A DNA stretch of 64,000 nucleotides from Marsupella aquatica. Lineage: Eukaryota; Plantae; Marchantiophyta. Position numbers and translations under genes: made by a program. Location: positions 12,026,771 through 12,090,770 of the forward strand of contig OZ316891.1 in the NCBI GenBank assembly GCA_973895155.1, written 5' to 3'. Shown here in pieces: positions 1-64,000 of this stretch. Positions within the stretch are counted from its first letter, which is position 1. Every line of letters begins with the position of its first letter. Below the pieces are notes generated by a model. That model searched no databases and was not told the origin of the DNA. It was given only the letters and a program-made list of their open reading frames with translations.

Positions 1-2690
1 TCGTCCTGTCTTGTGCAGTGGCACTGATAATTGTATAGGTTTGATTATCCCTAGACTTAATCAAAGCTCTTTCTCTTTTCTGAGGTCTACTTTTTCTCAC
101 CTTTCCTTTTCTTTTCAGAAAAATTCCCCTACTAAGCACCACTTAATCTTTCCTTCTTGGCCTTAGCTTTACTCTTTCTTTCCAAAATTGTGGCAGGATT
201 TTCTCCTCCAATCCTTTCCCTAAATGCCTCTGGTGCATTTTCCACTGTATAAGGTCAAATTTCTAGCCTTGGAGTTGACCATTCTCCAATAAGTTCCATG
301 GTAATCACCCTTATTTTTATTCCATCACTTTTTTACTGAATTCAAACCTTCTTTTGGCATTCACTGCCTGTACTTCAAACCTTCCTTGATTTGTTCCCCG
401 GCAGCGGCGCCAAAAATCTCATGTAGTTTGCTATGAAGAACCAAAAATACATTTAAAGGTCTTCAAACTCGGTATTCGTTCCCGTAAAGAACAAGATGGG
501 GTTGAGTGGTGGACCTCGCCACCCAGTGCCCTCACCAATCCCAGCACTCACGACCAAGTGCCATTGGTGCCCGAACGCCTCCAAGGAATACCTCGAGCAA
601 GAAACTTAGTGCCCCTTGCACCGCCAGTGGCCCCTCCCATATGAAGCCGCACTTGCTCTCTAGCACGATCGCTACTCAACGGTCCTCCCTATCTGCACAA
701 GCAACCAAGCACCTCAGTAAGTAACCCTTCAGGATCTAGAACTCGCCAAGTCTAGCTTCCTAACTCAAGCTCAACAGATGTTGGTAAATAGGTCAGCGAT
801 AGGTCCTCCCGATGCCATAAGCCAGAACCAGAACCCACGCCCATTGTCCGTCCAGGACAGCTCCTTCCTTGGACGCGGCCCGGGTTCCCCCTCGTACCTA
901 TCCATCACCAACTGACCGCCCTGACCTCAGGACATGCTCATGGCCCAAATAGCGTAGCTTGTCCCAAAGCTTGTCCTAAGCTTGTCCCAACACGCTGGGA
1001 CCAGGACGGCCCCGACTCTAGCAACCGCTCCTGGTTCGCCCCACTGGTGGTCTACGGGCCAAGCTCGCTTGGAACTCAGCCTCCACACCTACTTGGCCTT
1101 GCCTCCCCAACGCAAGCTCCCTTGGGAGACTGAACGCGGCTTGGCTGTTGTTCGGCAGGATTTGGGAAGCGGGCGAGCTAACACCCGCAAACCACAAGAA
1201 CCAACGGCACCCCTATACCCAGCTGAGCTCAAGAAGACGTAGCCCTCCTCAAGAGATTTCCAATGCACAAGATATCGCCATTTCCAAGAAACGGATATCG
1301 CCATTTCCGTTTGGCGGTTTCTCTTAGTGTCGCGACAATCGCGGCTCACGACTTTGACTCGGCCTTAGCCCCCAGGGAGACACCACTCCCCTCATATATG
1401 CTTCTGGAGACCTGCCACCCCCAGACCAGCTTTGGTCCCTAAACATTTGGCCCCCAACCCGGATCCCATCGCGCATAAAGGGCGCGCCACCAACTGGCAA
1501 CGCCCATAACTTTCTCGATAGGCATTTGCAAGCGGAGTGCCTTAGCCCGTTGTCACCGGGCCGACCCAGTGCTCATGCCTAGGCCCTCAGGTCTGATCGT
1601 CGCTTGGGGCCCCCGACCGGCCCAACCCGAATCGGGCCACAACTTGCGCCCCAAGCGTCCGTTGCCAATGGCATCAATTCCATTAGCCTTGGGCCCAAGA
1701 GGAGCCTACTCCCCAGCCCTCAGAACTCAAAGTCCGTCCGACGGTCCGGACGGCCATCCTTGAGCCTGGCCCATTTCCCCTTGACTCGACCAGCCATAGG
1801 CTAGTCCAAGTCCTTAGTGTGTGTCCCCAGCTTGGCCCCTTGCCTCGCCAGTGCCACGTCTCATTGTCCACAAGTCTCCCCATGCTAAGTCCTCCCCGGA
1901 TGGCCTATCCGGGCCTGGACCATAAGGGAGCTCGACGTCGGAGTAAGCGACGCCGGAGCTAAGTGTTAAGGTAGTCGAGTTCCACGACTGGTTGGTTTGA
2001 TAGATTTAAACAACAATAATAGACTTAAGATGTTTTTCACACATAGTAATCAAGTTTGATTACTTTACTAAGGTATTTTGAAGATCGCTCCATAGCGGTG
2101 AGTAGTTTTCAATGATAACTCAACATCATGTAACCATCAATTAATGAAAAGGGAATGATTAACAAAACACACCAAAAATATCTTAAAGTATGCTAAGGGA
2201 GTCTGGTATGTGCCAAGGTTACTCCTTAAACATCAGTCAAAATGAAATGACTTATGAGATTTAAATCCACATTGCTTTTCAGGTCTAAAATGCTTACTAG
2301 CTTACTAGTCTTTTAAAGTGTCGTCAACACGTCTTGTCTTTTCTTTCTAAGTGGTACTCAGACAAGATCTAAAAGGTAGCTACTTCAACATTTAGATGGT
2401 ACTAAGCAACATGAAAGAAAATCCATCAATTTCAATAAGACTTAAACTCAATGAGTTAACTTCAAGAACTTAGGAAATTGCAATGAGTCACCAAAGAGGA
2501 ATCTGTCATTACAACATCCAAAGATTTTGCACAAATCGATTTTACTTCCTGTGTTTATAAATAGAGGTGCAAAACACAAGAAGGAGGTAAGACTCTCCTG
2601 TTGTTAAACCTAATCTTGAACTCATAGATCAATGGGTTTAACACAAGGAATAGGCAAAAATGCATAACTTAACCATAAACTACACTAGTG
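1..2690 (-). mobile_element. Degenerate Athila/Tat-type Gypsy LTR retrotransposon 5' end (PBS plus LTR remnant) interrupted by a GC-rich insert (~490-1960)
   Basis: Minus strand 412-395 reads TGGCGCCGCTGCCGGGGA, the Athila/Tat-type primer-binding site, a few nt after an LTR-like ...ACTACA end (plus-strand TGTAG at 422). 1-390 is a stop-interrupted purine-rich ORF remnant on minus. Outer boundaries are approximate. Confidence 0.6.
395..412 (-). promoter_or_regulatory. Retrotransposon primer-binding site (Athila/Tat type)
   Basis: tccccggcagcggcgcca; reverse complement TGGCGCCGCTGCCGGGGA. Confidence 0.8.
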
Positions 2691-2721
2691 GTAGAGGGGT
2701 CTTATAGGGAAAATCTACAGG

Positions 2722-3483
2722 GTGAGAGGTCACAGGGTCTGCCCATGCCCAACTCCGGACGGGCACAACCTGGACCACCCGGAACTCTTTGTACCGGGTA
2801 CATTTCTAAATGGGCTGTTAGGAGATTTCTCCCAACAGATTGCACAAGATACCGGGGAGTTCATGGCCCGGAAGGTAGCCTACTTCTTCAACCAGGAGTT
2901 GGTTACTGCAGTAAAGGCCGGCCGGGCTCAATCGGAGGCCCTTCAAAGAATAGAGCGGTACCGGGTTGAGTCTATGTACCTAAAGGACAAAGTTGCGGCT
3001 CAAGAGGCTGAGCTTCTGCAACTACAACCCAAGGTTGCAGCCGCCGATGAGTTGTTAGCAGAGGCGCGCGCCCTTACCGCCTTAGCCGAATAGGCCAAAG
3101 CTGGGATGGAGGCCGAGATTGCACGGCTCCGGACCCAGGTTGACAGTTTGAAGAACCAAACTATCATCTGGCAAAAAGACCTAGAGGAGGCCGAAGAGCG
3201 AGCCTAGGGTAACACTGTGGAGATTGCGGCCCTGCAGGCCGAAGTGGCACGGCTTCAAACTGAAGCCGAGAAATAGACCCATATGGTGGACAAGCTGACG
3301 AGCAACGCCCAGCAACTGGAAGAGGCATGCCAGGAGGCAGCTGAGGAGACGGACGTGGCGAAGCGAGAGAACGAATCTCTGTTAGACCAAGTCGAGCTCC
3401 TCAAGATGGACAATGACACACTCTGTAGGCAATGGGATGGCCGCTCCCACTCGGACGGCTCTGGCAAGCGCACCAGGCATTAG
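2722..3483 (+). pseudogene. Degenerate coiled-coil accessory ORF of a Gypsy-type retroelement
   Basis: One frame rich in A/E/L/Q heptads (LKDKVAAQEAELLQLQPKVAAADELLAEA...LEEACQEAAEE), broken by in-frame TAG codons consistent with CAG>TAG decay. Confidence 0.55.
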
Positions 3484-3704
3484 CGGAGAGTTAGGCTTAG
3501 AATAGAACTAGGAGTAGCTAAAACAGGCTGTTAGGACAAGCGCCGACCAGAAGATAGCGGTGCTGACACATTAGCCAGCCTGGGTAGAATAGGTTAGACT
3601 AATAGGACAAGTCGTAACCAGCTTAGCAAGGATATAAGTTAGCGTAGATTCGTGCACGAGGCCAGGCTGGTCCTCAGCCCTTAGTATTTAGCAGCCCCCC
3701 GGTA

Positions 3705-4363
3705 GAGGCACGAGGGGGGATTTTTAGACTCAGAAGTTGACCATTCGCGGTACGCACGGGGAGTCTCGAACTCGGTGAAGTGCCGGAGTGCCAAGGGGAG
3801 GATATACGACTAAGCTCATTGGGCGAGTGCGGAGCCGGGCTCCATTGTAGTGTATACTCCTCGGCCTTGGGCCCATTCATTCATGAGGTGTTGGGTCACC
3901 CAATCGTAAGTGTATGATCAAAGATGAATGAAATCATTTCCCATCAATTCCTTCATGTAAATCAAGATTTCTGCTTATGTATGAATGCATGTATGAGTCT
4001 CGTGTGCAAGTGTCAGTGCTGGGCCAAACACGTCATGCCAAACGTGCACGGGGTGCAGGTTACGGGTACGGGGTTGCGAGCCCGGGTTGAGCACTTGTAC
4101 TAATAGATCCGGATCGAAGGCGGTAACGTGAAGGCTTAGAAGTCCATAAGCAGGGGTCGACCCATGTCAACTAAGGTACGTTCCGGCGGCGGAACACAAA
4201 GCATACCTAAGCGTGCTCGTAAGTAAATGTATGCGCACTTAGCGCTAGTTTGGGAGAATTACACGCACTCCGCACGTCCCTCCCTGCCCAAACCCGAATA
4301 CTAAGAAGGGAAGTGTCCATCTTAGACGTGGATAGGCCTAAGGACTAGGCCGACGGTGTGACA
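3705..4363 (+). mobile_element. Putative polypurine tract and 3' LTR of a Gypsy element
   Basis: GAGGGGGGA at 3712-3720, followed by ~640 bp ending in GGTGTGACA (4363), a typical LTR 3' end. The expected 5' TG is not intact. Confidence 0.4.
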
Positions 4364-4914
4364 ATAACACAAATTTGAGGAGACATTCTTCAAGTGTGAG
4401 CTTATTTCGATGACCCATGCCGTTGTGGACCTCCCCACTATATATATACCTACATGGCCTGCAATTAGAGGTAGTACACACAAACATAGATCTGTATACT
4501 CTAGAATTATTATGAAGTTTGTCAACTCAATCAACCATCCTAGTAAAATTTTCATTGATTGTAAACATCCTTCATACCCATGTTTGAATCTGTATATTAC
4601 ATCATGTCTGATGTCTCCAATTCATAAGAATTGACGAGGCCCAATTGTTGTGGACAATAGAAGCAGACTGATAAATGAGCATGTACTCATTTTCTTCCTC
4701 ATTAAACATGTCATCATTATCACTACAATTATCCACATTACTCTCAATTGATTTATCATTATTTGGTACCTAAAGAGCCATCAATGTTTCTGTCGGCCAT
4801 CATGTCATTGTCAAATTTGATCCAAATTGATTAAATTGAAATTGATGGTCCAATGAAGTTGATTGTTGGTCCAATGGAATTGAGTTTCTATTTTGATACA
4901 ATCTAATTGCAATG

Positions 4915-5885
4915 GAGGTATAATTAATATGCTTAATGGGCCCTCTGGTGTAACTTTCTTACTTGATGGGCCCCTACAAGACATTTTTTTACCTAGTAGG
5001 CCCTCTGCTACACTTTTGCGTCAATTGTTCTTCTAGCATTCACTCTAACCAATTTTTGTTTCATGCATTGACCAACTACATTTTCAAAAAACTATGTGGT
5101 CAAGTATGATTGTAAGGCAAATTGTATCGTCAAACACCCAACCTTGCATGGTCAAACAAAAAGGTCAAACAATGTACTGTAGTTAGGGGAACCGCAGAAT
5201 TGCAATCACAGCTACCCAAATTGCAAAGTGAAGACAATATGGATTATGTCTTTGGATTTGAATTTCAGTGCTCCACACAGGGTTTTGTTGATGTTTTTGA
5301 TTTGGGACTATCAGTTCGAAGGACATGTGCGGTTGCTATGATCCTGGTACTTCCACTAGCATTTTTTTTGTCACTGGCCATTGGACACTTGTTTTCTATC
5401 ACTAGGCACTGGGCTTCAATCAACAACTTGAAGGTATCAACAAAACCTGAGCATTGAGCATCGACAAAATGAGCGCTTCCCTCCTGCTACACAAAGAATC
5501 AAAGAGCGACTATTATTAGGTAGCGGTGACAACCCTAAACTGCTCACAACACACAAATACATAGTGCAATATGTCTTCATGGCTAAACTCGCCCCACCCT
5601 ATTTAGAACCCCGTTGTTGACTGTGTTGTTAGCCACTGGGTTGGGATCATGGTTCCCTATGGCGCGGACGTGATGAACTGGACATAAACACGCTGTGTAC
5701 AACATAGGCCTTATTGTGGTCAGCTACACAATTTGGCACCTCACAAGTATAGTGAGTACGGCTCATTAAGAGGGGGCCTATTAGGTAAAGACAGTTTCCT
5801 AGGGGCCTATAAGGTAAGAATTTTTTTGTAGGGCCCATCAAGTAAGAAAGTTACACTAGAGGGCCCATCAAGCATAGTACATCTC
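4915..5885. mobile_element. Non-autonomous Mutator-like element (MULE) with long TIRs and 10-bp TSD
   Basis: Direct repeat AATTGCAATG at 4905-4914 and 5886-5895. ~90-bp imperfect terminal inverted repeats starting GAG (atgcttaatgggccctctggtgtaactttcttacttgatggg... versus its reverse complement at ~5790-5885). Confidence 0.85.
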
Positions 5886-7289
5886 AATTGCAATGTGTCT
5901 AGCTGTGAGTAAAATTTGTATGTAAATTGAAGAATTTGATCAATAGAAATCAATGTTTCCTGTAATTGTGAATTGTGGAAATTGAAGAATGTTCACCCAT
6001 CAACCATCAGCTTGTTTGTTACAGTAAAATATCCAACAATAACAACAATTATGATAGGATTAATGTAAAGGCAAAACTCTAAAATTGAATTTTGTTTGTG
6101 GGATTGTTGAGAGCTTTGCAACTGAAGATCAGGGCAACATTAATGGTCTGCTGCCAAGAGTGGGACCATGTAGTGGTAGGCTAGAAGCAAGGCAAAGCCC
6201 TCTGCAGTGGATGTCCTTTGAGCTATGGAAGTCCTTTGACCCATGGAGGTGATGCAAGTGCCACAGGGCATAGAGGTCACCTGAGTACTGTGGTCTATGG
6301 AGGTCCTGATCTTATTGCACAATTCGTCTAAGGAGAGCAGCGTTGGATTTTGGGGAAGAGAGGTGAGAAGGAAGAGAGGTGAGAGGGGTTGTGCTCCCCT
6401 AAAAAAGTGGCCCTAAAAGTCATCTTCTAACTCAAGTTGGAGGTTAATCAAAGTACACCTCTTAACTCACCTGCTTATTTACCAAAGGGTTGCTACAAGG
6501 GAGCTTTTGGAAAGTTTAAGGAAACACACTTAAAAAAACCAAATAGAGAATCTGGCCCTGATTTTGGCCCCTTAACATTAAGGATAACTATAATAGAGAA
6601 GGAAGTTGGGCTAGCAGTGAGAGGAGGGCACCAGGGGGGGGGGGGGGGGGGTTACCAGGCCAGTCCATTGGCCAATGTATTTTGGGGATTGTTTGTATTG
6701 TGTGTTTGAAGCATGCCTGGACAAACTTAATAGTGGGGCAGACAAACTTTTTTCCTAGGCAAGAGGCTTGACATGGGTATGGCGTGAGTCTTTCACAACA
6801 TTAGAGTAGTGGGTTCATTGGGATTTACCACATAAGAACACTCTCATGTAGAACAAAAAGGGACCAATAGTTGCATTGGTGATGATTGTTTTTTGCCACG
6901 AAGAATGCCTAAGGATAACAAGTTAGTAGTCACACTGCCTCACTCCCTTTGACAATATGAACGCACTCCACCTTTTGTATGCCTATCTAAATCCATCAAA
7001 TTTATTAAAGGTGATTTACATCCAAATCACCAATATTCTAGAAGATGTTTGCTCTGTTAGCGCATGATTGGAATTGGGTGGAATAATTCTTTGCAAATCT
7101 CAGGAGATCATAGGGTAGTCCATCCATATAGGATACATGGATCTTCTTGAAAATTAGTCACAATTTACAATTATGAGCATGAAGTTTGCTTATAACCACC
7201 ATAAGTATAGTTTGCTCATGCAATGTACCCAAATGAGCAAACTGGGTTTTTGTAGATTGCCGCTTTTTTCGATTAAAAACCACAATGCC

Positions 7290-8070
7290 ACATTCTTTTT
7301 GTCAAAGGTTAGCCACAAGCCATCGAACTGCCTTGAGGTTGTGACAAAGAAAAATCCTATGATTCCATCTCCCTTGTCAGATTCACACACCCCCATGACT
7401 GGTCTCCTAGGGCTAAGCTCCACTCTCCTAGGGTCTTTGTGGTTGTGCTTGTTTTTGGGCTGTCGTGTTTCCTGTGGCCTGACGGTTTTCTCGGATTCAC
7501 CTGGGCCTTGGTCTTTCTTTGTTGAGCATTGATGACATTCACAATGGCAAGCCCATGAACCATCTAACGCACAATAGTTGACACAGAGAGATACGTGGTT
7601 CACCTCCACATGAGGCTACGTCCACGGGAACACACAAGAGCTTTACTGCACTCTAGACCGACCGGCCATACCAAGCATCCACAACACAAGCTCTCTCTAT
7701 CTCTCAACTAGCTCCGTAACAATGAGCCTAAATTTCACCAGGGTCTGACATCAGCCCTGGCTATGTGCACAACAGCATTACCGCTAACATTAGCTAAGTC
7801 CTAACCCGAGTTAGCCTAACTGTAGTTAGTTCATGAGTCACAAGACTAGAGCAATATCTAACATTCTTTTGGTGTTTGTTGGCCTGTTGCCCTGTCCCCT
7901 CTGTTGTGGCTTGTTGGGGGCCGGCACTCTTGCCTGGGGGGGGCTTTCGGGTGCCCTGGTTCTCGACTTGTTTTTCTCGTCCCCCTGGTTCGCCGAGGGG
8001 TCTACTTAAATAAATTTTGTGCCCTGTCACTTCACTTCTCCCCAAAAAAAAGAAAAAATGAAAAAAACAG
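7290..8070 (+). mobile_element. Probable non-LTR retroelement (LINE/SINE) 3' end with A-rich tail, interrupted by a solo LTR
   Basis: T/G/C-rich 3'UTR-like sequence continues across the solo LTR and ends in aataaa...cccc-aaaaaaaagaaaaaatgaaaaaaac (8044-8068). 5' limit is uncertain. Confidence 0.4.
7520..7863 (-). mobile_element. Solo LTR (Copia-like)
   Basis: TGTT...AACA termini, 5-bp TSD TTCTT (7515-7519 and 7864-7868), Copia U5-like motif CCCGTGGACGTAGCC...GAACCACGT on minus, homologous to 27167-27442. Confidence 0.85.
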
Positions 8071-9360
8071 AAGAAGCTCCCCTCTCCTCCACCCTCACGA
8101 TAGGCCCCAACACACTCTACTCCGAGGGTGATGGGAACTACGAGATGCTCCAATGTGGCAATCTCACGGCCCTGGTATCCTTGGTTGTTGACCAAAAAAT
8201 GATATTGAATAACTAATCTGAAAATCAGTGGCAAAGTGGTTATGTTTGACCAAAAAAAGTGCCGATCTAGGAAAATCCAGAACTAGCAAAATGGACCCCG
8301 AGCCAGGCAGTTTCAGGCGAATCAAGTTGATGCTGTTGTGAAGGCGAACACAATGATGTAGTAGACGCTGCTCGACGACGTGGGCAAACGTGGGGACATG
8401 GCAACGACCTGGCATTTCGCACGAGTATGTCCCGCCGAAGGCAGCAGGACGAGATGCGGCAGCACCTCCTTTCCGCATCGATGGATTTAGATGTGGATGA
8501 TGGCCGCCCAGGACTTTTTGCGTCGGCGTTGATGCCCTTTCTTGTCACGGCCGCTTTACTCGTAGTCAGTCCTTTCTTGGTGTGCTGACTGACGATGGTG
8601 TATAATCGTGATTATTCTGGTCGGAGAGGGTGAGATCGATGGAATAGGGAGTGAGGGGGCCGGTTAGTGAGTTAGTGATAAAGTGAGTGAATTTATCCGA
8701 TCCGAACGGCAAAGCGAACTGACGAACCACATTAGTCTCAAGGAGATGTGGATTTGCCGACAGTCTGGCATTGTGAAAGCATCTATCCATCAACACATCG
8801 GAACATTCTTGTGTCTCGGTAGCAATTCGTGCTCTGTGGCCTGTTTTTTTATTACGCACAAGAAAGAGACAAATTGAGAACGGCGGAGTTGAAATCGGAT
8901 AGTAATCTAGACAGAGATCTACTGTAGATCTGTCGAGATCTCGCCTGTAAATGCTCGTGTGGATTTGTTTGTCTCTCACCTTGCCTTCTGTCATCCTGCT
9001 GCCCTCGCTGCGCTTCCTTTCTTAATGTGCAGAAGAAGAAGACGGAGCATCAGCAACACTGTCTCGGGGGGGGGGGGGGGGGTGGGGGGGGTGCACGAGA
9101 GATTTTCACAGCCAATTCAGATTCAAGTAGGTTGTGGCGATCGGTGGCGACTCTACAGTAGATAGGGTGCTGGAGGGGCAGACTATTATTGGGCGATGAC
9201 GTTGTGGGGCCAATGAGGGGTCGATGTATGTAGATTCAAGGGGAAGGAGAGCAGGGAAATTGGAGGGTTTTTGGTTTAGGTCTGTAGCTTTGGCGTGTTG
9301 AGAAGGAGAAAGAGGACGAGAAGGGCAAGGAAGGAGGCGGAAGGCAGGGAAGTTGGTGGG

Positions 9361-12300
9361 ATGGATTTTTACGTTCAGAAAGCCAAGCTCTTCGCGTTTG
9401 AGACGGCCAAGAGGTCGCAGGAGATTGCGACACAAGCTGCGAAGCTATCGCAAGATCTAGCAACAGAGACCGCGAAGAGATCCAAAGAGCTAGCGACGGA
9501 AACGGCCAAGCTATCTAAAGAACTTGCAATTGATGTTACCAAGAAAGCGGATCAGCTCAAGGCATATGCAGGAGATCTGACGCCCACTGTTGCAGCCCCG
9601 AGAGGGCCTGCAGCTCCGCCCCAACCCTCAGAGGAAGAACTTGAAGAATACGGGATTACCCCAGAGCTTCGGGAATTCGTGAAAGGGCTCACCATAAAGA
9701 CATTCAGGGACTTCCCCATTGATGGACCGGACGGTAATTCTCAACCCCTGTCATGTCTCGGTGTCTTTCGAGCGTTCAGACAAATGCTGGTGGTTCCATA
9801 GTTACTACCCTGTTCCAGGATATAGATCATATTGCTGCGGCCACGAGCAACCGCATTTTCCTTGAATAAACACCCAGGATGGTCGTTACGTAGTTATCAC
9901 GCCGTTCGAGTGAGTAGAACAGACTGCTGCAGTAGCAACAGTAACCTCATTCTCCTTGAATGAACGCCCAGCATTTGCCGATGTCGCTTTTCATCCTTCG
10001 TCCCGGGCTTCTTACCTAGTTGTCCGTAGAAAATTGTGAACATCTCACCTAGTTTAGTTTATGATTTGGAAGACCTTCTAGGTTGAGCATGTGGAGCAAG
10101 CAACAAATTAAGATGACGGGTGGTCAACAAGGGCCTGGCCGTCAATCTTAAGATCTCTTTCTGCCAGGGTTTCTCCGCTGATAATGAGGAGACAGCGATT
10201 GGGTTTATGGGAACGGTGAGGAAGACCTTTAGAGGTTTGGAAGAAATTCCCTTTCACGTGACACCTGAGGCGAATTGAATTCTGTGAAGCTCCTAAAAAC
10301 TGTGCCCGATCTGCTATCTTGCTTGTCAACGCACTAAGATGTTAAGGTGATACAAGTTAGGATTGAGATTACTAGCTGGTAGGAGTTTCCCTTGTCCTTG
10401 TCAACGTCCACCAACTAGTGAGTATAGCCTGAAGCCATTGGTGGGGATGAATTGCCCTATGTGAACAGAATCAAATCTCGGGTATGGATGAGTTTTTCAA
10501 CTATCTGATGAGAATAGTCTTTTGCCTTTTGACAGGTGGGTTTCGAACGGAAACTGGGGGTGAGCAAACTGGGTGTCAGACTGGGAAGCAGGATTTGACT
10601 GCATGGCGGGAGAGGCATGCTGTGTTGGTGCTCTCTGCTGTCAAGGTAAGACTTACCTCCTTCCTCGCATACTGTCTTTCTCATCTCACTCTTTGGTGGT
10701 TGACAGCAACTCTCCTCATCCGCTTCTCTTGGACGTTTCAACGCTCGAGTTGTCATTCAAATTCGTTTTTCTTGGATGGTTTAGGGATTTTCTGTTAATC
10801 ATTTCGAGGTGGTAATAAACTTGTTAGTACCTGAGCGGAAATGTTTTTGGATGCTGCTTCTTGCAGGAGATTTCAGACTTCCGCTATGTCTTATGCCCTC
10901 GGCGGATGAATGAGACTCGCTTCTGGAGAATATATTTCACTTTGGTCCAAAACCAAATTTTTGGGTAAGTCTCGCGTAGCTCTTTAACTGATAACCTCGC
11001 CGCGATAAGACTGCTACAGATCAACGCATAGTTATCTATGAAAAATCATGTATGTTATTCATTTAATCAGGCAGTCGTCAGAGTTATATTGGTTCCCTGG
11101 ATCGATTATTGAACAATCGCTGTTGCGAGTTTGATAGGCAGGATTCTGTTTCAAAAACAATTCGAAGAAGTGACGGTGGAAGGATGACCATGGAATGATG
11201 AGGCTATAGACAATGACATCAGTGGGCAGTTGGGTAATAGCCAAGCAGGAGTGAGGGCAGAAGGAAAAGTAATACCTGTTGGCTTGCACAGGATATAGTT
11301 AGGAGGATAGTCGAGATATCCTAGCATATTGAACTGTCAATAGACCGTTCATCTGGTTCGATTTGTGAGAGGTTGTTCTCAGACTCACCAGTGGGATGCT
11401 ATTCCATAGGGTGGGCGTATACTTTCTGGTTAGTACAATTTGGGCCGGTATAAACATAAATGAGGATTCCTTGAAGTAGTGTTGAGATTAGCAAGGATTC
11501 AGCAGTGTATTCATCACCACTTTTTGGCTTGCTCCTTTTGCAGATCAGAGGATCGTGCATTAGAAAAAGAAGTTGCTCTTGCTCGAGAGAGAGAAATAAA
11601 ACTGTTATCTCAACGAGGAGAGACAGACGAGGAGCGTGATAGGGACTTGAGACCACCGCCACCATATCCAGGCGACGAAGGCGTGAAAATCAAAGGTGGA
11701 GGTGATTCTAGTTCCGCTAAGCACGCAGATGACCTGGATGCCTATCTCCTGGGAGCACTGGATAGTAGCGATGAGGGGATTGGTATGTCTTTCTGTGATG
11801 GCCGTTATTATGGCTATTTTTGCGCTTTGTATTTTTTCCAGTGTGTGTGTAGGCAGTGCGAATTGAAGTTACACATAAAGAGTCTCAATTTGGCATGATC
11901 TTGCACGAGATCTTGCACCACTTTCAACTTCACCAGATTTCCTGCTCATGCTATGTAACAATGGTCGCAACGAGTCCTCGTTATTAAACATTTGCTTCCA
12001 GGTCCTGTTTAATTGTCTACAATCTAGCTGAGTCTGTCATTGTAACAGATGGAGACGACGACGACGGTTTTGATGCCGATTTTGATCAACTCGTCAATAG
12101 TGCTGTAAGACTCTTATTTCTACCATGGAGTGGGTGGCATAGTTTTGTAGTCCTTTGAGCCAACGGTTCAATGGCCTTGTTCTTCACAAATACCTTTTAG
12201 TTTGAAAGTAACAATACCCTGCAACACATTGGAATTTTGGCAGGCATGAGAATATTATCGGATGCATAGAAGCAGACAATTGAGTGATAAGTGGAAGTCC

Positions 12301-12641
12301 TGCAAAGTTCTGATAAGTGTGGCACGTCTTTTAGCGCCAGGAAAGTTTGCCACTGAAGAAGATTTAGCACAGGAACACTAAGGAAATCCGTTATTTGGCT
12401 GACCTTATATCACTGCTAGCTCAGGGTGAGTAATATTTTGCAGGTTGACAGCGATGGTGAAGTTGAAGCATCACATATTGACTCTAACACTGACAACCAG
12501 AAGACCAATCAATCAATGCCGTCGTCCACTTCGAAGCCTCTGGCCACCAGTGAAGGATCATCAGATGGTGAACTAGTCGAGATTCCAGACAGCGAGACTG
12601 AACAAACATCTCGGTCGTCAGTGGCAGAGACACCCTTGTAG
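9361..12641 (+). CDS. BSD domain-containing protein; exons 9361-9733, 10536-10645, 10867-10964, 11544-11782, 12049-12104, 12444-12641
   Basis: GT-AG introns with consistent phases. Motifs YGITPELREFVKGLTIKTFRDFP, QDLTAWRERHAVLVLSAVK, EISDFRYVLCPRRMNETRFWRIYFTLV (BSD core FW motif) and acidic tail DDLDAYLLGAL. Confidence 0.9.
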
Positions 12642-14670
12642 CTGTGAGATAGATTCGTTGTGTCCGTTTAATACAGAACTTGTATAAAGTATCTCTCAAT
12701 CATGCCTCTACCTCATTATATGCTACCTACAACAGATTACCTCCCGCTTTAGATAGAATGTCGAATTAATCTGGTGTGCCAAGCAGCCAGTTTGTATGTC
12801 TGAAAGTCTAATATTGACTCGCAAGGTCCCTCAGGTCCCGAAATGTGCTTCGGATAGTTCAACGTAACGTTCTAACTCTGGCCACAGCCCCACCTTTATA
12901 TGTTATGGGGTTGTCAAATCTGTGAAAGATAAGGTCTTCGCATCTACTGCTCTTTGTTTTGAGCATCACAAATAACATCCAGAAGAACAAACGATGAGCT
13001 GTGAACTCTGCGTTATTGAGCATAGCCGGTATTAATAGATAGAATCAGATATCCACGGGGTCAGGAGGGAACAAAGATTATTCTAGCGAAGCTTGGGCCA
13101 CGTGCTCGGAGATTGTGAAACTACTCCCATGTATCATAGAGCTCGGATAACTGCAGCCTTAAATATATCATAAATTATCTGGAGCTTTGATTACTTTAAG
13201 TGCAGTGTCACAAGAGCATTAAGCTTGACCCTGTTGTTTGTGATGTCCGGGATTGCTTTAAACTTAGCACAGGCCAGTTCTGAATTTATGAAAATACCAT
13301 ACATTTCCTCCAGTTCCGAATGGAAGGACAATGTCATGACTTCAAGCAGCCTCGTCTTGGAAAACAGGCTTGGTTTTAATCCAGGCTTTACGATTGCAAC
13401 CCCTCTTGATTCTTGCTAGAAATTGATCAATTGTTGATTGGCATTATTCTGTAGATTTGTCAATAGAACCAGACCATATGCAGTCTGCTAACATAAGACA
13501 GGAGACAGTTTTCAATTCACTCGGGGCCAACCTTCTCAAATTGTTGTTTCAGTTCCCACACTTTCGGTGAAATTTGCAAGTCTAGTCATTGAGAAGGGCA
13601 CAGCAACTGACTCCAGCAAAACAAATTCATTTTATGTTGAGCATTTGCCCTGGTTTAGAGTGCCCACTGCCACGTTCAAAGGTACACTCCTTTGGCACTT
13701 ATATACTCGATTCCCCAGCACAGCGATTCCCCAACACACAAACAAGATTACCATATGTCTAGGTATATCTTAGTTTGTTTGTCCACGAGGCATTCTCCCC
13801 TGGAGGGAAAATCAGGGGTAACATGGAAAATGTTCTGTGTTGTCGTGAGTGAACCCCTTGTCTCCGCTCGTAGCCACCAGCAGGGCAATGTGGCAATTAG
13901 GAGTGAAGTGGAGCGACTCAACTCATGTCCACCGTTGCCAGTGGGAGATGGACATATATGCCCTACTTGAGCCTGTACTTGAATCATAACTTCACTCCCT
14001 CACACTCTTTGCAACCTTGGTTTTTTTCACGGCCTTGGAGTTTCCTTACACTCTCACATCTGTATCCAAGGGTAAAAAAGTTGCAATAATGAAGCCAATA
14101 ATGCAATCACACTCAGACATGTACAAGGAACATTCTGGGGCCATAAAAGTACAGCGAGAGGGAGTTGAAGGATGCAAGTTGAAGGATGCAGGACAAAAGC
14201 AAATGAGGGTGCGAGGAAGACTTGTTCAGTCTTCTTGTGACCAAAGTGCTCTTTGGTCATGCTATGTTTACGACTGATCACTAGTGTATCTTGCAAAATT
14301 CCTGACGCATGGTTGCGTCATGTCAGCCCTCTTCACCACAAACACAAATGACAATGTCTGTGGTGACAAATAAACATGATCATTTGTGTTTATCGCAACA
14401 CCAGCAGAATTGGTTAGACCCGGAACCCTATAAACTAAGGAAAGTTCAAAATTAACATGCCAAACAACAAAGAGTGAGAGAAAATTGGGGACAAGAAAAG
14501 AAAGCAGGTGGAAGGTTAGGGTGGGCAAGATGAAAAGTGTTCTTCGATGAGACCCATGAGTGATCCAGACAGTTTGTAGTACACCTAAATCAATGTCCCC
14601 AAAATCCCATCTCAAAGGTTTGGTTGGGGAGAAAACTTTGGTTTAGGGCTCCATCAAGCAATTGCCTCTA

Positions 14671-14939
14671 CAGTGAACTCTAGCTAAATGCACATTCCAT
14701 AAGTGCTTACCCTCTAATAGTGCAAGCCATCTTGTTCTTCCCTTATTTTTTTACACATGATTAGCACTTTTTAAGCATTTTTTCTAAGCGCACACAGGGT
14801 TAAAATCATTTCACTAATCTACAACTTTATAAGTGCTTACCCTTGATAAGTGCTTGTATGCGCTTCTATGTAAATGCATAAACTCCTGAAATCTCATTTA
14901 CCAATAAATGCATGGCCATTTTTAGTAGAGTATAGAATG
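14671..14939. mobile_element. Possible Tc1/mariner-like MITE
   Basis: TA-CAGTGAACTCTAGCTAAA start, weakly complementary ...TTTTAGTAGAGTATAGAATG-TA end, internal repeats of ATAAGTGCTTACCCT. Confidence 0.25.
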
Positions 14940-15074
14940 TACTTAAGGAGTGTGGGCACAGAATTAGGGCAGGGAAACTAGGTACGAGGCTGACTACTCA
15001 CTGATGGAGGGGTCCACAAATTGTAGCTCGTGGATCATCAAGGTCACTGAATCTTGGTGTGATCTGGTATATTG

Positions 15075-15208
15075 TAAGTATCCTGCCTGGGGAGTACGTT
15101 TGCAAGAATGAACTCAAAGGAATTGATCAGGCCCGCACAAGCGGTAGAGCATGTGGTTTAATTCAATGCAACACAAAGAACTTTACCAGGGCTTGACATG
15201 CCGCGGAT
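15075..15208 (+). pseudogene. rrn16: Nuclear plastid insertion (NUPT): 16S rRNA fragment
   Basis: TAAGTATCCTGCCTGGGGAGTACGTTTGCAAGAATGAACTCAAAGGAATTGA...GCACAAGCGGTAGAGCATGTGGTTTAATTC...CCAGGGCTTGACATGCCGCG matches the chloroplast-type 16S conserved region, with substitutions and indels. Confidence 0.9.
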
Positions 15209-16984
15209 AGTTTTGAAAAGAAAGAGTATTTACAATGTGCATTGGGAGTTTTGAAGTCACTATCCTTGTTCATTGATTTCAATTTGTGGTGCTCAATCTG
15301 CCATAGCCCACACAAGTTGGTCTCAAATCCCTGTAAACCCTGGATAATCACACATTTAACAAACCAATCGAAATGAATCACATCCATCCATCCATCCATT
15401 AGTGTACTTGTGAGGGGATGTGCTCTTATCAAGACATGCAACACCTAGTTTAGTGCACGCCAGATCTCTCTAAGTTTACAGTACTAATGTTTACCTAGTT
15501 TAGCCACGCCCTACATTTTTGAAAAAATCACCGTGTCTCGTAAAATCCTCGGTTACCGTACCGTCCTGGTCACCTGGACATGAGTACCTGAGTCTGCCGT
15601 CTCAGACGACGACAACACATCTGTAGAGACGCTCAGAGGCATTCGTTCTGACCGGTCATCTGAATAATGGAGGGCCGAGATTGCAAGAACTCAAGAACGC
15701 TTTCTTCGGAGTTCAGTGGGCCCAAGAATTTGTTTACGCGCGGGACTTCTCCTCGTGCAGTCTTCACTCTTCGGTTAGTCTTTGGTGAGTATTGAGTCTT
15801 CGCTTCACTGCTCTTGGAAATCTCGTCAGTTTGACATGAATTGCTTTTCTTTTCTTTGCTCGTCTCTGCGCTCGTGTGGAGATGACCTCTTTGCCGTTGT
15901 TTCGAGTATGTTTTCGTAAGAAGGCGAGGAGGGGTGCATGCTTCCTTGGACATCACTCGAACTTCTCCTTTAAATGATTTCATTGTTATGTGATGGAAAT
16001 CGCGCTTTCTGCTTTCTCTCGCGTTTCTGTTTCATGTTTCTGAGTCGAAGGTTAGAAGGCAGGCGGAATGCTGAGTGTCTTCAATGAGATGAGGCGACGA
16101 AGCTGCTCGATTACCAGCGGCTGCGATTTTGGGGCAGGGCATTAAAAATACGACCGGTTTGCGCTTGGCATTGTTCACACAATCGGCCTAAATGAGTCTT
16201 GATCGCCGACGCCGTTACAGTACAGTACTATAGAATTCTTGCTCTGGTCATGATCTCGAATGCCGGTTTTGAAGAGAAGTGTTCAAGACTCTTGTGGATT
16301 CATCATTTGACTGTTGACAGTATCTCAACACTCATCATGCGCGCTTGCGAGCGACACCCGGATGCCGAGTTAATCAAAATCGTCTTGAAATGAGTAGATC
16401 ACAACTGATAACGCTTGTTGTCGAATCACTCCAGGACATGCGACTGGCATTTCCGTCCCGGAATGAGATTTGTCCAAATGTCTACACGGTTCTCACAGGT
16501 CATATCCCGCCGCGTCTTGTCCATCTCAAGCGTTTGTTTTGCGTCTATATAGGCAATCGATCTTAGATTGTACACATCGCAGACGCTGTCCACCGTGAGT
16601 TGATAATTGCAACGGCGTCGCCCTGTGTCCCGTCGTCCTCCGCGGCTCCTGCTTTTTCTACAACTATTCATATTTATTTCGAATGCATCCTCCTTAGTGA
16701 ATCCAAAGCTATTACGGCCCGAGTCTTTCTCCATCGTTCCTTCGCTTAGCCAGATATTGATTCAGATCTCTCGATGCTTGTTGCAGCGACATCTCGGGCT
16801 TTTCCCTGCAATTCTCTCATGCCTACACGTAGCTCGATAGTAAGTTGAAGTCATCCAATTAATTAATGTGCATGTTGTTCTTTTCCACTCGCATCCCTTC
16901 TCCAGCTTTTCATAATTTCTCCAATCCACACCTTGTGTAGGAGTTCACTCCCTTGAAACTTGAAATTCTACTGTAAGTGAAAAC

Positions 16985-18235
16985 ATGAGCGTCATTACAG
17001 ACGCGCCAGAGCAAAATCTTCCTCACGTCCATATTTCTGCTGTTCCTACGAGTGTCCCCGGACCTGGTGAACGGAATTATTTGGACTTGGTGCCCATGCA
17101 TTCGGATTCGGTACCGTTGCTTGCGGATGGTGGGGGACTTGTATCAAAGATCTCGCCTGTTGACGTTGAGGAGGCTATCTCCGGTGTGACTGACGTACAA
17201 CGTCCGTTCTCTTTGGCCGATCATCACGATGGGGAGCGCAAACATGGGCCTTCTGACGCACCGCTTTTAGTGAGGTGTCCCAGAGGAGGTTTGCTGAGGT
17301 TAGGATTCGCATCTTGTGATTTGGCTGGTGGCTCTTGGCAACTGTTACCATTTTCTGTTCTTGTGCCGCGACCACCAGCCGATTTCGCCGGTACCTTCGA
17401 TAGAATTTACAGCGGAGGCGGTCTGGTGCTGATGGAGAAGTTCGCGAAACAGCAGTACCTCCTCGTCGTCAGCAATCCGGCGAGCAACTCACAGCGCCAG
17501 TTGCCGCCAATGATGGAATTCTCCAAACCAGAAATTCTCGGAATTTTCGTCGATAATGCGACGGCGAGTTACAAAATTCCCGTCGTTCAACGCAAGTACA
17601 ATGAAAAGGAGATGGATTTGGTCCTACTGCAGGAGTACGATTCCATCTCGAACTCTTGGGAATTCGCTGGACAATGGAGGAATAGATTTCAAGTGGAGCC
17701 AGTTGGAGCTGTGTACGTGAATGAAGCTCTGTTCTTTCTGACTTACGATAGGCAGACGCATGACGAGGGAAGACAGCAACCTGTTCATCACATCTACTAT
17801 CTCAACGATTATGTGTGGGAGAGGCTGGAGTTACCGTTGGGGCTGGGCTTCCCTGCCATCTTTGAATACAGAGGTAGGCTGATGCTCGCAGGTAGCCTGC
17901 ACTGTGGCGACTTGGACAACGGGGACGGCTCCTCCGCTGAGCAATCGGTGTTCATCTGGGAGCACGAATGGTCGCTCATGAGGTGGAAGGAAGTGTGCAA
18001 CATGCCAGGTCCGTGGGTTGACGAGCTCTACAAATGCGCTCCTGAGGAGGGCAGATGTACGCTGGAAGTCACAGCGGCCGGCAATTTCGTGTGTGTTGCG
18101 AGCTCCAATGGGAAGGTAACTAAATGCGATATAACCAAAAATGAATGGGCCTGGTTATCGAAATGCGACCTTCCGAAGTACGCGGATGGTGACAGCATGT
18201 TGCTCCTTGAACGGAGGCCCGATATCCCCGTATAG
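16985..18235 (+). CDS. F-box-associated/kelch-like beta-propeller protein (416 aa, intronless), no recognisable F-box
   Basis: Motifs GGGLVL...LVVSNPASNSQRQLPPM, YDSISNSW, AVYVNEALFFL, PAIFEYRGRLMLAG, VFIWE...WKEVCNMP, CDITKNEWAWL, typical of the plant F-box/kelch-like family C-terminal region. Confidence 0.8.
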   Translation: MSVITDAPEQNLPHVHISAVPTSVPGPGERNYLDLVPMHSDSVPLLADGGGLVSKISPVDVEEAISGVTDVQRPFSLADHHDGERKHGPSDAPLLVRCPRGGLLRLGFASCDLAGGSWQLLPFSVLVPRPPADFAGTFDRIYSGGGLVLMEKFAKQQYLLVVSNPASNSQRQLPPMMEFSKPEILGIFVDNATASYKIPVVQRKYNEKEMDLVLLQEYDSISNSWEFAGQWRNRFQVEPVGAVYVNEALFFLTYDRQTHDEGRQQPVHHIYYLNDYVWERLELPLGLGFPAIFEYRGRLMLAGSLHCGDLDNGDGSSAEQSVFIWEHEWSLMRWKEVCNMPGPWVDELYKCAPEEGRCTLEVTAAGNFVCVASSNGKVTKCDITKNEWAWLSKCDLPKYADGDSMLLLERRPDIPV

Positions 18236-19756
18236 ATAATTTATTGACATCCGGTTGCTCGTGTTTTCCGTGAACGAGCGTCTAACCGTGTTAGTGATTT
18301 ACTATTGTGTTCCGATCTCATCTGCACACGACTCTTCAATCTTTTGGATCTTGATCTATGCCCCAAACGACGTTAAGGGAACTTCAACTTCTTTTTACCA
18401 AATCTCCTGCATGCCAAGGCCATGTACATAATTAATACAGGTGAGATTATGTCTTGAAGATCCTCTGCGTTGTGAGGACTATGCACTAGGTTTTTGCTCT
18501 GACGTAATTGGTGCCAGTCTCCGAGGCTTCATTGGAAGTTGTGCTATGAGTTGACTCATGTCTCCGATGTTCAGTCTATAAATTTTGAGATAGTGACAGC
18601 TTTCTGGCAGTTTAATACCCGGTTCACTGAGCTCGACAGGGATTTCGAACGAATTAAAACCAAAGCGGAAAGGCAACCTACTTGGTTTATAGTAGAACCT
18701 CTTCGATACCCACGATGAAGGGATTACATGTTCAGGGAGATTGGTCGAATTTCCTTGTACCTTATCAAAGCTGCTCAGCAGACATCTCCTTAAATGTGTT
18801 ATTTTCGTCGATTTTGTTTTCCTTGAACGAGGCAAAGTATTACTCTTGGGAATTTCTTGAACGAGCCACATTGCACCACAGATATTCTGCTCTCGGTAAG
18901 TGACAGATTTCCTTAATGTACATGACCAGGAGAAAACATATAGGATTTTCACGATTAGTTAAAGATAGGTTGACATTCAAGACTGACATGGTACATAAAT
19001 TCTTAACGAGATCTAGGTGTAGTAAGTCACAATCCCTACGGTGGTTAATTTCCCAAGTTATTATTATTGCTCCACACTCTTCTAAATTCATGCGCGTGAT
19101 CTTTCTTTGTACCATTTGAACGCAGTATCTCGACCCTTCAATTCACAGCGGAGGGAAGAAATCGTCGCATCTAGAAATCCTTGACGCAATCGTCGATGAA
19201 CTCAAACTGTCTGCTGTGTACTGTAGTTATCTAATTCCATAAGTATGTTCCGTCAATAGTCCTTTGAAACCAGGCTTAATACCTGGAGTTATGGCACCTC
19301 ACAGCTGTGCGCAAGCTTTTCCGCTTCAATGCATGGTCGGATGTACTGGCCGTGTTACTATTTCGCTTCAGCTATCAATAGTTGTTGCGCTGGGCTTCCG
19401 TCCTACATTATTGTTCAATATTCAGCGGCGGGCCGGCGGCGCACAAACATTCTCATTACCGAATTACTCTTCAAGCATTAAATGCATGGCGGATGGTGGC
19501 TCACTTCCGTGCAAGCGTCGAAGTTAGTTTGCTGGTGTGAGGAAAAGTAGAATGGCTATGGTTACTTGGAAAGGCGGAATATGGTAGTTGCGCAATCCCT
19601 AATATCCCTAATATCTAGGAAGCCAGGAAATTGCCACTTATGAATCTGAGATCGCTACATGTGAACGTGCTAGCGAGAACCCAGGTTTTCCATGAATTTG
19701 TGAGGACGACAAAAAAGGTTGAGGGCGATGATTGTAGACGAGATAAACAGAAATGT

Positions 19757-20208
19757 TGTTAGTTGAAAACCAATTCAACTTTCTTATTATCACTCTAAAC
19801 AGACAGGTACTCCAAACCTGGAGACCAGACCAGAATCTCATACTAGGCCAAAACCAGGAGACAAGATCAGAGGCCAAAAAACCCAATAAAGGGAAGGAAC
19901 GGGAAAGACCCCAAGAATACCAGGGAGACAAGATCTCATAGGCCAATAAACACAATAAAGGGAAGGAAAGTGAAAAGACACTAGAGAGGCCAAACAAAGA
20001 GAGGCCAAACAAAACAAGTGGAATCCCACAAAAACAATTGGACTGAAAACTGAAATGCCTGGTCGAGTTCCAAGAGTCACCCTACTCAGGTCTTGGTTTC
20101 AGGTATCCAGCGGGTCCAAACTCCTGGCTGGGAACCAGAAGGTCTCGAGTAGGACACTCTTGGGGTTAGGGGTGTCCTACTCGAGTAGGACACTGAGTGG
20201 TGGTGACA
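19757..20208. repeat. Repeat remnant, possibly a solo LTR
   Basis: TGTTAG...GGTGACA ends, internal repeats (AATAAAGGGAAGGAA x2, GAGAGGCCAAACAAA x2, CTCGAGTAGGACACT x2). No TSD found. Confidence 0.3.
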
Positions 20209-21058
20209 TCTACGTCGATGAGATTCATTTGCTAAATTTGTATAAATCTTTACTATCGACAGGACAGGAGGGATTCAGTGAGGCCCAGTCTCCTCCGAGC
20301 TGAACAGACGGTTGCGTTGAAGAGATTTGGCTACAGTAGTTGATTGCTTTTCATATTACAGAATTCAATTCTCCTTAAGTCAGAAGTTGGATAAGAAAAC
20401 TCCGTGCTGATGGAAGTGTTATCTTACCTGGAAAGCCTGGAGAACTTTAGTTCCCATTTTATGCATCATTCTAGCATGGCTTTCATACCTCACGATGCCC
20501 ACAACTCTAGGTAACCCATTGCGAAAATATTAGCCCACCTGGACGTCTGCAAACCAGCGTGTCTCCTGTGTTTGTGATTGGAACGGGGATTGGAAGTGCT
20601 ATCGACCAAGAGCAGAGTTTCGTGAATGTTCTACTTTCATCAGACAATCGCAACAGACGTGTCCTTCTTTTCTAGTAACTGTGTTCAGATAGGGTTGTCC
20701 AGTGTCGTCCATCCCTTCGTGGACGAAGTAGCTATCGAAACTGCAAGTATGAGAGGTCACATCTAGAGACCCGCCCTACATGTGGGTCAACGACAGATCG
20801 ACTATTGATCTCTACGGCAAACATTTGTTATCAGTCACCAGAATGATGTGAGTATTTACAACTACAGTATCCTTGGTTACAGCGTCTATCCGCATCTCTC
20901 GATATTAATAAAGGTTTACAGGAGTTAGAACGATCTACAGCTAGATTAGGAGCAGCGATGTTATCAGCAGGGTAAGTCGCCATTATCAACTAGTCAGTGC
21001 ATGCACACAGTTATTGCTTCTTTCCCGTCCTTGAGTTGGATTACTTAGCTGTACCTAG

Positions 21059-24000
21059 CTAGGTATTTGGCCACGTAGCGGTCCCGTTCGGCCATGTTGT
21101 ACCAAGCCACTGCCCGTCGTTCACGAAGTTCAAGCCCAAGTACGGTAGCACGTCGGTGTCGGTGAGGAGCTTAGCCCACGGCGCTCGATGTGAGAGATTC
21201 GCTCCAGGCCCAGTCAATTGGTATTGGCCGAAAAACGTCGTGCTACAAAATTCTCAGACAACGAAAACTGTCAGCAGATTCAATATCGAGAGAATTGAAA
21301 GTTCAAGCATAATAATTGTACATAGCTAGAAGGCCGGGTGACGAGCTCTCGTTGGAGCACGCCATCAGTTACATAGGCCAGCCTGCCCGACATGATGATA
21401 CAACATGTCGAATTGTCGCCCGTGATTCACGACATTCAGAAGTTCTCTGAACCTCAGAAGAGCGGTGGAGGCAATGATTTAAGTACTATATCGTCCTGGG
21501 GAACACATGTTATAAATTGTCCTGGGGAACACATGTTATAAATTGTCCTGGGGAACACGTATTATAAGCTCTGACAATACTTGAAGTTAGCTCATCATTT
21601 CGGCACCAATCCACAGATAGGCTGTTCAATTAATTCATTCTGGTATTCGTTTCAATTACTGGGTATGTAAGTCGTTGATGGTGCTTTATCTGCCGTTTGT
21701 GAGCTGCTCCCGAAGTTTTCTCTAGCAAATTTACTTTTAACTCTCGTTCCTGCTCGATATATCAGTTCGAAGGGAAACTGTGGACGAACAATGCTGTAGC
21801 TGGTGGTGGGTTCAGTGCAAATATACGTTTTCTAATAATGTACTGCATGCATGGTTGAGAATCCTAAATCTTGAATGAAGGGAAACGAACGAGTTCAGTA
21901 CTTGCGAAGCTTTTGGAAAGTCAGAGGCTTCAGCACCTCAACAACTATGAAGGACAGCTCGGGAAGTCGGGAATGTTATCCCGAGTTGTCCTCACAAAAA
22001 TCCCAGGAATGAGGACAGCGGTCCTTTGAGTGCGGGAGTGATTGTTTTGATTTCTTCCAAACATTAGAGAGAAATAAGTCGCTTCATCAAAAAGCTCTGG
22101 CAGAGAAATAAACGAAGCCCATAAGAGCTTTCCTCCGTCCATTTTTGGGAGAGAGTAGAGTGACCCTTCAAATGTTATCGTGAATAAAGAACAACGAGGG
22201 TTCGCCCAAACGTTTAGCAACACTCAGGATGGAACCCTGGTCTCGGTGTCTGTAATTAATGAGATCAAGCAATAACTGGAGTTTGAGCCGTCACTAGCGT
22301 CAGTGGTTCCAATAACAGCTCGTTTATGGCGACGATCATCAACATTTCCAGTCAAGCAACGATCGAAGACGGAGGATATTGGTGAGTAAGGCACCTTTGT
22401 CTTCGGGGATCGCCAAAGTCGCTCCATCCTTCAGCAGAGATGATGTCATCCAAGTATGTACGCGCGAACACTATGCGGGCGTAGGGTGACCATGCGCGTC
22501 CAAGATAGAGCGTCCCCGAACCCGTCACAGAACACCGGTCGAACGAAAAGCCAGTGTCGTCCTCCGGAGACAACCTCTGATGCGCAGCTATTGCCCCGAA
22601 TGATGTCGCGATTGAATGCAGATGGCATCCCTGAAGAGATTGTGGACAAGAAGAATTCAGACAAGAAGATCAATCCAGACACGAACAGGTAAACAGGGTT
22701 GTGCGAACTATTTAGTAAACACATTAGAGGGAAGGCAGATGATAACGACTTCCCAGTCAGTTTTACACCCTGTACATATCCATTTTTGAAAGTGGCTCAT
22801 TTTTGTTTGAGCTATCGTTTTGTAGGTGGCGACTTGTGGATTTGTAATTTAGAGCTGGCGCATAAACAGCTAATGATCCCTTTCGTTGTTCTCTGCAGTG
22901 ATATTAATTTCATACTTAGAATAATGCTCACATTCTTGACGAAATCTTCGCACAAGCCATTCAACGAATATATATAAAATCGATCGAAGCGCAGCCACGT
23001 ACCTCGAACAGCGAGCGACCATTCCCGAAAATGAAGTCAATTGAGCCTTCAATGTAGCAGTTCATATAGTAGTGGCGGCCAGCGTAGTCATAGAGAGTGT
23101 CCTGAGCTCCAAGGAAACTGCAGTGATAAAAGGCGGCTCTGTCTCCATTCATCAGAAACGCTACTGCTTGGGCTCCAACAGCACCCGGTTCTGGTGGCGG
23201 CGCGGAATTCTACAAGTTATCATCAAGAACGCTGATTGAGAGTCATTGAGGTGTTTTGCAGGTTTACTTTGATCGATCGGCTATAGAATGATAAAACGGC
23301 CCGGGTATTAATCTTACACATGTCTTCAACAGAGCACAATTGTTGACTTCATTGACAGAAGGCAACTGACCTCATTCCAAGGCAGACGAAGACGGCGAAA
23401 TAGTATTAATTATCATGACAGAGCAGAAGTACGAGTTCGAGCTTGCGGGCAACACTTGTACCAACGACGTCACGAACTGAGTCAAAATCCGAGAACCGAC
23501 CTGAAACACCATGTGCTGGGCGACGAAGCCGTCCGAAAGTATGGTCACGGAAGCGCTCTTCATTGTTCCGTACAGGGCCGACGAGGCGTTAAATTTACTT
23601 GTCGAGAATAGCACCTCGTATCTAGTCTCGTCAGATTCGTCATTGATTGTGCTGGCTGTAGAATTCCAGCTGACGACCGTCTCACCGCTCTCACCTCCAC
23701 CTCCATGAAAGGTTATGAACGGCTTGTTGTAGGGAACTAGGACCTTTTCCCTGCGTGCAGCCGTACAAAACTCATTCCGTAAGCGACATTCATCCGAACT
23801 ATCCGTAATGAATAAAACTCGATCGTATAGGTAGGCCAAACCAGTTCACAAACATTGACTGAGGACCCTCGACGATGTCAAGGCTGCTACATTCAAGCTG
23901 GACAGATGGAGGCTATCAATTTGTTCTGAAGCTAGCAGTAAAAATCACCAACTTCAAAGAATTTTTTCTGAGTTGGAAATCTATGCCAATCCAAGATCCT

Positions 24001-25501
24001 TAGCGCGTAATCTATGCCAATACATGTAACTTCAGAACTCAGACATGTAAGAGACTACATTCAACTCAAAAGTAAAAGCGCTAGCTCGTCGATCAGAATG
24101 AAAATCTTATAATTAAAGTATCCTTTCAAATATTTAGGAAGCGAAGCAATCTAAAGATCGTCTTGGAGTTCTACGCAAAGCAGCGCTCCTCCAGGATTCC
24201 TAATTACTGGCAGTCTAAAGGCCCGAAGCTGAGTAATTTCAGTATTACGTACCCCTCCTTTTGCTTGAGGTATAAATGACAGGGAACCACCGCAATGTAT
24301 ACCAAGTGAGGCTATTTCTATACGAAACCTCTGCTTTAATTTCTTACAAAGTACGTGGTGGAAAGTCTGCGGGAAACTTCTACATAATCATCGTCAGAAG
24401 TGTTCAGACATGTACATCTAATGCTGAAATTCACCTGTAAGTGCCAGCATTGATCCGAATGACGACGCGCTGCGTATTATATTCGGGAACGCTGTCAATA
24501 GCCTTTTGAAGGGAAGAGAAATCTGCATTCTCACCCTGAGAGACGGTAATTGTAATCAGCGGACCTCTTTCCATGGGCGGCGCTCTCCAGGTATGACCGT
24601 GGCTCGCGGTGCTGACATTTTCACCGACAATATCAACGGGAATGAGCTCACTACCTTCGAGGAGTTGGTGCGATTTCTCGTGCCCTGTATCATGTTCGCT
24701 CCCGAAAGATAGTCGTAGAAGTTTTCTTCCGAACAGTCCATTCCGAGAATAGTCATTCTCCTGGCCCAGTCTTCGCGATGCGGAGTGCACTGTCCCACTG
24801 CCAGCAGACGAGTTGCCGAAGTTGTTTCTCGACACAGAGTGGCGCGTAGATGAAAATTGCACAGAACCGTTTCGAGCTGTCGAGCCTAAAAGGCCAATCT
24901 CTTGCTTCGACAAGCTGGATATACCTTTAGGCAAAGATGAAGGGAGAGAATTACGACGAAAGGGACTGGAGTGGTTGGAGGAACTACGAACCAGGGATCG
25001 CGACAGAATCTGCTTTGCATCCGGAGTCCGCTGCCTCTGCGATCTTAGCCGATTGGTGCTTGACATTAAGAGCATGGATGTAGCGTCAGACTTGAGATTA
25101 TGATCGTCGTTAATATAGCTCGCAGTGAGAGCTGCGGATCTACGAACTACTCGAGAATCCGAGAGATTTGTACTTTGAGAACTGGCGTTTTCAGGTAGAC
25201 TGTTTTGTTTCGGCTGTCCATTTACAGACCTCACAGGGAAGACGAGCTCCTTTCGTGACCTCCTTGATAATCCATGTGGATCATGAACCACAATGGAGCA
25301 TCCTACTTGATGACCTAACCGACAATGAGCGGTGATCATCTTATTGGCCCTAATATTTTCTCCAGATGTTCCTAACTCTCGAATTGCATGAAGGGGAACC
25401 TGAATGCAGTCTGTGACAATGGCCAAGCGAGTTAATAGCAGTAACTCCAAAAGATGCGGAATTATGTGAGGTCCAGAATGTTTCCTCATTTGATTCCGCA
25501 T
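21059..25501 (-). CDS. Pectin methylesterase (pectinesterase, CE8); exons 25501-24435, 23750-23501, 23209-23003, 22630-22395, 21242-21059
   Basis: Spliced protein carries [49 protein letters not shown] and GPGAN motifs. Intron phases are consistent and there is an N-terminal hydrophobic segment. Confidence 0.92.
21493..21567. repeat. 26-bp tandem repeat x~3 in the last PME intron
   Basis: GTCCTGGGGAACACATGTTATAAATT repeated. Confidence 0.9.
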
Positions 25502-25786
25502 CGTAGCTACTGCGCGAATTGGCGAGCAAACAATGGACGCCTTGCCGGACGCAAAAGTAGTGAGTGGGAGTGATACCACTCTCTCATCTAGCTAGAACGA
25601 GAGAACCGTTGGGAAAATGATGTTTTCTATATAAGGACACAGAACGTCAAATGTTGTGTAGATTCAAATCCCGTTTCATAGACGACCTTCAGAAGAGGAC
25701 GACCACTGCGTACACGGAGCCAGCGAAAGCTCTAGCCAGCTGATCGAGAATATCAAACAGCTTTTCCGGGTTTCTGACCACTTCAT

Positions 25787-26030
25787 GCTGTCGGATTTGG
25801 TGCAATTTGGATTTGGTGCAATTTGGTAAGAGCAGGTACTTCACGCTGTCGGATTTGCTGCAATTTGGTAAGAGCAGGTCGTGAACGCATAAGGAGTCAG
25901 GCTAGGAGGTTCTCACGACCATGAAGTCTGAGCTCTAATCATTAGGAAGCTGCACGTCGCGTAAGACCAGATCGTGAACTTATAGAATCAGGAAGTTCTT
26001 ACGACCGTGAAGTTTTTGAGCTCTAATTAT
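25787..26030. repeat. Two pairs of short direct duplications upstream of PME
   Basis: GCTGTCGGATTTG.TGCAATTTGG...TAAGAGCAGGT x2; TCGTGAAC...GGA.GTTCT.ACGACC.TGAAGT...TGAGCTCTAAT x2. Confidence 0.7.
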
Positions 26031-26280
26031 TCGCAGTACAGATCATGTCCTCTAACTTGTAAGTGTACCGGGGATCACGATATATCTGTTCGTTCTTGAT
26101 AGTGAGCCAGTCTGAGTAGTCAGGTCAGCAAGCTAACGAATGTACTCCGCTGCCTGTTGTCGTCGAATTCCTCGTAAACATGCGAACGAGTGCTGTAAGT
26201 CGAGGTGGCCAGCTTTCTCCAATTAGTGCTTGTAGGAGTCGAAAGTCGAAACACTGCATCATGCAACAATGGTACAATTC

Positions 26281-26615
26281 ACTAATTTCTCAGTTACTTT
26301 ACATGTCATCGACTCTCCCATTTTCTCAGAAAATGCTTGTCATTTATTTATTGACGCTAGCCTCATTGGAGTCTCGGTTTACTAATTTCTCAGTTTACAT
26401 GTCATCGACTCTCCCATTTTCTCATAAATTGCTTGTCATTTATTTGGACACTAGCCTCATTGGAGTCTTGGTAACTACACAGCAAAATATGACATATACT
26501 ATACTTACCACATCTCTCCATACCATGATAAAACTCTTTATTTTCAATGATCTCCATACCATAATAAAACTCTTTATTTTCAATGATCTCCATACCATGA
26601 TAAAACTCTTTATTT
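26281..26615. repeat. ~100-bp tandem duplication followed by a 36-bp tandem repeat x3
   Basis: ACTAATTTCTCAGTT..TTACATGTCATCGACTCTCCCATTTTCTCA x2; TCTCCATACCAT(G/A)ATAAAACTCTTTATTTTCAATGA x3. Confidence 0.85.
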
Positions 26616-27166
26616 TCTTTGAATCATTGAGTACAAATCCTATATTACCACACATCTATCATTTTATTATCACATTTTGATGTGTGATTACCAACAGGGT
26701 TTTTCATTGCCATTTAGAACTAAAGACAACTTTCCAGGCTTGTATTTCGGCACCTGCTGCCCATCTTGTTGCACCTCCCTTATCCTCATGCGGTAGCCTG
26801 CTGCCTATGGTACGCCTACAGCTAGCGTCTCAAGTTGTCATGATTTTCTAAATGTGACTAGGGTCTGAATGAACTCCACTTTTGAATGAAATGAATCTTC
26901 AAAAGAAGACTATGCCAACAGGTTTCAAATTAAAGGCTTGCCTAGTCCCAATAATAACCACAATGATTTGCGACTGACTAGTCCTTAAACTACACCTGCC
27001 CCTATAAAGGGCTACCGGTTACCCGTAGCTCTCATTCTAAATAGTATAAGTTCAGAAATGTACTTTGAGCTCCACAAAAGGTGCTGATTGCAAAACCTTT
27101 TTTGGCAAGTACTCCACAAAAGGTGCTAGTGTTCCACCTTTTATGGGGAGTAGTGAGACATGGAAT

Positions 27167-27442
27167 TGTTAAGTATTGTTCTTAATCTTGTGACTCTATA
27201 ACTAACCGTAGTTAGTCTAACTCAGGTTAAGACTTAGCTAAGGTTAACGGTAACGGTGTTGTGTATATAGCCAAGGTTGGTGTCAATCCCTGGTGGATCT
27301 TCAATTCATTGTTGGAGTTGAGCAAGAAAGAAGTAAAGGTCTCTTGTTTTCACGTGGACGTAACCTCGGTCATGAGGTGAATAACGTACTCGCTGTGTCA
27401 ACTACTTTGTATGGTGTCTCTGAATAGAGATTATAGCCAACA
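27167..27442 (+). mobile_element. Solo LTR (Copia-like), same family as 7520-7863
   Basis: TGTT...AACA termini, 5-bp TSD GGAAT (27162-27166 and 27443-27447), colinear similarity with the reverse complement of 7520-7863. Confidence 0.85.
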
Positions 27443-28115
27443 GGAATGAGACTTTTATAGTGGCAGGTGTGGTTTAACCTGATACCGGCCCGGATACCGA
27501 TTTTGGGCATAGTCAGGCAACGGGCACCTGTGTACGGTCTAATCAATGCTCAATGCATCGGCATTGAGTAGCTTTGTTTTTAACCTTCTTGACATTATTC
27601 ATCTTTTGGACTTAAATAGAGAAAAGGGCAAAATTTGCTAGCATGGATCCCCAAGCTTGCTTGTAGTAAGTGGATGGTGAGTATTATTTGTCAAAATTGG
27701 CTAGCCTCCATGCGCAAACTTTGCTTAGTGTCTAAGTAGATGGTCAAAAGAAATCACATGAGATCATTAGCATCCTCCCTGTCATTCGTACCAATCATGG
27801 AGTTAATTGACTGAGAGGGGGCGCTACTGAATGGCAAATCCATGGCACTAATTTGCCTTTCGCACAATAACTGTGTTAAATGGTTACCATGTTCTCACTT
27901 TCTTTCAGTAAATTTTTGAAAATGTTGTGAATTATTTTGTCATCTTTCTCCATGGCTGGTTAAAAGGCCACATCTACCCATATATAAGGGGAAATTGTCC
28001 AACACTTCTCACTCTTTTCACATTACACTCAGACACTTCTTTACTCTAAGGTGTCAGTCCGCCTCATGATTTCAGGAAAAAATGAATTGTTTGTACTGAA
28101 ATATAATTTCCTTCA

Positions 28116-28192
28116 GGTAACCCAAAGCTCTTGAAGGGGCAGTTGTGGTTTATTCGGGTAACCCAAAGCTCTTGAAGGGGCTGTTGTGGTTT
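28116..28192. repeat. 41-bp tandem duplication
   Basis: GGTAACCCAAAGCTCTTGAAGGGGC(A/T)GTTGTGGTTTA x2. Confidence 0.9.
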
Positions 28193-29127
28193 AAGCAGAA
28201 TAACTCTGGTTAAGTTGGAATAATTTAATGGTCAGCAGCCAACCACTTTCATCATCAGACCCTAGTCACCATCTTCAACTTAACCTCCATATCCTCTCTT
28301 ACCCTAAAACCAAGGGGGCAAGAGTATGGGGCACTCAATCACAAGGGGAAGGCCAGGAGCAAGAGACCCGTCCCAAGGAATCGGGTTGGATAGGGTTCTA
28401 CGGTTAGGGCTGTAGAGGACAAGATGACAATCCAAGAGTGAAATCTAGCCTGATGTTTAGATTAATTATTTCAAGCCTGCAGGGGCATAGCAGGGGACTA
28501 AGTTGAGTATGGTGCAGATGGAAGAGCTTGCATCCTCTGTCCGATGCCATCAAGGAAACAAACACTATTGCTCTCCTTTGAGTCAGCCATTTGCGATTGA
28601 GATGCCTGTGTCCTCCAGCTAACGTGTACATGCTACCTTGGGCGCTCGCATAGAGGATAGAAAAAGTTTCTTGCCAAGGGCTCATAGAGAAACAATAATT
28701 GAAAGATCCGCAAACAGCAAAATGGTTGATGCTGAAAACGAGAATTTTTGTGAATCAATGCACAAACCATCGTGACTATCACGGAAAAAGTGGGTGGCAA
28801 ATTTACAAAACGCTCCCATTTCCATGGAGCAGAAATTCAGTAGCTTGATTACCAGTCCAGCTTGATTACCTGTCCTTTGAACATAAATAGAGATGAAAAG
28901 ACCAAAAAATAACCTTCCACAACAAGATGATTCCCCCTTGTTTCCTGCTCAACTTTGCTTCCATCCGTGTATGCACCTTCACTTTTCAGTCATGCACTCA
29001 CTTTCGAGATCTATAGGGTTTCACTTCAGCCAGTAGGCCCAGAAGTAGCTTTCATTCGAGCTTTATTAGTTAGATGATGATTTCGTTTTCTGTTTCCAAA
29101 TACTCCTTAAATTTTTGTGCACCCATA

Positions 29128-29392
29128 CACGCGCTTCAAGTTGATAGCAGCGGTGGACTCTGCTGCCAAAGAGCTTTGGCGATAAACTCCACGGATTGAG
29201 ACGCCCCTGATATTGACTCTACCGAATTCCCCAACTGCAACTTTCCTCTGCCCAGAGAGCACGCGCTCCAAGTTGATAGCAGCGGTGGACGCTGCTGCCA
29301 GAGAGCTTTGCCTATTACCTCCACCAATTGAGACGCCCCAACTATTGACTCTACAGAATTTCCCAAACTGCAACATTCCTCTGCCCAGAGAG
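29128..29392. repeat. 132-bp tandem duplication immediately 3' of the kinase stop
   Basis: CACGCGCT(T/C)CAAGTTGATAGCAGCGGTGGAC... starts at 29128 and 29260. Confidence 0.9.
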
Positions 29393-29430
29393 CATTTACT
29401 GTTGCATACATTTCCATGGCTGCAAGACTT

Positions 29431-31358
29431 CTACTGGTCTTCTAGAAAGACAGCCACGGGTTTCGATCGAGGAATTTTCGGTAGGGGAGTCTTGCCTGTG
29501 AGAATGTTTAGAACATCCCTCATGGTGGGTCTGGCTGCAGGATCCGGGTGACAACACAGCAACCCCACCTTGAGAGCCAGTTTCATTTCTTCCTCCTCGG
29601 CGACGCTTTTGAAGGCCAATTTTGGATCCATCGCATCGAGGAGTTTCTCGTCCTTGTGAAGGTCCCAAACCCAGTCCAAGAGAATGCAGTTGGACGTCAA
29701 CGTCCTCCGAGCACACGACACTTCGAGCACAACCACCCCAAATGCGTATACATCGGTCTTGTCCGTGGCTTTTCCAGTGAGACTGAACTCGGGAGCAAGA
29801 TACCCGATTGTGCCCGCTACCATCGTGGTTCTTGGTGTTTGGCTATGCGCTGATAGACGCGCAAGCCCGAAGTCGCCTAGGCGTCCATTGAAGTGAGAAT
29901 CGAGCATAATGTTGCTTGTCTTAATATCGCGGTGTACAACACGCTGCTCCCACTCCTCGTGTAAGTAAACCAGGGCGGTAGCCACTCCGCAAAAGATGTT
30001 ATAGCGATGCTTCCATGATAAGGGAGACACTGGTGTCCCATCGTCATCACCATGATCGTGGGCAAAGATTAGATCGTCTACGTCCCCATTAGGCATATAC
30101 TCGTACACTAAGATGAGCTCATCTATCTCGTCGCACCAGCCTAGTAGTTGGACGAGGTTGCGATGGCGAAGCTGGGAGATGATGTTCACCTCTGCTATGA
30201 ACTCTCGAGCTCCCTGCCGGGCGTACTGCGATAGTCTTTTCACTGCCACGGGGGCCTGAGGCGAGTCTCGCAAGTAGCCTTTGTATACTGTGCCAAATCC
30301 GCCTTCACCAACGATTAATGAGGGGTTGAAATTATCGGTCGCCAGTTTGAGTTCATTGTAAGAGAATCTCTTCGGTCCCCAGGGCCACTCAATATCGCAA
30401 GCCTCGACGTCCTTGCTGTGCGACGAGTGAGACCGAGAGCGAGAATCCGATGTGTAGGAGAGAACCAACCCTATCCCTTGTCGACCGCTTGATTTCCTTA
30501 GCCTTTGCCAGTAGTTTTTTCTCGTCATGACTGCGAGTACTATCAAGGCTGCGAGCACGGCTAGTGCCACCATAACTCCTATCACTGTGCCCAGAATCCA
30601 GGCCACGTTGTGGTTATGCGTCTTCTTTTCCGTCTTCCCTGTGATAGGACCAACAGAACCAGCGAGGGGTGAGACATCGACGGGAATAGTAACAGCGAAC
30701 CCCATTCCCAATCGACACTCCGTTGGATTTATGAATCCAAACTGGTCTGAAGAGTATTGGGCCGACGCGCTACTGAGATTGTAACCGATCATGGCAAAAT
30801 TTAATCTGCCTGGAGGAATGCCATCGGATGCATCACACTTTTCTGCGGCCTCCAAGGACACTTGCACGACAGGATATGTCCCAAAGACTGCACGTCCGAT
30901 GCACAAGATCGTCAGGATGCAAAATTCTGCAAGTCCGCCTCACTCTCAAACTTTGAAACTCTACAAATTTGTTTAATGTTCTGAATGAGCAGATTCTTTC
31001 ATCACGGGTCCCAGATACTACGGAATATTGTTAAAGTCATTGAAAGCTCTTCCACAACGGGAGATAGGGTATCAAATGGAAAGCTTAGCCTTCACCGAAT
31101 GAAGCGCTGGCTTTGCTTCCTACTCTAAAAGAAAACGGAATGATACTTACCAAGGCAGTCGGTAGTTGTTAGAGTCAGGTTGGATATCCACCCTTGATAG
31201 TTAAATCCAGATGTGTAGTTATCTGGTGAGCTTTGAGAATATTTCCACCCATAAGAACCTCCAACTACAATTATTGTTCCTCCATCGACAGATCGCAATA
31301 TGATTAACCAGAGTGCAGCCGCCAGCAAAGACTGAATCCGAATTCCAATGGATGCCAT
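29431..31358 (-). CDS. Receptor-like kinase: signal peptide + phytocyanin/cupredoxin-like ectodomain + TM + L-type-lectin-RK-like Ser/Thr kinase; exons 31358-31151, 30887-29431
   Basis: Phase-1 GT-AG splice gives ...VGGSYGW...NYQGW...DCLVFGTYPVVQVS...KCD...ECRLGMGFAVTI. TM segment VAWILGTVIGVMVALAVLAALIVLAV. Kinase motifs GPKRFSY, GEGGFG, VAVK, LHEEWEQRVVHRDIK, DFG, GTIGYLAPE. Confidence 0.9.
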
Positions 31359-32692
31359 CTGTATTTCCTACCTAATAGTTCTGCTCATCCTTGTACACAT
31401 CCAAGCTTCGGGGAGTCTTGAGTCGACTGGCGCTTCAGCATCGGAAACAGAGCTACCATCCAAATTTGACCAATTCCTTGATAAGAATCAACGTCCCAAA
31501 GAGTTGAGCTCGATCGAGAAAGAAGCATCAGAGTTGAGTGCAGAGTGTAAGTTCTCATCGCTTCTGTAGAAAATCTTCAACCTGTCGTCTCCCAGTGCCT
31601 GCCAATCCATACGAGGCCACTTGTCCCAACTGTCAATTCAACTCGTACTACCAATCCTGCGCCGGAGGATGATCTCCTCTGAATCCTTCCCTCAGACTCA
31701 CTTATCCATCCTCATCCACCTTCAACAACAGCAGGAACATTCTCGTCGCCCATAATTACATCAAAATCATAGAACTCTCATCTGCAGCTTGACAATCGTT
31801 CACAAATGAGCGAGCATGCAAGTAGTTTCTTTTCATGAAAAAGATGCCTGGCTGCACGCACATCTGCACATCCTCACTGGCTGAGTGCTTCCTCTGGCTG
31901 GTACCTCAACAAAACCTAAATCACCCCCGCCCCCTTTCTCCCGGCCCATAGCTGAACGATGCGTTTAAGAGTTTCGAGGCTGCAGATACAAGCAGACCTG
32001 TAACCGTAAAGCTGCCCACCTCATCCATCCAAATGACTTGAACAATTTCGAGCATTAGTGGACTCCAGTCCTCGTTCGTCTACAGGTACCAGAGCTTCCC
32101 GGCAAGTCTTCAGGATGGAACGGCTGGAGGACCAAGCAACTCAATTAGAAACTAGTCAGTGTAGACCCATATTCTCCCGTATCCAGTGAACGCAGACGCA
32201 GCATCTCTGCTACGTACCTCCTGAGTGGAGTCATTCTTGATTCTCAGGTGTTGATTTGACCCGCAGGACACGAACCTCTTGCACTATATTGGTTCTAGAC
32301 GAAACGTCTCTTGTCTTCACGAGTCAAGACAAGACACACACAGACTGGCTCGATATTGGAAATTGCGGAGCAAGCACGGGAAAGGAATCTGCTATTGCAA
32401 AAGGTCTACGACAGCACATGCGACTGCGCGAGAGTGGGTGGGCTGATGGGTGGGCTGATGTGTCTGTAAAGATTGGCGGATTCTTCGTCAAATGAGCGAC
32501 TGGTCAAACCATAGTCAAAGGAATCAAAAGATTGAACATGGCACTTTATGATCGGTAGTGTAAACGAAATACAGCTGAAGAAATTAGAAAATACACAAGT
32601 CAAAAACCCAATACCACGAGAAATGGAGACTCAAATCATAGTAAACATCGAGTCGTGAGTTCCAGTGATTGCTGCCAGCCCTCTATTGAATA

Positions 32693-32814
32693 TTACTCTA
32701 TGAATTCCCCGAGAGTCATCATGGACAGAAGTATAGGATAGAGAAGGTCCCGAATGTTACTCTATGAATTCCCCGAGAGTCATCATGGACATAAGTATAG
32801 GATGGAGGAGGTCT
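32693..32814. repeat. 64-bp tandem duplication
   Basis: TTACTCTATGAATTCCCCGAGAGTCATCATGGACA.AAGTATAGGAT x2. Confidence 0.9.
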
Positions 32815-32926
32815 GCTCTCGAGTTAATAGCGTAGCCCTCTGACCAGAAAGTGAACCTACTATCTGACTCAATTTCAATGTTTGGACAACTGGGTTGAAA
32901 ATGTCTACCCTACAATTCATTTTATG

Positions 32927-33074
32927 GTAGGAGGGCTAAAATATAGCCCGCAGTATATTTTAGTAAACTATATGAGGGTCAGTGTCTGTTAGTATATATA
33001 AATATATATTAATTAATTTATATGTATATGGGGGTCAGGGTATATATGAGGGTCAGTATATTATAGCCCCCTAC
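32927..33074. mobile_element. Small AT-rich MITE-like inverted repeat element
   Basis: GTAGGAGGGCTAAAATAT ... ATATTATAGCCCCCTAC ends; internal TATATG(A/G)GGGTCAG x3. Confidence 0.35.
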
Positions 33075-35159
33075 TGAATTTTACTACCCTGACCCTCATT
33101 AATTGCAAATCTATTTCTGCAATTGATTAGTCTTTGCACTAGTCATCAAGTGCAATAAGAACTGTCAAATAAACCATAGAACACTATGAACCAGCCTTAA
33201 CTGGAGCGGAACCCATTGCAAGAGGGGCACTGATTAAAACTGAGCTTGAGGCCAATTGGTCACAAAGTCACCCAACTAACAACTCTTGGTGTTTCGGTGA
33301 AGCGTGGTAAGAGACGGAAAGCAAAAACAACTCCGAAAAGTGACTCTCGAGTAAAAGAAAGGAAATAAAGGGGGAAAGGGGGAGAAACAAGAAAAGCTCC
33401 ATTAGAACCTTCTGCCGGTGGTCCCCAGGGCAGTTGCTTGTAAAGCCGTATTAGTCACGTATAGATATAGATGTTCGCCCTTGGATGACGACCAGGAGTG
33501 GCCCCGGATGATTTCAGCAGAGGAGGTGGGGCCTTTGCCTTGGACCATGTCCATGTCAAATGCATGCCCATTAATTTTTCGTCCGGTCATCCTTCATCCT
33601 CCTAGGCAAGCTTACAGTGACCCTCTGCAAGCTTACAGTAATTACAGTCGAATGCAACGTTCCTCAGTTTACCTTTGTCTTTGCAAGTATTTGCAAGTAG
33701 TTGTCAGTAAACTGCATAATTGTTTAACGACATTGCCGGTGAGGATTGAAATCCTTGGAAGAACTCACAATCTACCTTATCCAGGAAGCTAATTGGGTTC
33801 TCCCTTGCCTCATCAGGACACATCTCTCCTGTCACCTTGTGTTTCCTAGTATTGAAGTGGATAGTCGATGACCTCCTCCATGAAGGGTTCGTTCTGCGAT
33901 TCATCAGAAAAAGAAAAGAGGTCTTGATGGAGCACATGGGTATACTTCGAACGTTTCACACCTGAATGCGACAGCAGTCAAAAGATTCACATATGCTTGT
34001 GAAATCGAATTGAGCCATAAGAATTTCCTGCTACACGTCCAAGTTGTAGTAACCGCATTCTCCCCCTTTTCGGCAGACTAGAAACTGTCTAGGTCCTGCC
34101 GGGCTTGCTGAATGAAATTGGACAGGGAGGTTGGCCCTGGTTTTATCATCAGGTTTTGCTGTAGTCTATATGATATGAAACTAACATCACAATGATTTTC
34201 CGTTCGTGAGCACTGGGGTGCGGAGATTCTGGAGAAGGTTTCGCTCAATCCCACAACGTACCAAAGCTGCAGGTTTCCAAGCTGTGCATAATCAAGTTTT
34301 ATCAAACGGGTGAAGATGTGAAGTGCGGCAAATCCTTTGAATCAAGAAGCGGGAATTTCTCGAAATCAGGACAGATAGCACAGCAGATCGCATAGCTACA
34401 ATGAGGTCATAATGATGATTTTACAAGTAGCCCTCGCCACTGGAGAAGTACGTATCTGTGAGGATTTGGACATTTTGTCTACAGCAAGCTGCGTGTATTT
34501 CCGAGCAGAATTGCATCATATTGCCCGGCAGTTAATTCGTTCAATTATGAAGTACACATCAGAAAATCCACTGTAGCCAAATGTGCAACAGTTCCCGTTG
34601 CAAGGGTAAAACGGGATGAGAGATATTGCTGGCCTAGCCTATCCTGCGCAAGGGCCGTTGGTACCTTATAAGTCCTGGCCTAATCTTCATATATTCCATG
34701 CACCAATTTAAGCTGCGAACCTAGTCTTAATATTGCGCTATGAACAAACTAGTTATCGCATCGCCACTGAAGACTTGTTGCTGCATGTGGATCGTCATTC
34801 GGACATTATATACACTGAATTCCGTGGCAATCGGCGACACGTTTCCGTTCAGGTCATCTAACTTTTAAATCCATGGCAGACTATTGTACAAGATACTCTC
34901 TTCCTTGCCTGCATCAAGATAGAGTTTGCAGTTCGTTCGTAAGAGACCTTTTGCGTGGTGACGGCAAGATGCATAAAGGTTCTCTGTTGCGTTCTTTCTA
35001 CAATTATGTAACATCCGGCACGAGTAATACCTTTTGGTGCTACACGAACTAAAACCACATCACATTAGTGTGGTAGCTTCTTCTATTGCAGATACTAAAC
35101 GTTGAGCTGAAAATTTGGGTTTCAAAATCCTTACACAAATAAGTAGCTCATCTTGCACT

Positions 35160-38084
35160 TTAGGGGAGATGGAGCTGTTGGGTCCGGCTGAAGATGAAAA
35201 TGCCTCCATTCCCAAGAGCACGGCCCACCAGCATATCCCTATCTAGATAGGTGAGATAATACCACAACCCAACAGGTGCACTGCATAGTAGATACAGGTA
35301 GAGGATGCATCAGAGCTTTGACCATCGCTAGCGTAATTTCGTGATTACAAATTGCAGCAATGAGAAACAGCAAACGCTAGAATGGCTACATTTTACAGAA
35401 CAGAGAAACACCAAGTCGACCTGAAAGAGTGGATCACTGAAAATCTTGTTTTACTTGTGTACTGATCGGTAACTCCAATAAATGTTACTATCTGTGAGCC
35501 CCTTTGACACAGGATCATTCCTGATATTCATTATCTCACCTTTTAGTAATATTATTTCGGACGGCAGACTGGATGAGAGGCACACGCACATTCAGTGTAC
35601 GGAAAAACTGCAACACCTGCACAGGATTGTTTTCTATCCCAGAATCAGGCGAAGTATCGAATGAACTCTATTGACGAAACCCAAAAATCCAAATGGGCAC
35701 CCCAACGTGTACTTGAGCCTGATAAGCTACGACCTTTGGTACTAGTTGAGGAAACAGCAAACATAGGCCAACCTCCAAGAAACACATATGTTCGAAACAA
35801 AGAATCCGTAACACAACCAAAATTTGACAATTATTATTGTGCCGGTTTGTGACCTAATATCTTGGAGTACCTGTAGATTGAGGAAAGTGCGAGGTAACGC
35901 TGCCGGTGATAGAAGTGCCTGAAAGCCTTCACTGATTTCAATTTGTCCAAGTTGCGCCTGTAAAACGCATGAGTAGCCACAAAGTCATGACAAAGCCAAA
36001 GCAGATTGCACACAGCCCAAATTTTACCTTGCCTCTGAACATTTGGAAACATATGTCAATACCCAGTAAGAAAATTGCTCCTCACCTCTTCGAAGCTGAG
36101 AGCTATGCTTCTAGGACTCACAACTGAGAATTCGGCAGTCACAATAAGAGTTGCTCCGTCATCATCCTACAACACCCAAGATCCTGATCTGTAAATCCAC
36201 AAGTCAAAGAAAAGTTTTCTCATCGATAGCACTCAGTACGACTGTACATGAGCACAATAGAGAATTACAGATACCTCCTAGTCTATGGTGGGAGAAAGTG
36301 GAAGCTGCACGAAAAAGCGGGAAAATCCCTCACTTGAAGGATGCCCGGAATGCTCCATCGAACAACGTTTCTCACAACTCCACCGTCGCTGCGTCCAGTG
36401 CACTCAAACTTCTGAAAAATTTGTCCAACCTGTTTCGATTTCCTTGAGATCAGGAACCGAGAAGTAGGACATTCCACGTCATACAATAGTCCAGGGCATT
36501 GCACCTTACATCTAAATACATCGTTGAGAAACCTGCGTTTGCATTCCAGAGATATCATGTACAGATAAACACCTGTAGAAAGGGAGTCTCAGAAGCCTGT
36601 AGTATTTGGATAACATCAGGAGCAGTTGTATATTGCAGTAGCCAGGTCCCATCCAGTTGGTCCAGCTCCAAAGAGTTTCCAGCGTCGAACTTCTCAACGG
36701 CAACCTGCCGTTATCATTGGCTGCAAAGTAAGAAATTATTACCAGACCAAGGTTGGAGATGTCTCATTCAACCGGCCTTGCAGCGTTTAGAACCTTTAAT
36801 ACAGCATTCATGAAACATAGTCTCGTCCAGTCATCGCATAACTTTAGAGCGAATACCCATACCAGTAGTGGCATAGCTTCTTCAGGACTGGATCTTATGG
36901 GATCACCTATTTAAATTTGACCGCGCAACTTTGCAATGTATCTTCCATGCATTTTAATAGGACTGTGGTTCACTTGCTTGGCTAGCTGTTGCCCCTTCTC
37001 TCATGCTCTGCTCATTGGTAACGCTAATACCGAAGTCGTACTCAGAATGCTACTAGAAGAGTTGATATTAGGTCTTTGGATCCTAATATTATTAGACTCT
37101 GCTTGCCTCATCTAGCTTGCAAGCCTTGAACGCAAAAGGGCGAGTCATTTATTCAATCATCAAGAGTAATCGCTTGCCATGAATAGAATCAGGATTGCAA
37201 AAAAGTCGTTTCAGTAAGAAGGCAGGACTTACCAACTTTTCCTCTACAATAGCACGTTGTTCAGCCCCGGTACGAAGTCCTCGTCCCGTTTCGAGTACCT
37301 CGGTCAACAATTCAAGCTTGGCGTGTTGGACGTCTTTCTCCTACAAAATGAGAAAGCATGGCATCTATCAGAAACTGTCGAAGAGGTGGACAGAACAACT
37401 CCAAATAAGATTACACCAGGGGAATTGTCGTCACATCTATATCATGTCGGCGATGAATTAACGGTGGAAACTCCTTGACGAAATCCCCTTTCCACTCCCT
37501 TCAGCTCCTGGGGCCAATAACTATACCGCCAGCTCATTTACCTTCGGGAGAAATTAGGTCTGGTGCAGAGACTAAACTTCCAACCGTTGTGAGAACAGTA
37601 AACTACACCCATGAGATCAAATTCAAGCGAATGCACACCCACTTGAAAAGAATTGGCACCATTGAGAACGAATGCTCAGTGGTCAGGTACTTAAACCACA
37701 TTAGATCAACCGATCGTAGATGATGCCAAACTGAACTCCTCGACTTTGAAACTGGGCTATTGCACTGAGAAAAATCACCTCTTCTAATCCGACCGCTAGA
37801 GCCCTCGTCTTGCCAGCTTCTCCCCGGTTGTACCGTTGATACCCTCTGGAGTAATTCCCTGTTTGTGCCATCTCTGAAGCCAGCACTGCAAGGGTCCATA
37901 ATTTAGGGCCGAGGATTAGGGACCCATGTGCTCTATTGCCCAGCTGCAACGAGCTCGAGAGCCGTACACGAGCAGCTCTCCTAGATGCGCTATGGCTATA
38001 TAATGATGCTCCTCCGCCCACACGTTGATCCCGTCGACCCGAAACAGAGCAGGTCGTTGCGGGAATGACAATGGTGCCAGCCAT
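35160..38084 (-). CDS. FBN8: Plastid-lipid-associated protein/fibrillin, FBN8 (PAP10)-like; exons 38084-37779, 37340-37233, 36704-36573, 36429-36334, 36166-36086, 35957-35871, 35616-35540, 35280-35160
   Basis: Eight GT-AG exons in phase. S/R-rich transit peptide. Motifs LDGTWLLQYTTAPDV, QVGQIFQKFEC...GGVVRNVVRWS, GATLIVTAEF, ALLSPAALPRTFLNLQ, YYLTYLDRDMLVGRALGNGGIFIF, as recalled for Arabidopsis At2g46910. Confidence 0.9.
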
Positions 38085-40443
38085 GGCTGATACTACACTC
38101 CTAGACCTGCTGCCCTTCCAAACCAGAGAAGAAGGTTGGAGACGAAGAGAAGAGGAATGAATATTCGAGCGAAGTGGGGCGTCTCAGAGATAGAACTCGT
38201 GTCCGTTTACACAAGCCGGAATGACCGGTGATTGCGGGGATCCGCCTGAAACACAGTCCTTCGCACCGTCCGATCACTGGAACGGCGAGAAGTCGAGTCG
38301 AGCGAGCGGCTCCTTTGCTGGAGTTACAGCTAGAAGCTTCTCTTTCGGTGCCGAGAGGTCAGAGGGCGATAGAAGGCGAAATCGAGCGAGTGTTTCAGTG
38401 TCCCGCCGTCGCAGCGCTTCTCACGAAGAAGGCGAAGAGGCGATCCTCTCTGGCTGCCCGCATCTCTAGGTGAGTCGGTCAGTCTACACTTCTCTCTGCG
38501 CTGCGCCATGGCCTCCAGCGCAAGAAAGCTTGAAGTGTAATATTCAGTAGAGCTGCAGAACAGTGTCGAAATTTTGGAATTTGATTCCTTTCTTGGATAT
38601 GGTTATAAAAGAGTGCCAAATCCCTCGTTCTTTCTCTCGTTCTGCGTGTGACAGTCTTTGCCCGGTTGGGTCGCTGAGGCTTCTTACTTCTAGCCAATAT
38701 AGCTTTGGTGTGCCGCCTTGCCTTTATACCAGAGGCAAATCAGTTACATTTCCTTGGATACGACGGTAATGCCGTAAGTTCGGAGATGATTGTTTGTCAA
38801 TGACAACCATCTGTATTGTCGAAAGCAAGCTTGAGACTGCAGAGATCGAAACATTTCCTCTGACAATGATCGCTGCAGCTTCGTAGTCACTGAATTGATT
38901 ATGGCAGACCTTCTCTACCTGCAGTGCGAGGACCCAGACAAGTTTATCTATTTGCTCTATGTGCAGCACGAGACCCAGAAAAGCCTATCTATATGTATAT
39001 CAGCTTAACGGGGACGACTAAGGTCCGTAGGAGGGTTCATCTGTGGCTAGTGGTATGTACTTGCTTGGGCGAGATGAAATTTGTTTTAAATTTAGACACT
39101 GCACGGAGAAGTGCTGGGCTACAGGAAAGAAAATTTGGTGGTTGTCATGGCCCCTTTAATTCTCTTGCCAAGTTAGTCTTACGATCTCTATTGTCTGGAT
39201 CACGGGCAGGACTGTGCTTGGATATGAGACACAAGGTTTTGCAATATCACAAAATGAGATATTGTTGTTCAATAAATTATCATGAAAACTCTGCCCTGGC
39301 TGCTTCACGTTCAATTTTCGAGTGTAGTCCAACTCACAGGAGTGTCAAATTTTATAAAGATTTCATTTCATGTTCTTCTCAAGCCTCACTGAAAGGGGTT
39401 TGTGGGGATCTGCAACTGGGAGGATACTGTCTTTACGTTATTTGTAGGAAATGCATGGAAGATTTTGGTGTTGGCAGCTGGCTCTGTGAGGTCAAGAAAG
39501 AGCACCAAATTGAATGCTCTTGCATCAACTAGGCCCAATAGTCTCTGTTGATACTCGGATTTTGGAATTGGTGCTGCGTTTTGATAAATTGAGCACTCGA
39601 ATTGCTGGGGACCTGAAGAAAACTTGTGCAGAGCTCACTCGCGAGCGTCAACAGGGTACCGGATTACTTTCCAACTCTCTCACTCAGTCCAAGTCCCTGG
39701 TGTGAGCAGACCTCGGAAGGAATCGGCGAAGGCTAGTTCGTGGATTGTACTTATTTTCGGGCATCTTCACGTTAGATCTCAAGACAGTATCTAATTATGT
39801 AATTCATCGCAGACACCAATCTGTTTCAGTACCTGGTTACTAGTGGATCATTCAGTTCGAGTAATATTTTTCATTTCACACTGGCACACAACAATCAGAA
39901 AGGATCTTGAGGAGGATGAGCCAGTGACATGACGATCTTCTTGAGCGAATTGCTGCCTATAAAATGTTCATTCTTAAGTCAGCTTCTAGTCTCGGACCGG
40001 TTGTGAGAATAGCAGCAGCTATTCCATAGAAATGAAAAGAAGTCTAATTCATGAAGTTTTAAGTCTGAACTGGTTGAATTGGAGGTTTTGAATGCAATGG
40101 ATCTGCAGAGCGTGACAAAATTTTCTGCCTTCACAATGCTTGTTAGACAGAAGTAGAAAGGGATTTGAATGGAGCAATCGTTATAGCATTAACACTATCT
40201 GGAAGAGGGCACCAGCTTGGCTCCTTGATGAGAGTCACTGCACATGCTGAAGGGCTTCAAAACTCTATAATTCCAGTATAGTCATCTGACCGAGCAAATG
40301 CTTGAGAAACTAATCACAACATCCACGTATTTGAACCTCAGGATATCTATGACAAAAGCAAGGCTGGCTTAATAAATGAGCGTGATCTCTAGCCAACTTG
40401 GTGGATCATCTTTCCATGGTCAACTTTCGACTGTAGTACTTGG

Positions 40444-40760
40444 TGAAATCCCTTTTTATAAGGGAAACTAGCTTTGAGCAAGCCATGCAAATGGCTTTGG
40501 CCTTTGCTTAGATCTTCTTCTTTTATAAAGGGAAACTACCTTTGAGCATGCCATGCAACCGGCTTACATTTTGGTTAGACCCCCTTTTTTTTCATGAAGG
40601 GAAAGTACCCTCTTGTAGCCATGCAACTGGATTGCCTTTTGGTTAGATCATCTTTGCCCTGTGAGCTTTCTCCTCGAGTACTTGGAAATCCCCTTTTTTT
40701 AACTAAGGAAAACTTTCTTTTCGCAAGCGGTGCAACTGGCTTGCAAGTGGGAAAAACTCG
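40444..40760. repeat. Degenerate ~70-bp tandem repeat x4
   Basis: CCC-T-run-..AAGGGAAA.TA.C....GCCATGCAAC.GG....TTGGTTAGA recurring. Confidence 0.7.
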
Positions 40761-43700
40761 TTGTTCATACTTCTTTTCATTTTTTTAAACAAATATTATG
40801 CTACCAGAAGCAAGTGCAAAACTCCTTCTTTACAGTTTGTTTGTTTGTTTGTTTGTTTTTATACAGTCCTTGTCTCACCAGAGGCACTTGTGGTGCATAA
40901 CAAGTTAAACTTGCTTGGTTGGTCTGGCCTTTTGGCTCTTTTGGTGGCCTTCCCAGGTCTCCTAGTTGCTCCTTTGCAGTTTGAAATAATATATTTGGAG
41001 AAGAACTGATGTTACATCCAGAACAGATCTGGGAACATAATTGTTTGTTGCAAGATTAGACTCAAGCTTAGTTGTCTGGTCTGGGATTAAATTCTAAACC
41101 TACTGATCACAAGTCAATCCTAGTACTAGCCAAATAAACACCAAACGACCCACTTGACGATTTATAATTCTTACATACATGGGCAACTCTTCAGGATAAA
41201 ATAGACTTCTCCACAGCTTTTGATTGAATTGAGTTATGGGAGCTTTGTTATCCGAGATTTCAAATATTTGCTCGAATAACTTGTTTTGGTGTTTTAAAAA
41301 CGCAAAACAGGTCACTTTGAGGTGGATCTGTACTGTTGGGGTGAATTTGGGGACGTTTGAAATGACAATTGAACCGGAAACGGACCAGTGTATGGATATG
41401 GCTCTCACTCTCTACAGGCTAGTGAATTTCACATCGGCCAATCCCCCTTCCACACCATGCCAAACAGACTTGATTAGCAACTGGTCGTTTTGCTTCTCCA
41501 AACAACCAGACGGCGGACAAAACCAAGCTTTGCATTTTTTACAAATCTGCGTACAAGACAGACTAATATCAACGTGTTACATCATGTGCAACGTACTGCA
41601 TCAAAAGCTAGGCCATCATCATACCCGTGTGTACACTGGACGGAAACCCCATGAAAGCTGTCACTTGTCGAGTCTTCCTGAGGCTCTTGAATCTCCATGA
41701 TCGGCAACCAGGCAGTCTCATCGAGCTTTACAATCCACGTCAGTGATAATGACGCGCGGCATGAAGACCAAAAGAGTCTAGAATAATGCAATTTCGATGT
41801 CGAAAAATCAACCTTACTGCCTTGTCAAAAACTTCTGTGACTCTCAGTGGTAGTTTCTGAACTCCAAGATGATATGCGAGGTTCGGAAGAGAGAGAAACT
41901 GAAATTCAGTCCTAACCAACTTCACTGGAAAGGTTGGATTTCTCGACCACTCTCGGAGCCACATACAAGCACGTGTAGTGAATAAGCCCCTCTCACACTG
42001 TCAAGTCTAATAATCTTGTTTTGTGGGCGATCATAAATGTTTTTAGATTTTTCATAGAAAGACCTCCCGGTACTTAGTGAATACATAATTATCTTCACCG
42101 CTGATATACTAATATCTCTCCATTAGTTATCTTGTGATCAGTTATCTTGTGATCACACAGGCTATTTTCTTTCTAGTGAATAGTGATTCTCAATAGATTA
42201 GACAGTTCTATTGGGATGACACAGGCGACGTTAGTTCTATTGTGATCACACAGCTCAAACCTGCACATTCCCAAGAATTTTTGGACAGCCATGCCGAAAA
42301 ATATGTATCCGCCGTGATGACCAAAACTAGGATTTCGGTCAGATTTGTCTTTCCTGGGTTTTGCTTTGAGACAGGTCACACCACGCCCCTGCAGAACAAA
42401 GCACATTGTCAACATTTCAAAGGGCATCGACCATTCTTAAAAGGCGCCGATGCATTCGGTGTGGAGCAATTGTTTGTGCGGCTGCCAGTGTGCCGGCCGC
42501 CAAGTCATAGTTCTCATAAATGTTTAGTGATTCTCAGTATAGCCAGCCCATCTGGTAATATCATTACTTATTTTGTTTTGTAACACAATAAGACATTTAT
42601 ATTATCATAATGAATTGAATTAAAATTGAATCTTAAAAGAGACAATGAAAATTCTTCAAATGAATATATATACTATCTGAAAATTGACAAAGCTTAGAAC
42701 CTGAAGCCAGGATAGACCAAAAGGTTGTCCCTGCCCATCCCAATAGAGTGCGTAAGGTGATCATTGAGTTTACACCAAAAAGGAAAAGGAACTAGTCAGG
42801 TGTATCAAACTTTGATAACCCTATGGGGAAAGTAGCAAGTCATGTTTGTTGAAACTGTCTTGTCACAAGCCAGGACATCAAATCATGTTTGTTGAAAATG
42901 TGTTGTCCTCAGTGTATTGTCATCTGAATGGCTCAGTAATGTTGCCAGGAGAAGAATGGAATAATTTCTTTATCTTCAGTTCAAGCTACAATAACAGACC
43001 CCGTCTCAAACCAACCAATCAAACCCAAGCAAAATGGATCACTGAGATGGAAGGTGTGATTAAAAACATCTGTGCCACTCCATTCTCCCATATCATGAAT
43101 TGGAGCCTGCCGCCTAAAAACATCTTTTGAGTCATCACAACCTTCATAAGTACATAGTGCATTTTCAAAACTAGAGTGACATCATGAAGTCTAACTCAAT
43201 ACTAGGGTTATCAAAGTGTGAACTGTTTGCCACTGACAGAGACCTTATCTTTCTATGTTTTGTGATATGATAACAACAGGATGAGTCAACACCTCAATCT
43301 AGCTCAAAATTTATTTTCATATCATGAAAGGAAACAAAAAAAAACTGCATGAGACACGCTGAATGAAACCTCTAGTCTCATTGGAGGACTTCTAGATAGT
43401 ATGGTCAATTTTACATAATTATAGAATTTCAATTCAAGAATTGTGTCAATTTTTGACATACCCAAAACCACTTGGTTGTTTCTAAGGTCGGTGACCTTAT
43501 TCTACTTGGATCATGTAAGTTTGCTAGTTTTATGATAGCCCATACTTTGTATTCGTAACTAGAAAAGTCTACTTTTTGCTTGAATTTGGCAGATGTGTCA
43601 GTTTATTTGAAGGACTTCTGGATAAGTGAGATTTTTCCAGCATGGTCTTTGATGTCCCAATCTAGTCTTGACAAAGTTTCAAACTTTTGGGGGGATTGTT

Positions 43701-44814
43701 TGCTCCAGTTTATATGTCAAACACAGCAATGGTAAAATTTTATAAATCATGATTTCACTTTAACACTTGGGAATTTTCATGGCAATCAGATGAAACTGGT
43801 GTACCTGAGTAGTCAAATTGTCAAGCTACCAAGGAGACCTGTTTGGTAATGTAATGAACATCTGCTATAAACGATAAGGAGACCGTTAACAGGTTACGTT
43901 TGAGTCAAGTGTAAACTGTATATATTATCTGAGTCAATTTCAAGGTTTTGAGCAAGTCCATTAAAGCATAGACAAAATTGAGGTTCATCCGGGCTTCACA
44001 CTCCAAAGCTTATGGTTATTCATGCAAGTTAGAGTGATTGAGAATAATATGTAGCTATAAAATGCTAGTAATCACAAAGGAATTTTAGGAAATTCCTTCA
44101 CTTATCATAATGTAGTTATACAGGCAACTAAAAATGGATCTTCTTTTGGTCATAGGAAAAAACAATCCAAGGAACTGTCTGGAGTGAAAATTAATTATCT
44201 CAGCCACACTAGAGCGGTCCATAAACTAATTCTAATGTAGTACCGTGATTCTCCATAGATTAGTTCTCTTCTGATCACACAGACGAGGTTCTTTCTACTA
44301 GTAACTGTATCTTGATTCTAAATACGTCGTTGATCGAATTCTACCAGACAATATTAATATCTCGGTCCACACTGAGGGCCAATAGCATGTGAAACTCCAT
44401 TCCCTGCTCACTTGCTCAGTCTGCTACTCTGCTGCAATCCATGACGTACCTGCCGGCTGTACCGTCCTAGCATGGCGGTAATCCTCAATCGATCTTCAAA
44501 GTACATGGAAACTAACATACTCTGCCACCTGGAGTCCTGGAGGACTTCGTGTGTTACGTGCGAGCTATGAAGAAATCGTACAAGGAATGATGTTGCCGGT
44601 GTGAATCCAACCCGCCGAGCCGAGTGAGATATTGAGGCCACTTTTCACTAGCTAGGTAGGCCTTGCCCCTCTTGACAATAAGTTTACAGTTTGTGCAGTA
44701 CTGTGCACAGGTACAAACTGTAATGGAGAGTCACACGCAGCCAACGAGCGCCAAGTGATCAAACCTCAACTGGTAATAGGTGCACGGACAATCTCAGCGA
44801 CTGGGACGAGGCGA

Positions 44815-44976
44815 GCATTGAATCATACGTACCACTTGGATTAATACGCCACAAGCTTGACGTGATGCTTCCGTCCAGTCAGTGTCGTTCCTGCCGACTG
44901 ATTGCGACAAGCAGCATTGAATCACTTCTGCAACTAGGATCAAGTAGTCCACAAGCTTGATGTGATGCTTCCGTCC
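44815..44976. repeat. ~100-bp period direct duplication
   Basis: AGCATTGAATCA...CCACAAGCTTGA(C/T)GTGATGCTTCCGTCCA x2. Confidence 0.8.
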
Positions 44977-47224
44977 AACTTCTCTAAGTAGTCATTACAG
45001 ATGTCTATCTCTGCTGCTATAATGATGCAGTCTAGTAAGTAAGCTGTAGCAGTGTAGCGTGCACCCGTCCAGCTAGCTAGTGTATTGGACAATCACATTG
45101 GCAACCACGCGTACGGCCGCATACCTTTCCAATGTTTACTTTTCTAGCGATTTATCTTCTCTTATCTTCTTAGTCAACAATTGCCTGGGGATTTTTCTGG
45201 ATTCCACATCTATGGATTGTCGAAACCAAAAAAGGAGTGGCATGAATGACTTCAATTGCACAAGAATGCTTCCAAGATTGAACTCTAGTACTCACCCGAC
45301 TGCTGGAAGAAACCACGAAGCAGGTATCATCAGAGTTGATCCGCACTCATTAAAACAACAAGTACCATGCTTGTAAATTCTTTGTTCATTTTGAAAACTA
45401 CAATACAACGAAACTCTGCTTTCCCATGCAGTGAAGAGTCACCGCTTCAGTGTTTCGTTACCGAAATGTCCACTTTGGCTGCACGGGGTCAACCCGCCTG
45501 CAAGGATGGACACCCACCTGAAGGTCATAAGTGGAGACGGACCAGCTAGTGTAAGTGTGTGATACTATGATCGATCCGCCCAGTTACAGCAGTACAATAC
45601 TCGAGGAGGGAACTGAAATAACGGGTCCAGACTCGAGAGTCTATTGTCTCGGAGATCGCTATCTGTAATTATTATCTTTGATTATGAGCAGACATTCGAT
45701 AGCATTCGCCTCTGGTCGTCCGGCCGGTTCTATCGGCCCCCAACAATGAAACGGAGTTATCATCATCATCATTACTTTGATCTAGTTCAAGCTCGATCGA
45801 CATGTATACAAGTGGCGTCTAGCCTAGCCGCAGCGGAGAGCTAAAAAACGACCCGATCCCTGAGAGCTTGCATGGGATGGAAGCCGCGTTCAGTACTGTG
45901 CGGTACTACCGGTACTTTACACACAGAAACACGCTTTTCCAAAGGTCTCCCATACAGCACGTTCTCCTCAACTCGCTCCGACTCTGCTCTCTCGAATGAC
46001 TCTGGATGATGAAGAATAGACAACAACGACGACGATCAACTGTAAAAGTCTCTGCTTGATTTGATGATTTGCCTAAGACTTCGGCTGCAGCTTAGATGCT
46101 GGCCGTGTCGGTCTTCCGAGGGAAATTATTGCCATAGACTTCTCCTTTCACCGCTGCTGTACAATATCTGAAGATTTGGCCTGCTCTGGCGTGAGTTGGA
46201 GAGAGAATGATGAGGCAGACATCAAATTATTTTCTTTTTCATTACTTTAGTCGTCTTTCTTCGCCCGCAATTATTTCTTCGTGTTCTTTGCAATTTTTGA
46301 CAGCCAGGTAAAATGCAACTACTACTTCACCAAAGAAGGGCACTACTTCACCACAGGCTCCTCGGCCCCATTCTCTCTGTCTGAGCTGTCTGTCTGTGTT
46401 TCTGTTGGTGCACACAAAGTTCTCCTTTCAGTCAATCCAATCCGCACCCGGAACAGGGATTTGCAGCAGACTGAATTTTCCCCAAACTCCATTATTATCT
46501 CCGTCAGGTGCCCTGCCGAAAAATTTCTCCATGCACGTCAATTTTGGCCGAGTCAAGAATCGATCTCACGGCGGGGAGGACAGTCTCCTGCCCTGACCTC
46601 GTGATACGGGATCTCCTGGGCATGCCGAGCGCAGAGCACGGCATGTTAGCGAACAGACTTAACCACAATACCCGTACAGTACTGTAACTTCAGAGCGGAT
46701 TATGAGAATATCCGAACTCAGAGGGTGCGTTATGAGGAAAACCTTTAGATCTAACTCGCTTGTACTCCTGGCCGTTCGATGGGCACGATACATCAGTCAG
46801 AACCGTGACTCGAACTGCGCTAATGCAGTTACGGGGTCAGGGTTATCGGAGTTCTCTGAAGCCTGCAACTATGGTCAGGGTTTACGGGCCCCACCTGCCG
46901 TAACTGGTAATCGGAGCCGTAGATTTCCAGAAGAATAATGCAGGATTACTCCTCCTGGAGAGGGGTACGTGTTGTGACGGCAGGTACAGTACAGCCCATG
47001 TTGAAGGGACTGAAAATGACGTGGCAACCGGGTACCGTATTGTCGTGAAACTCGCGCACGGGCGAAGAACGGGTCACGAAGACGGACATCGATCTTCCAT
47101 GCAGTGTCTTACCGTCATGGAAAATTTTAATGTCACGAAAAACAACTACTGTAGTCTCCCGGTTACTCGAAGACGTTCTCCACCTGGAACATTAATGATT
47201 CCTTTCCCAGGTACTTAGAAATTA

Positions 47225-50200
<2,976 letters not shown>

Positions 50201-52155
50201 TGAATCCTGGTGACAATAATGAAATCCTTACAGGCAGCAGAGAACATCATTCACGAGGATGGGTTACAACAAAGGAGGCACAGAAGAAGAAAGGAAACTA
50301 AGCATCAGGCTTGTGAGACTATATATATGGGGGGTCTCACTAAGTATGTGGAGGCCCCCATCACCTGCAATATCTCGCAGTCTAGAACACCCTGACATGT
50401 AAGAAAGAGATCTACCATTTTCACGCTTGCATGGTTACCTTTTTCAAATATTTCTGAAATTTGTTTTACAGAATCATATCTGTTGTTTAAATGCTCGAAA
50501 ATGCTCAAATTTTGTTTAAAACACATAAATATTCTTCCACAAAAAGTATTAAGTTTTTTCCTAACCAATAATTAAGATAATTATGGGAACATGGTCCACG
50601 GAGGCTTCGAATTCAGTCCTCAGATTATTAACGAATCTCAAACCTTGAAGCTTGCGGAGAAAAACTTAGACCCAAAAGTATCAGTTTGGTCTTTGGTCAA
50701 GAGTGTGCGGAAATGTTGTTTTGTGACCGCCATTTGTTGTTAATGAATTTGCCTTTGACTGCCACCGGACGTAGAAAGAAGAGATTTGAGACATACTACT
50801 ATTGTAATAGTCACGCGACGGGATGTACTAGAAAGACGAGGTTTGAGACGTACTATTATAATAGTCACACTCGCGCCTGAATTAAATAGTTTTCACTCGG
50901 CCTGTGTACTGAATTTTTCATAATTTGTCACTAGGCAGGTTTCGGACTTTCGGCAAAGCAAAATACTCCGTATATAAAAGTAGTGGTCACCGTCTACTGC
51001 AGGTTGGCCGGTGCGAGAAACCGCCCTCTAGGCTCTCGCGCGAATGAACGGTTTTCCCTCCCACCGGCCTGTCCGCCTCAGTACAGGGCACTGTCCTCGA
51101 TGTCCTCTCGCCGTTGATCTGGGCTACGTGTCTACGACAGTGCGAGCCTGGGGACTACCAGTGTACCACGCTTCCCCAGGCTGCGGCAGCGAAAATCGTT
51201 CATAGATGTCTGAACTCTCAAGGATTTTTCGGAAGCGTTGAAGACCAATCCTGTGAACGACCACTGTCGCCATTATTTTCGTGTCTGAACTCTGAAGGGC
51301 ACAGTCACCATAAGTGGACGTGCGGTGCTTCCTCCCGGGCAGTTCTTCTAAGGGACGAGAAAAAAATTCGCAGGGGAGTTAAAGACATTTGGGAGAGAAA
51401 ACTTCAGTCAGAAAAGGAGATTCAACGAAGAGGAATTTTTGCGTCCTCGAGATCTTCTCAGATTGGTTGCATGACGGATTCTAAGCTTAACTTGCTGCCG
51501 CTGCCGGTGCTGCCGGTGTTCCATGGAGGCGGAGAAAAATTTAGGCACACTGTCTGAGATACTCGCTGCATGCTACAGTATATAATAAAAACGCAGACAT
51601 TCTTGCTCCAGCAGTCATCAAGTCGAGAGTATCCATACTCCGTAAGTTTCAGTGAGCTTCCTGCTCTGCAGACTACAGGAGTTGGCTGGGACATCTACAT
51701 CCCTTGTTGCTCGTGTTCAGGTGGGTTCTACCAATCTCCAGAGCAGCACTCCTTTGAATTGTACTTAATTATTTTCTCACATTACGTTCGGTGATAGTAT
51801 TGGGACAAACACTGACTGGTAGTGTAGTGAAGGGTCGGACGAAACTCTGTTGACATGATAGCCTGGTCTGGGCTGCGTAGTTGTCTTTCATGCATGAGAA
51901 GCTTTTCGCAGTTGCATGGTCTCATGGCATCTGAGTATTCCATACACAGCCTAGCCCGGGCCAGCATTGTCTTTTGTCTCACAAATAATTCCCATTACAC
52001 AGGAATATCCAAGCTACAGAGAAACAAGTGCAATTTACTTACATTTTTGGAGCTCAAGTAAACAGTAGAAGATGTGACAAGCAATTTTTTCTGCTTGTCG
52101 TGTTGCGGTCCTCCAGATGGTCTCTGACCGGTGACTTTGTTCAGTTATTCTGCGA

Positions 52156-54013
52156 ATGATGGCAGTCCTCCAAGGGCCGGCGGCAACGCAGTCTCTGCTG
52201 GGCGTTTTGGTGCTCTTTTGGTCCAGTAGGGCAGTTCTGGTAAATGCTGTCGCTGCTTGGGCGGTGACAGATTGGGCGGATGCTCATGCGACTTTCTATG
52301 GTGGACAAGATGCTTCTGGGACAATGGGTATGCAGTGAACTTTCACTATTCCCCTCCCAACCCACTTTCTGTACGCGTTGCTGGAGCAAATGCTCTGAAT
52401 CTCGTCGTCGATGCCGTTTCTGATCTCTTTACCAAACTTTTTTGGAGCAATTAAAATGTAGCTGGGAGTTAGCTGACTCTACTGATGATCCTGTTCCCCG
52501 TGCTGTAATTTATACGTTGCAGGTGGTGCATGTGGATATGGGAACCTCTACAACGTAGGCTACGGAGTCAACACAGCTGCATTGAGTAATGCTCTGTTTC
52601 ACAACGGGTTGAGCTGTGGAGCCTGCTTCCAGCTTGAATGCAACCTTGACCAGACTCGATGGTGCTACCCTGGAGGGAAAACCATTACGATCACGGCAAC
52701 TAACCAATGTCCTCAGGGTTCAGAGGGGGGGTGGTGCGACTGGCCCAAATATCACTTTGATTTGGCATTCCCCATGTTCGCGACACTTGCCCAACCAGTT
52801 GGTGGCGTAATTCCGGTCAGATACAAAAGGTGAGCTCATCCCAGGCCCACCGCAATGAACTGAATTGACTTCCAGCACTTTGTATCGCCGGTCTCTCGTT
52901 TCCCTTCCATGTTGAAACAGACAGAAATCCGATTGAGCGATTGTATCTGACTCATGCTCTGCTGCTATCCTTCAACTTCTTGGCTCCGCTTTGAAAATAA
53001 AATTTCCTCTATGTCACGGCCGTTCTGGTTTCGTTCGTTGGTTGGGAACTTAAAATGTATGGATGGAAATCTTTGTCGTTCTTTCGCCGAACATGGTATT
53101 CCTCTCCATCCGCCATTTATCCTCGTGGACCTTCGACTGCTTTTAGTGGATTTCCAGAAAGTGAAGAATCTATTTACGCATCTGGGAATTGGGTGGGGCC
53201 GTTTATTGTAAACGAGAATAACGTAGCAATGGCAAATATTTCTTGCCGTGAAATGACAGGATAGAGCCCGCCTGAGCCCGTGCTAAAATGAATACATCAC
53301 CTTTGGTAGCAGAGTACTTTGGTCCCAATTCAGTTCTCTCCGATTTGCTGATTCACACGGGATTCCACGTGCCCCATGTTACTCGGGTTAGAGCATAAGT
53401 AGGGAAGATCATCTTAAGGGCTACAGCTTGAAATTTACCTCCAGAGGAAGCAGAGAACTATAAGAACTATGTAAACCTTGACACAGAAAGCTGACCGACA
53501 AAACTAAATCTGTGATATCCAATTGCGTCAGTCATAAGTCCGACTATATTCATGGACCTACTCCGAAGCGCCACCTCTAAAGTATTAGGACCAAGAAAGT
53601 GGGGTACCTGATTAAATTCTTGGCTCAGATGTTTTTGAGCTGGGGTGGATTGTCATTAGGCTTCTTATTCTGACTGGGCAATCGGTTAATTTTCATGTCG
53701 CAGAGTTTCATGCTCGAGACAGGGAGGAGTGCGCTTCAGGATTCTAGGCAATCCATGGTTCAATTACGTCATGGTGTTCAATGTAGCAGGGGGTGGAGAC
53801 ATTTCGGCCCTCGCCATCAGAGGAGATAACACTGACTGGATTTCAATGTCCCAAAACTGGGGTCAGTTCTGGTCTGCCGGTGCCTACGTTGCTGGTCAGA
53901 GCCTGTCATTCAGAGCATCATTGGGCAGTGGACAAACTCTGGAATTTTGGAATGTCGCTGAAAAGAACTGGTGGTTCGGGCAAACTTTCGAGTCGGATTA
54001 CAACTTCAGTTGA
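52156..54013 (+). CDS. EXPA: Alpha-expansin (EXPA); exons 52156-52327, 52523-52829, 53704-54013
   Basis: [90 protein letters not shown]; canonical two-intron layout. Confidence 0.97.
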
Positions 54014-55610
54014 TATTGATTGACGCCTCCTCGCCAGCCAAAAGGCCGTTGACCGGACCATTACTGATAGCTAGCGATTGAATATTATACTTTCAACAAA
54101 TTTTTGTATGTTGGGTCTGTCAATTAAGCTGGCGGACGGTGATAAAATCACTTGTAGTAGTTACGAATTGCTTACTTCCCAGTTGCCAACCTTGTACATA
54201 TCAACACTTCCGTATAGCTGCATTTATATATTGAGCTTCCTGGGTCACTGACTTTCACATACGGTACAAGGGGATTCGTTAGTGGCAATCCCGGGGAAAC
54301 AGGTCACAGCCTCCCTCCATTTCTTTGTAGATGTAAGTCTCCATGCTTTTGTGGAAGTGGTGATCATAAATGTCTGGAACTGCACCCGCCACAACTGGCC
54401 TGGTTTCAGCCCTCACTTTGAAAGTACTGACAACACAGAAAATGGCATTTTCAGCCTAAATCAAGTTCTACAACAGGATTTAAAGCTCCCTCTTTACCAC
54501 ATGTTCAATGACATATATATAATAAAGAGATTGAGAGCATCAATGTATGGTTTTGCATGGTGTTAGCCGTGGCCTATCCTTAGTGTTTATCTCCAAACCT
54601 TTGATCGTGCCATAATATGACCTAGGACTTGTCGCTGCATGCTCGAAAGTAATCGGCGGAATAATACGCTGTCCTATATGGTCTAAGATGCTGAATTGCC
54701 ACTATTCCGAGCGTTCTACACAATTTCATACAAATTGACTAACCACGTACGCTCCATTGTTGACTAATAGAATCGAACGTAACACTAAATTTCTTTCGTC
54801 CGAAATGTCTTGATTGCATCTTCGCTCGGTGGACTAGCTTACATAGAAAACTTCACAAGTGTTTGGGGTAGGATCGGGTGCACTTGGAGCACAGGGAGAG
54901 ATGTCTGGTAGATTTGGACCCACAAAAATAGTACATACATTTAAAGCTTGAAATCTATTTATCGACTTGCAGACCAGTGAGATGTACCTGGTATGGTCAT
55001 CGGATTTCTGAACCACAAGTTCGGTGTACCATTTGCATGGTTATCAGAGTTTTGAGCTTGAAGTGCAGCGAGATTCGTTTGGCCTAGTACAGTAGCTGGC
55101 AATTGTAGCAATTTTGTAGGTTTCTTACTTCTTCAGGAACATGGTATGATTATCGGATGAAAATTTTGGGGTGAAAGATTATGGGCACCACTCGTAGGCG
55201 CATCTGGATAACTAGTACGAAGTAAGCAAAATTGGAGAGTGAGACTATACACAGCACCCGCAGGGCAGGGGAACTACATGGCGCAAATTTGTAACAAGAA
55301 ATTCTGTACACCTTGCATCGTAGTGATATGATGCATATAGCATGCTCATTTGGATGCAAATTTGGAACATTCAGACGCTCATAGTCCAGAGGTTGAAGAG
55401 AAAGTTGATCCTTGGGCCTAATATCCTGAAGCTTTACTTTTGTGTCAATTAATACAAGGGGGCCTTGAGAGGTCCAACAAGTAATGGTTCTTGGAATTTT
55501 GGCACACCTAAGTAGATTAGGAATAGAATTGGTAACAGCATATGAGTGGCACTAATTAGTTCGTATTATGGGTTTTTAATCTCCTTTGTAACTTATGGTT
55601 ACTTTAGGAT

Positions 55611-55765
55611 ACATATCTCAGCTGTTGGTTTAGGGTCACTAAGCTAGTCCTTTGATTCTCTCTCTTCCAGGCTCCTCTGATTACTACACACATCTCACAT
55701 CTCAGCTGTTGGTTTTAGGTCACTATGCTAGCCTGTTGATTCTCTCGTCCAGGGCCCCTCTGATA
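55611..55765. repeat. ~82-bp tandem duplication
   Basis: ATCTCAGCTGTTGGTTT..GGTCACTA.GCTAG....TTGATTCTCTC.TCCAGG..CCTCTGAT x2. Confidence 0.85.
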
Positions 55766-55790
55766 TATATATTGGTATCAGCCTATTCAT

Positions 55791-56142
55791 TAAAAGTGTA
55801 TTATTATTTTATTTATGTACATTTGGGCAGTGAAAAGTGTACTTTTGGGTTTGGAAAAGTGTACATTTGGCCAATGAAAAGTGTATATTTGGGGATAGAA
55901 AAGTTTACAATTGGCCTAAAGAGTGTACATTTGGGCAATGAAAAGTGTAAATTTGAACATCAAAATAGATACATTTGGCTTTAAAAGTGTACATTTGAGT
56001 ACATTTGGCCTAGAAAGTGTACATTTGAGTGCAAAATGCATATATTTGGCTTAACAAGTGTACATTTAAGTGCATTTGGTCTAGAAAGTGTAACTTTTAG
56101 TGCAATAAAGTGTACATTTGGCCTAAAAAGTGTACATTTGCC
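55791..56142. repeat. Subterminal ~22-bp tandem repeats with TGTACA core
   Basis: AAAAGTGTACATTTGG variants repeated more than 10 times. Confidence 0.9.
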
Positions 56143-56391
56143 TACCAACTCTTATTATAATCATTTAAAAGAAAGGAATGAATAGAAAAACATTTTTAAT
56201 TATGTAGAAAAAGCAAACATTCATATTTATAATGATCAAAAGTTTAGAAAATGAGGAGATAGTATCACATTAAAACTATTAGAATAGTAAATAACTAGTA
56301 CATAAATTACTATGTTTGAATGAGTGACTATCTTAGTTACATAAAAACTAGTAACTATCTATTTAATTATTATAGCTTCTAACAACTAAGT

Positions 56392-58284
56392 CTACTTGTC
56401 CATCCTTTGAAGATAATTTTGGACAGTTTGTAGAACATTTCGAGGGATCTTCAAACCTCTGCCCGCCATGTTTTCTTCTTTCATTCCAGATTTAAAACCA
56501 TACATTGCAGAATTCGCATACTGCCAATGTTGAGTATTCTCACCAAACCCTGGATCTCGTTCCCATGTCTTAGTGGACATGAAACAATTTAGATACCGCG
56601 CACTCTCAGTCACATCAAGTTTACTAGAGTGTTTAGGCCTCCACCATTCAACTGGGAACATTGGAGCGTACTGTCGAGGCAGAGAAGGGTTTGTTGAAGA
56701 TGTAGTTGGGACTTCATGCTTTGGGTCCACCAAACCCAAAGCTCTCACCAACCAGAAATGACCTCCACCATTTTTATTCTCCCAGTCATCCTCGGGTCGA
56801 AGAAATACAAAGTTTCCTTCACAAATATCTTGTAAAGGAATCCATCGTCCTTGTTCTCTCTCAGCTCGAGATCCAACAAATGGTGCTGCTTGATCTTCCA
56901 TCTCTTCCAAGACCTCATTTTGAAGAGCCGTCATCTCTGCATTCTCCTCATCTTCACTTGGAGGACCACTTTGTTCCGGTTGGTTGACCTTGTAACCAGT
57001 GCCGTGGTTAGTCTTAGGCCAAAATCTGTTTTCCAAGGGAAATTGAGTACTTCCCTCCCCTTCTAGTGCGAGCCCATTTGTCAACAACTCCACAATTCTC
57101 TCCCAATATTTCACAAGAGGAAATCTTTCCTTATATGCTATAGATGTCTCATCAGTGCAACTCCTTCTCAAAAAATCAAGGTACTTGTTAAGAAATGGGA
57201 TAATCTCTTCAGATTTTTTGTGTATCTCTCCAATGGATTTAGCTAAGGGCTCTCCACTTGGTAAAAGAAGAGAATTTGTTGTCAGATCTGTTGCCCAAAT
57301 GCACCTTCCACCAACTGGAGCCCAAGCTTGCTTTACATGGGACTTATACTGAAATATTGGTACATTATCTCTCATAGAGAAAAGAAATGATACAGGTTTT
57401 GAGTGACCTTGAATATCTTTCACCTTGAAAGTTTGAAGATATTCTTTGTAAGATGCAACTTCTTGTATCAATCTGGGAACTGGATGAATGCTCTCGCATT
57501 CCCATACCTCTGCCATAAGAGCAAGGAGGGTTGCAACTTCTTTGTGCTGAACTTGATATGATACCTTTGAAAAGAGTGCATCAACATCTTCATGCGTATG
57601 ACCAACCATTAGAAAAGACATTTGAACAGTTTCAAATACTCCTCTACTCACAAGCTCGCTACAAAATGCCATGACAGTCTGGTTTTTGTTGTCCTTTGCT
57701 GAATTATCCATCTGCAATGTTAGGTGCCTTGGCAAGGGCTTGAACGATGGACTGCATTGCTCTCCTTGCATGTCTTCTCCATCATCCTCATCTTGCTGGT
57801 TTGGGACGGTCTCAGTCCGACTCTCAGCTCCATCTTCAGAACCAATATACCTATTCACCGGTATATTCTTTGGTTCCAAATAACCCGTCAAAAATGCTTC
57901 AAAGTCAAGCAGGGCTTGAAAGAAAGGTCTGTGAGGTTCCCAATGAAGGCCATCCAACATGTCACCTGTCTTGTCTCCATTGTACTCTTCAAGGTCTCGA
58001 AGACACTTAGCCAAGGATGTCACCGTGAAATCGGCATCTTCTGGCCAAAGGCCAGTGACACTACAGTGTGCATAAACTCCTGGATCCCTCCCGTGGGTCA
58101 ACATCCCTGTGAGAGCAATAGGTAGCGGCATTCCATGACCCGAAAGAGATTTAGGAGTACTAACCATTTTTGGAATCCATGTCTTTGCTTGATCCATCTT
58201 GTCATGAATAATGCAAAGATATTCTCCTGGGTGTTGTTTGGCAATCACTCGATGAGCGTAGTAAACATATCTACTTGATTCCTC
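56392..58284 (-). CDS. DUF7869-type DDE/D transposase catalytic region (no ATG start; N-terminus probably lost or frameshifted)
   Basis: QEESSRYVYYAHR..AKQHPGEYLCIIHDKMDQAKTWIP, LTGMLTHG, LTLQMDNSAKDNKNQ, GVFETVQMSFLMVGHTHEDVDALFS. Confidence 0.8.
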   Translation of the reverse strand, partial: EESSRYVYYAHRVIAKQHPGEYLCIIHDKMDQAKTWIPKMVSTPKSLSGHGMPLPIALTGMLTHGRDPGVYAHCSVTGLWPEDADFTVTSLAKCLRDLEEYNGDKTGDMLDGLHWEPHRPFFQALLDFEAFLTGYLEPKNIPVNRYIGSEDGAESRTETVPNQQDEDDGEDMQGEQCSPSFKPLPRHLTLQMDNSAKDNKNQTVMAFCSELVSRGVFETVQMSFLMVGHTHEDVDALFSKVSYQVQHKEVATLLALMAEVWECESIHPVPRLIQEVASYKEYLQTFKVKDIQGHSKPVSFLFSMRDNVPIFQYKSHVKQAWAPVGGRCIWATDLTTNSLLLPSGEPLAKSIGEIHKKSEEIIPFLNKYLDFLRRSCTDETSIAYKERFPLVKYWERIVELLTNGLALEGEGSTQFPLENRFWPKTNHGTGYKVNQPEQSGPPSEDEENAEMTALQNEVLEEMEDQAAPFVGSRAEREQGRWIPLQDICEGNFVFLRPEDDWENKNGGGHFWLVRALGLVDPKHEVPTTSSTNPSLPRQYAPMFPVEWWRPKHSSKLDVTESARYLNCFMSTKTWERDPGFGENTQHWQYANSAMYGFKSGMKEENMAGRGLKIPRNVLQTVQNYLQRMDK

Positions 58285-59399
58285 TTGTTAAAATTGTAGG
58301 GCCTTGAACGCAGTACTCCTCTATCACTTACATCCGCATTGAGTTCATCCCTATCCATTGAGTCCATCCTTTCAGAACCTTCCACCAAAATGTCTGACAA
58401 AAATTTTCCATTTGCAACTAGTTTTGTTGAATCAATCCGCCATCGAATCAAACTCACTACTCCCTTGTGGATGTTGGGAAAGTATTGTGCTGCCACGACA
58501 TCTTTCACAGCAATCCCAACATGGTCATCACCAAGAATTTCATCATCAACTGCCGCCGTCACTTGAGGGACAGTGATCGTTCCCGTGGCAACCATTTTGG
58601 TTCGATCCAAACCAGTGTAGAGTTCAACCAACTCTGACATCCAGTTTGCCCGATGAAAATAGTCACACTTAGTGTCTGTGGTGTTTGCCGAACAAGACTG
58701 TGAAACAAAATCCACCTTGTCCTTTTGCTTCTTAGAGGAAGATTTGTTGCTCCCATCGATGTCAACATTCCATACTTTATTGTGGACGTCAGCCACATCC
58801 CATAGAACCCAGGAGCCCTTTGCCTCTTCAATTGTTGCAGCTCCACCATGTGCGTAAGGTAAAGTCTTACTACCATGAATCACATCTGTGATTTTTACAC
58901 TAACCCGAGACTCACCGAGTAATATGTTATGACATCTCTCCATTGGATCAGTCTTGAAAACAACTCCAAAGGCCACACAATGGCCAGAGATAAACATTTC
59001 AACCTCATCACCTGGCCTTAGGGTGGTCGAAGCATCCTCCTGTACATTTGCAGAATTATGGATGTTGTTATCTTTTCGAGTCGAACAACTACCAATACTG
59101 ATGCGTTTTTGAGTAATCTTATCCGCAGATCGATATGCACATGACATATCCCAAATGACACATGAGTCAATGGCATCATGAAGATTTTCCGCCCTAGGCA
59201 TTGGAAAAGGGAGCTTCCTGGTCTCACCAAAGGCCTTCTCAATGAGAACCCCAATTCGATTCTCTCCCAGCACAATATTTTGAAGACTCTCTTGCGGATC
59301 TGTCTTTTGAACTGTCCCATTTCCAACGTCGTAACCATCCATTGTCAAGGTCACATCATCGCCCCTAGAAAACCTTTGAGACATCCTTTTCCTATTATC
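58245..59399 (-). CDS. Exon/ORF with three tandem Tnp1/En-Spm-like (Transposase_23/DUF8039-like) domains
   Basis: Three copies of V(A/G)xGxV...(DP)...ILG(E/D)xxVxVxI...(LP)...W(D/R). Splice acceptor tttttttcagtgtgcag at ~59400. Confidence 0.7.
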   Translation of the reverse strand, partial: DNRKRMSQRFSRGDDVTLTMDGYDVGNGTVQKTDPQESLQNIVLGENRIGVLIEKAFGETRKLPFPMPRAENLHDAIDSCVIWDMSCAYRSADKITQKRISIGSCSTRKDNNIHNSANVQEDASTTLRPGDEVEMFISGHCVAFGVVFKTDPMERCHNILLGESRVSVKITDVIHGSKTLPYAHGGAATIEEAKGSWVLWDVADVHNKVWNVDIDGSNKSSSKKQKDKVDFVSQSCSANTTDTKCDYFHRANWMSELVELYTGLDRTKMVATGTITVPQVTAAVDDEILGDDHVGIAVKDVVAAQYFPNIHKGVVSLIRWRIDSTKLVANGKFLSDILVEGSERMDSMDRDELNADVSDRGVLRSRPYNFNKRNQVDMFTTLIE

Positions 59400-59454
59400 C
59401 TGCACACTGAAAAAAATGGATTAAAAGCAAAGTCATGCAAATTTTGATTCAGAC

Positions 59455-60400
59455 TGCGATCCTCAAAGTCTGGATTTGGACTACGATCCTTCAATTCCGG
59501 ATTTGGACCGGGACCATCCAAGTCCGGATTTGGACTACGATCCTCTGATTCTGGATTTGGACTAGGACCATCCGAGTCCGGATTTTGACCGGGACCATCC
59601 AAGTGCGGATTTGGACTGCAATCCTCCGAGTCTAGATTTGGACTACGATCCTCCGATTATGGATTTGGACTGGGATCATCCGAGTCTGGATTTGGACTGG
59701 AATCCTTCGAGTCTGGATTTGGAGTACGATCCTCCGATTCTGGATTTGGACTGGGACCATCCGAGTCTGGATTTGGACTGGGACCATCCCAGTCCAAAGT
59801 TGGACTAGGACCATCCCAATCCAAACTTGGACTCGGACCATCCCAATCCAAACTAGGACTTGGACCATCCAAGTCCAAACTTGGACTCGGACCATCCCAA
59901 TCCAAAGTTGGACTCGCACTATCCTAATCCAAACTTGGACTCGGACCATCCCAATCCAAACTAGGACTTGGACCATCCAAGTCCAAACTTGGACTCGGAC
60001 CATCCCAATCCAAAGTTGGACTCGGACCATCCCAATCCAAAGTTGGACTCGCACCATCCTAATCCAAACTTGGACTCGGACCATCCCAATCCAAACTAGA
60101 ACTTGGACCATCCAAGTCCAAACTTGGACTCGGACCATCCCAATCCAAAGTTGGACTTGAACCATCCTAATCCAAACTTGGACTCGGACCATCCCAATCC
60201 AAACTAGGACTTGGACCATCCAAGTCCAAACTTGGACTCGGACCATCCCAATCCAAACTAGGACTTGGACCATCCAAGTTTAAACTTGGACTCGGACCAT
60301 CCCAATCCAAAGTTGGACTCGGATGATCCCAATCCAAAGTTGGACTCGGATGATCCTAGTCCACATCCGAATCCAAACTTGGACTAGGACCATCCTAGAC
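59455..60400. repeat. 27-bp palindromic minisatellite, ~35 units, two subtypes
   Basis: GGATTTGGACTGGGACCATCCGAGTCT subtype to ~59790, then CCAAA(C/G)TTGGACTCGGACCATCCCAAT subtype. Confidence 0.95.
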
Positions 60401-60966
60401 CAACCCATAATGTAACGGGAGATAAACTTCAAACATTTTAAGCTAAGAAAATTCCAAATTTAGGAAGACTCCGTATTTTACGGATCTCCCTATATGGTGT
60501 AGCCTAAAGTTTGCGTGGTCTTAAGGTAGACCCTAATGTCTACATACAGTTTCATGAAATAATGAAACCTAGCCTTATATTTGAATGCATTAACCTTATA
60601 CTCACCTTAGTATTAAGATCTGGTAGAATATGAATATCACATCCAAGGGGGATACATTGTTGTCTGTAGATTGGTAAAAACTTTCCCAGAACCCTGAATA
60701 CAAGCTATATGCCACTAAATCTTGGGAGTAAAAAACAAACTGAACCCTAAACCACACATGTCTGTAAAAGATAAACTGAGAGGACCCCAAAAGTCAAGAA
60801 GCTGGCTAAGCTGACCCATTGAAGGTAAGTGGCTCAATACATAACACTTTAAGAGAAACTCCGGATTACATGGAGCTTAGATTTGGGAAACTAGAACAAG
60901 AATGAGCTCCGAAGTGGGCGTCTCCCGAAATATACCCTTTGCTCGAGTCGGCTCAAACGGAAATCG

Positions 60967-61025
60967 CGTGAAGATAAGGGTTGAGTACCCCTTCAACTTA
61001 GCTTGCGGCACACCTTATCTTCACG
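60967..61025. other. Perfect 13-bp inverted repeat enclosing a smaller hairpin
   Basis: CGTGAAGATAAGG (60967-60979) and CCTTATCTTCACG (61013-61025); inner GTTGA...TCAAC. Confidence 0.8.
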
Positions 61026-61433
61026 AGCTTAATTGTGCGGGGACTACCGTGCAAGGCTGTTAGGTAGGCAGGACATCAAGGAAGGAGGCCCGTATGTAGG
61101 GTGCGGGCAACGGGTCGTACGCAGGAGCAGGCCGTACGCACTATCAGGCCGTACGTAGGAGAAGGAGGCAACCGGCCGTACGCAGGCCGGGGTGAGGCAG
61201 GAGGGGGTAAAGGGACGGAGAGGTCCAGCCAGGACCTCATTCTCATTCTCACTCTTTCGCTCCTCACTCTGCTCACGCTCTCCACTCTCCGCCTCCGCTC
61301 TCTGCTCTTTGCCTCCACTCGCTCGCTCTCCTCGCTCTTTGCTCTCCGCTCTCTCTCTGCCTCCCCGCCTCCGCCTGCTTCCGCCTCCACCTCCATTCTT
61401 TTTCATTGCCCTAAATCGGACGCCTGCTAAGAA

Positions 61434-61458
61434 GCCACGTGTCACTCTGCCACGTGTC
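61434..61458. promoter_or_regulatory. Two G-box/ABRE-like motifs
   Basis: GCCACGTGTC at 61434-61443 and 61449-61458. Confidence 0.4.
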
Positions 61459-61464
61459 AGAAAG

Positions 61465-63749
61465 ATGGAAGCGAATCGCGTCCTTGTGAAGTCCTCCGTG
61501 GAAGCAACAGAGGAGTTTGACCTCTCCTCTATGAGCGACAGTGTAGAACTGGCACTTGAAGACTCCAGACAATTTCAATCAAGAATCCCTAGTAAGTATC
61601 CATCACCTATCCTCCCTAAGTCTTAGAGGACTGGGACCATCCGAGTCCAAAGTTGGACTCGGATGATCCCAATCCAAACTTGGACTCGGACCATCCCAAT
61701 CCGAACTTGGACTCAGATGATCCTAATCCAAACATGGACTCGGATGATCCCAATCCAAAGTTGGACTCGGATGATCCCAGTCCAAAGTTGGACTCGGATG
61801 ATCCCAATCCAAAGTTGGACTCGGACCATCCCAATCCGAACTTGGACTCAGATGATCCTAATTCAAACGTGGACTCGGATGATCCCAATCCAAACTTGGA
61901 CTCGGATGATCCTAATCCATCCAGGAGATTGAATCTCGATTGTAGGAGCAAGTCTAAAACCATCTCAAGTTGGACTAGGACCATCCTAATCCAACAAGAG
62001 TTATTCAAATGTTTTAAACTTAATAAGTCTAACATGGATGACGTTTTTATGATGCAGGGAGCGATCTTGTTGGTTTCAAACCCGCGATTGCACCGACCGA
62101 CTGCCGGGATGGATTCTTACTAGATGAGAGATCCCCAGGCTTCCGATGGGGGCTTGAGTTCTCAAGAACCCCGCTTAATAATGAAGTGCCATCAAGCACG
62201 ATTGAACCTGTTTTGACCTTAAAGTGCAGAGCAAATGATAGCCTGACTTTGGTTTGCGGACCTGTGGTCTCTGTTGGCATTGGAGGGACAGGGATGAATT
62301 TGGTCATTCTGGAGATGCACGATAGGTCATGCTGGGTTATAAGTTAACCTTATGTCAAAGGCATACTCCTCAGAATTCAATGTCGAATGGCACGCAAGTG
62401 GTGAATTGAGCGTTTTGTCAATGGGATTTTTTCCAAAGACATATGACACAAAGAAGTTGGTCATCGGGGTAACTGGTATGCTTCCAGTCGACATTATGTA
62501 TGGGTTTCAATATTTGAAACTCAACATGATGAAGCACCAAGGCAATTTCTCTTTTGCAACTACTTGGACGTTAAGCAATTTACTTGAGAAAGTTGGATTG
62601 TTATCATTGGAGTCAGAGGAGCCTGGTGTTTTAATTGATAAGGATGTTGCATTTGATCCCAACTTTGATTTAGTCAAAGCAAAGCAATGGATAGAATCTT
62701 TGTCAAAGACGAGAAACCTTCCAACGGTGAATACAAACCCTGTGCCCGAGAAGGCGCCAGAGAAAGCTCCAGAACCTACAACAGAGACCGCGGGAACTAC
62801 AGCAGCAACCTCTCAAAGAGCAGTGGGAAAACAAAAACAAAGCCAAAGGAAACCTCCGGTTGAAAAGAGACTTCCAGTTGAGAAGCCGGTTGAGAAGCCG
62901 AGTACGAGAAGCCGAGTTCAGAAGCCAGTTGAGAAGCCGAGTACGAGAAGCCAAGTTGAGAAGCCAGTTGAGAAGAAACGTCCGGTTGAGAAGCCAAGTG
63001 CAAGTGAAAAGAGGCCAAGACAAAAGAAGAAACAGAAAATTGACAGTGCCATCATGGATGACACTACAGAAAACCTGACAGTGCATTCACAAGATATGGA
63101 CGAGCAGTTGGACGCTCCTGAGGAGAAGAAGGTCTTAGAAGGTAATGAGGGACTGCAACAAATGGAGCAATATTATACGTTTGGGATCAATTCGATATTT
63201 TCTATTCCCGTAGAGAGTATTTTCCCTGCGTCGGCAAGACTCTGTTACAGAATGTTGAATGCAAACCATGTAAAGGAGGTGGCCAATTCCATGATAAGAA
63301 ATCCGGGGCATGAACCACACATAGCAGACTTGATTCCTTACACTACAAAACATAGAAACCTAATGCAATATGACAACACGGAATCAGATAGGAGGGACTT
63401 TGTAGCAGCCGTGAAAAAGGGGGAGGTTCAATTCCTTGCCATTAGCGGTCAACATTCGGCCAGAGCAGCCAGATGGATTCGAGAATGGGCAAACAAGGAT
63501 GCCAAGCTAACAGCATTGGCAAAAAAGCTGGAATTTCGAAAGTCAAGAATATTATCTCATCGAACACCATCGTCAATATTAGTTGAGCATTCAATGCGAT
63601 CTAATGCTATCAATAGCACGATGGTGTTTCAGTCATGCTTCAAAGATACAGTCGTTCATGCTAGGCGGCAATTTGTGGAATGTGGAAAATCTAGCCGGCC
63701 AAAACATGGGGACAACAAAACAAACGCTCAAGACAATCAAAAATTTCAG
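61465..63749 (+). CDS. ParB/sulfiredoxin-like domain protein (TE cargo); predicted exons 61465-61591 and 62058-63749, one frameshift near 62341, probably continues beyond the window
   Basis: Phase-1 splice A|GTAAGT...GCAG|GG gives an open frame to TAA at 62345. The +1 frame is open 62352-63770 with PVEKP repeats, an NLS-like KRPRQKKKQK, and FSIPVESI..YRMLNANHVKEVANSM..P..FLAISGQHSARAA. Donor CAG|GTACGA at 63749. Confidence 0.6.
61627..61995. repeat. Second 27-bp palindromic array (~11 units plus an outlier)
   Basis: TTGGACTCGGA(TGA/CCA)TCCCAATCCAAA(C/G) repeated. Confidence 0.95.
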
Positions 63750-63848
63750 GTACGAAGTGTTACTGCTTGATTGGTACAATACCGTAGACTCTCCATGTGT
63801 GATTACAATTGAGATGGTAGTCTTTGACCACAAAGCTTCAAGTTTGCT

Positions 63849-63957
63849 TTGGATTGAGATGGTCCGAGTCCAAATGGATACATTCACATTCAGTAGAATA
63901 TTTCCACTGATATCGTCTAGTTTTGTGTTGGACTGGGATGGTCCCAGTCCAAATGGA
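63849..63957. repeat. Two isolated copies of the 27-bp palindrome
   Basis: TTGGATTGAGATGGTCCGAGTCCAA (~63849) and perfect TTGGACTGGGA-TGG-TCCCAGTCCAA (63928-63952). Confidence 0.85.
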
Positions 63958-64000
63958 TTCATGCACATTCAATAGACTATTTCCACTGATATTGTCTAGT

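Follow-up and report, generated by a model that had tools for sequence, protein, structure and literature searches.

Ectodomains set what plant receptor kinases perceive, and the question raised by one locus of the liverwort Marsupella aquatica (assembly GCA_973895155.1, contig OZ316891.1) is what is perceived by a kinase of the lectin receptor type that carries a phytocyanin-like domain. The locus lies on the reverse strand, at 29431..31358 of the analysed stretch of 64,000 nucleotides (hereafter the window, from whose first letter all positions are counted). The reading preferred here, with a probability of about 0.62, is that of a single-pass receptor kinase with a copper-free binding surface of phytocyanin fold for an extracellular ligand or a partner receptor, probably in microbe-related or cell-wall signalling. 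On its separate parts, a role in recognition or as a co-receptor is quite probable, while the immunity or microbe context falls somewhat short of an even chance.

The coding part consists of two exons. Exon 1 (31151..31358, reverse strand, 208 nt, phase 1) begins with the ATG at 31358 and encodes a predicted signal peptide (aa 1 to ~26) and the initial third of the phytocyanin-like domain, and exon 2 (29431..30887, reverse strand) encodes the remainder of the ectodomain, a linker, the transmembrane helix, a Ser-rich juxtamembrane part and the kinase, with the stop at 29431. The intron between them (30888..31150, reverse strand, 263 nt, phase 1) is of the GT-AG type (GTAAGT...GTGCAG) and falls between the D.L and the VF of the ectodomain. 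The spliced exons give a single open frame of 554 aa, with no internal stop, for a protein with the order of signal peptide, ectodomain, one transmembrane helix and intact RD kinase. By hydropathy, the N-terminus is hydrophobic and signal-like over aa 1-33, and the homologues P0001 and P0020 begin similarly. The phytocyanin-like ectodomain (30682..31280, reverse strand, aa 27-138, ~112 aa), which is split by the intron, has three N-glycosylation sequons; the single predicted transmembrane helix (30526..30603, reverse strand, aa ~165-190) has a Kyte-Doolittle peak of 3.15, with basic residues next to it. The RD-type Ser/Thr kinase (29503..30315, reverse strand) matches PF07714 (E 1.9e-43) and PF00069 (E 8.5e-43), retains the complete set of catalytic motifs (GxGxxG, VAVK, the alphaC Glu, HRDIK, DFG and APE), and is placed in the RLK-Pelle L-LEC group by motifs and tree. 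Both the kinase and the ectodomain occur in a single copy within the 64 kb.

The reading frame is insufficient to choose the acceptor, because 7 of the 24 AG acceptors examined with the same donor, from 31060 to 30700, keep it open. The junction has been found instead in the 2723-nt contig 1 of the run X1, where 31152 is joined to 30887 and a single replaced letter stands at the joint, so that exactly the predicted intron is skipped; X1 comes from a relative less than 90% alike (~89% identical) and is RNA by guess, intron loss in the DNA of X1 being also possible. The same spliced contig aligns to 31455, which gives a likely 5' untranslated region of 31359..31455 (reverse strand) as a minimum extent, the start site not being readable from the contig. 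Four runs were compared at the locus (X1, X2, X3 and X5), and in X2, X3 and X5, near-identical to the window, the intron is retained. The family HMM gives exon 1 a score of 39 bits, and the homologues are full-length annotated proteins with the same layout. Thus, the splicing of exon 1 to the kinase exon, as proposed in the original prediction, is borne out by the contig of the relative and by the open frame. The motifs named there are all present in the spliced protein, both those of the ectodomain (VGG..GW, NY..W, D.LVF across the junction, V.QV, C87 and C127..GM131.F.V.I) and those of the lectin receptor kinase type (GPKRFSY and LHEEWEQRVVHRDIK).

The ectodomain is recognised as a phytocyanin most clearly in its spliced form, which, when scored with an HMM built from 138 kinase-free phytocyanin domains, reaches 32.2 bits (P 4e-12), against 7.3 for the best of 1000 shuffles and 15.2 and 9.7 bits for the exon pieces alone; the 138 domains derive from 147 new proteins retrieved with the family profile, which is a mild bias. 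On an HMM of nine homologue domains built without the window, the score is 71 bits (best of 500 shuffles, 6.2). Neither of the two exon pieces matches PF02298 separately, and the cut-off of this Pfam family is passed by three of the seven family proteins and two of three further cluster members. The four below it (P0003, P0008, P0009 and P0001, the nearest homologue) have the same motifs in the alignment. With four of seven family proteins missing PF02298, the window-type ectodomain is, as judged by profiles, strongly diverged; four other family members score 54-83 bits on the canonical phytocyanin HMM versus 32 for the window domain. The family profile matches five phytocyanins of the PDB (E 3e-15 to 7e-6), and the AlphaFold model of the ectodomain of P0020 (pLDDT 89.8) superposes on mavicyanin with a TM of 0.81 and a Z of 16.9 (rmsd 2.0, 105 residues aligned). 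Umecyanin, stellacyanin and plantacyanin are also matched by this model, with Z from 16.9 to 11.4, the best non-phytocyanin being an ephrin with 7.2. The domain of P0020 is 33% identical to that of the window, whose fold is read through 33-46% identity to homologues; the architecture and the phytocyanin (cupredoxin) fold of the window protein are very probable, and the phytocyanin-type ectodomain first seen in the motifs is upheld by profile and model alike.

Most phytocyanins have a conserved phase-1 intron in the domain, according to the portions consulted of PMC4499708, and the phase-1 intron of the locus therefore fits the capture of the 5' part of such a gene. The searches started from the ectodomain returned little on fusions. 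When the exon-2 ectodomain region was used for a word-based search, none of 215 candidates matched, and the ectodomain profile run against the longer proteins (7992 candidates) returned four, all of them its own inputs, which is weak evidence. Among 1.84 billion representatives, HMMER found 1911 matches, the best 150 of which were mostly multi-domain phytocyanins; a kinase was present in none of the 147 new proteins among these 150, and the scan is no gauge of how widely the fusion occurs. No locus turned up in two metagenome scans.

The copper site is where the domain departs from the blue copper phytocyanins (plantacyanin, uclacyanin, stellacyanin), which bind the metal by His, Cys, His and an axial Met or Gln. 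The window protein has no His or Cys in the columns of His1, Cys and His2, in an alignment that is gapped around His1 and the copper Cys, and keeps of the four ligands Met131 alone, together with the disulfide pair C87/C127. The ectodomain contains no His at all, the only two before the membrane being at positions 160 and 162. His1, Cys and His2 are absent from all 12 aligned domains of the liverwort family, while the disulfide Cys pair is found in 12 of 12 and the axial Met in 10; the His/Cys/His set occurs in 102 of the 138 canonical domains. A third Cys of the window domain, C68, is probably unpaired and is lacking in the other 11 family domains aligned. The loss of both His and the Cys ligands with retention of the disulfide pair and the axial Met, claimed from the motifs, is thus confirmed by alignment, and type-1 copper is very probably absent from the window ectodomain; copper-free behaviour of the receptor would be expected from the ligand loss. 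A phytocyanin domain without the copper ligands is the definition of the ENODLs, which do not bind copper, as far as PMC4499708 was covered; the loss seen here may be independent of the ENODL clade.

The kinase was followed by a search with exon 2, which gave 6780 matches among 7992 scored candidates, and the following counts refer to the best 120. After removal of 43 tandem-kinase proteins and one partial match, 76 sequences and the window entered the kinase tree, in which nine family rows stand on one side of a branch supported by 74/99 (bootstrap 74), the long angiosperm branches disturbing the topology. In a reduced tree of 53 rows, from which seven long rows and 17 near-copies had been taken out and which has SH-aLRT supports only and no outgroup from outside L-LEC, the support is 99 for the family, 100 for the family with a clade of Marchantia and Riccia, and 95 for both with the liverwort lectin kinases. 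The window kinase is thereby a member of a liverwort clade among the L-LEC kinases, sister to the MpRLK-Pelle_L-LEC2 clade, and the predicted L-LEC type of the kinase holds. The legume lectin domain PF00139 has no match in either window exon, nor in any of the seven family proteins, whereas it is carried by 46 of the 120 listed matches; PF02298 is carried by four (P0007, P0010, P0020 and P0118). The closest single-kinase proteins among the 120 are six clusters of Calypogeia fissa and two Logan proteins, followed by Marchantia and Riccia. P0001, from Calypogeia fissa, is 66% identical to the window protein (85% in the kinase), the family ectodomains are 31-46% identical to the window domain, and P0010 has two tandem phytocyanin-like domains. 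Two of the Calypogeia genes are apparently neighbours, by their accession numbers and the lengths of their contigs.

The replacement of a lectin by a phytocyanin domain is the simplest reading of this distribution in a tree without a proper outgroup. The gene would have arisen when an L-LEC kinase exchanged its lectin domain for the first exon, the intron and the domain of a secreted phytocyanin gene. The proposal of a rare receptor created by an ectodomain swap thus stands for the phytocyanin domain on an L-LEC kinase, the direction of the swap resting on a tree with no proper outgroup from outside L-LEC, and its rarity is to be restated, for the gene is one of a liverwort family and its layout has already been counted in surveys of receptor kinases. 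Domain swapping in receptor kinases is well known (PMC10834447, consulted in part). Another ectodomain swap on the L-LEC kinase group is represented by the LysM ectodomains of P0099, P0114, P0115 and P0116 (Sphagnum and others), which form one clade with support 100/100.

The sister clade contains the Marchantia cluster named MpRLK-Pelle_L-LEC2 (Mp1g13200), for which the domain scan gave no lectin match. The kinases P0013/P0121 (MpRLK-Pelle_L-LEC2 itself), P0015, P0018, P0019 and P0023, named or classed as L-LEC, have a Cys-containing all-beta ectodomain, unannotated and with no lectin match; in the parts consulted of one immunity preprint (10.1101/2024.08.14.607940), MpRLK-Pelle_L-LEC2 is termed a lectin receptor kinase. 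The model of the ectodomain of this clade is all-beta (pLDDT 77); its top rows in Foldseek are mostly cupredoxins, which are weak (best E 7e-4, TM 0.47), and VIA gave the best Z of 7.0 to a phage baseplate domain and 5.0 to plantacyanin. This ectodomain has no profile match to the liverwort family, and its score with the canonical phytocyanin HMM does not exceed 1.1 bits.

A further cluster of 11 members, including P0118, P0125 and P0128-P0133, has PF02298 fused to an L-LEC-type kinase, with His/Cys/His kept and Val in the axial place; the kinase of P0118 falls in with Sphagnum L-LEC and LysM kinases in the tree. A single clade holding P0118 and the liverwort family was rejected by the AU test (p-AU 0.0003, in the 53-row tree, where P0118 is a long branch); the idea of a separate origin had been set before the tree, and the test was run after the full tree. 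The sequences are evidence for the P0118-type lineage being a second, independent fusion of a phytocyanin with an L-LEC kinase, moss-like by its kinase placement, and its proteins are candidate copper-binding receptor kinases. The gene calls of this cluster start just before VF and differ in the first residues, which suggests that the intron is shared with the window gene and that the first exon was overlooked. A wider picture, speculative and rather doubtful, is that cupredoxin receptors on L-LEC kinases were built at least twice in the bryophytes, as a diversifying liverwort recognition receptor that dropped its copper, goes back to the liverwort ancestor and includes MpRLK-Pelle_L-LEC2, and as a moss-like, redox-sensing one with the copper site. 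If true, plants would have in the two lineages a class of cell-surface receptors not described so far, for which Marchantia offers an available gene to knock out; MpRLK-Pelle_L-LEC2 (Mp1g13200) would be mislabelled, and the receptor kinase of the moss-like lineage would sense redox state through blue copper.

For the function of the liverwort receptor, selection was estimated against X1 from one contig, with 37 of the 41 ectodomain differences and the first 40 kinase differences. The exon-2 part of the ectodomain (198 nt) gave dN 0.16, dS 0.41 and dN/dS 0.39, and the kinase's C-lobe (441 nt) dN 0.027, dS 0.38 and dN/dS 0.07; C127 and M131 are unchanged between the window and X1. On these estimates, the ectodomain is under constraint and yet faster than the kinase, ~6-fold at amino-acid sites, as expected of a recognition surface. 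The protein would reside in the plasma membrane by its predicted topology, the glycosylated, disulfide-stabilised and copper-free cupredoxin domain would bind a ligand or a partner receptor, and the RD kinase, by analogy with established receptor kinase biology, would be activated by phosphorylation and pass the signal on. Recognition of a molecule or a partner is preferred over that of a metal because the copper-binding residues are lost, and the copper-free phytocyanins ENODL14/15 are known to bind FERONIA in fertilisation (PMC6726743, consulted in part). An immunity context is suggested by the faster ectodomain change, the expansion of paralogues and the observation that MpRLK-Pelle_L-LEC2 is more strongly phosphorylated in the pathogen-resistant Mpbir mutants (10.1101/2024.08.14.607940, in the parts consulted), this last hint coming from a sister clade whose ectodomain has no profile match to that of the window.

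The nearest alternative differs in the context alone, since it shares the copper-free binding mechanism: the receptor would be developmental or reproductive, with a built-in ENODL-like module sensing wall proteins or peptides in the manner of the ENODL-FERONIA pair. This is rather unlikely, although the absence of copper binding in ENODLs and the binding of FERONIA by ENODL14/15 speak for it, as do, weakly, the pectinesterase and expansin genes of the same window; the kinase belongs to the L-LEC group and not to CrRLK1L, and the sole functional hint for the wider clade is from the immunity study, as far as it was covered. Kinases with short ectodomains, such as SOBIR1 and the SERKs, are of the adaptor or co-receptor type, and with just ~112 aa, the ectodomain might likewise be a short docking or spacer module of a kinase without a ligand of its own. 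The low identity of the family ectodomains (31-46%) would agree with a spacer, and so would the sister clade, where a kinase of the same clade bears a beta-sandwich that is either another one or diverged beyond recognition. Adaptor kinases, however, tend to be conserved and small in number, and the six divergent clusters of Calypogeia fissa, one with a doubled domain, as well as the ~6-fold faster ectodomain, make such a module unlikely.

Sensing of copper or of redox state through a remodelled site, at M131, the extra C68 or the disulfide, is very unlikely: 10 of the 12 family domains, and X1, still have the axial Met, and a metal signal for such ectodomains has been suggested with metaRLK (10.1101/2023.12.21.572927, seen in part), but His1, Cys and His2 are gone in 12 of 12, the domain has no His, C68 is missing in the other 11 domains and the Met may be structural. 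That exon 1 comes from another or a dead gene, or that the whole is a pseudogene, is hardly credible; seven acceptors keep the frame open and RNA of Marsupella aquatica itself was not among the runs compared, while the joint is exact in X1, the homologues are full-length with the same layout, and the frame is open and under purifying selection.

The protein shares with the RLK-Pelle L-LEC kinases (MpRLK-Pelle_L-LEC2, L-LEC29) the kinase group, the signal peptide, the single transmembrane helix and the RD kinase, but where the L-LEC receptor kinases have a legume lectin, it has the phytocyanin-like domain of 112 aa, which contains a phase-1 intron of its own, and it is not an L-type lectin receptor kinase in the sense of architecture, for which PF00139 is required. 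With ENODLs and phytocyanins (mavicyanin, stellacyanin, umecyanin, plantacyanin), it has in common the fold (predicted on a homologue), the disulfide pair, the signal peptide and the phase-1 intron, and with ENODLs also the loss of the copper ligands. ENODLs, however, are GPI-anchored or secreted, with an AGP-like tail and no kinase, whereas the window protein has a transmembrane helix and a kinase and is more diverged. The P0118-type moss-like kinases are of the same kind of fusion but keep His/Cys/His and belong to a different kinase clade.

The layout of a PF02298-type ectodomain, a transmembrane helix and a kinase is that of the Plastocyanin-like-RLK or Cu_bind_like RLKs of RLPredictiOme, metaRLK and metaRLK 2.0, surveys in which such proteins are only counted and may belong to the liverwort clade or to others. 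In the sections consulted, 12 'Plastocyanin-like-RLK' proteins are given for 80 genomes (PMC9603095, Table 1), Cu_bind_like is proposed as a metal-sensing ectodomain (10.1101/2023.12.21.572927, section 7), and 77-79 such kinases are counted among 311,581 RLKs in the supplements of metaRLK 2.0 (PMC13174206); neither the main text nor the family table of the latter mentions Cu_bind_like RLKs (12 of its 14 supplements searched). The suggested metal binding is at odds with the copper-less liverwort clade. The only liverwort found in the species list of metaRLK 2.0 is Marchantia polymorpha, with no Calypogeia and no Riccia. An ESM Atlas cluster of 65 members has PF02298 on 80%. A match was absent from 12 of the 21 supplementary files of PMC10152718, and a literature search, subscription papers being mostly uncovered, found no work on the function of any phytocyanin receptor kinase. 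No named or characterised family emerged for the architecture of PF02298 with a kinase, although the layout itself had already been counted (12 to 79 proteins in surveys). New here are the copper-less liverwort family, its tie to a gene of a model plant and the evidence for a second fusion keeping the copper site.

An ENODL-like module, so far a separate GPI-anchored partner of FERONIA, would here be placed directly on a kinase. Two assumptions in the databases are challenged: that metal is sensed by Cu_bind_like RLKs, the site being lost in the liverwort clade, and that a kinase with the name L-LEC bears a lectin, there being no lectin match for MpRLK-Pelle_L-LEC2. With a copper-less version in one lineage and a putatively copper-competent one in another, a comparison is provided by nature, and the sister clade is open to genetics in Marchantia; the importance is moderate, because domain swapping in receptor kinases is known and the layout already counted.

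Besides the receptor kinase, the window contains several other features. The match of the X1 contig ends at the stop codon of the kinase, so that the two organisms differ in the 3' region, and a 132-bp tandem duplication with copies 88% alike (29128-29394) lies just 3' of this stop. The first exon of a pectinesterase-like gene (24431-25591, reverse strand) has a weak PF01095 match and an unusually long Ser/Arg-rich N-terminal region of ~345 aa, and an expansin gene of at least two exons (52489-54013, forward strand) matches DPBB_1 and Expansin_C. An intronless ORF of 423 aa (16964-18235, forward strand) has no Pfam match at E 0.01, and presumably, by eye, resembles a kelch/beta-propeller domain. 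A DUF7869 ORF (E 1e-43; 56392-59420, reverse strand) overlaps an upstream ORF and adjoins 27-bp tandem arrays in both orientations (59452-61919), which together are possibly a transposon with subterminal repeats.

Follow-up and report, generated by a model that had tools for sequence, protein, structure and literature searches.

A multicopy Sola1-like transposon of the liverwort Marsupella aquatica with palindrome arrays and a predicted ParB-fold accessory gene

Results

The window analysed here is a 64,000-nucleotide stretch of Marsupella aquatica DNA (GCA_973895155.1, OZ316891.1:12026771-12090770). From about position 55777 rightwards it is occupied by one multicopy DNA transposon, a decayed copy of a Sola1-like element, with a transposase gene on the minus strand, a divergent gene for a predicted ParB-like accessory protein and two arrays of a 27-bp palindrome (Table 1). 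The present copy carries two lesions, one deletion within the transposase and one frameshift within the accessory gene.

Table 1. Features of the element, in window coordinates
Feature	Position	Strand	Remarks
Element left terminus	55777..55800	+	±1 base; copies match from 55776/55777
Subterminal 22-bp repeat array	55811..56144	+	same-direction units around TGTACA
DUF7869 transposase, catalytic C-terminal part	56392..58287	-	PF25273, E 1.3e-43
Deletion scar	58269..58278	.	~250 codons of central Cys-rich region gone
Transposase N-terminal part, three Tnp1-like modules	58278..59408	-	E 4e-31 to P0159 N-terminus
Array 1, 28 units	59452..60403	.	upstream of transposase frame
Weak hairpin, 18-nt arms	60962..61030	.	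z -2.2
GC-rich centre	61041..61464	.	61% GC; short CGTACG repeats; GCCACGTGTCA twice
Accessory gene, exon 1	61465..61591	+	ATG; GTAAGT donor
Predicted intron 1	61592..62057	+	GT..AG ends, phase matching; contains array 2
Array 2, 12 units	61626..61994	.	inside predicted intron 1 of accessory gene
Accessory gene, exon 2	62058..63749	+	Lys-rich linker between N-terminal domain (frameshifted near 62343) and ParB/Srx-fold domain
ParB/Srx-fold domain	63147..63749	+	predicted structure, pLDDT 94.6; structural matches
Start of next predicted intron	63750..64000	+	79-bp repeat present twice, with one inverted 27-mer per copy

The left end was located by read depth and by comparison of contigs. In sequencing run X2, summed depth rises from 18-25 to more than 5000 across 55770-55789, and at 55777 the flanks of other copies are mixed, with an agreement of ~0.5. 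A preliminary description of this DNA had begun the element at 55770; its left end lies at about 55777. The insertions are dispersed and multicopy, at ~16-25 times the flank depth in X2 and with many different flanks. Single-contig depth in the same run is 363 at the left end, 455 at the transposase N-terminus, 364 in intron 1 and 383 in the ParB-like exon, compared with 18-22 in the flank. This comparable depth across both divergent genes, together with the mixed flanks, bears out the earlier proposal that they belong to one element. High repeat depth is maintained up to 64000, implying that the element leaves the window at its right edge. Another set of contigs, also with mixed flanks, aligns to 55783-55848 at ~85% and represents either the opposite end of the element or a sister family. 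No empty insertion site was seen in four sequencing runs. Sola1 elements produce a 4-bp target site duplication with a preference for AWWT (PMC10741241, PMC3845634). By eye, the left end and the published insect Sola1 terminal inverted repeat have TATT..AAAGTG in common, at a similar distance.

The element contains two types of repeat, asymmetric at its end and palindromic inside. The end repeats correspond to the subterminal TGTACA repeats of the preliminary description: eight exact TGTACA motifs fall within 55816-56136, compared with 19 in the remainder of the window, and a 16-mer of the repeat is present in 10 copies within 2 mismatches, all on one strand and none elsewhere in the window. 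They are likely to be transposase sites.

The C-terminal transposase frame had previously been described as of DDE type. It carries three conserved acidic motifs (HDKMDQ, DNSAKDNKN and GHTHEDVD, of which GHTHED is invariant in 15/15 sequences), and its best match, in Calypogeia fissa, shows 66% identity. The adjoining frame had been described as a triple Tnp1-like ORF. The three modules are present, and recur in relatives P0159, P0168, P0170, P0225 and P0231, but we reject a separate gene: the frame matches the N-terminus of P0159. The window aligns in two frames with residues 11-256 and 510-1098 of this 1101-aa protein. At the scar, other copies diverge from the window sequence: X2 and X3 both show loose ends at 58278, and one X2 contig holds 237 extra bases before 58269. 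On these alignments, the two frames are pieces of one transposase, split by a deletion. A Pfam scan of the three modules in the window gave nothing above cut-off and did not call Tnp1, the label coming from one relative with a sub-threshold PF03017 match (E 0.023) and from precomputed PF26133 assignments to 6 of 120 relatives; an Atlas search with the N-terminal modules gave no usable match. Membership of the Sola1 group is quite probable, on our assumption that DUF7869 equates with Sola1. A literature search by the name DUF7869 found no paper.

The palindrome arrays are confined to non-coding parts of the element. Across the whole window, 43 units lie within 7 mismatches of a 25-nt core: array 1 holds 28 and array 2 holds 12, two are in inverted orientation at 63849 and 63928, and a degenerate one at 57796 may be due to chance. 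None occurs in the 55.8 kb to the left of the element. Both the arrays and the recurrence of the 27-mer in the two gene units and after the ParB-like exon had been noted previously, and both are confirmed, the palindrome being imperfect (self-complementarity reaches at least 70% of units at 9 of the 12 position pairs). Array 1 is likely to sit inside a predicted 5' intron of the transposase gene, consistent with a minus-strand acceptor-like site in the sequence at ~59401-59418. CpG observed/expected ratios are 0.58-0.62 in the arrays and 0.69 in the flank; this does not single the arrays out as unmethylated, and we rejected CpG content as a sign of their protection.

Could the arrays simply be unbound intronic minisatellites, produced by slippage from a chance hairpin, in two genes joined by nesting? 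Their units do form homogenised runs with 54- and 81-bp higher-order periods, expansion is tolerated in introns, and linkage of the two genes in Riccia is modest (see below). Nevertheless, the core recurs at three separate places, with three periods or contexts and in both orientations; depth is comparable across both genes; and unrelated palindromes occupy the same position in related elements, whereas no family has more than one copy in the 55.8-kb flank within the window. We consider this explanation very improbable.

Between the genes lies a GC-rich centre that, from its position, is likely to be a bidirectional promoter and 5' UTR. The preliminary description had combined the GC richness, which holds, with a hairpin. 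The centre itself gave no better fold than its shuffled versions (z -0.18), and a significant fold there was rejected. The only hairpin, a weak one beside the centre, was equalled by 5 of 200 shuffles, in a stretch chosen after the repeat had been seen.

We then turned to the accessory gene. Exon 1 aligns with the N-terminus of C. fissa P0274 (none of 500 shuffles did as well) and found no match in 5 other relatives tested; single-frame predictions of relatives stop at the same place as exon 2, 63749/63750. The ParB/Srx-like core reported earlier in this frame is upheld by structure searches. The best 8 of 17 rows in a VIA search all belong to the ParB/Srx family, with a best Z of 7.6 (PadC, rmsd 3.3 over 99; KorB, 2.9 over 93) and 3.0 for the next unrelated match. 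Foldseek E-values were weak against PDB (best 1.1e-3) and reached 3e-4 in BFVD, and a second model, of the Riccia relative P0085, gave the same family. The predicted accessory protein thus very probably has a ParB/Srx fold. Profile searches of Pfam and PDB for a ParB match stayed at chance level, apart from DndB in 2 of 15 members (E 0.03), and no long, close relative of the ParB-like part turned up, which is weak evidence. The HTH with which ParB reads parS would be encoded in the next exon, outside the window; in relatives, helices follow the domain, but the model is poor there and gave no specific match, and no HTH of ParB type was recognized.

ParB requires the arginine of its GxxR motif to bind CTP. 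At this position the 74 motif-bearing relatives have Ser (68), Leu (5) or Glu (1) and never Arg, and the window reads SGQHS. The preliminary description had entertained a role in segregation, and a true ParB/parS-like segregation system or sliding clamp for excised element DNA would suit a ParB/Srx fold accompanied by clustered palindromes. Because the CTP-site arginine is missing in all 74 relatives, such a role is unlikely; moreover, the visible part of the element contains no ParA-like gene, and the 27-mer is not known to resemble parS. Taken together, we regard segregation or sliding as extremely improbable.

The long Riccia relatives continue after the ParB-like part into a methyltransferase-like domain with a degenerate catalytic motif. 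PF01555 falls below cut-off in 3 of 54 relatives scanned (P0068, P0085 and P0118) and likewise in P0293 (E 6e-4); five proteins have a motif I-like DFFSG, DLFSG or DIFSG; and there is a weak alignment to M.RsrI (E 0.18). Motif IV reads VFLDL, VIADL or VFADL, and PPY is absent. The relatives with this domain are only 23-29% identical to the window protein, and in the P0085 model the methyltransferase part is poor (pLDDT 56) and matched no methyltransferase structure. It is nonetheless probable that the accessory protein extends beyond the window into an N4/N6-methyltransferase-like domain. This likely tail had been overlooked in the preliminary description. Since the arginine for CTP has been lost and PPY is missing from the Riccia relatives, binding is probably more important than catalysis for this protein.

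Association of the two genes elsewhere, a check proposed in the preliminary description, is found in part. In Riccia sorocarpa, 3 of 21 ParB-like models have a DUF7869 model (among at least 94 listed) no more than 2 locus tags away, compared with a mean of 0.37 under a local-shift null (P 0.005; P 0.058 under a stricter null); for the other 18, no listed transposase is that close. One gene model, P0108, fuses ParB-like and DUF7869 parts. In Calypogeia, by contrast, no transposase accession among those listed (at least 7) adjoins any of the 6 ParB-like accessions, and 80 metagenome loci with related transposases yielded no ParB-family gene; only 24 of these have at least 7 kb of upstream sequence. 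Nor did any contig bridge the transposase and the ParB-like gene, the depth of one central X2 contig being only 49. A metagenome scan with the ParB-like alignment gave 15 pattern matches, none confirmed. In viral contigs there were 76 pattern matches and no transposase relative.

These metagenome loci raise the possibility that the palindromes are instead transposase sites, bound by the Tnp1-like modules or the Cys-rich region for end pairing or self-activation, and that the ParB-like gene is a replaceable passenger whose product has some other target. Palindrome clusters of their own occur in 20 of the 80 loci. After merging of near-identical loci, 16 of 68 have such family-specific clusters with no detectable ParB gene, which makes the transposase a serious rival binder. 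In four loci (L005, L011, L073 and L078) the same palindrome flanks the transposase frame on both sides. Other passengers also fill the neighbouring slot: L005, with ~11 kb between inverted ends, has an array and a divergent NIF-phosphatase-like gene and lacks a detectable ParB gene, and L043 has a methylase-SET gene whose protein shows no profile similarity to the ParB-like family. Furthermore, transposases are reported to be able to activate cognate copies (2026 preprint 10.64898/2026.08.24.746577). However, the repeat at the element end is a separate one and suits the transposase, and palindrome arrays lie within predicted introns of the ParB-like gene. Most ParB-less loci are short or decayed, and their ParB gene may be off-contig, deleted or too diverged for a liverwort-based profile. 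Finally, red-algal arrays adjoin PAG3 in non-Sola elements (10.1101/2025.02.11.637652). Transposase binding of the arrays therefore seems to us a serious but rather unlikely alternative.

Discussion

The reading that we favour, with a probability of about 0.5, is that the window holds a decayed Sola1-like copy whose accessory ParB-fold protein, likely methyltransferase-tailed, binds the 27-mer arrays and counters silencing. The one-directional 22-bp end repeats would be bound by the transposase and the two-fold symmetric 27-mers by a dimer of the accessory protein, which would occupy them on either side of the shared promoter; this division of labour is about evenly poised. Occupied or marked 27-mer sites would keep the element active against host silencing. 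That protection comes from occupancy or marking, and not from CTP-driven sliding or segregation, we suggest tentatively. A more elaborate version is less probable: a liverwort Sola1 ParB-methyltransferase of bacterial origin, having lost the CTP arginine and the methyl-transfer motif, would be a pure, sequence-specific reader of family-specific palindrome arrays. It would form a second VANC-like anti-silencing system of land plants, independently evolved, that co-evolves with its sites and is swappable with NIF phosphatase or methylase-SET passengers.

ParB-family proteins can bridge DNA. The accessory protein might accordingly have a structural task on the arrays, bridging the element ends for transposition as in the model proposed for Spm TnpA (PMC13547354), and its catalytic motifs do look degenerate. 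Yet the arrays are central, around the promoter and at least 3.7 kb from the known end, and we think bridging improbable. The 25-nt palindromic core is a sharply defined candidate site with two candidate binders, and a direct binding and methylome test is therefore easy. DUF7869 also gains a concrete context.

The preliminary description had called the system undescribed, but comparable algal elements are already in print. Sola1-1_Ec32 of Ectocarpus is a large DNA transposon whose best match is a Physcomitrella Sola1 transposase; like the liverwort element, it has a ParB-like second gene on the opposite strand, in this case a fusion with an N4C/N6A methyltransferase, and the product is suggested to bind the element that encodes it and to modify it (PMC12477816). 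It differs in coming from a brown alga, in its size (21.5 kb) and in its termini (AACCG..CGGTT, with a 282-bp TIR), and the portion of that account available to us mentions no internal arrays (PMC12477816). The window element, compared by description only, belongs to a land plant and has Tnp1-like transposase modules and arrays in predicted introns; its methyltransferase is inferred, whereas that of Sola1-1_Ec32 is part of the protein. Marchantia DN4MT1, which we considered for a possible link, likewise by description only, is reported with TSPPY and, in the text available, without mention of a transposon.

The Plavaka element of Bostrychia that carries the accessory gene PAG3 resembles ours in placing a transposon-borne ParB-like gene next to tandem inverted-repeat arrays, and its authors themselves draw the parS and VANDAL analogies (10.1101/2025.02.11.637652). 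It has, however, an EnSpm/Plavaka transposase and a ParB fused to a 2OG oxygenase, the Bostrychia methylase being in a separate SET fusion, PAG2 (10.1101/2025.02.11.637652). Our literature searches (ParB, transposon, liverwort, Sola) found no land-plant element, and Repbase entries or supplements could already describe a moss or liverwort one; this is apparently the first land-plant transposon with a ParB-like accessory gene and palindrome arrays. As a multicopy liverwort case, it extends the idea to land plants, where CG/CHG silencing is of the ordinary kind.

The accessory protein shares its core fold with bacterial ParB, Noc, KorB and PadC and with sulfiredoxin, but is only 8-22% identical to them, has large insertions (TMq ~0.35) and has Ser in place of the GxxR Arg. 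VANC of VANDAL elements (PMC5735166) and TnpA of Spm (10.64898/2026.08.24.746577) likewise pair an element-encoded factor with family-specific clustered non-coding motifs, and they serve as the model for our favoured reading. They belong to other superfamilies and folds, and their binding and demethylation have been shown experimentally, whereas the liverwort element is known from its sequence alone. If our favoured model is true, it adds a further, independent route by which plant transposons act against silencing.

A Transposase Gene Split by Deletion in a Multicopy Element

These data lead us to conclude that the element in the window is genuine: a decayed transposon copy that probably belongs to Sola1 and carries a ParB-fold accessory gene. 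Its DUF7869 ORF is closest, among named proteins, to those of the liverworts Calypogeia fissa (66%) and Riccia sorocarpa, and an upstream 391-codon ORF aligns with the N-terminus of P0159, a 1101-aa DUF7869 protein. By tblastn, P0159 residues 11-256 and 510-1098 adjoin in the window in different frames, and other copies diverge from the window at the junction. The triple Tnp1-like ORF, which the preliminary description had separated from the DUF7869 ORF, is therefore part of the same gene, from which about 250 codons, including a Cys-rich region, have been deleted. Related loci also carry the N-terminal modules. The Sola1 identity, which is likely, draws on a report of Sola elements in moss (PMC10741241) and on a by-eye resemblance of the element's end to an insect Sola1 TIR (PMC3845634).

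Contigs from four of seven listed sequencing runs were compared with window 52000-64000. In run X2, flank depth is 18-22 and the flank contig terminates at 55803; single element contigs reach about 16-25 times flank depth (left end 363, transposase N-terminus 455, intron 1 364, ParB-like exon 383), though summed depth is no copy number. A diverged central contig has a depth of 49 in X2, and the same area 621 in run X3. Because other copies match from 55776/55777 with mixed flanks, the left end lies at about 55777. A second contig group, about 85% matching to 55783-55848, represents either a sister family or the element's opposite end. Among the run contigs examined, no empty insertion site was seen. 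No contig of the four runs spans both genes; given this and the nature of summed depth, the case for one element is indirect.

In X3, the left end (55777-56400) exceeds the centre several-fold in summed depth, which suggests many short non-autonomous derivatives; contigs without parts of 56164-56399 are among those listed. A single-copy expansin gene (52489-54013), with a short intronic repeat (53345-53399), lies 1.8 kb from the element's end; its presence marks the DNA as that of a land plant.

Features of the element and of related metagenome loci
Feature	Location	Strand	Remark
DUF7869 ORF	56392-58287		
27-mer palindromes			upstream of transposase frame; accessory intron 1; inverted in next accessory intron
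Weak hairpin	60962-61030		
Accessory exon 1	61465-61591		resembles start of C. fissa P0274
Accessory exon 2	62058-63749		in phase with exon 1; frame broken near 62343
NIF/FCP1 phosphatase-like gene	L005/L006/L008 4297-5241	minus	second piece near 3362-3657
Methylase-SET frame and DUF7869 transposase	L043 2360-5743 and 6743-9463		

The Accessory Protein Has a Predicted ParB/Srx Fold

The ParB/Srx-like core proposed for the plus-strand ORF was borne out. A model of 63147-63749, built from 75 sequences, reached pLDDT 94.6. Named top Foldseek rows were Noc, PadC, ParB and sulfiredoxin in PDB (best E 1.1e-3) and ParB-like phage proteins in BFVD (best E 3e-4). In VIA, the top eight chains all belong to the ParB/Srx family (Z 7.6 to 4.8; next unrelated chain 3.0); a VIA Z under 8 is weak by itself, but the three lists are concordant. 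The GxxR arginine is substituted, being present in 0 of 74 motif-bearing relatives. A profile search returned 146 relatives, the closest named ones again from Calypogeia fissa (60-62%) and Riccia sorocarpa.

Long Riccia relatives extend into a beta-class N4/N6-methyltransferase-like region: of 54 relatives scanned, 3 gave sub-threshold PF01555 matches, as did the Riccia model P0293; motif I occurs in five relatives, and motif IV lacks PPY. Since the closest relatives stop ahead of this region and the long ones are only 23-29% identical to the window's accessory domain, such a tail is presumed for the window's element.

Palindromic Arrays and Their Putative Binder

As initially described, the 27-mer is common to both gene units and recurs after the ParB-like exon, with 43 units in the element against none across the 55.8-kb flank. 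Self-complementarity predominates at nine of the 12 position pairs. Array 2 sits inside the intron between accessory exons 1 and 2, and the element's end carries a distinct, one-directional 22-bp repeat. The GC-rich centre shows no significant fold; a hairpin, albeit a weak one, lies at 60962-61030.

In arrays 1 and 2, palindrome breaks fall mostly at core positions 8, 18 and 20, among them potential CG and CHG cytosines; a possible cause is the decay of methylated cytosines, propagated as the arrays homogenised. Two GCCACGTGTCA copies stand immediately ahead of the accessory ATG (61434-61459); they resemble a plant G-box/ABRE, a hint of light or stress control.

Linkage was assessed with 21 Riccia ParB-like models (from 30 proteins picked by length or Riccia likeness) and 94 Riccia DUF7869 tags (from the best 120 of 182 matches). 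Three models lie within two tags of a DUF7869 tag and five within six, with P of 0.005 and 0.002, respectively, under a local-shift null, and 0.058 and 0.029 under a null from transposase-to-transposase spacing. One further Riccia model fuses both proteins. In Calypogeia, none of six ParB-like accessions adjoins any of seven transposase accessions, the latter from one cluster. Overall, this gives modest support to the view that the genes travel together.

Metagenome loci with related transposases bear on the main rival, that the transposase itself binds the palindromes. Of 440 such loci, the best 80 were used; most show about 30% identity, and many are decayed. Clusters of at least three palindromes occur in 20 of these 80 (16 of 68 distinct loci), each family with its own palindrome sequence, and none of the 80 has a ParB-family match, which favors the rival; only 24 extend at least 7 kb upstream. 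Either the transposase reads the palindromes or the ParB gene has been lost or is hidden by divergence, an option that stands beside two Riccia models (P0293, P0123) fusing ParB-like and NIF parts. We regard transposase binding as possible but less likely than binding by the accessory protein. Most likely, with a probability of about one half for the binding model, the accessory protein is a putative binder of palindromes around a shared promoter, aiding escape from silencing. A segregation role for the ParB-like protein is very improbable.

Related GGTGGCCACC-like cores, varying by family, occur in palindrome clusters of L005, L021, L026, L028, L030, L041, L054 and L062, as expected if binder and site evolve together.

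Comparison with Known Systems

L005 has inverted ends separated by about 11 kb, and these enclose an array as well as a NIF-phosphatase-like gene in divergent orientation. In L005, L006 and L008, this gene is divergent from the transposase, past a 12-13-copy palindrome array, and may represent a third type of accessory gene in the Sola elements of bryophytes. The L043 frame, directly upstream of its transposase with short palindromes between, combines N6/N4 methylase (E 1.5e-7; motif IV DLPF) and SET (E 2.8e-4); it resembles Plavaka PAG2, though beside a Sola-type enzyme.

The system can no longer be called undescribed: according to a study of Bostrychia, ParB-containing PAG3 adjoins tandem inverted repeats, and the parS and VANDAL comparisons have already been drawn there (10.1101/2025.02.11.637652). 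We found no land-plant case of such a design in the literature searched, Repbase, subscription papers and closed supplements aside. The element adds a new member, from a land plant, to a kind of system proposed only recently.

Follow-up and report, generated by a model that had tools for sequence, protein, structure and literature searches.

A palindromic 27-bp minisatellite as a candidate docking site for the ParB-like accessory protein of a multi-copy DNA transposon in the liverwort Marsupella aquatica

GxxR is the CTP motif of bacterial ParB proteins, and parS is a 16-bp palindromic site. Among transposons, the Sola1 superfamily has terminal inverted repeats and a 4-bp target-site duplication. 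Two papers of 2025 propose that ParB-like accessory proteins bind and modify their own transposons, and no test of the idea is reported in the passages available. Petroll et al. described giant Plavaka elements with a ParB-like gene (PAG3), adjoining arrays of tandem inverted repeats and a methylase and SET gene (bioRxiv 10.1101/2025.02.11.637652). The element Sola1-1_Ec32 of Ectocarpus carries an opposite-strand ParB-like and N4mC/N6mA methyltransferase gene (PMC12477816). In the VANDAL transposons of Arabidopsis, VANC binding and demethylation are proven, the families differ in their motif and the repeat units evolve together (Hosaka et al., PMC5735166). Dam methylases fused to ParB-HTH domains were reported from chlorophytes and chytrids, with few N6A methylases in land plants (Iyer et al., PMC4738411, in the part available). 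A report of such a transposon design from a land plant was not found in the literature searched, in which just two algal papers fit; the Plavaka supplements may bear on how close the match is.

The window analysed here, a stretch of 64,000 nucleotides of contig OZ316891.1, contains a 27-bp palindromic array, which forms an internal repeat within a large multi-copy DNA transposon that extends from about 55775 to beyond 64000. Summed contig depth, which is not a copy number, rose from 17.9 in the flank to 424–2219 across 55768–64000 (run X2). The step at about 55775, a boundary placed to about 30 bp, was kept up to the window end, including the arrays and the middle segment, with the same pattern in all four runs. 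The left end of the element (55775–56144) carried a 22/30-bp subterminal repeat at 55816–56144, with 12 copies of the motif AAAGTGTACATTT in one orientation. This motif differs from the internal palindrome, of which a matrix scan found no copy at the left end, and its copies are likely candidate transposase sites. The left end lay within CTGATA...TATCAG (55760–55782), where short inverted repeats flank an AT run. As for a CACTA/EnSpm terminus, no CACT was present on the plus strand at 55741–55860. The middle segment of the element (60606–61464) had C/T-rich leaders on both strands and multi-copy depth, and we infer that it probably comprises a divergent promoter and 5' exons. An LTR inserted at 60411–61600 was rejected, with no target duplication found by eye and a depth equal to that of the element. 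In the host DNA, an intact-looking expansin-like gene was read by eye at about 52.1–54.0 kb, 1.8 kb from the element end. Further observations there were a protein kinase ORF (29431–30939, Pfam E 1e-43), a weak pectinesterase match (24431–25591) and a 423-codon open frame without a Pfam match (16964–18235).

The transposase gene (56392–59384, minus strand) encoded a DUF7869 domain (E 1.3e-43), and Pfam gave no match to a MULE- or VANC-type domain. Its catalytic candidates were D27, D194 and E232 in P0001, and a GHT motif presumably links it to Sola. The 195 homologs included Calypogeia fissa (66%) and Riccia sorocarpa as the best named relatives. Since the homolog alignments begin at 59384, an ATG, the array between the two genes (array 1) lies upstream of the transposase coding sequence. 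It falls within a predicted 5'-UTR intron of this gene (59400–60605, minus strand), with an AAG/GTGAGT donor and, 15 nt ahead of the ATG, a CAG acceptor with its pyrimidine tract. About 250 codons present in homologs were missing from this copy at 58278/58287, and the absent neighbour sequence was encoded by loose ends that other copies show at 58278. The N-terminus (58245–59384) consisted of two tandem copies of a domain that is single in homologs; a relative had a weak Transposase_23 match.

An accessory gene (61465–63749, plus strand) was divergent from the transposase gene, with array 1 between them. It consisted of exon 1 (61465–61591), an intron (61592–62057) and exon 2 (62058–63749, where the exon ends), and continued beyond the window. 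The two exons joined in frame around a second array through a predicted GT-AG intron with a CTAAC branch-like site. Homologs matched from 62054, and a break in the reading frame was located near 62340. Both genes appear disrupted in the present copy, which would rely on products supplied in trans. A library-wide search yielded 100 relatives of the accessory protein. Its order was an N-terminal domain, a Lys-rich linker and, at 63111–63749, a domain with a predicted ParB/Srx fold (model pLDDT 94.6). The linker contained an in-frame 12/39-bp repeat (VEKP/STRS, 62867–62983). The first 12 Foldseek rows for the domain were all Noc, ParB or sulfiredoxin, with a best E of 1.6e-3 and none reaching E 0.001. 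With VIA, the domain matched PadC (Z 7.8, rmsd 3.2, 98 aligned), KorB (Z 7.7, rmsd 2.8, 93 aligned) and pNOB8 ParB-N (Z 7.7). Alignment A1, used as the query of a sequence search in solved structures, yielded no significant match, and for the ParB part the ESM Atlas returned DUF3723-like clusters (0.95), which is a lead only. The domain contained an ISGQHSxxA motif, whose G, Q, H and S occurred in 24, 26, 26 and 25 of 26 sequences, respectively. The motif is thus GQHS and not the GxxR of ParB.

The helix-turn-helix and methyltransferase parts of the accessory gene were judged from homologs. No long homologs of P0003 alone were found among 215 candidates, and a profile search for long homologs found 12. 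The longer homolog P0181 as a whole matched a Noc construct of the N-terminal and DNA-binding parts (E 2e-4) and had confident helices at 266–337 after the ParB-like domain; the helical part matched Spo0J weakly by VIA (Z 4.3, rmsd 4.7, 156 aligned). For the C-terminal 250 residues of P0181, a low-confidence model, no methyltransferase match was found, and for the C-terminal part the ESM Atlas gave nothing above 0.79. Matches to N6_N4_Mtase below the cutoff were obtained for two of 11 homologs scanned (P0192, E 0.004; P0200, E 0.023). A SET domain was located at the C-terminal end of three of 10 homologs, all from the fern Adiantum. In P0219, a ParB-like start was joined to a DUF7869 fragment, which shows both genes as neighbours in a different element.

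Tandem Repeats Finder (TRF) called array 1 as a 27-bp tandem repeat at 59452–60350, bearing out the minisatellite that a sequence-only reading had described. Phased on the palindrome, it comprised 34 in-phase 27-bp units (59448–60365) of two subtypes. The 12 units of the left subtype (59448–59771) had only the inner dyad core and a higher-order period of three units (p=0.012). The right subtype (59799–60404) had 21 in-phase units (59799–60365) and one offset unit (60378–60404). The junction unit at 59772–59798, with a CCA spacer, was the sole perfect 12-bp-arm palindrome among the 34, and phasing placed this palindrome with its 3-nt spacer exactly at the subtype switch, as had been claimed. 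What had been presented as the idealised unit proved to be this junction unit and not the consensus, which for the right subtype is CTTGGACTCGGA-CCA-TCCCAATCCAAA, with 9 of 12 positions pairing. The higher-order alternation described earlier was confirmed: variants in the right block alternated at lags 2, 4 and 9, best at 4 and 9, with identity in none of 20 adjacent pairs (p=0.002) and in 7 of 19 lag-2 pairs (p=0.009). For the arms of the junction unit, left units give TTTGGACTGGGA and right units give TCCCA(A/G)TCCAAA. Positions 9/19 changed from G/G-like in the left block, where these half-site positions were mostly purine/purine, to G/C in the junction unit and C/C-like in the right block. 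The perfect unit is most simply a seam of a left-block left arm and a right-block right arm, and therefore needs no special role. Regarding a simple inversion, the left block matched the right block at 17 of 27 positions directly and at 19 of 27 as the reverse complement, with the spacer orientation unchanged. As a sequence oddity alone, the array with its perfect junction unit is a matter of ordinary tandem-repeat dynamics. Before 59708–59741, loose ends in other copies or places joined a unit to a flank absent from the window, a hint that subfamilies, or the part of the element past 64000, may contain additional arrays.

The same unit family formed array 2 (61625–61995; TRF call at 61628–61919), with 11 units and an offset unit (61969–61995), in predicted intron 1 of the ParB-like gene. 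Predicted intron 2 of that gene, which starts with GT at 63750, contained two single copies in opposite orientation (63848–63953), both as part of a 79-bp repeat. The transposase coding sequence contained one degenerate copy (57795–57821), at a loop where homologs show gaps; it scored 18.8, on a scale where the lowest training unit scored 15.9. A matrix made from the array units alone recovered five extra copies in the element (57798, 60381, 61972, 63851 and 63930). At a score of at least 12, there were thus five copies outside the in-phase arrays within 7 kb of element, versus none in 55.8 kb of host DNA, which gave one match once the threshold was lowered to 9. Two of the five were offset units at array ends, and the remaining three were in unrelated flanks. 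The sequence-only reading had not picked up array 2, the dispersed copies or the surrounding transposon. Isolated copies had kept the spacer-centred dyad (6.6 of 8 pairs) and not the between-unit dyad (2.8 of 8). Exact unit patterns had no match in viral or metagenome contigs, and Rfam gave no match at the gathering score for 55500–64000.

Dyad symmetry was above shuffles in the right consensus (90/20000) and in the consensus of array 2 (77/20000). Among distinct units, divergence at consensus-paired versus other columns was 0.051 and 0.283 in the right block (p 0.003), 0.065 and 0.214 in array 2 (p 0.010), and 0.077 and 0.218 in the left block (p 0.013), in a comparison that is partly circular and in which units share ancestry. 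The symmetry of the left consensus, with 7 pairs and just the inner core kept, was not above shuffles (10311/20000). Positions 6/22 and 12/16 were invariant in all 33 distinct units, and the least constrained columns of all were the mirror positions 9 and 19 (0.15 and 0.02 bits).

On balance we favour, with somewhat better than even confidence, the reading of the 27-bp unit as a parS-like docking site for the element's own ParB-like protein, multiplied in tandem within the introns that flank the shared promoter, so that the protein would mark or shield its own family. We prefer it because the array lies between the DUF7869 gene and a divergent ParB/Srx-fold gene and because the unit recurs at four further places of the element but not in the host flanks, as well as because relatives have other family-specific palindromes and the element end has a different motif. 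It draws on sequence and a structural model, with introns predicted from sequence. The parS- or operator-like character suggested earlier for the unit gains from the ParB/Srx-fold gene in the element, from palindromes in unrelated element flanks and not in the host, and from the lower variability of paired columns. We infer dimeric binding, a modifying domain in the accessory family and an anti-silencing effect. A dimer of the accessory protein would read two half-sites, TGGA(C/T)TNGGA, across the 3-nt spacer. Slippage and unequal exchange would multiply the site in introns, where this comes at no cost, and tandem turnover would generate subtypes, higher-order repeats and, by chance, a perfect palindrome at the seam. 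The high density of sites could let the protein distinguish its own family from host DNA, and a predicted methyltransferase-like domain (SET in fern relatives) would be brought to the divergent promoter of the element. The most likely outcome would be that silencing is countered or expression tuned.

The main rival binder of the palindromes is the transposase. Through its two tandem N-terminal Transposase_23-like repeats, it could bind them as internal enhancers of transposition or for self-activation, with the ParB-like gene as a passenger; we regard this as unlikely, though a serious contender. A 2026 bioRxiv paper, in the part available, describes sequence-specific activation by a Mutator transposase. 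Related elements bear on both sides. A search by transposase homology yielded 80 metagenome loci (64 groups), many of them short or decayed. Palindromes of 18 bp (L001, 6 copies upstream, 645–1571), 22 bp (L011, 10 copies, 51–2919) and 21 bp (L079, 20 copies, 187–5499) were family-specific, nearly invariant and scattered through the elements. L005-7 had a 24-bp tandem array around GTGGCCAC, with the catalytic core about 4 kb downstream of it. A generic detector placed only these 4 of 33 hand-picked loci clearly above two shuffles each, with L040 borderline. All of L001, L005-7, L011 and L079 have palindromes without a ParB-like gene in the DNA examined, and those of L011 and L079 flank and enter the transposase region, as transposase binding would have it. 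However, three of the four palindrome locus groups span just 3–6 kb, too short to include a divergent gene; in L005-7, the array with 10 kb of upstream DNA had no detectable ParB-like gene. Such a gene was detected in one of the 80 loci, L039 (iE 1.3e-4, part of the score coming from a Lys-rich stretch), where it was decayed and divergent and accompanied by motifs with the GTGGCCAC core. Another DUF7869-type element, L047 (1332–9463), had a same-strand upstream gene with N6_N4_Mtase (E 1.5e-7) and SET (E 2.8e-4) domains, resembling red-algal PAG2; no palindrome cluster was found with it. As judged from these sequences, palindromes recur in the DUF7869 transposase family, but the 80 loci do not link them to the ParB-like gene over the transposase. 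Also against transposase binding, the element end has its own 12-copy motif and no palindrome copy, and the palindromes are densest within the ParB-like gene and next to it.

A neutral minisatellite prone to slippage, with a single palindromic seed in introns as its origin and with amplified early mutations and CpG decay posing as conservation, is in our estimate quite unlikely. Alternation and subtype blocks are what ordinary tandem-repeat turnover yields, and other copies of the element differ by whole-unit deletions. The statistics of mirror symmetry are modest, with units pseudo-replicated through shared ancestry: permutation of mirror-matched conservation gave p=0.06 for all 13 pairs and p=0.03 for the inner 9, and the pooled Spearman correlation was 0.39 (p=0.21). 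In contrast, a 25-bp word was kept with sharp borders in such different settings as the 79-bp repeat, two arrays 1.2 kb apart and coding sequence, and other families have other palindromes at similar places. Changes at positions 9/19 were mostly transversions while the neighbours 10/18 were fixed, although 9/19 sit in CpG dinucleotides in some variants, so that decay could account for part of their freedom.

We consider it very improbable that the intronic arrays act as RNA hairpins which give rise to siRNA and silence or regulate the family. Both arrays lie within introns predicted to be transcribed, and the minus-strand transcript of array 1 folded at -562 kcal/mol versus -341 for shuffles (z -26). 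Of the earlier suggestion that the array forms hairpins yielding siRNA, this strong folding stood. It is automatic for tandem quasi-palindromes, however, and siRNA may be a by-product; a typical unit hairpin amounted to about -3 kcal/mol as DNA. Moreover, pairing was uncompensated, which weakens the rest of that suggestion: pair 9/19 was formed in 6 of 45 units, where independence predicts 10.9, and pair 7/21 stood at the chance level (17 of 45 units, 16.6 expected). Among the 34 array places listed, variants in other copies destroyed pairing at 16 and re-established it at 7, of which one is at the spacer edge; placement within a tandem array is ambiguous, and these variants were counted neither for nor against. 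Because variation is mirror-symmetric yet pairing is not maintained, the sequences fit two half-sites that would be read independently by a protein rather than a selected stem. That the unit is a 9-codon protein repeat (e.g., LDSDDPNPN) of either gene deserves next to no credence and is largely refuted, for although open frames cross both arrays and the most conserved columns recur at every third base, array 1 carries 4–13 stops in each frame, synonymous alleles were not in excess in 18 block-by-frame tests (lowest p 0.16), homologs begin at 59384, the peptide motifs searched occurred in none of 120 homologs and the plus-strand exons join around array 2.

Returning to the docking-site reading, a wider version of it can be put forward, tentatively and as something we find doubtful. 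Land-plant transposons would have domesticated a bacterial-type loading system, in which a ParB-like clamp loads at family-specific, parS-like intronic arrays, spreads from there across the divergent promoter and deposits a mark of its own (N4-methylcytosine, N6-methyladenine or histone methylation), shielding the family from host silencing. Protein and palindrome would co-diverge by family, and, as speculation, such elements could be the reservoir that the 4mC methyltransferase of liverworts came from. In any case, the element provides a candidate site that is precisely defined (half-site TGGAYTNGGA, 3-nt spacer, 50 natural variants) together with a cognate gene, in a land-plant lineage with the tractable relatives Marchantia and Riccia, which makes the self-binding idea directly testable. 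If the idea is true, plants would have, besides VANDAL/VANC, a second anti-silencing system, one assembled from bacterial components.

Among known systems, bacterial ParB/parS, Noc/NBS and KorB/operator resemble the present one in an N-terminal ParB/Srx fold followed by a helical domain (homolog P0181) and in repeated palindromes near the gene. The element differs from them in having GQHS in place of GxxR and a site of 25–27 bp with a 3-nt spacer in place of 16 bp; the conserved dyad spans 21–25 bp around that spacer, and isolated copies do not preserve the 16-bp dyad between units. Additionally, ParA was not seen in the element, and a role in segregation is implausible for an integrated element. 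Since motif and site length differ, the system would not be a bacterial ParB/parS but, by analogy, one that works like the ParB-type transposons and VANC/VANDAL. VANDAL shares a short motif multiplied by tandem repetition in introns (here predicted) and upstream of the transposase, and VANC proteins likewise have tandem peptide motifs in variable regions, comparable to the VEKP/STRS repeat of the accessory protein (PMC5735166). In contrast, VANDAL is a Mutator-like element whose 9-bp motif is non-palindromic and in one orientation, and VANC is not reported as ParB-like in the passages available (PMC5735166). While VANC binding is proven, binding of the accessory protein is a candidate from sequence. 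Plavaka PAG2/PAG3 of Bostrychia and other red algae share, in the passages available, a ParB-like gene with tandem inverted repeats, methylase and SET in the cassette and the same self-binding hypothesis. They differ in an EnSpm/Plavaka transposase and in a ParB fused to a 2OG oxygenase, with methylase and SET in a separate gene, whereas homologs of the present accessory protein combine a ParB-like domain with a methyltransferase-like or SET domain in a single predicted protein; arrays in predicted introns of both genes also distinguish the present element from Plavaka as described in those passages. Sola1-1_Ec32 likewise has its ParB-like accessory gene on the strand opposite the transposase, but its host is a brown alga and the text of the paper does not mention a palindrome array (PMC12477816). 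The present element is a multi-copy DDE-type DNA transposon with an opposite-strand ParB-like gene and tandem inverted repeats beside that gene. It represents, from a land plant, a type of transposon described only recently, whose design is already published from red and brown algae.

Follow-up and report, generated by a model that had tools for sequence, protein, structure and literature searches.

In a high-copy DNA transposon of the liverwort Marsupella aquatica we found a gene for a protein with a ParB/Srx-like domain, in which the signature GQHS takes the place of the arginine-containing GxxR motif. In related proteins the domain is followed, after an intron at a conserved position, by a helical region and a methyltransferase fold that looks catalytically eroded, and arrays of palindromes lie next to the gene within the element. 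The reading that we favor, and to which we give an even chance, is that the intact protein would bind specific sequences without catalysis, marking its own element and favoring its expression, a parS-like form of self-recognition or anti-silencing.

Organization of the gene

The gene is located on the forward strand at the right-hand end of the window, i.e. the whole stretch of 64,000 nucleotides that was analyzed. Its predicted first exon (61,465–61,591) begins with the ATG at 61,465 and ends at a GT donor at 61,592, which is phase-compatible with an acceptor at 62,057. The following conserved N-terminal domain (62,058–62,720) is shared with close relatives and gave no match in Pfam. A low-complexity linker rich in lysine and proline (62,730–63,110) connects this part to the ParB/Srx-fold domain (63,111–63,749), whose structural core extends from about 63,165 to 63,635 and contains an arginine at 63,249, the GQHS motif at 63,447–63,458 and an asparagine at 63,603. 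The sequence-only reading that we followed up had based its assignment on several motifs, preceded by disordered PVEKP repeats and an NLS-like stretch. All of these were found in a single forward frame (62,343–63,770): IPVESI at 63,204, YRMLNANHVKEVANSM at 63,246, FLAISGQHSARAA at 63,432, the PVEKP repeats from 62,874 onwards in the frame of the ParB-fold domain, and the NLS-like KRPRQKKKQK at 63,009, upstream of the domain. The repeats are not conserved in the closest relatives; the basic linker itself is present in them. A GT donor at 63,750 opens the intron whose position is conserved in the family and which runs to the end of the window (63,750–64,000, forward strand). To judge from the relatives, the helical and methylase exons of the gene would lie beyond that end.

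The copy in the window, gene and element alike, looks dead: the gene is frameshifted and the transposase has probably lost an internal segment. The frameshift at about 62,340, which had escaped the sequence-only reading, amounts to roughly one extra base and leads to a stop after 138 amino acids in the spliced reading; three relatives (P0013, P0006 and P0083) align over two window frames near this position. An intron as the cause was considered and rejected, since the relatives read through this position without interruption and the sequence shows no space for one.

Fold of the ParB-like domain

The domain found in the window has no match in Pfam and none in the PDB by sequence search, and a sequence search of PHROGs returned nothing meaningful. 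Among 75 family members, Pfam DndB was matched in three (best E-value 0.031). An AF2 model of the domain, based on an alignment of 75 sequences, reached a pLDDT of 94.5 and a pTM of 0.88; an earlier model from 6 sequences (pLDDT 40) was left unused. All three structure searches rest on this one model. A Foldseek search of the PDB returned Noc (E = 2e-3), PadC, sulfiredoxin and ParB as the best rows, and by our reading the ParB/Srx superfamily accounts for 27 of the 31 rows shown, with no match at E ≤ 0.001. In the viral library BFVD the best match was a partitioning protein (E = 1.6e-4). VIA-align, run against 48,161 chains, placed PadC first (Z 7.8, rmsd 3.3, 99 aligned) and also found KorB (Z 7.7, rmsd 2.9, 93 aligned), pNOB8 ParB-N (Z 7.7), SerK (Z 7.1), SbnI (Z 6.0) and sulfiredoxin (Z 5.9); no row reached Z 8, and values below 8 can reflect a common arrangement. 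A single superfamily, ParB/Srx, fills the top 8 of the 19 rows.

When 1.84 billion representatives were searched with a profile, 113 matched at E ≤ 0.001; at least two of these matches, P0090 and P0097, appear to be spurious. Because of these relatives and the confident model we regard the domain as more than a product of chance. A ParB/Srx α/β core fold is thus supported for the modeled domain, at moderate scores, and the original assignment to this superfamily was borne out by the model and by structural matches in three libraries; in the Foldseek comparison that had been proposed as a check, superfamily members rank first. A homodimer prediction made without an alignment scored 0.00 and speaks for neither side.

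The GQHS motif and the nucleotide pocket

At the position of the GxxR arginine, the 75 aligned relatives contain serine (70), threonine (3) or leucine (2) and never arginine. GQHS is present in 69 of 94 rows. It is a signature of the family and no defect of the window copy alone. The exchange had been described beforehand as the loss of a catalytic arginine to serine. The replacement itself is real and family-wide; the term "catalytic" does not hold, since the GxxR arginine has a role in binding the nucleotide phosphate, rather than a strictly catalytic one. Other pocket positions are kept, namely Arg47 (61 of 75 sequences), His115 (75 of 75) and Asn165 (67 of 75); Arg143 and Arg185 are also conserved in the alignment of the domain. 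We take the upstream arginine, the histidine and the downstream asparagine to be the QPR, GERR and EN positions of ParB. Because Arg47, GQH and Asn165 are strongly conserved, the pocket probably still binds something, which counts against the label "non-catalytic".

In the accessible part of a survey of ParB folds (10.1101/2025.10.10.680097), an arginine-to-alanine mutant of GxxR served as the non-binding control, and ATP, CTP or GTP was bound with a preference that was not predictable. Judged by sequence, the family lacks the GxxR motif with arginine that would mark a ParB-type NTP switch.

Relatives and the methyltransferase fold

The first six relatives show 58–62% identity, and three of the six are named as Calypogeia fissa. 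Of 30 relatives looked up, 11 carried organism names: Riccia sorocarpa (8), Calypogeia fissa (2) and Diphasiastrum complanatum (1), i.e. liverworts and one lycophyte. A metagenome scan based on the alignment of close relatives gave 231 pattern matches and no locus among them.

Among the 72 relatives that reach the end of the ParB domain, 50 stop within 30 residues past it, mostly at a valine, and 14 extend by more than 60 residues. The early stops fit gene callers running into the same conserved intron. In two spliced Calypogeia models (P0002 and P0015) the domain leads on to a helical region that the Riccia proteins also have, and in the latter this region is followed by an N6_N4_Mtase domain. 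Pfam matches to this domain, all below the gathering score (E-values from 2e-4 to 0.06), came from 3 relatives out of 64 and from 4 out of 10, and a comparison of the relatives' C-terminus with M.RsrI gave E = 1e-3. A structure search of the Atlas with the same region returned N6_N4_Mtase in 10 of 10 rows (TM 0.59–0.63); the top cluster is mostly from phages and contains ParB_N in 69% of its members. The beta-class N4/N6 fold with the motif order IV ... X-I was found in the Riccia relatives.

None of the 13 relatives examined contains the motif (D/N/S)PP(Y/F/W). In 10 of the 13, motif IV reads DLTA, DLTS, DLTV, DLIA, DFAR or DFRF, so that the aspartate is kept. Motif I was seen in 11 of the 13 as FSGGV, FSGSV or FGGLK; read against the beta-class motifs, it is without the last glycine, and the next strand ends without an acidic residue. 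From these motifs the methylase fold of the relatives looks catalytically eroded. The suggestion that later exons might add an effector such as a DNA-modifying enzyme was therefore right as to the N4/N6-methyltransferase fold in relatives, and doubtful as to its catalytic competence. One member of the ParB-methylase family, P0080, carries the UniRef label "Nucleolar protein 6", which looks like a mis-annotation.

Two loci, L002 and L003, represent a distant subfamily that is 27% identical to the window domain and has the same intron. Their downstream frame weakly resembles the methylase end (hhalign E = 0.002, probability 15%), and hmmsearch gave no significant match to a methylase there. A quick tree of 85 out of 154 proteins, chosen for sufficient match length, places methylase-bearing proteins on several branches outside the clade of the window protein, whose nearest relatives (P0002 and P0015) are known through the helical middle region only. 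Because of this placement the methylase end of the window gene is something we infer; we consider it likely that the gene ends in this fold as well.

Palindromes

The 27-bp units next to the gene are imperfect palindromes of the form GGAYTNGGA-N3-TCCNARTCC, with a palindromic part of 21–25 bp. At no more than two mismatches the pattern has 42 matches, every one inside the element (0.04 expected). Array A (59,452–60,402) comprises 27 matches, and array B (61,628–61,992), which is located in the predicted intron 1 and consists of the same palindrome, comprises 12; the two flank the central region between the genes. Two further palindromes, at 63,851 and 63,930 and hence 79 bp apart, are found in the intron that follows the ParB exon, and one is within the transposase frame. 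Since the pattern was derived from the arrays, whose tandem copies cannot be counted as independent, the isolated copies carry more weight.

The loci L001 and L002 carry a different palindrome, with 4 copies in the former and 7 in the latter; these copies are found in the same intron and also upstream of the gene. L003, whose protein is 63% identical to the L001/L002 type, contains 3 palindrome copies. The cores are CTCTCG-N2-CGAGAG in L001 and L002 and CACTCG-N2-CGAGTG in L003, so that both arms have changed. The palindrome of the window is absent from the L001–L003 loci and theirs are absent from the window; the comparison covers three subfamilies, a small sample. The 79-bp spacing of the intron palindromes recurs in L001 (1823/1902) and L002 (2260/2339), a subfamily with unrelated sequence. 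As a general rule this spacing was rejected, because L003 has 45 bp. The first intron palindrome of L001 and L002 forms the center of a near-perfect 120-bp hairpin (1777–1896 and 2218–2341, respectively).

Structure of the transposon

The left end of the element (55,779–56,144) was located by a step in contig depth and by contig starts, with a probable terminus at 55,779, the exact first base being deduced. Across the bin 55,772–55,805, contig depth climbs in all four runs from about 20–160 into the hundreds or beyond. Left of 55,770 it lies in the tens, whereas values right of it run from hundreds up to tens of thousands; contigs whose flanks differ begin at 55,777–55,783. The depth stays high up to the end of the window in X1–X3, with low values in X5, which is more distant; contig depth does not equal copy number. 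Over the transposase the depth exceeds that over the ParB gene several-fold, so that some transposase-like copies may lack this gene. Tandem repeats of 22 nt, detected by a repeat search, occupy a subterminal position (55,816–56,144). They hold a short palindrome of their own with a TGTACA core and are candidate transposase sites. The depth is far higher over this segment, which suggests many non-autonomous relatives.

The reverse strand encodes the 3' part of a DD(D/E)-type transposase (56,392–58,278; Pfam DUF7869, E = 1.3e-43) with the candidate catalytic aspartate motifs IIHDKMDQ (58,212), LQMDNSAKDNKN (57,717) and GHTHEDVD (57,603). Its 5' part is missing and the frame upstream is closed. 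A probable internal-deletion junction is located at 58,269–58,278, where other copies diverge on both sides: contigs from X1 and X2 part from the window after 58,278 and continue the transposase frame, and an X2 contig matches 58,269–59,022, preceded by 237 unmatched letters. An open frame of 391 amino acids on the same strand (58,245–59,420, splice acceptor at about 59,401) could be a second reverse-strand gene or an exon. It has no Pfam match and no internal repeat by BLAST; by eye we discern three similar beta-rich units, which we presume to recall Tnp1/En-Spm-like or DUF8039 domains.

The ParB gene on the forward strand and the transposase on the reverse strand are thus arranged head-to-head inside a high-copy element. 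Judging from these orientations, the central region (60,410–61,464) would hold a divergent promoter and 5' UTRs. A Riccia gene model, P0089, fuses a ParB piece with a DUF7869 piece and so links the two in another genus. The repeat depth and the DUF7869 neighbor confirm that the gene belongs to a transposon, as had been proposed when it was called a plant TE protein. We take DUF7869 to be the Sola transposase, and a literature search for this domain returned no paper. The transposase is probably of the Sola1 type, as suggested by its motifs, the precedent in Ectocarpus and a resemblance by eye between the terminus and the TIR of an insect Sola1. The left flank ends in GTAT, i.e. in T and not in AWWT; the target duplication of Sola1 is of the 4-bp AWWT type.

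Host genes in the window include the C-terminus of an expansin (53,690–54,013, Pfam) and, recognized by eye, a lectin-type receptor kinase (29,434–30,939), a pectin methylesterase (23,375–25,591) and an F-box/kelch-like frame (16,964–18,232). The expansin neighbor, together with the named relatives, points to a seed-free land plant, likely a liverwort. A 64-bp tandem duplication (32,688–32,813) is unrelated to the motif of the element; the 2-kb bin that contains it abounds in inverted-repeat signals.

Comparison with known systems

The papers cited in this section were compared through their accessible parts. The closest precedent is Sola1-1_Ec32 from the brown alga Ectocarpus (PMC12477816), a large DNA transposon in which a ParB-like domain and an N4/N6 methyltransferase form one protein, encoded on the strand opposite the transposase and discussed as a possible new accessory class. 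The element described here appears to share this layout, with the methylase taken from the relatives. The Ectocarpus methylase is predicted to make 4mC or 6mA, whereas the land-plant family has GQHS, no DPPY in the relatives and palindrome arrays; the two were compared by description. None of the 11 organism-named proteins among the 30 relatives looked up is algal. In the giant Plavaka elements of Bostrychia (10.1101/2025.02.11.637652), PAG2/PAG3 includes a ParB-like protein with adjoining tandem inverted-repeat arrays and proposed self-binding. There, however, the fusion partner of ParB is a 2OG-oxygenase, a gene of its own encodes the methylase as a SET fusion, and the transposase is of the EnSpm/Plavaka type.

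With bacterial ParB, Noc, KorB and PadC and with sulfiredoxin the family shares the predicted fold, the motif layout and palindromic, repeated sites nearby. It differs by the absence of the GxxR arginine and of ParA, by an identity of only about 10–20% and by eukaryotic introns. ParB-linked methylases have been described in chlorophytes, chytrids and phages (PMC4738411). The phage proteins from ParB-terminase loci, to which the top Atlas row corresponds, show the same two-domain order, but the land-plant family has a long N-terminal domain, a helical insert and eroded catalytic motifs. A tblastn search with the full-length relative P0121 against phages gave one match at chance level (E = 3) and no direct donor.

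VANC of the VANDAL transposons likewise acts on the sequence of its own element. The likeness is one of function; VANDALs are Mutator-type elements of eudicots. Marchantia MpDN4MT1a/b (10.1101/2021.02.12.428880) provide a prokaryote-type N4/N6 methylase fold in a liverwort; unlike the family described here they are host genes with an intact TSPPY and demonstrated activity, and the accessible text mentions no ParB domain. The nearest Atlas clusters to the segment 63,168–63,749 are fungal, with DUF3723, a Starship cargo domain, at a feature score of 0.94–0.95. Pfam DUF3723 (PF12520) is absent from the window domain and from the 25 families listed for 75 members, and the accessible Starship literature on DUF3723 does not mention ParB. 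DUF3723 may hold a ParB-like fold, and the fungal Starship proteins may be distant ParB-fold cousins.

ParB-plus-methylase accessory genes of transposons with nearby inverted repeats are therefore already described for algae; the land-plant variant appears to be new. Among the matches listed by a literature search on land plants, the algal papers alone were relevant, and there was no report of the land-plant family, of the apparent double catalytic loss or of family-specific palindromes; most subscription journals lay outside this search.

Proposed role and alternatives

Based on these results and on the analogy with VANC we propose the following role for the self-marking protein. The intact protein would join the ParB-fold domain to the methyltransferase fold, both of them likely non-catalytic. 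It would dimerize and bind the palindrome of its element, probably via the helical part after the intron. Lacking the GxxR arginine it would not run through a CTP-clamp cycle, and lacking DPPY it would not methylate DNA. The arrays on both sides of the shared promoter region would recruit the protein and thereby keep the region active, as VANC does for VANDAL; the anti-silencing role is suggested by this analogy only.

The attribute "non-catalytic" may be wrong, because the motif IV aspartate is kept in 10 of 13 relatives. The protein could instead be an active self-modifier that binds a nucleotide non-canonically through its ParB fold and uses its methylase to place 4mC or 6mA on the element. 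The invariant histidine and the conserved Arg47, Arg143, Asn165 and Arg185 would fit such an enzyme, as would the unpredictable binding of ATP, CTP or GTP by ParB folds (10.1101/2025.10.10.680097); self-modification has been proposed for the algal elements (PMC12477816; 10.1101/2025.02.11.637652), and Marchantia has active 4mC writers (10.1101/2021.02.12.428880). We nonetheless consider it unlikely, in view of the arginine missing from all 75 rows at the very position mutated in the non-binding control, the complete lack of PPY in 13 relatives as against TSPPY in the active Marchantia enzymes, and the changes in motif I and the strand that follows. A somewhat better, though still small, chance goes to a palindrome-bound autorepressor that silences the shared promoter in the manner of KorB, or to a transposition helper that bridges DNA for the transposase. 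KorB is among the best structural matches, the arrays flank the central region, one palindrome lies in the transposase frame, and accessory proteins can contact transposases, as reported for MURA and MURB in the accessible literature; the left end, on the other hand, carries 22-nt repeats of its own and none of these palindromes. Least of all do we expect the gene to be a passenger or relic unrelated to the palindromes, which would then be incidental repeats of a satellite or MITE-like kind. Tandem arrays can grow neutrally, the copies in the window and at L003 are broken, and one palindrome of L001/L002 sits in a 120-bp hairpin. Against this speak the symmetric repeats in the same intron of three subfamilies with differences that preserve the symmetry, the same association in red algae (10.1101/2025.02.11.637652, accessible part) and the conservation of the domain across liverworts and a lycophyte.

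Significance

Sequence-specific anti-silencing by transposons is established in one plant family of elements, VANDAL. The algal ParB-methylase accessory genes are hypotheses as to function, and the family described here brings this kind of gene to the land plants, more precisely to a group in which Marchantia and Riccia serve as tractable models. With matched protein-palindrome pairs from three subfamilies, self-recognition by a transposon ParB becomes directly testable by swaps. If the loss of both catalytic sites is true, the proposal would shift from self-modification to binding or shielding. In its boldest form, which we put forward tentatively and rate as less probable than the self-marking role as such, seed-free land plants would possess a eukaryotic parS/ParB-like system: an NTP-independent ParB fold and a dead methylase would co-evolve with element-specific palindromes and shield the element from host methylation, as a second kind of sequence-specific anti-silencing factor, unrelated to VANC.
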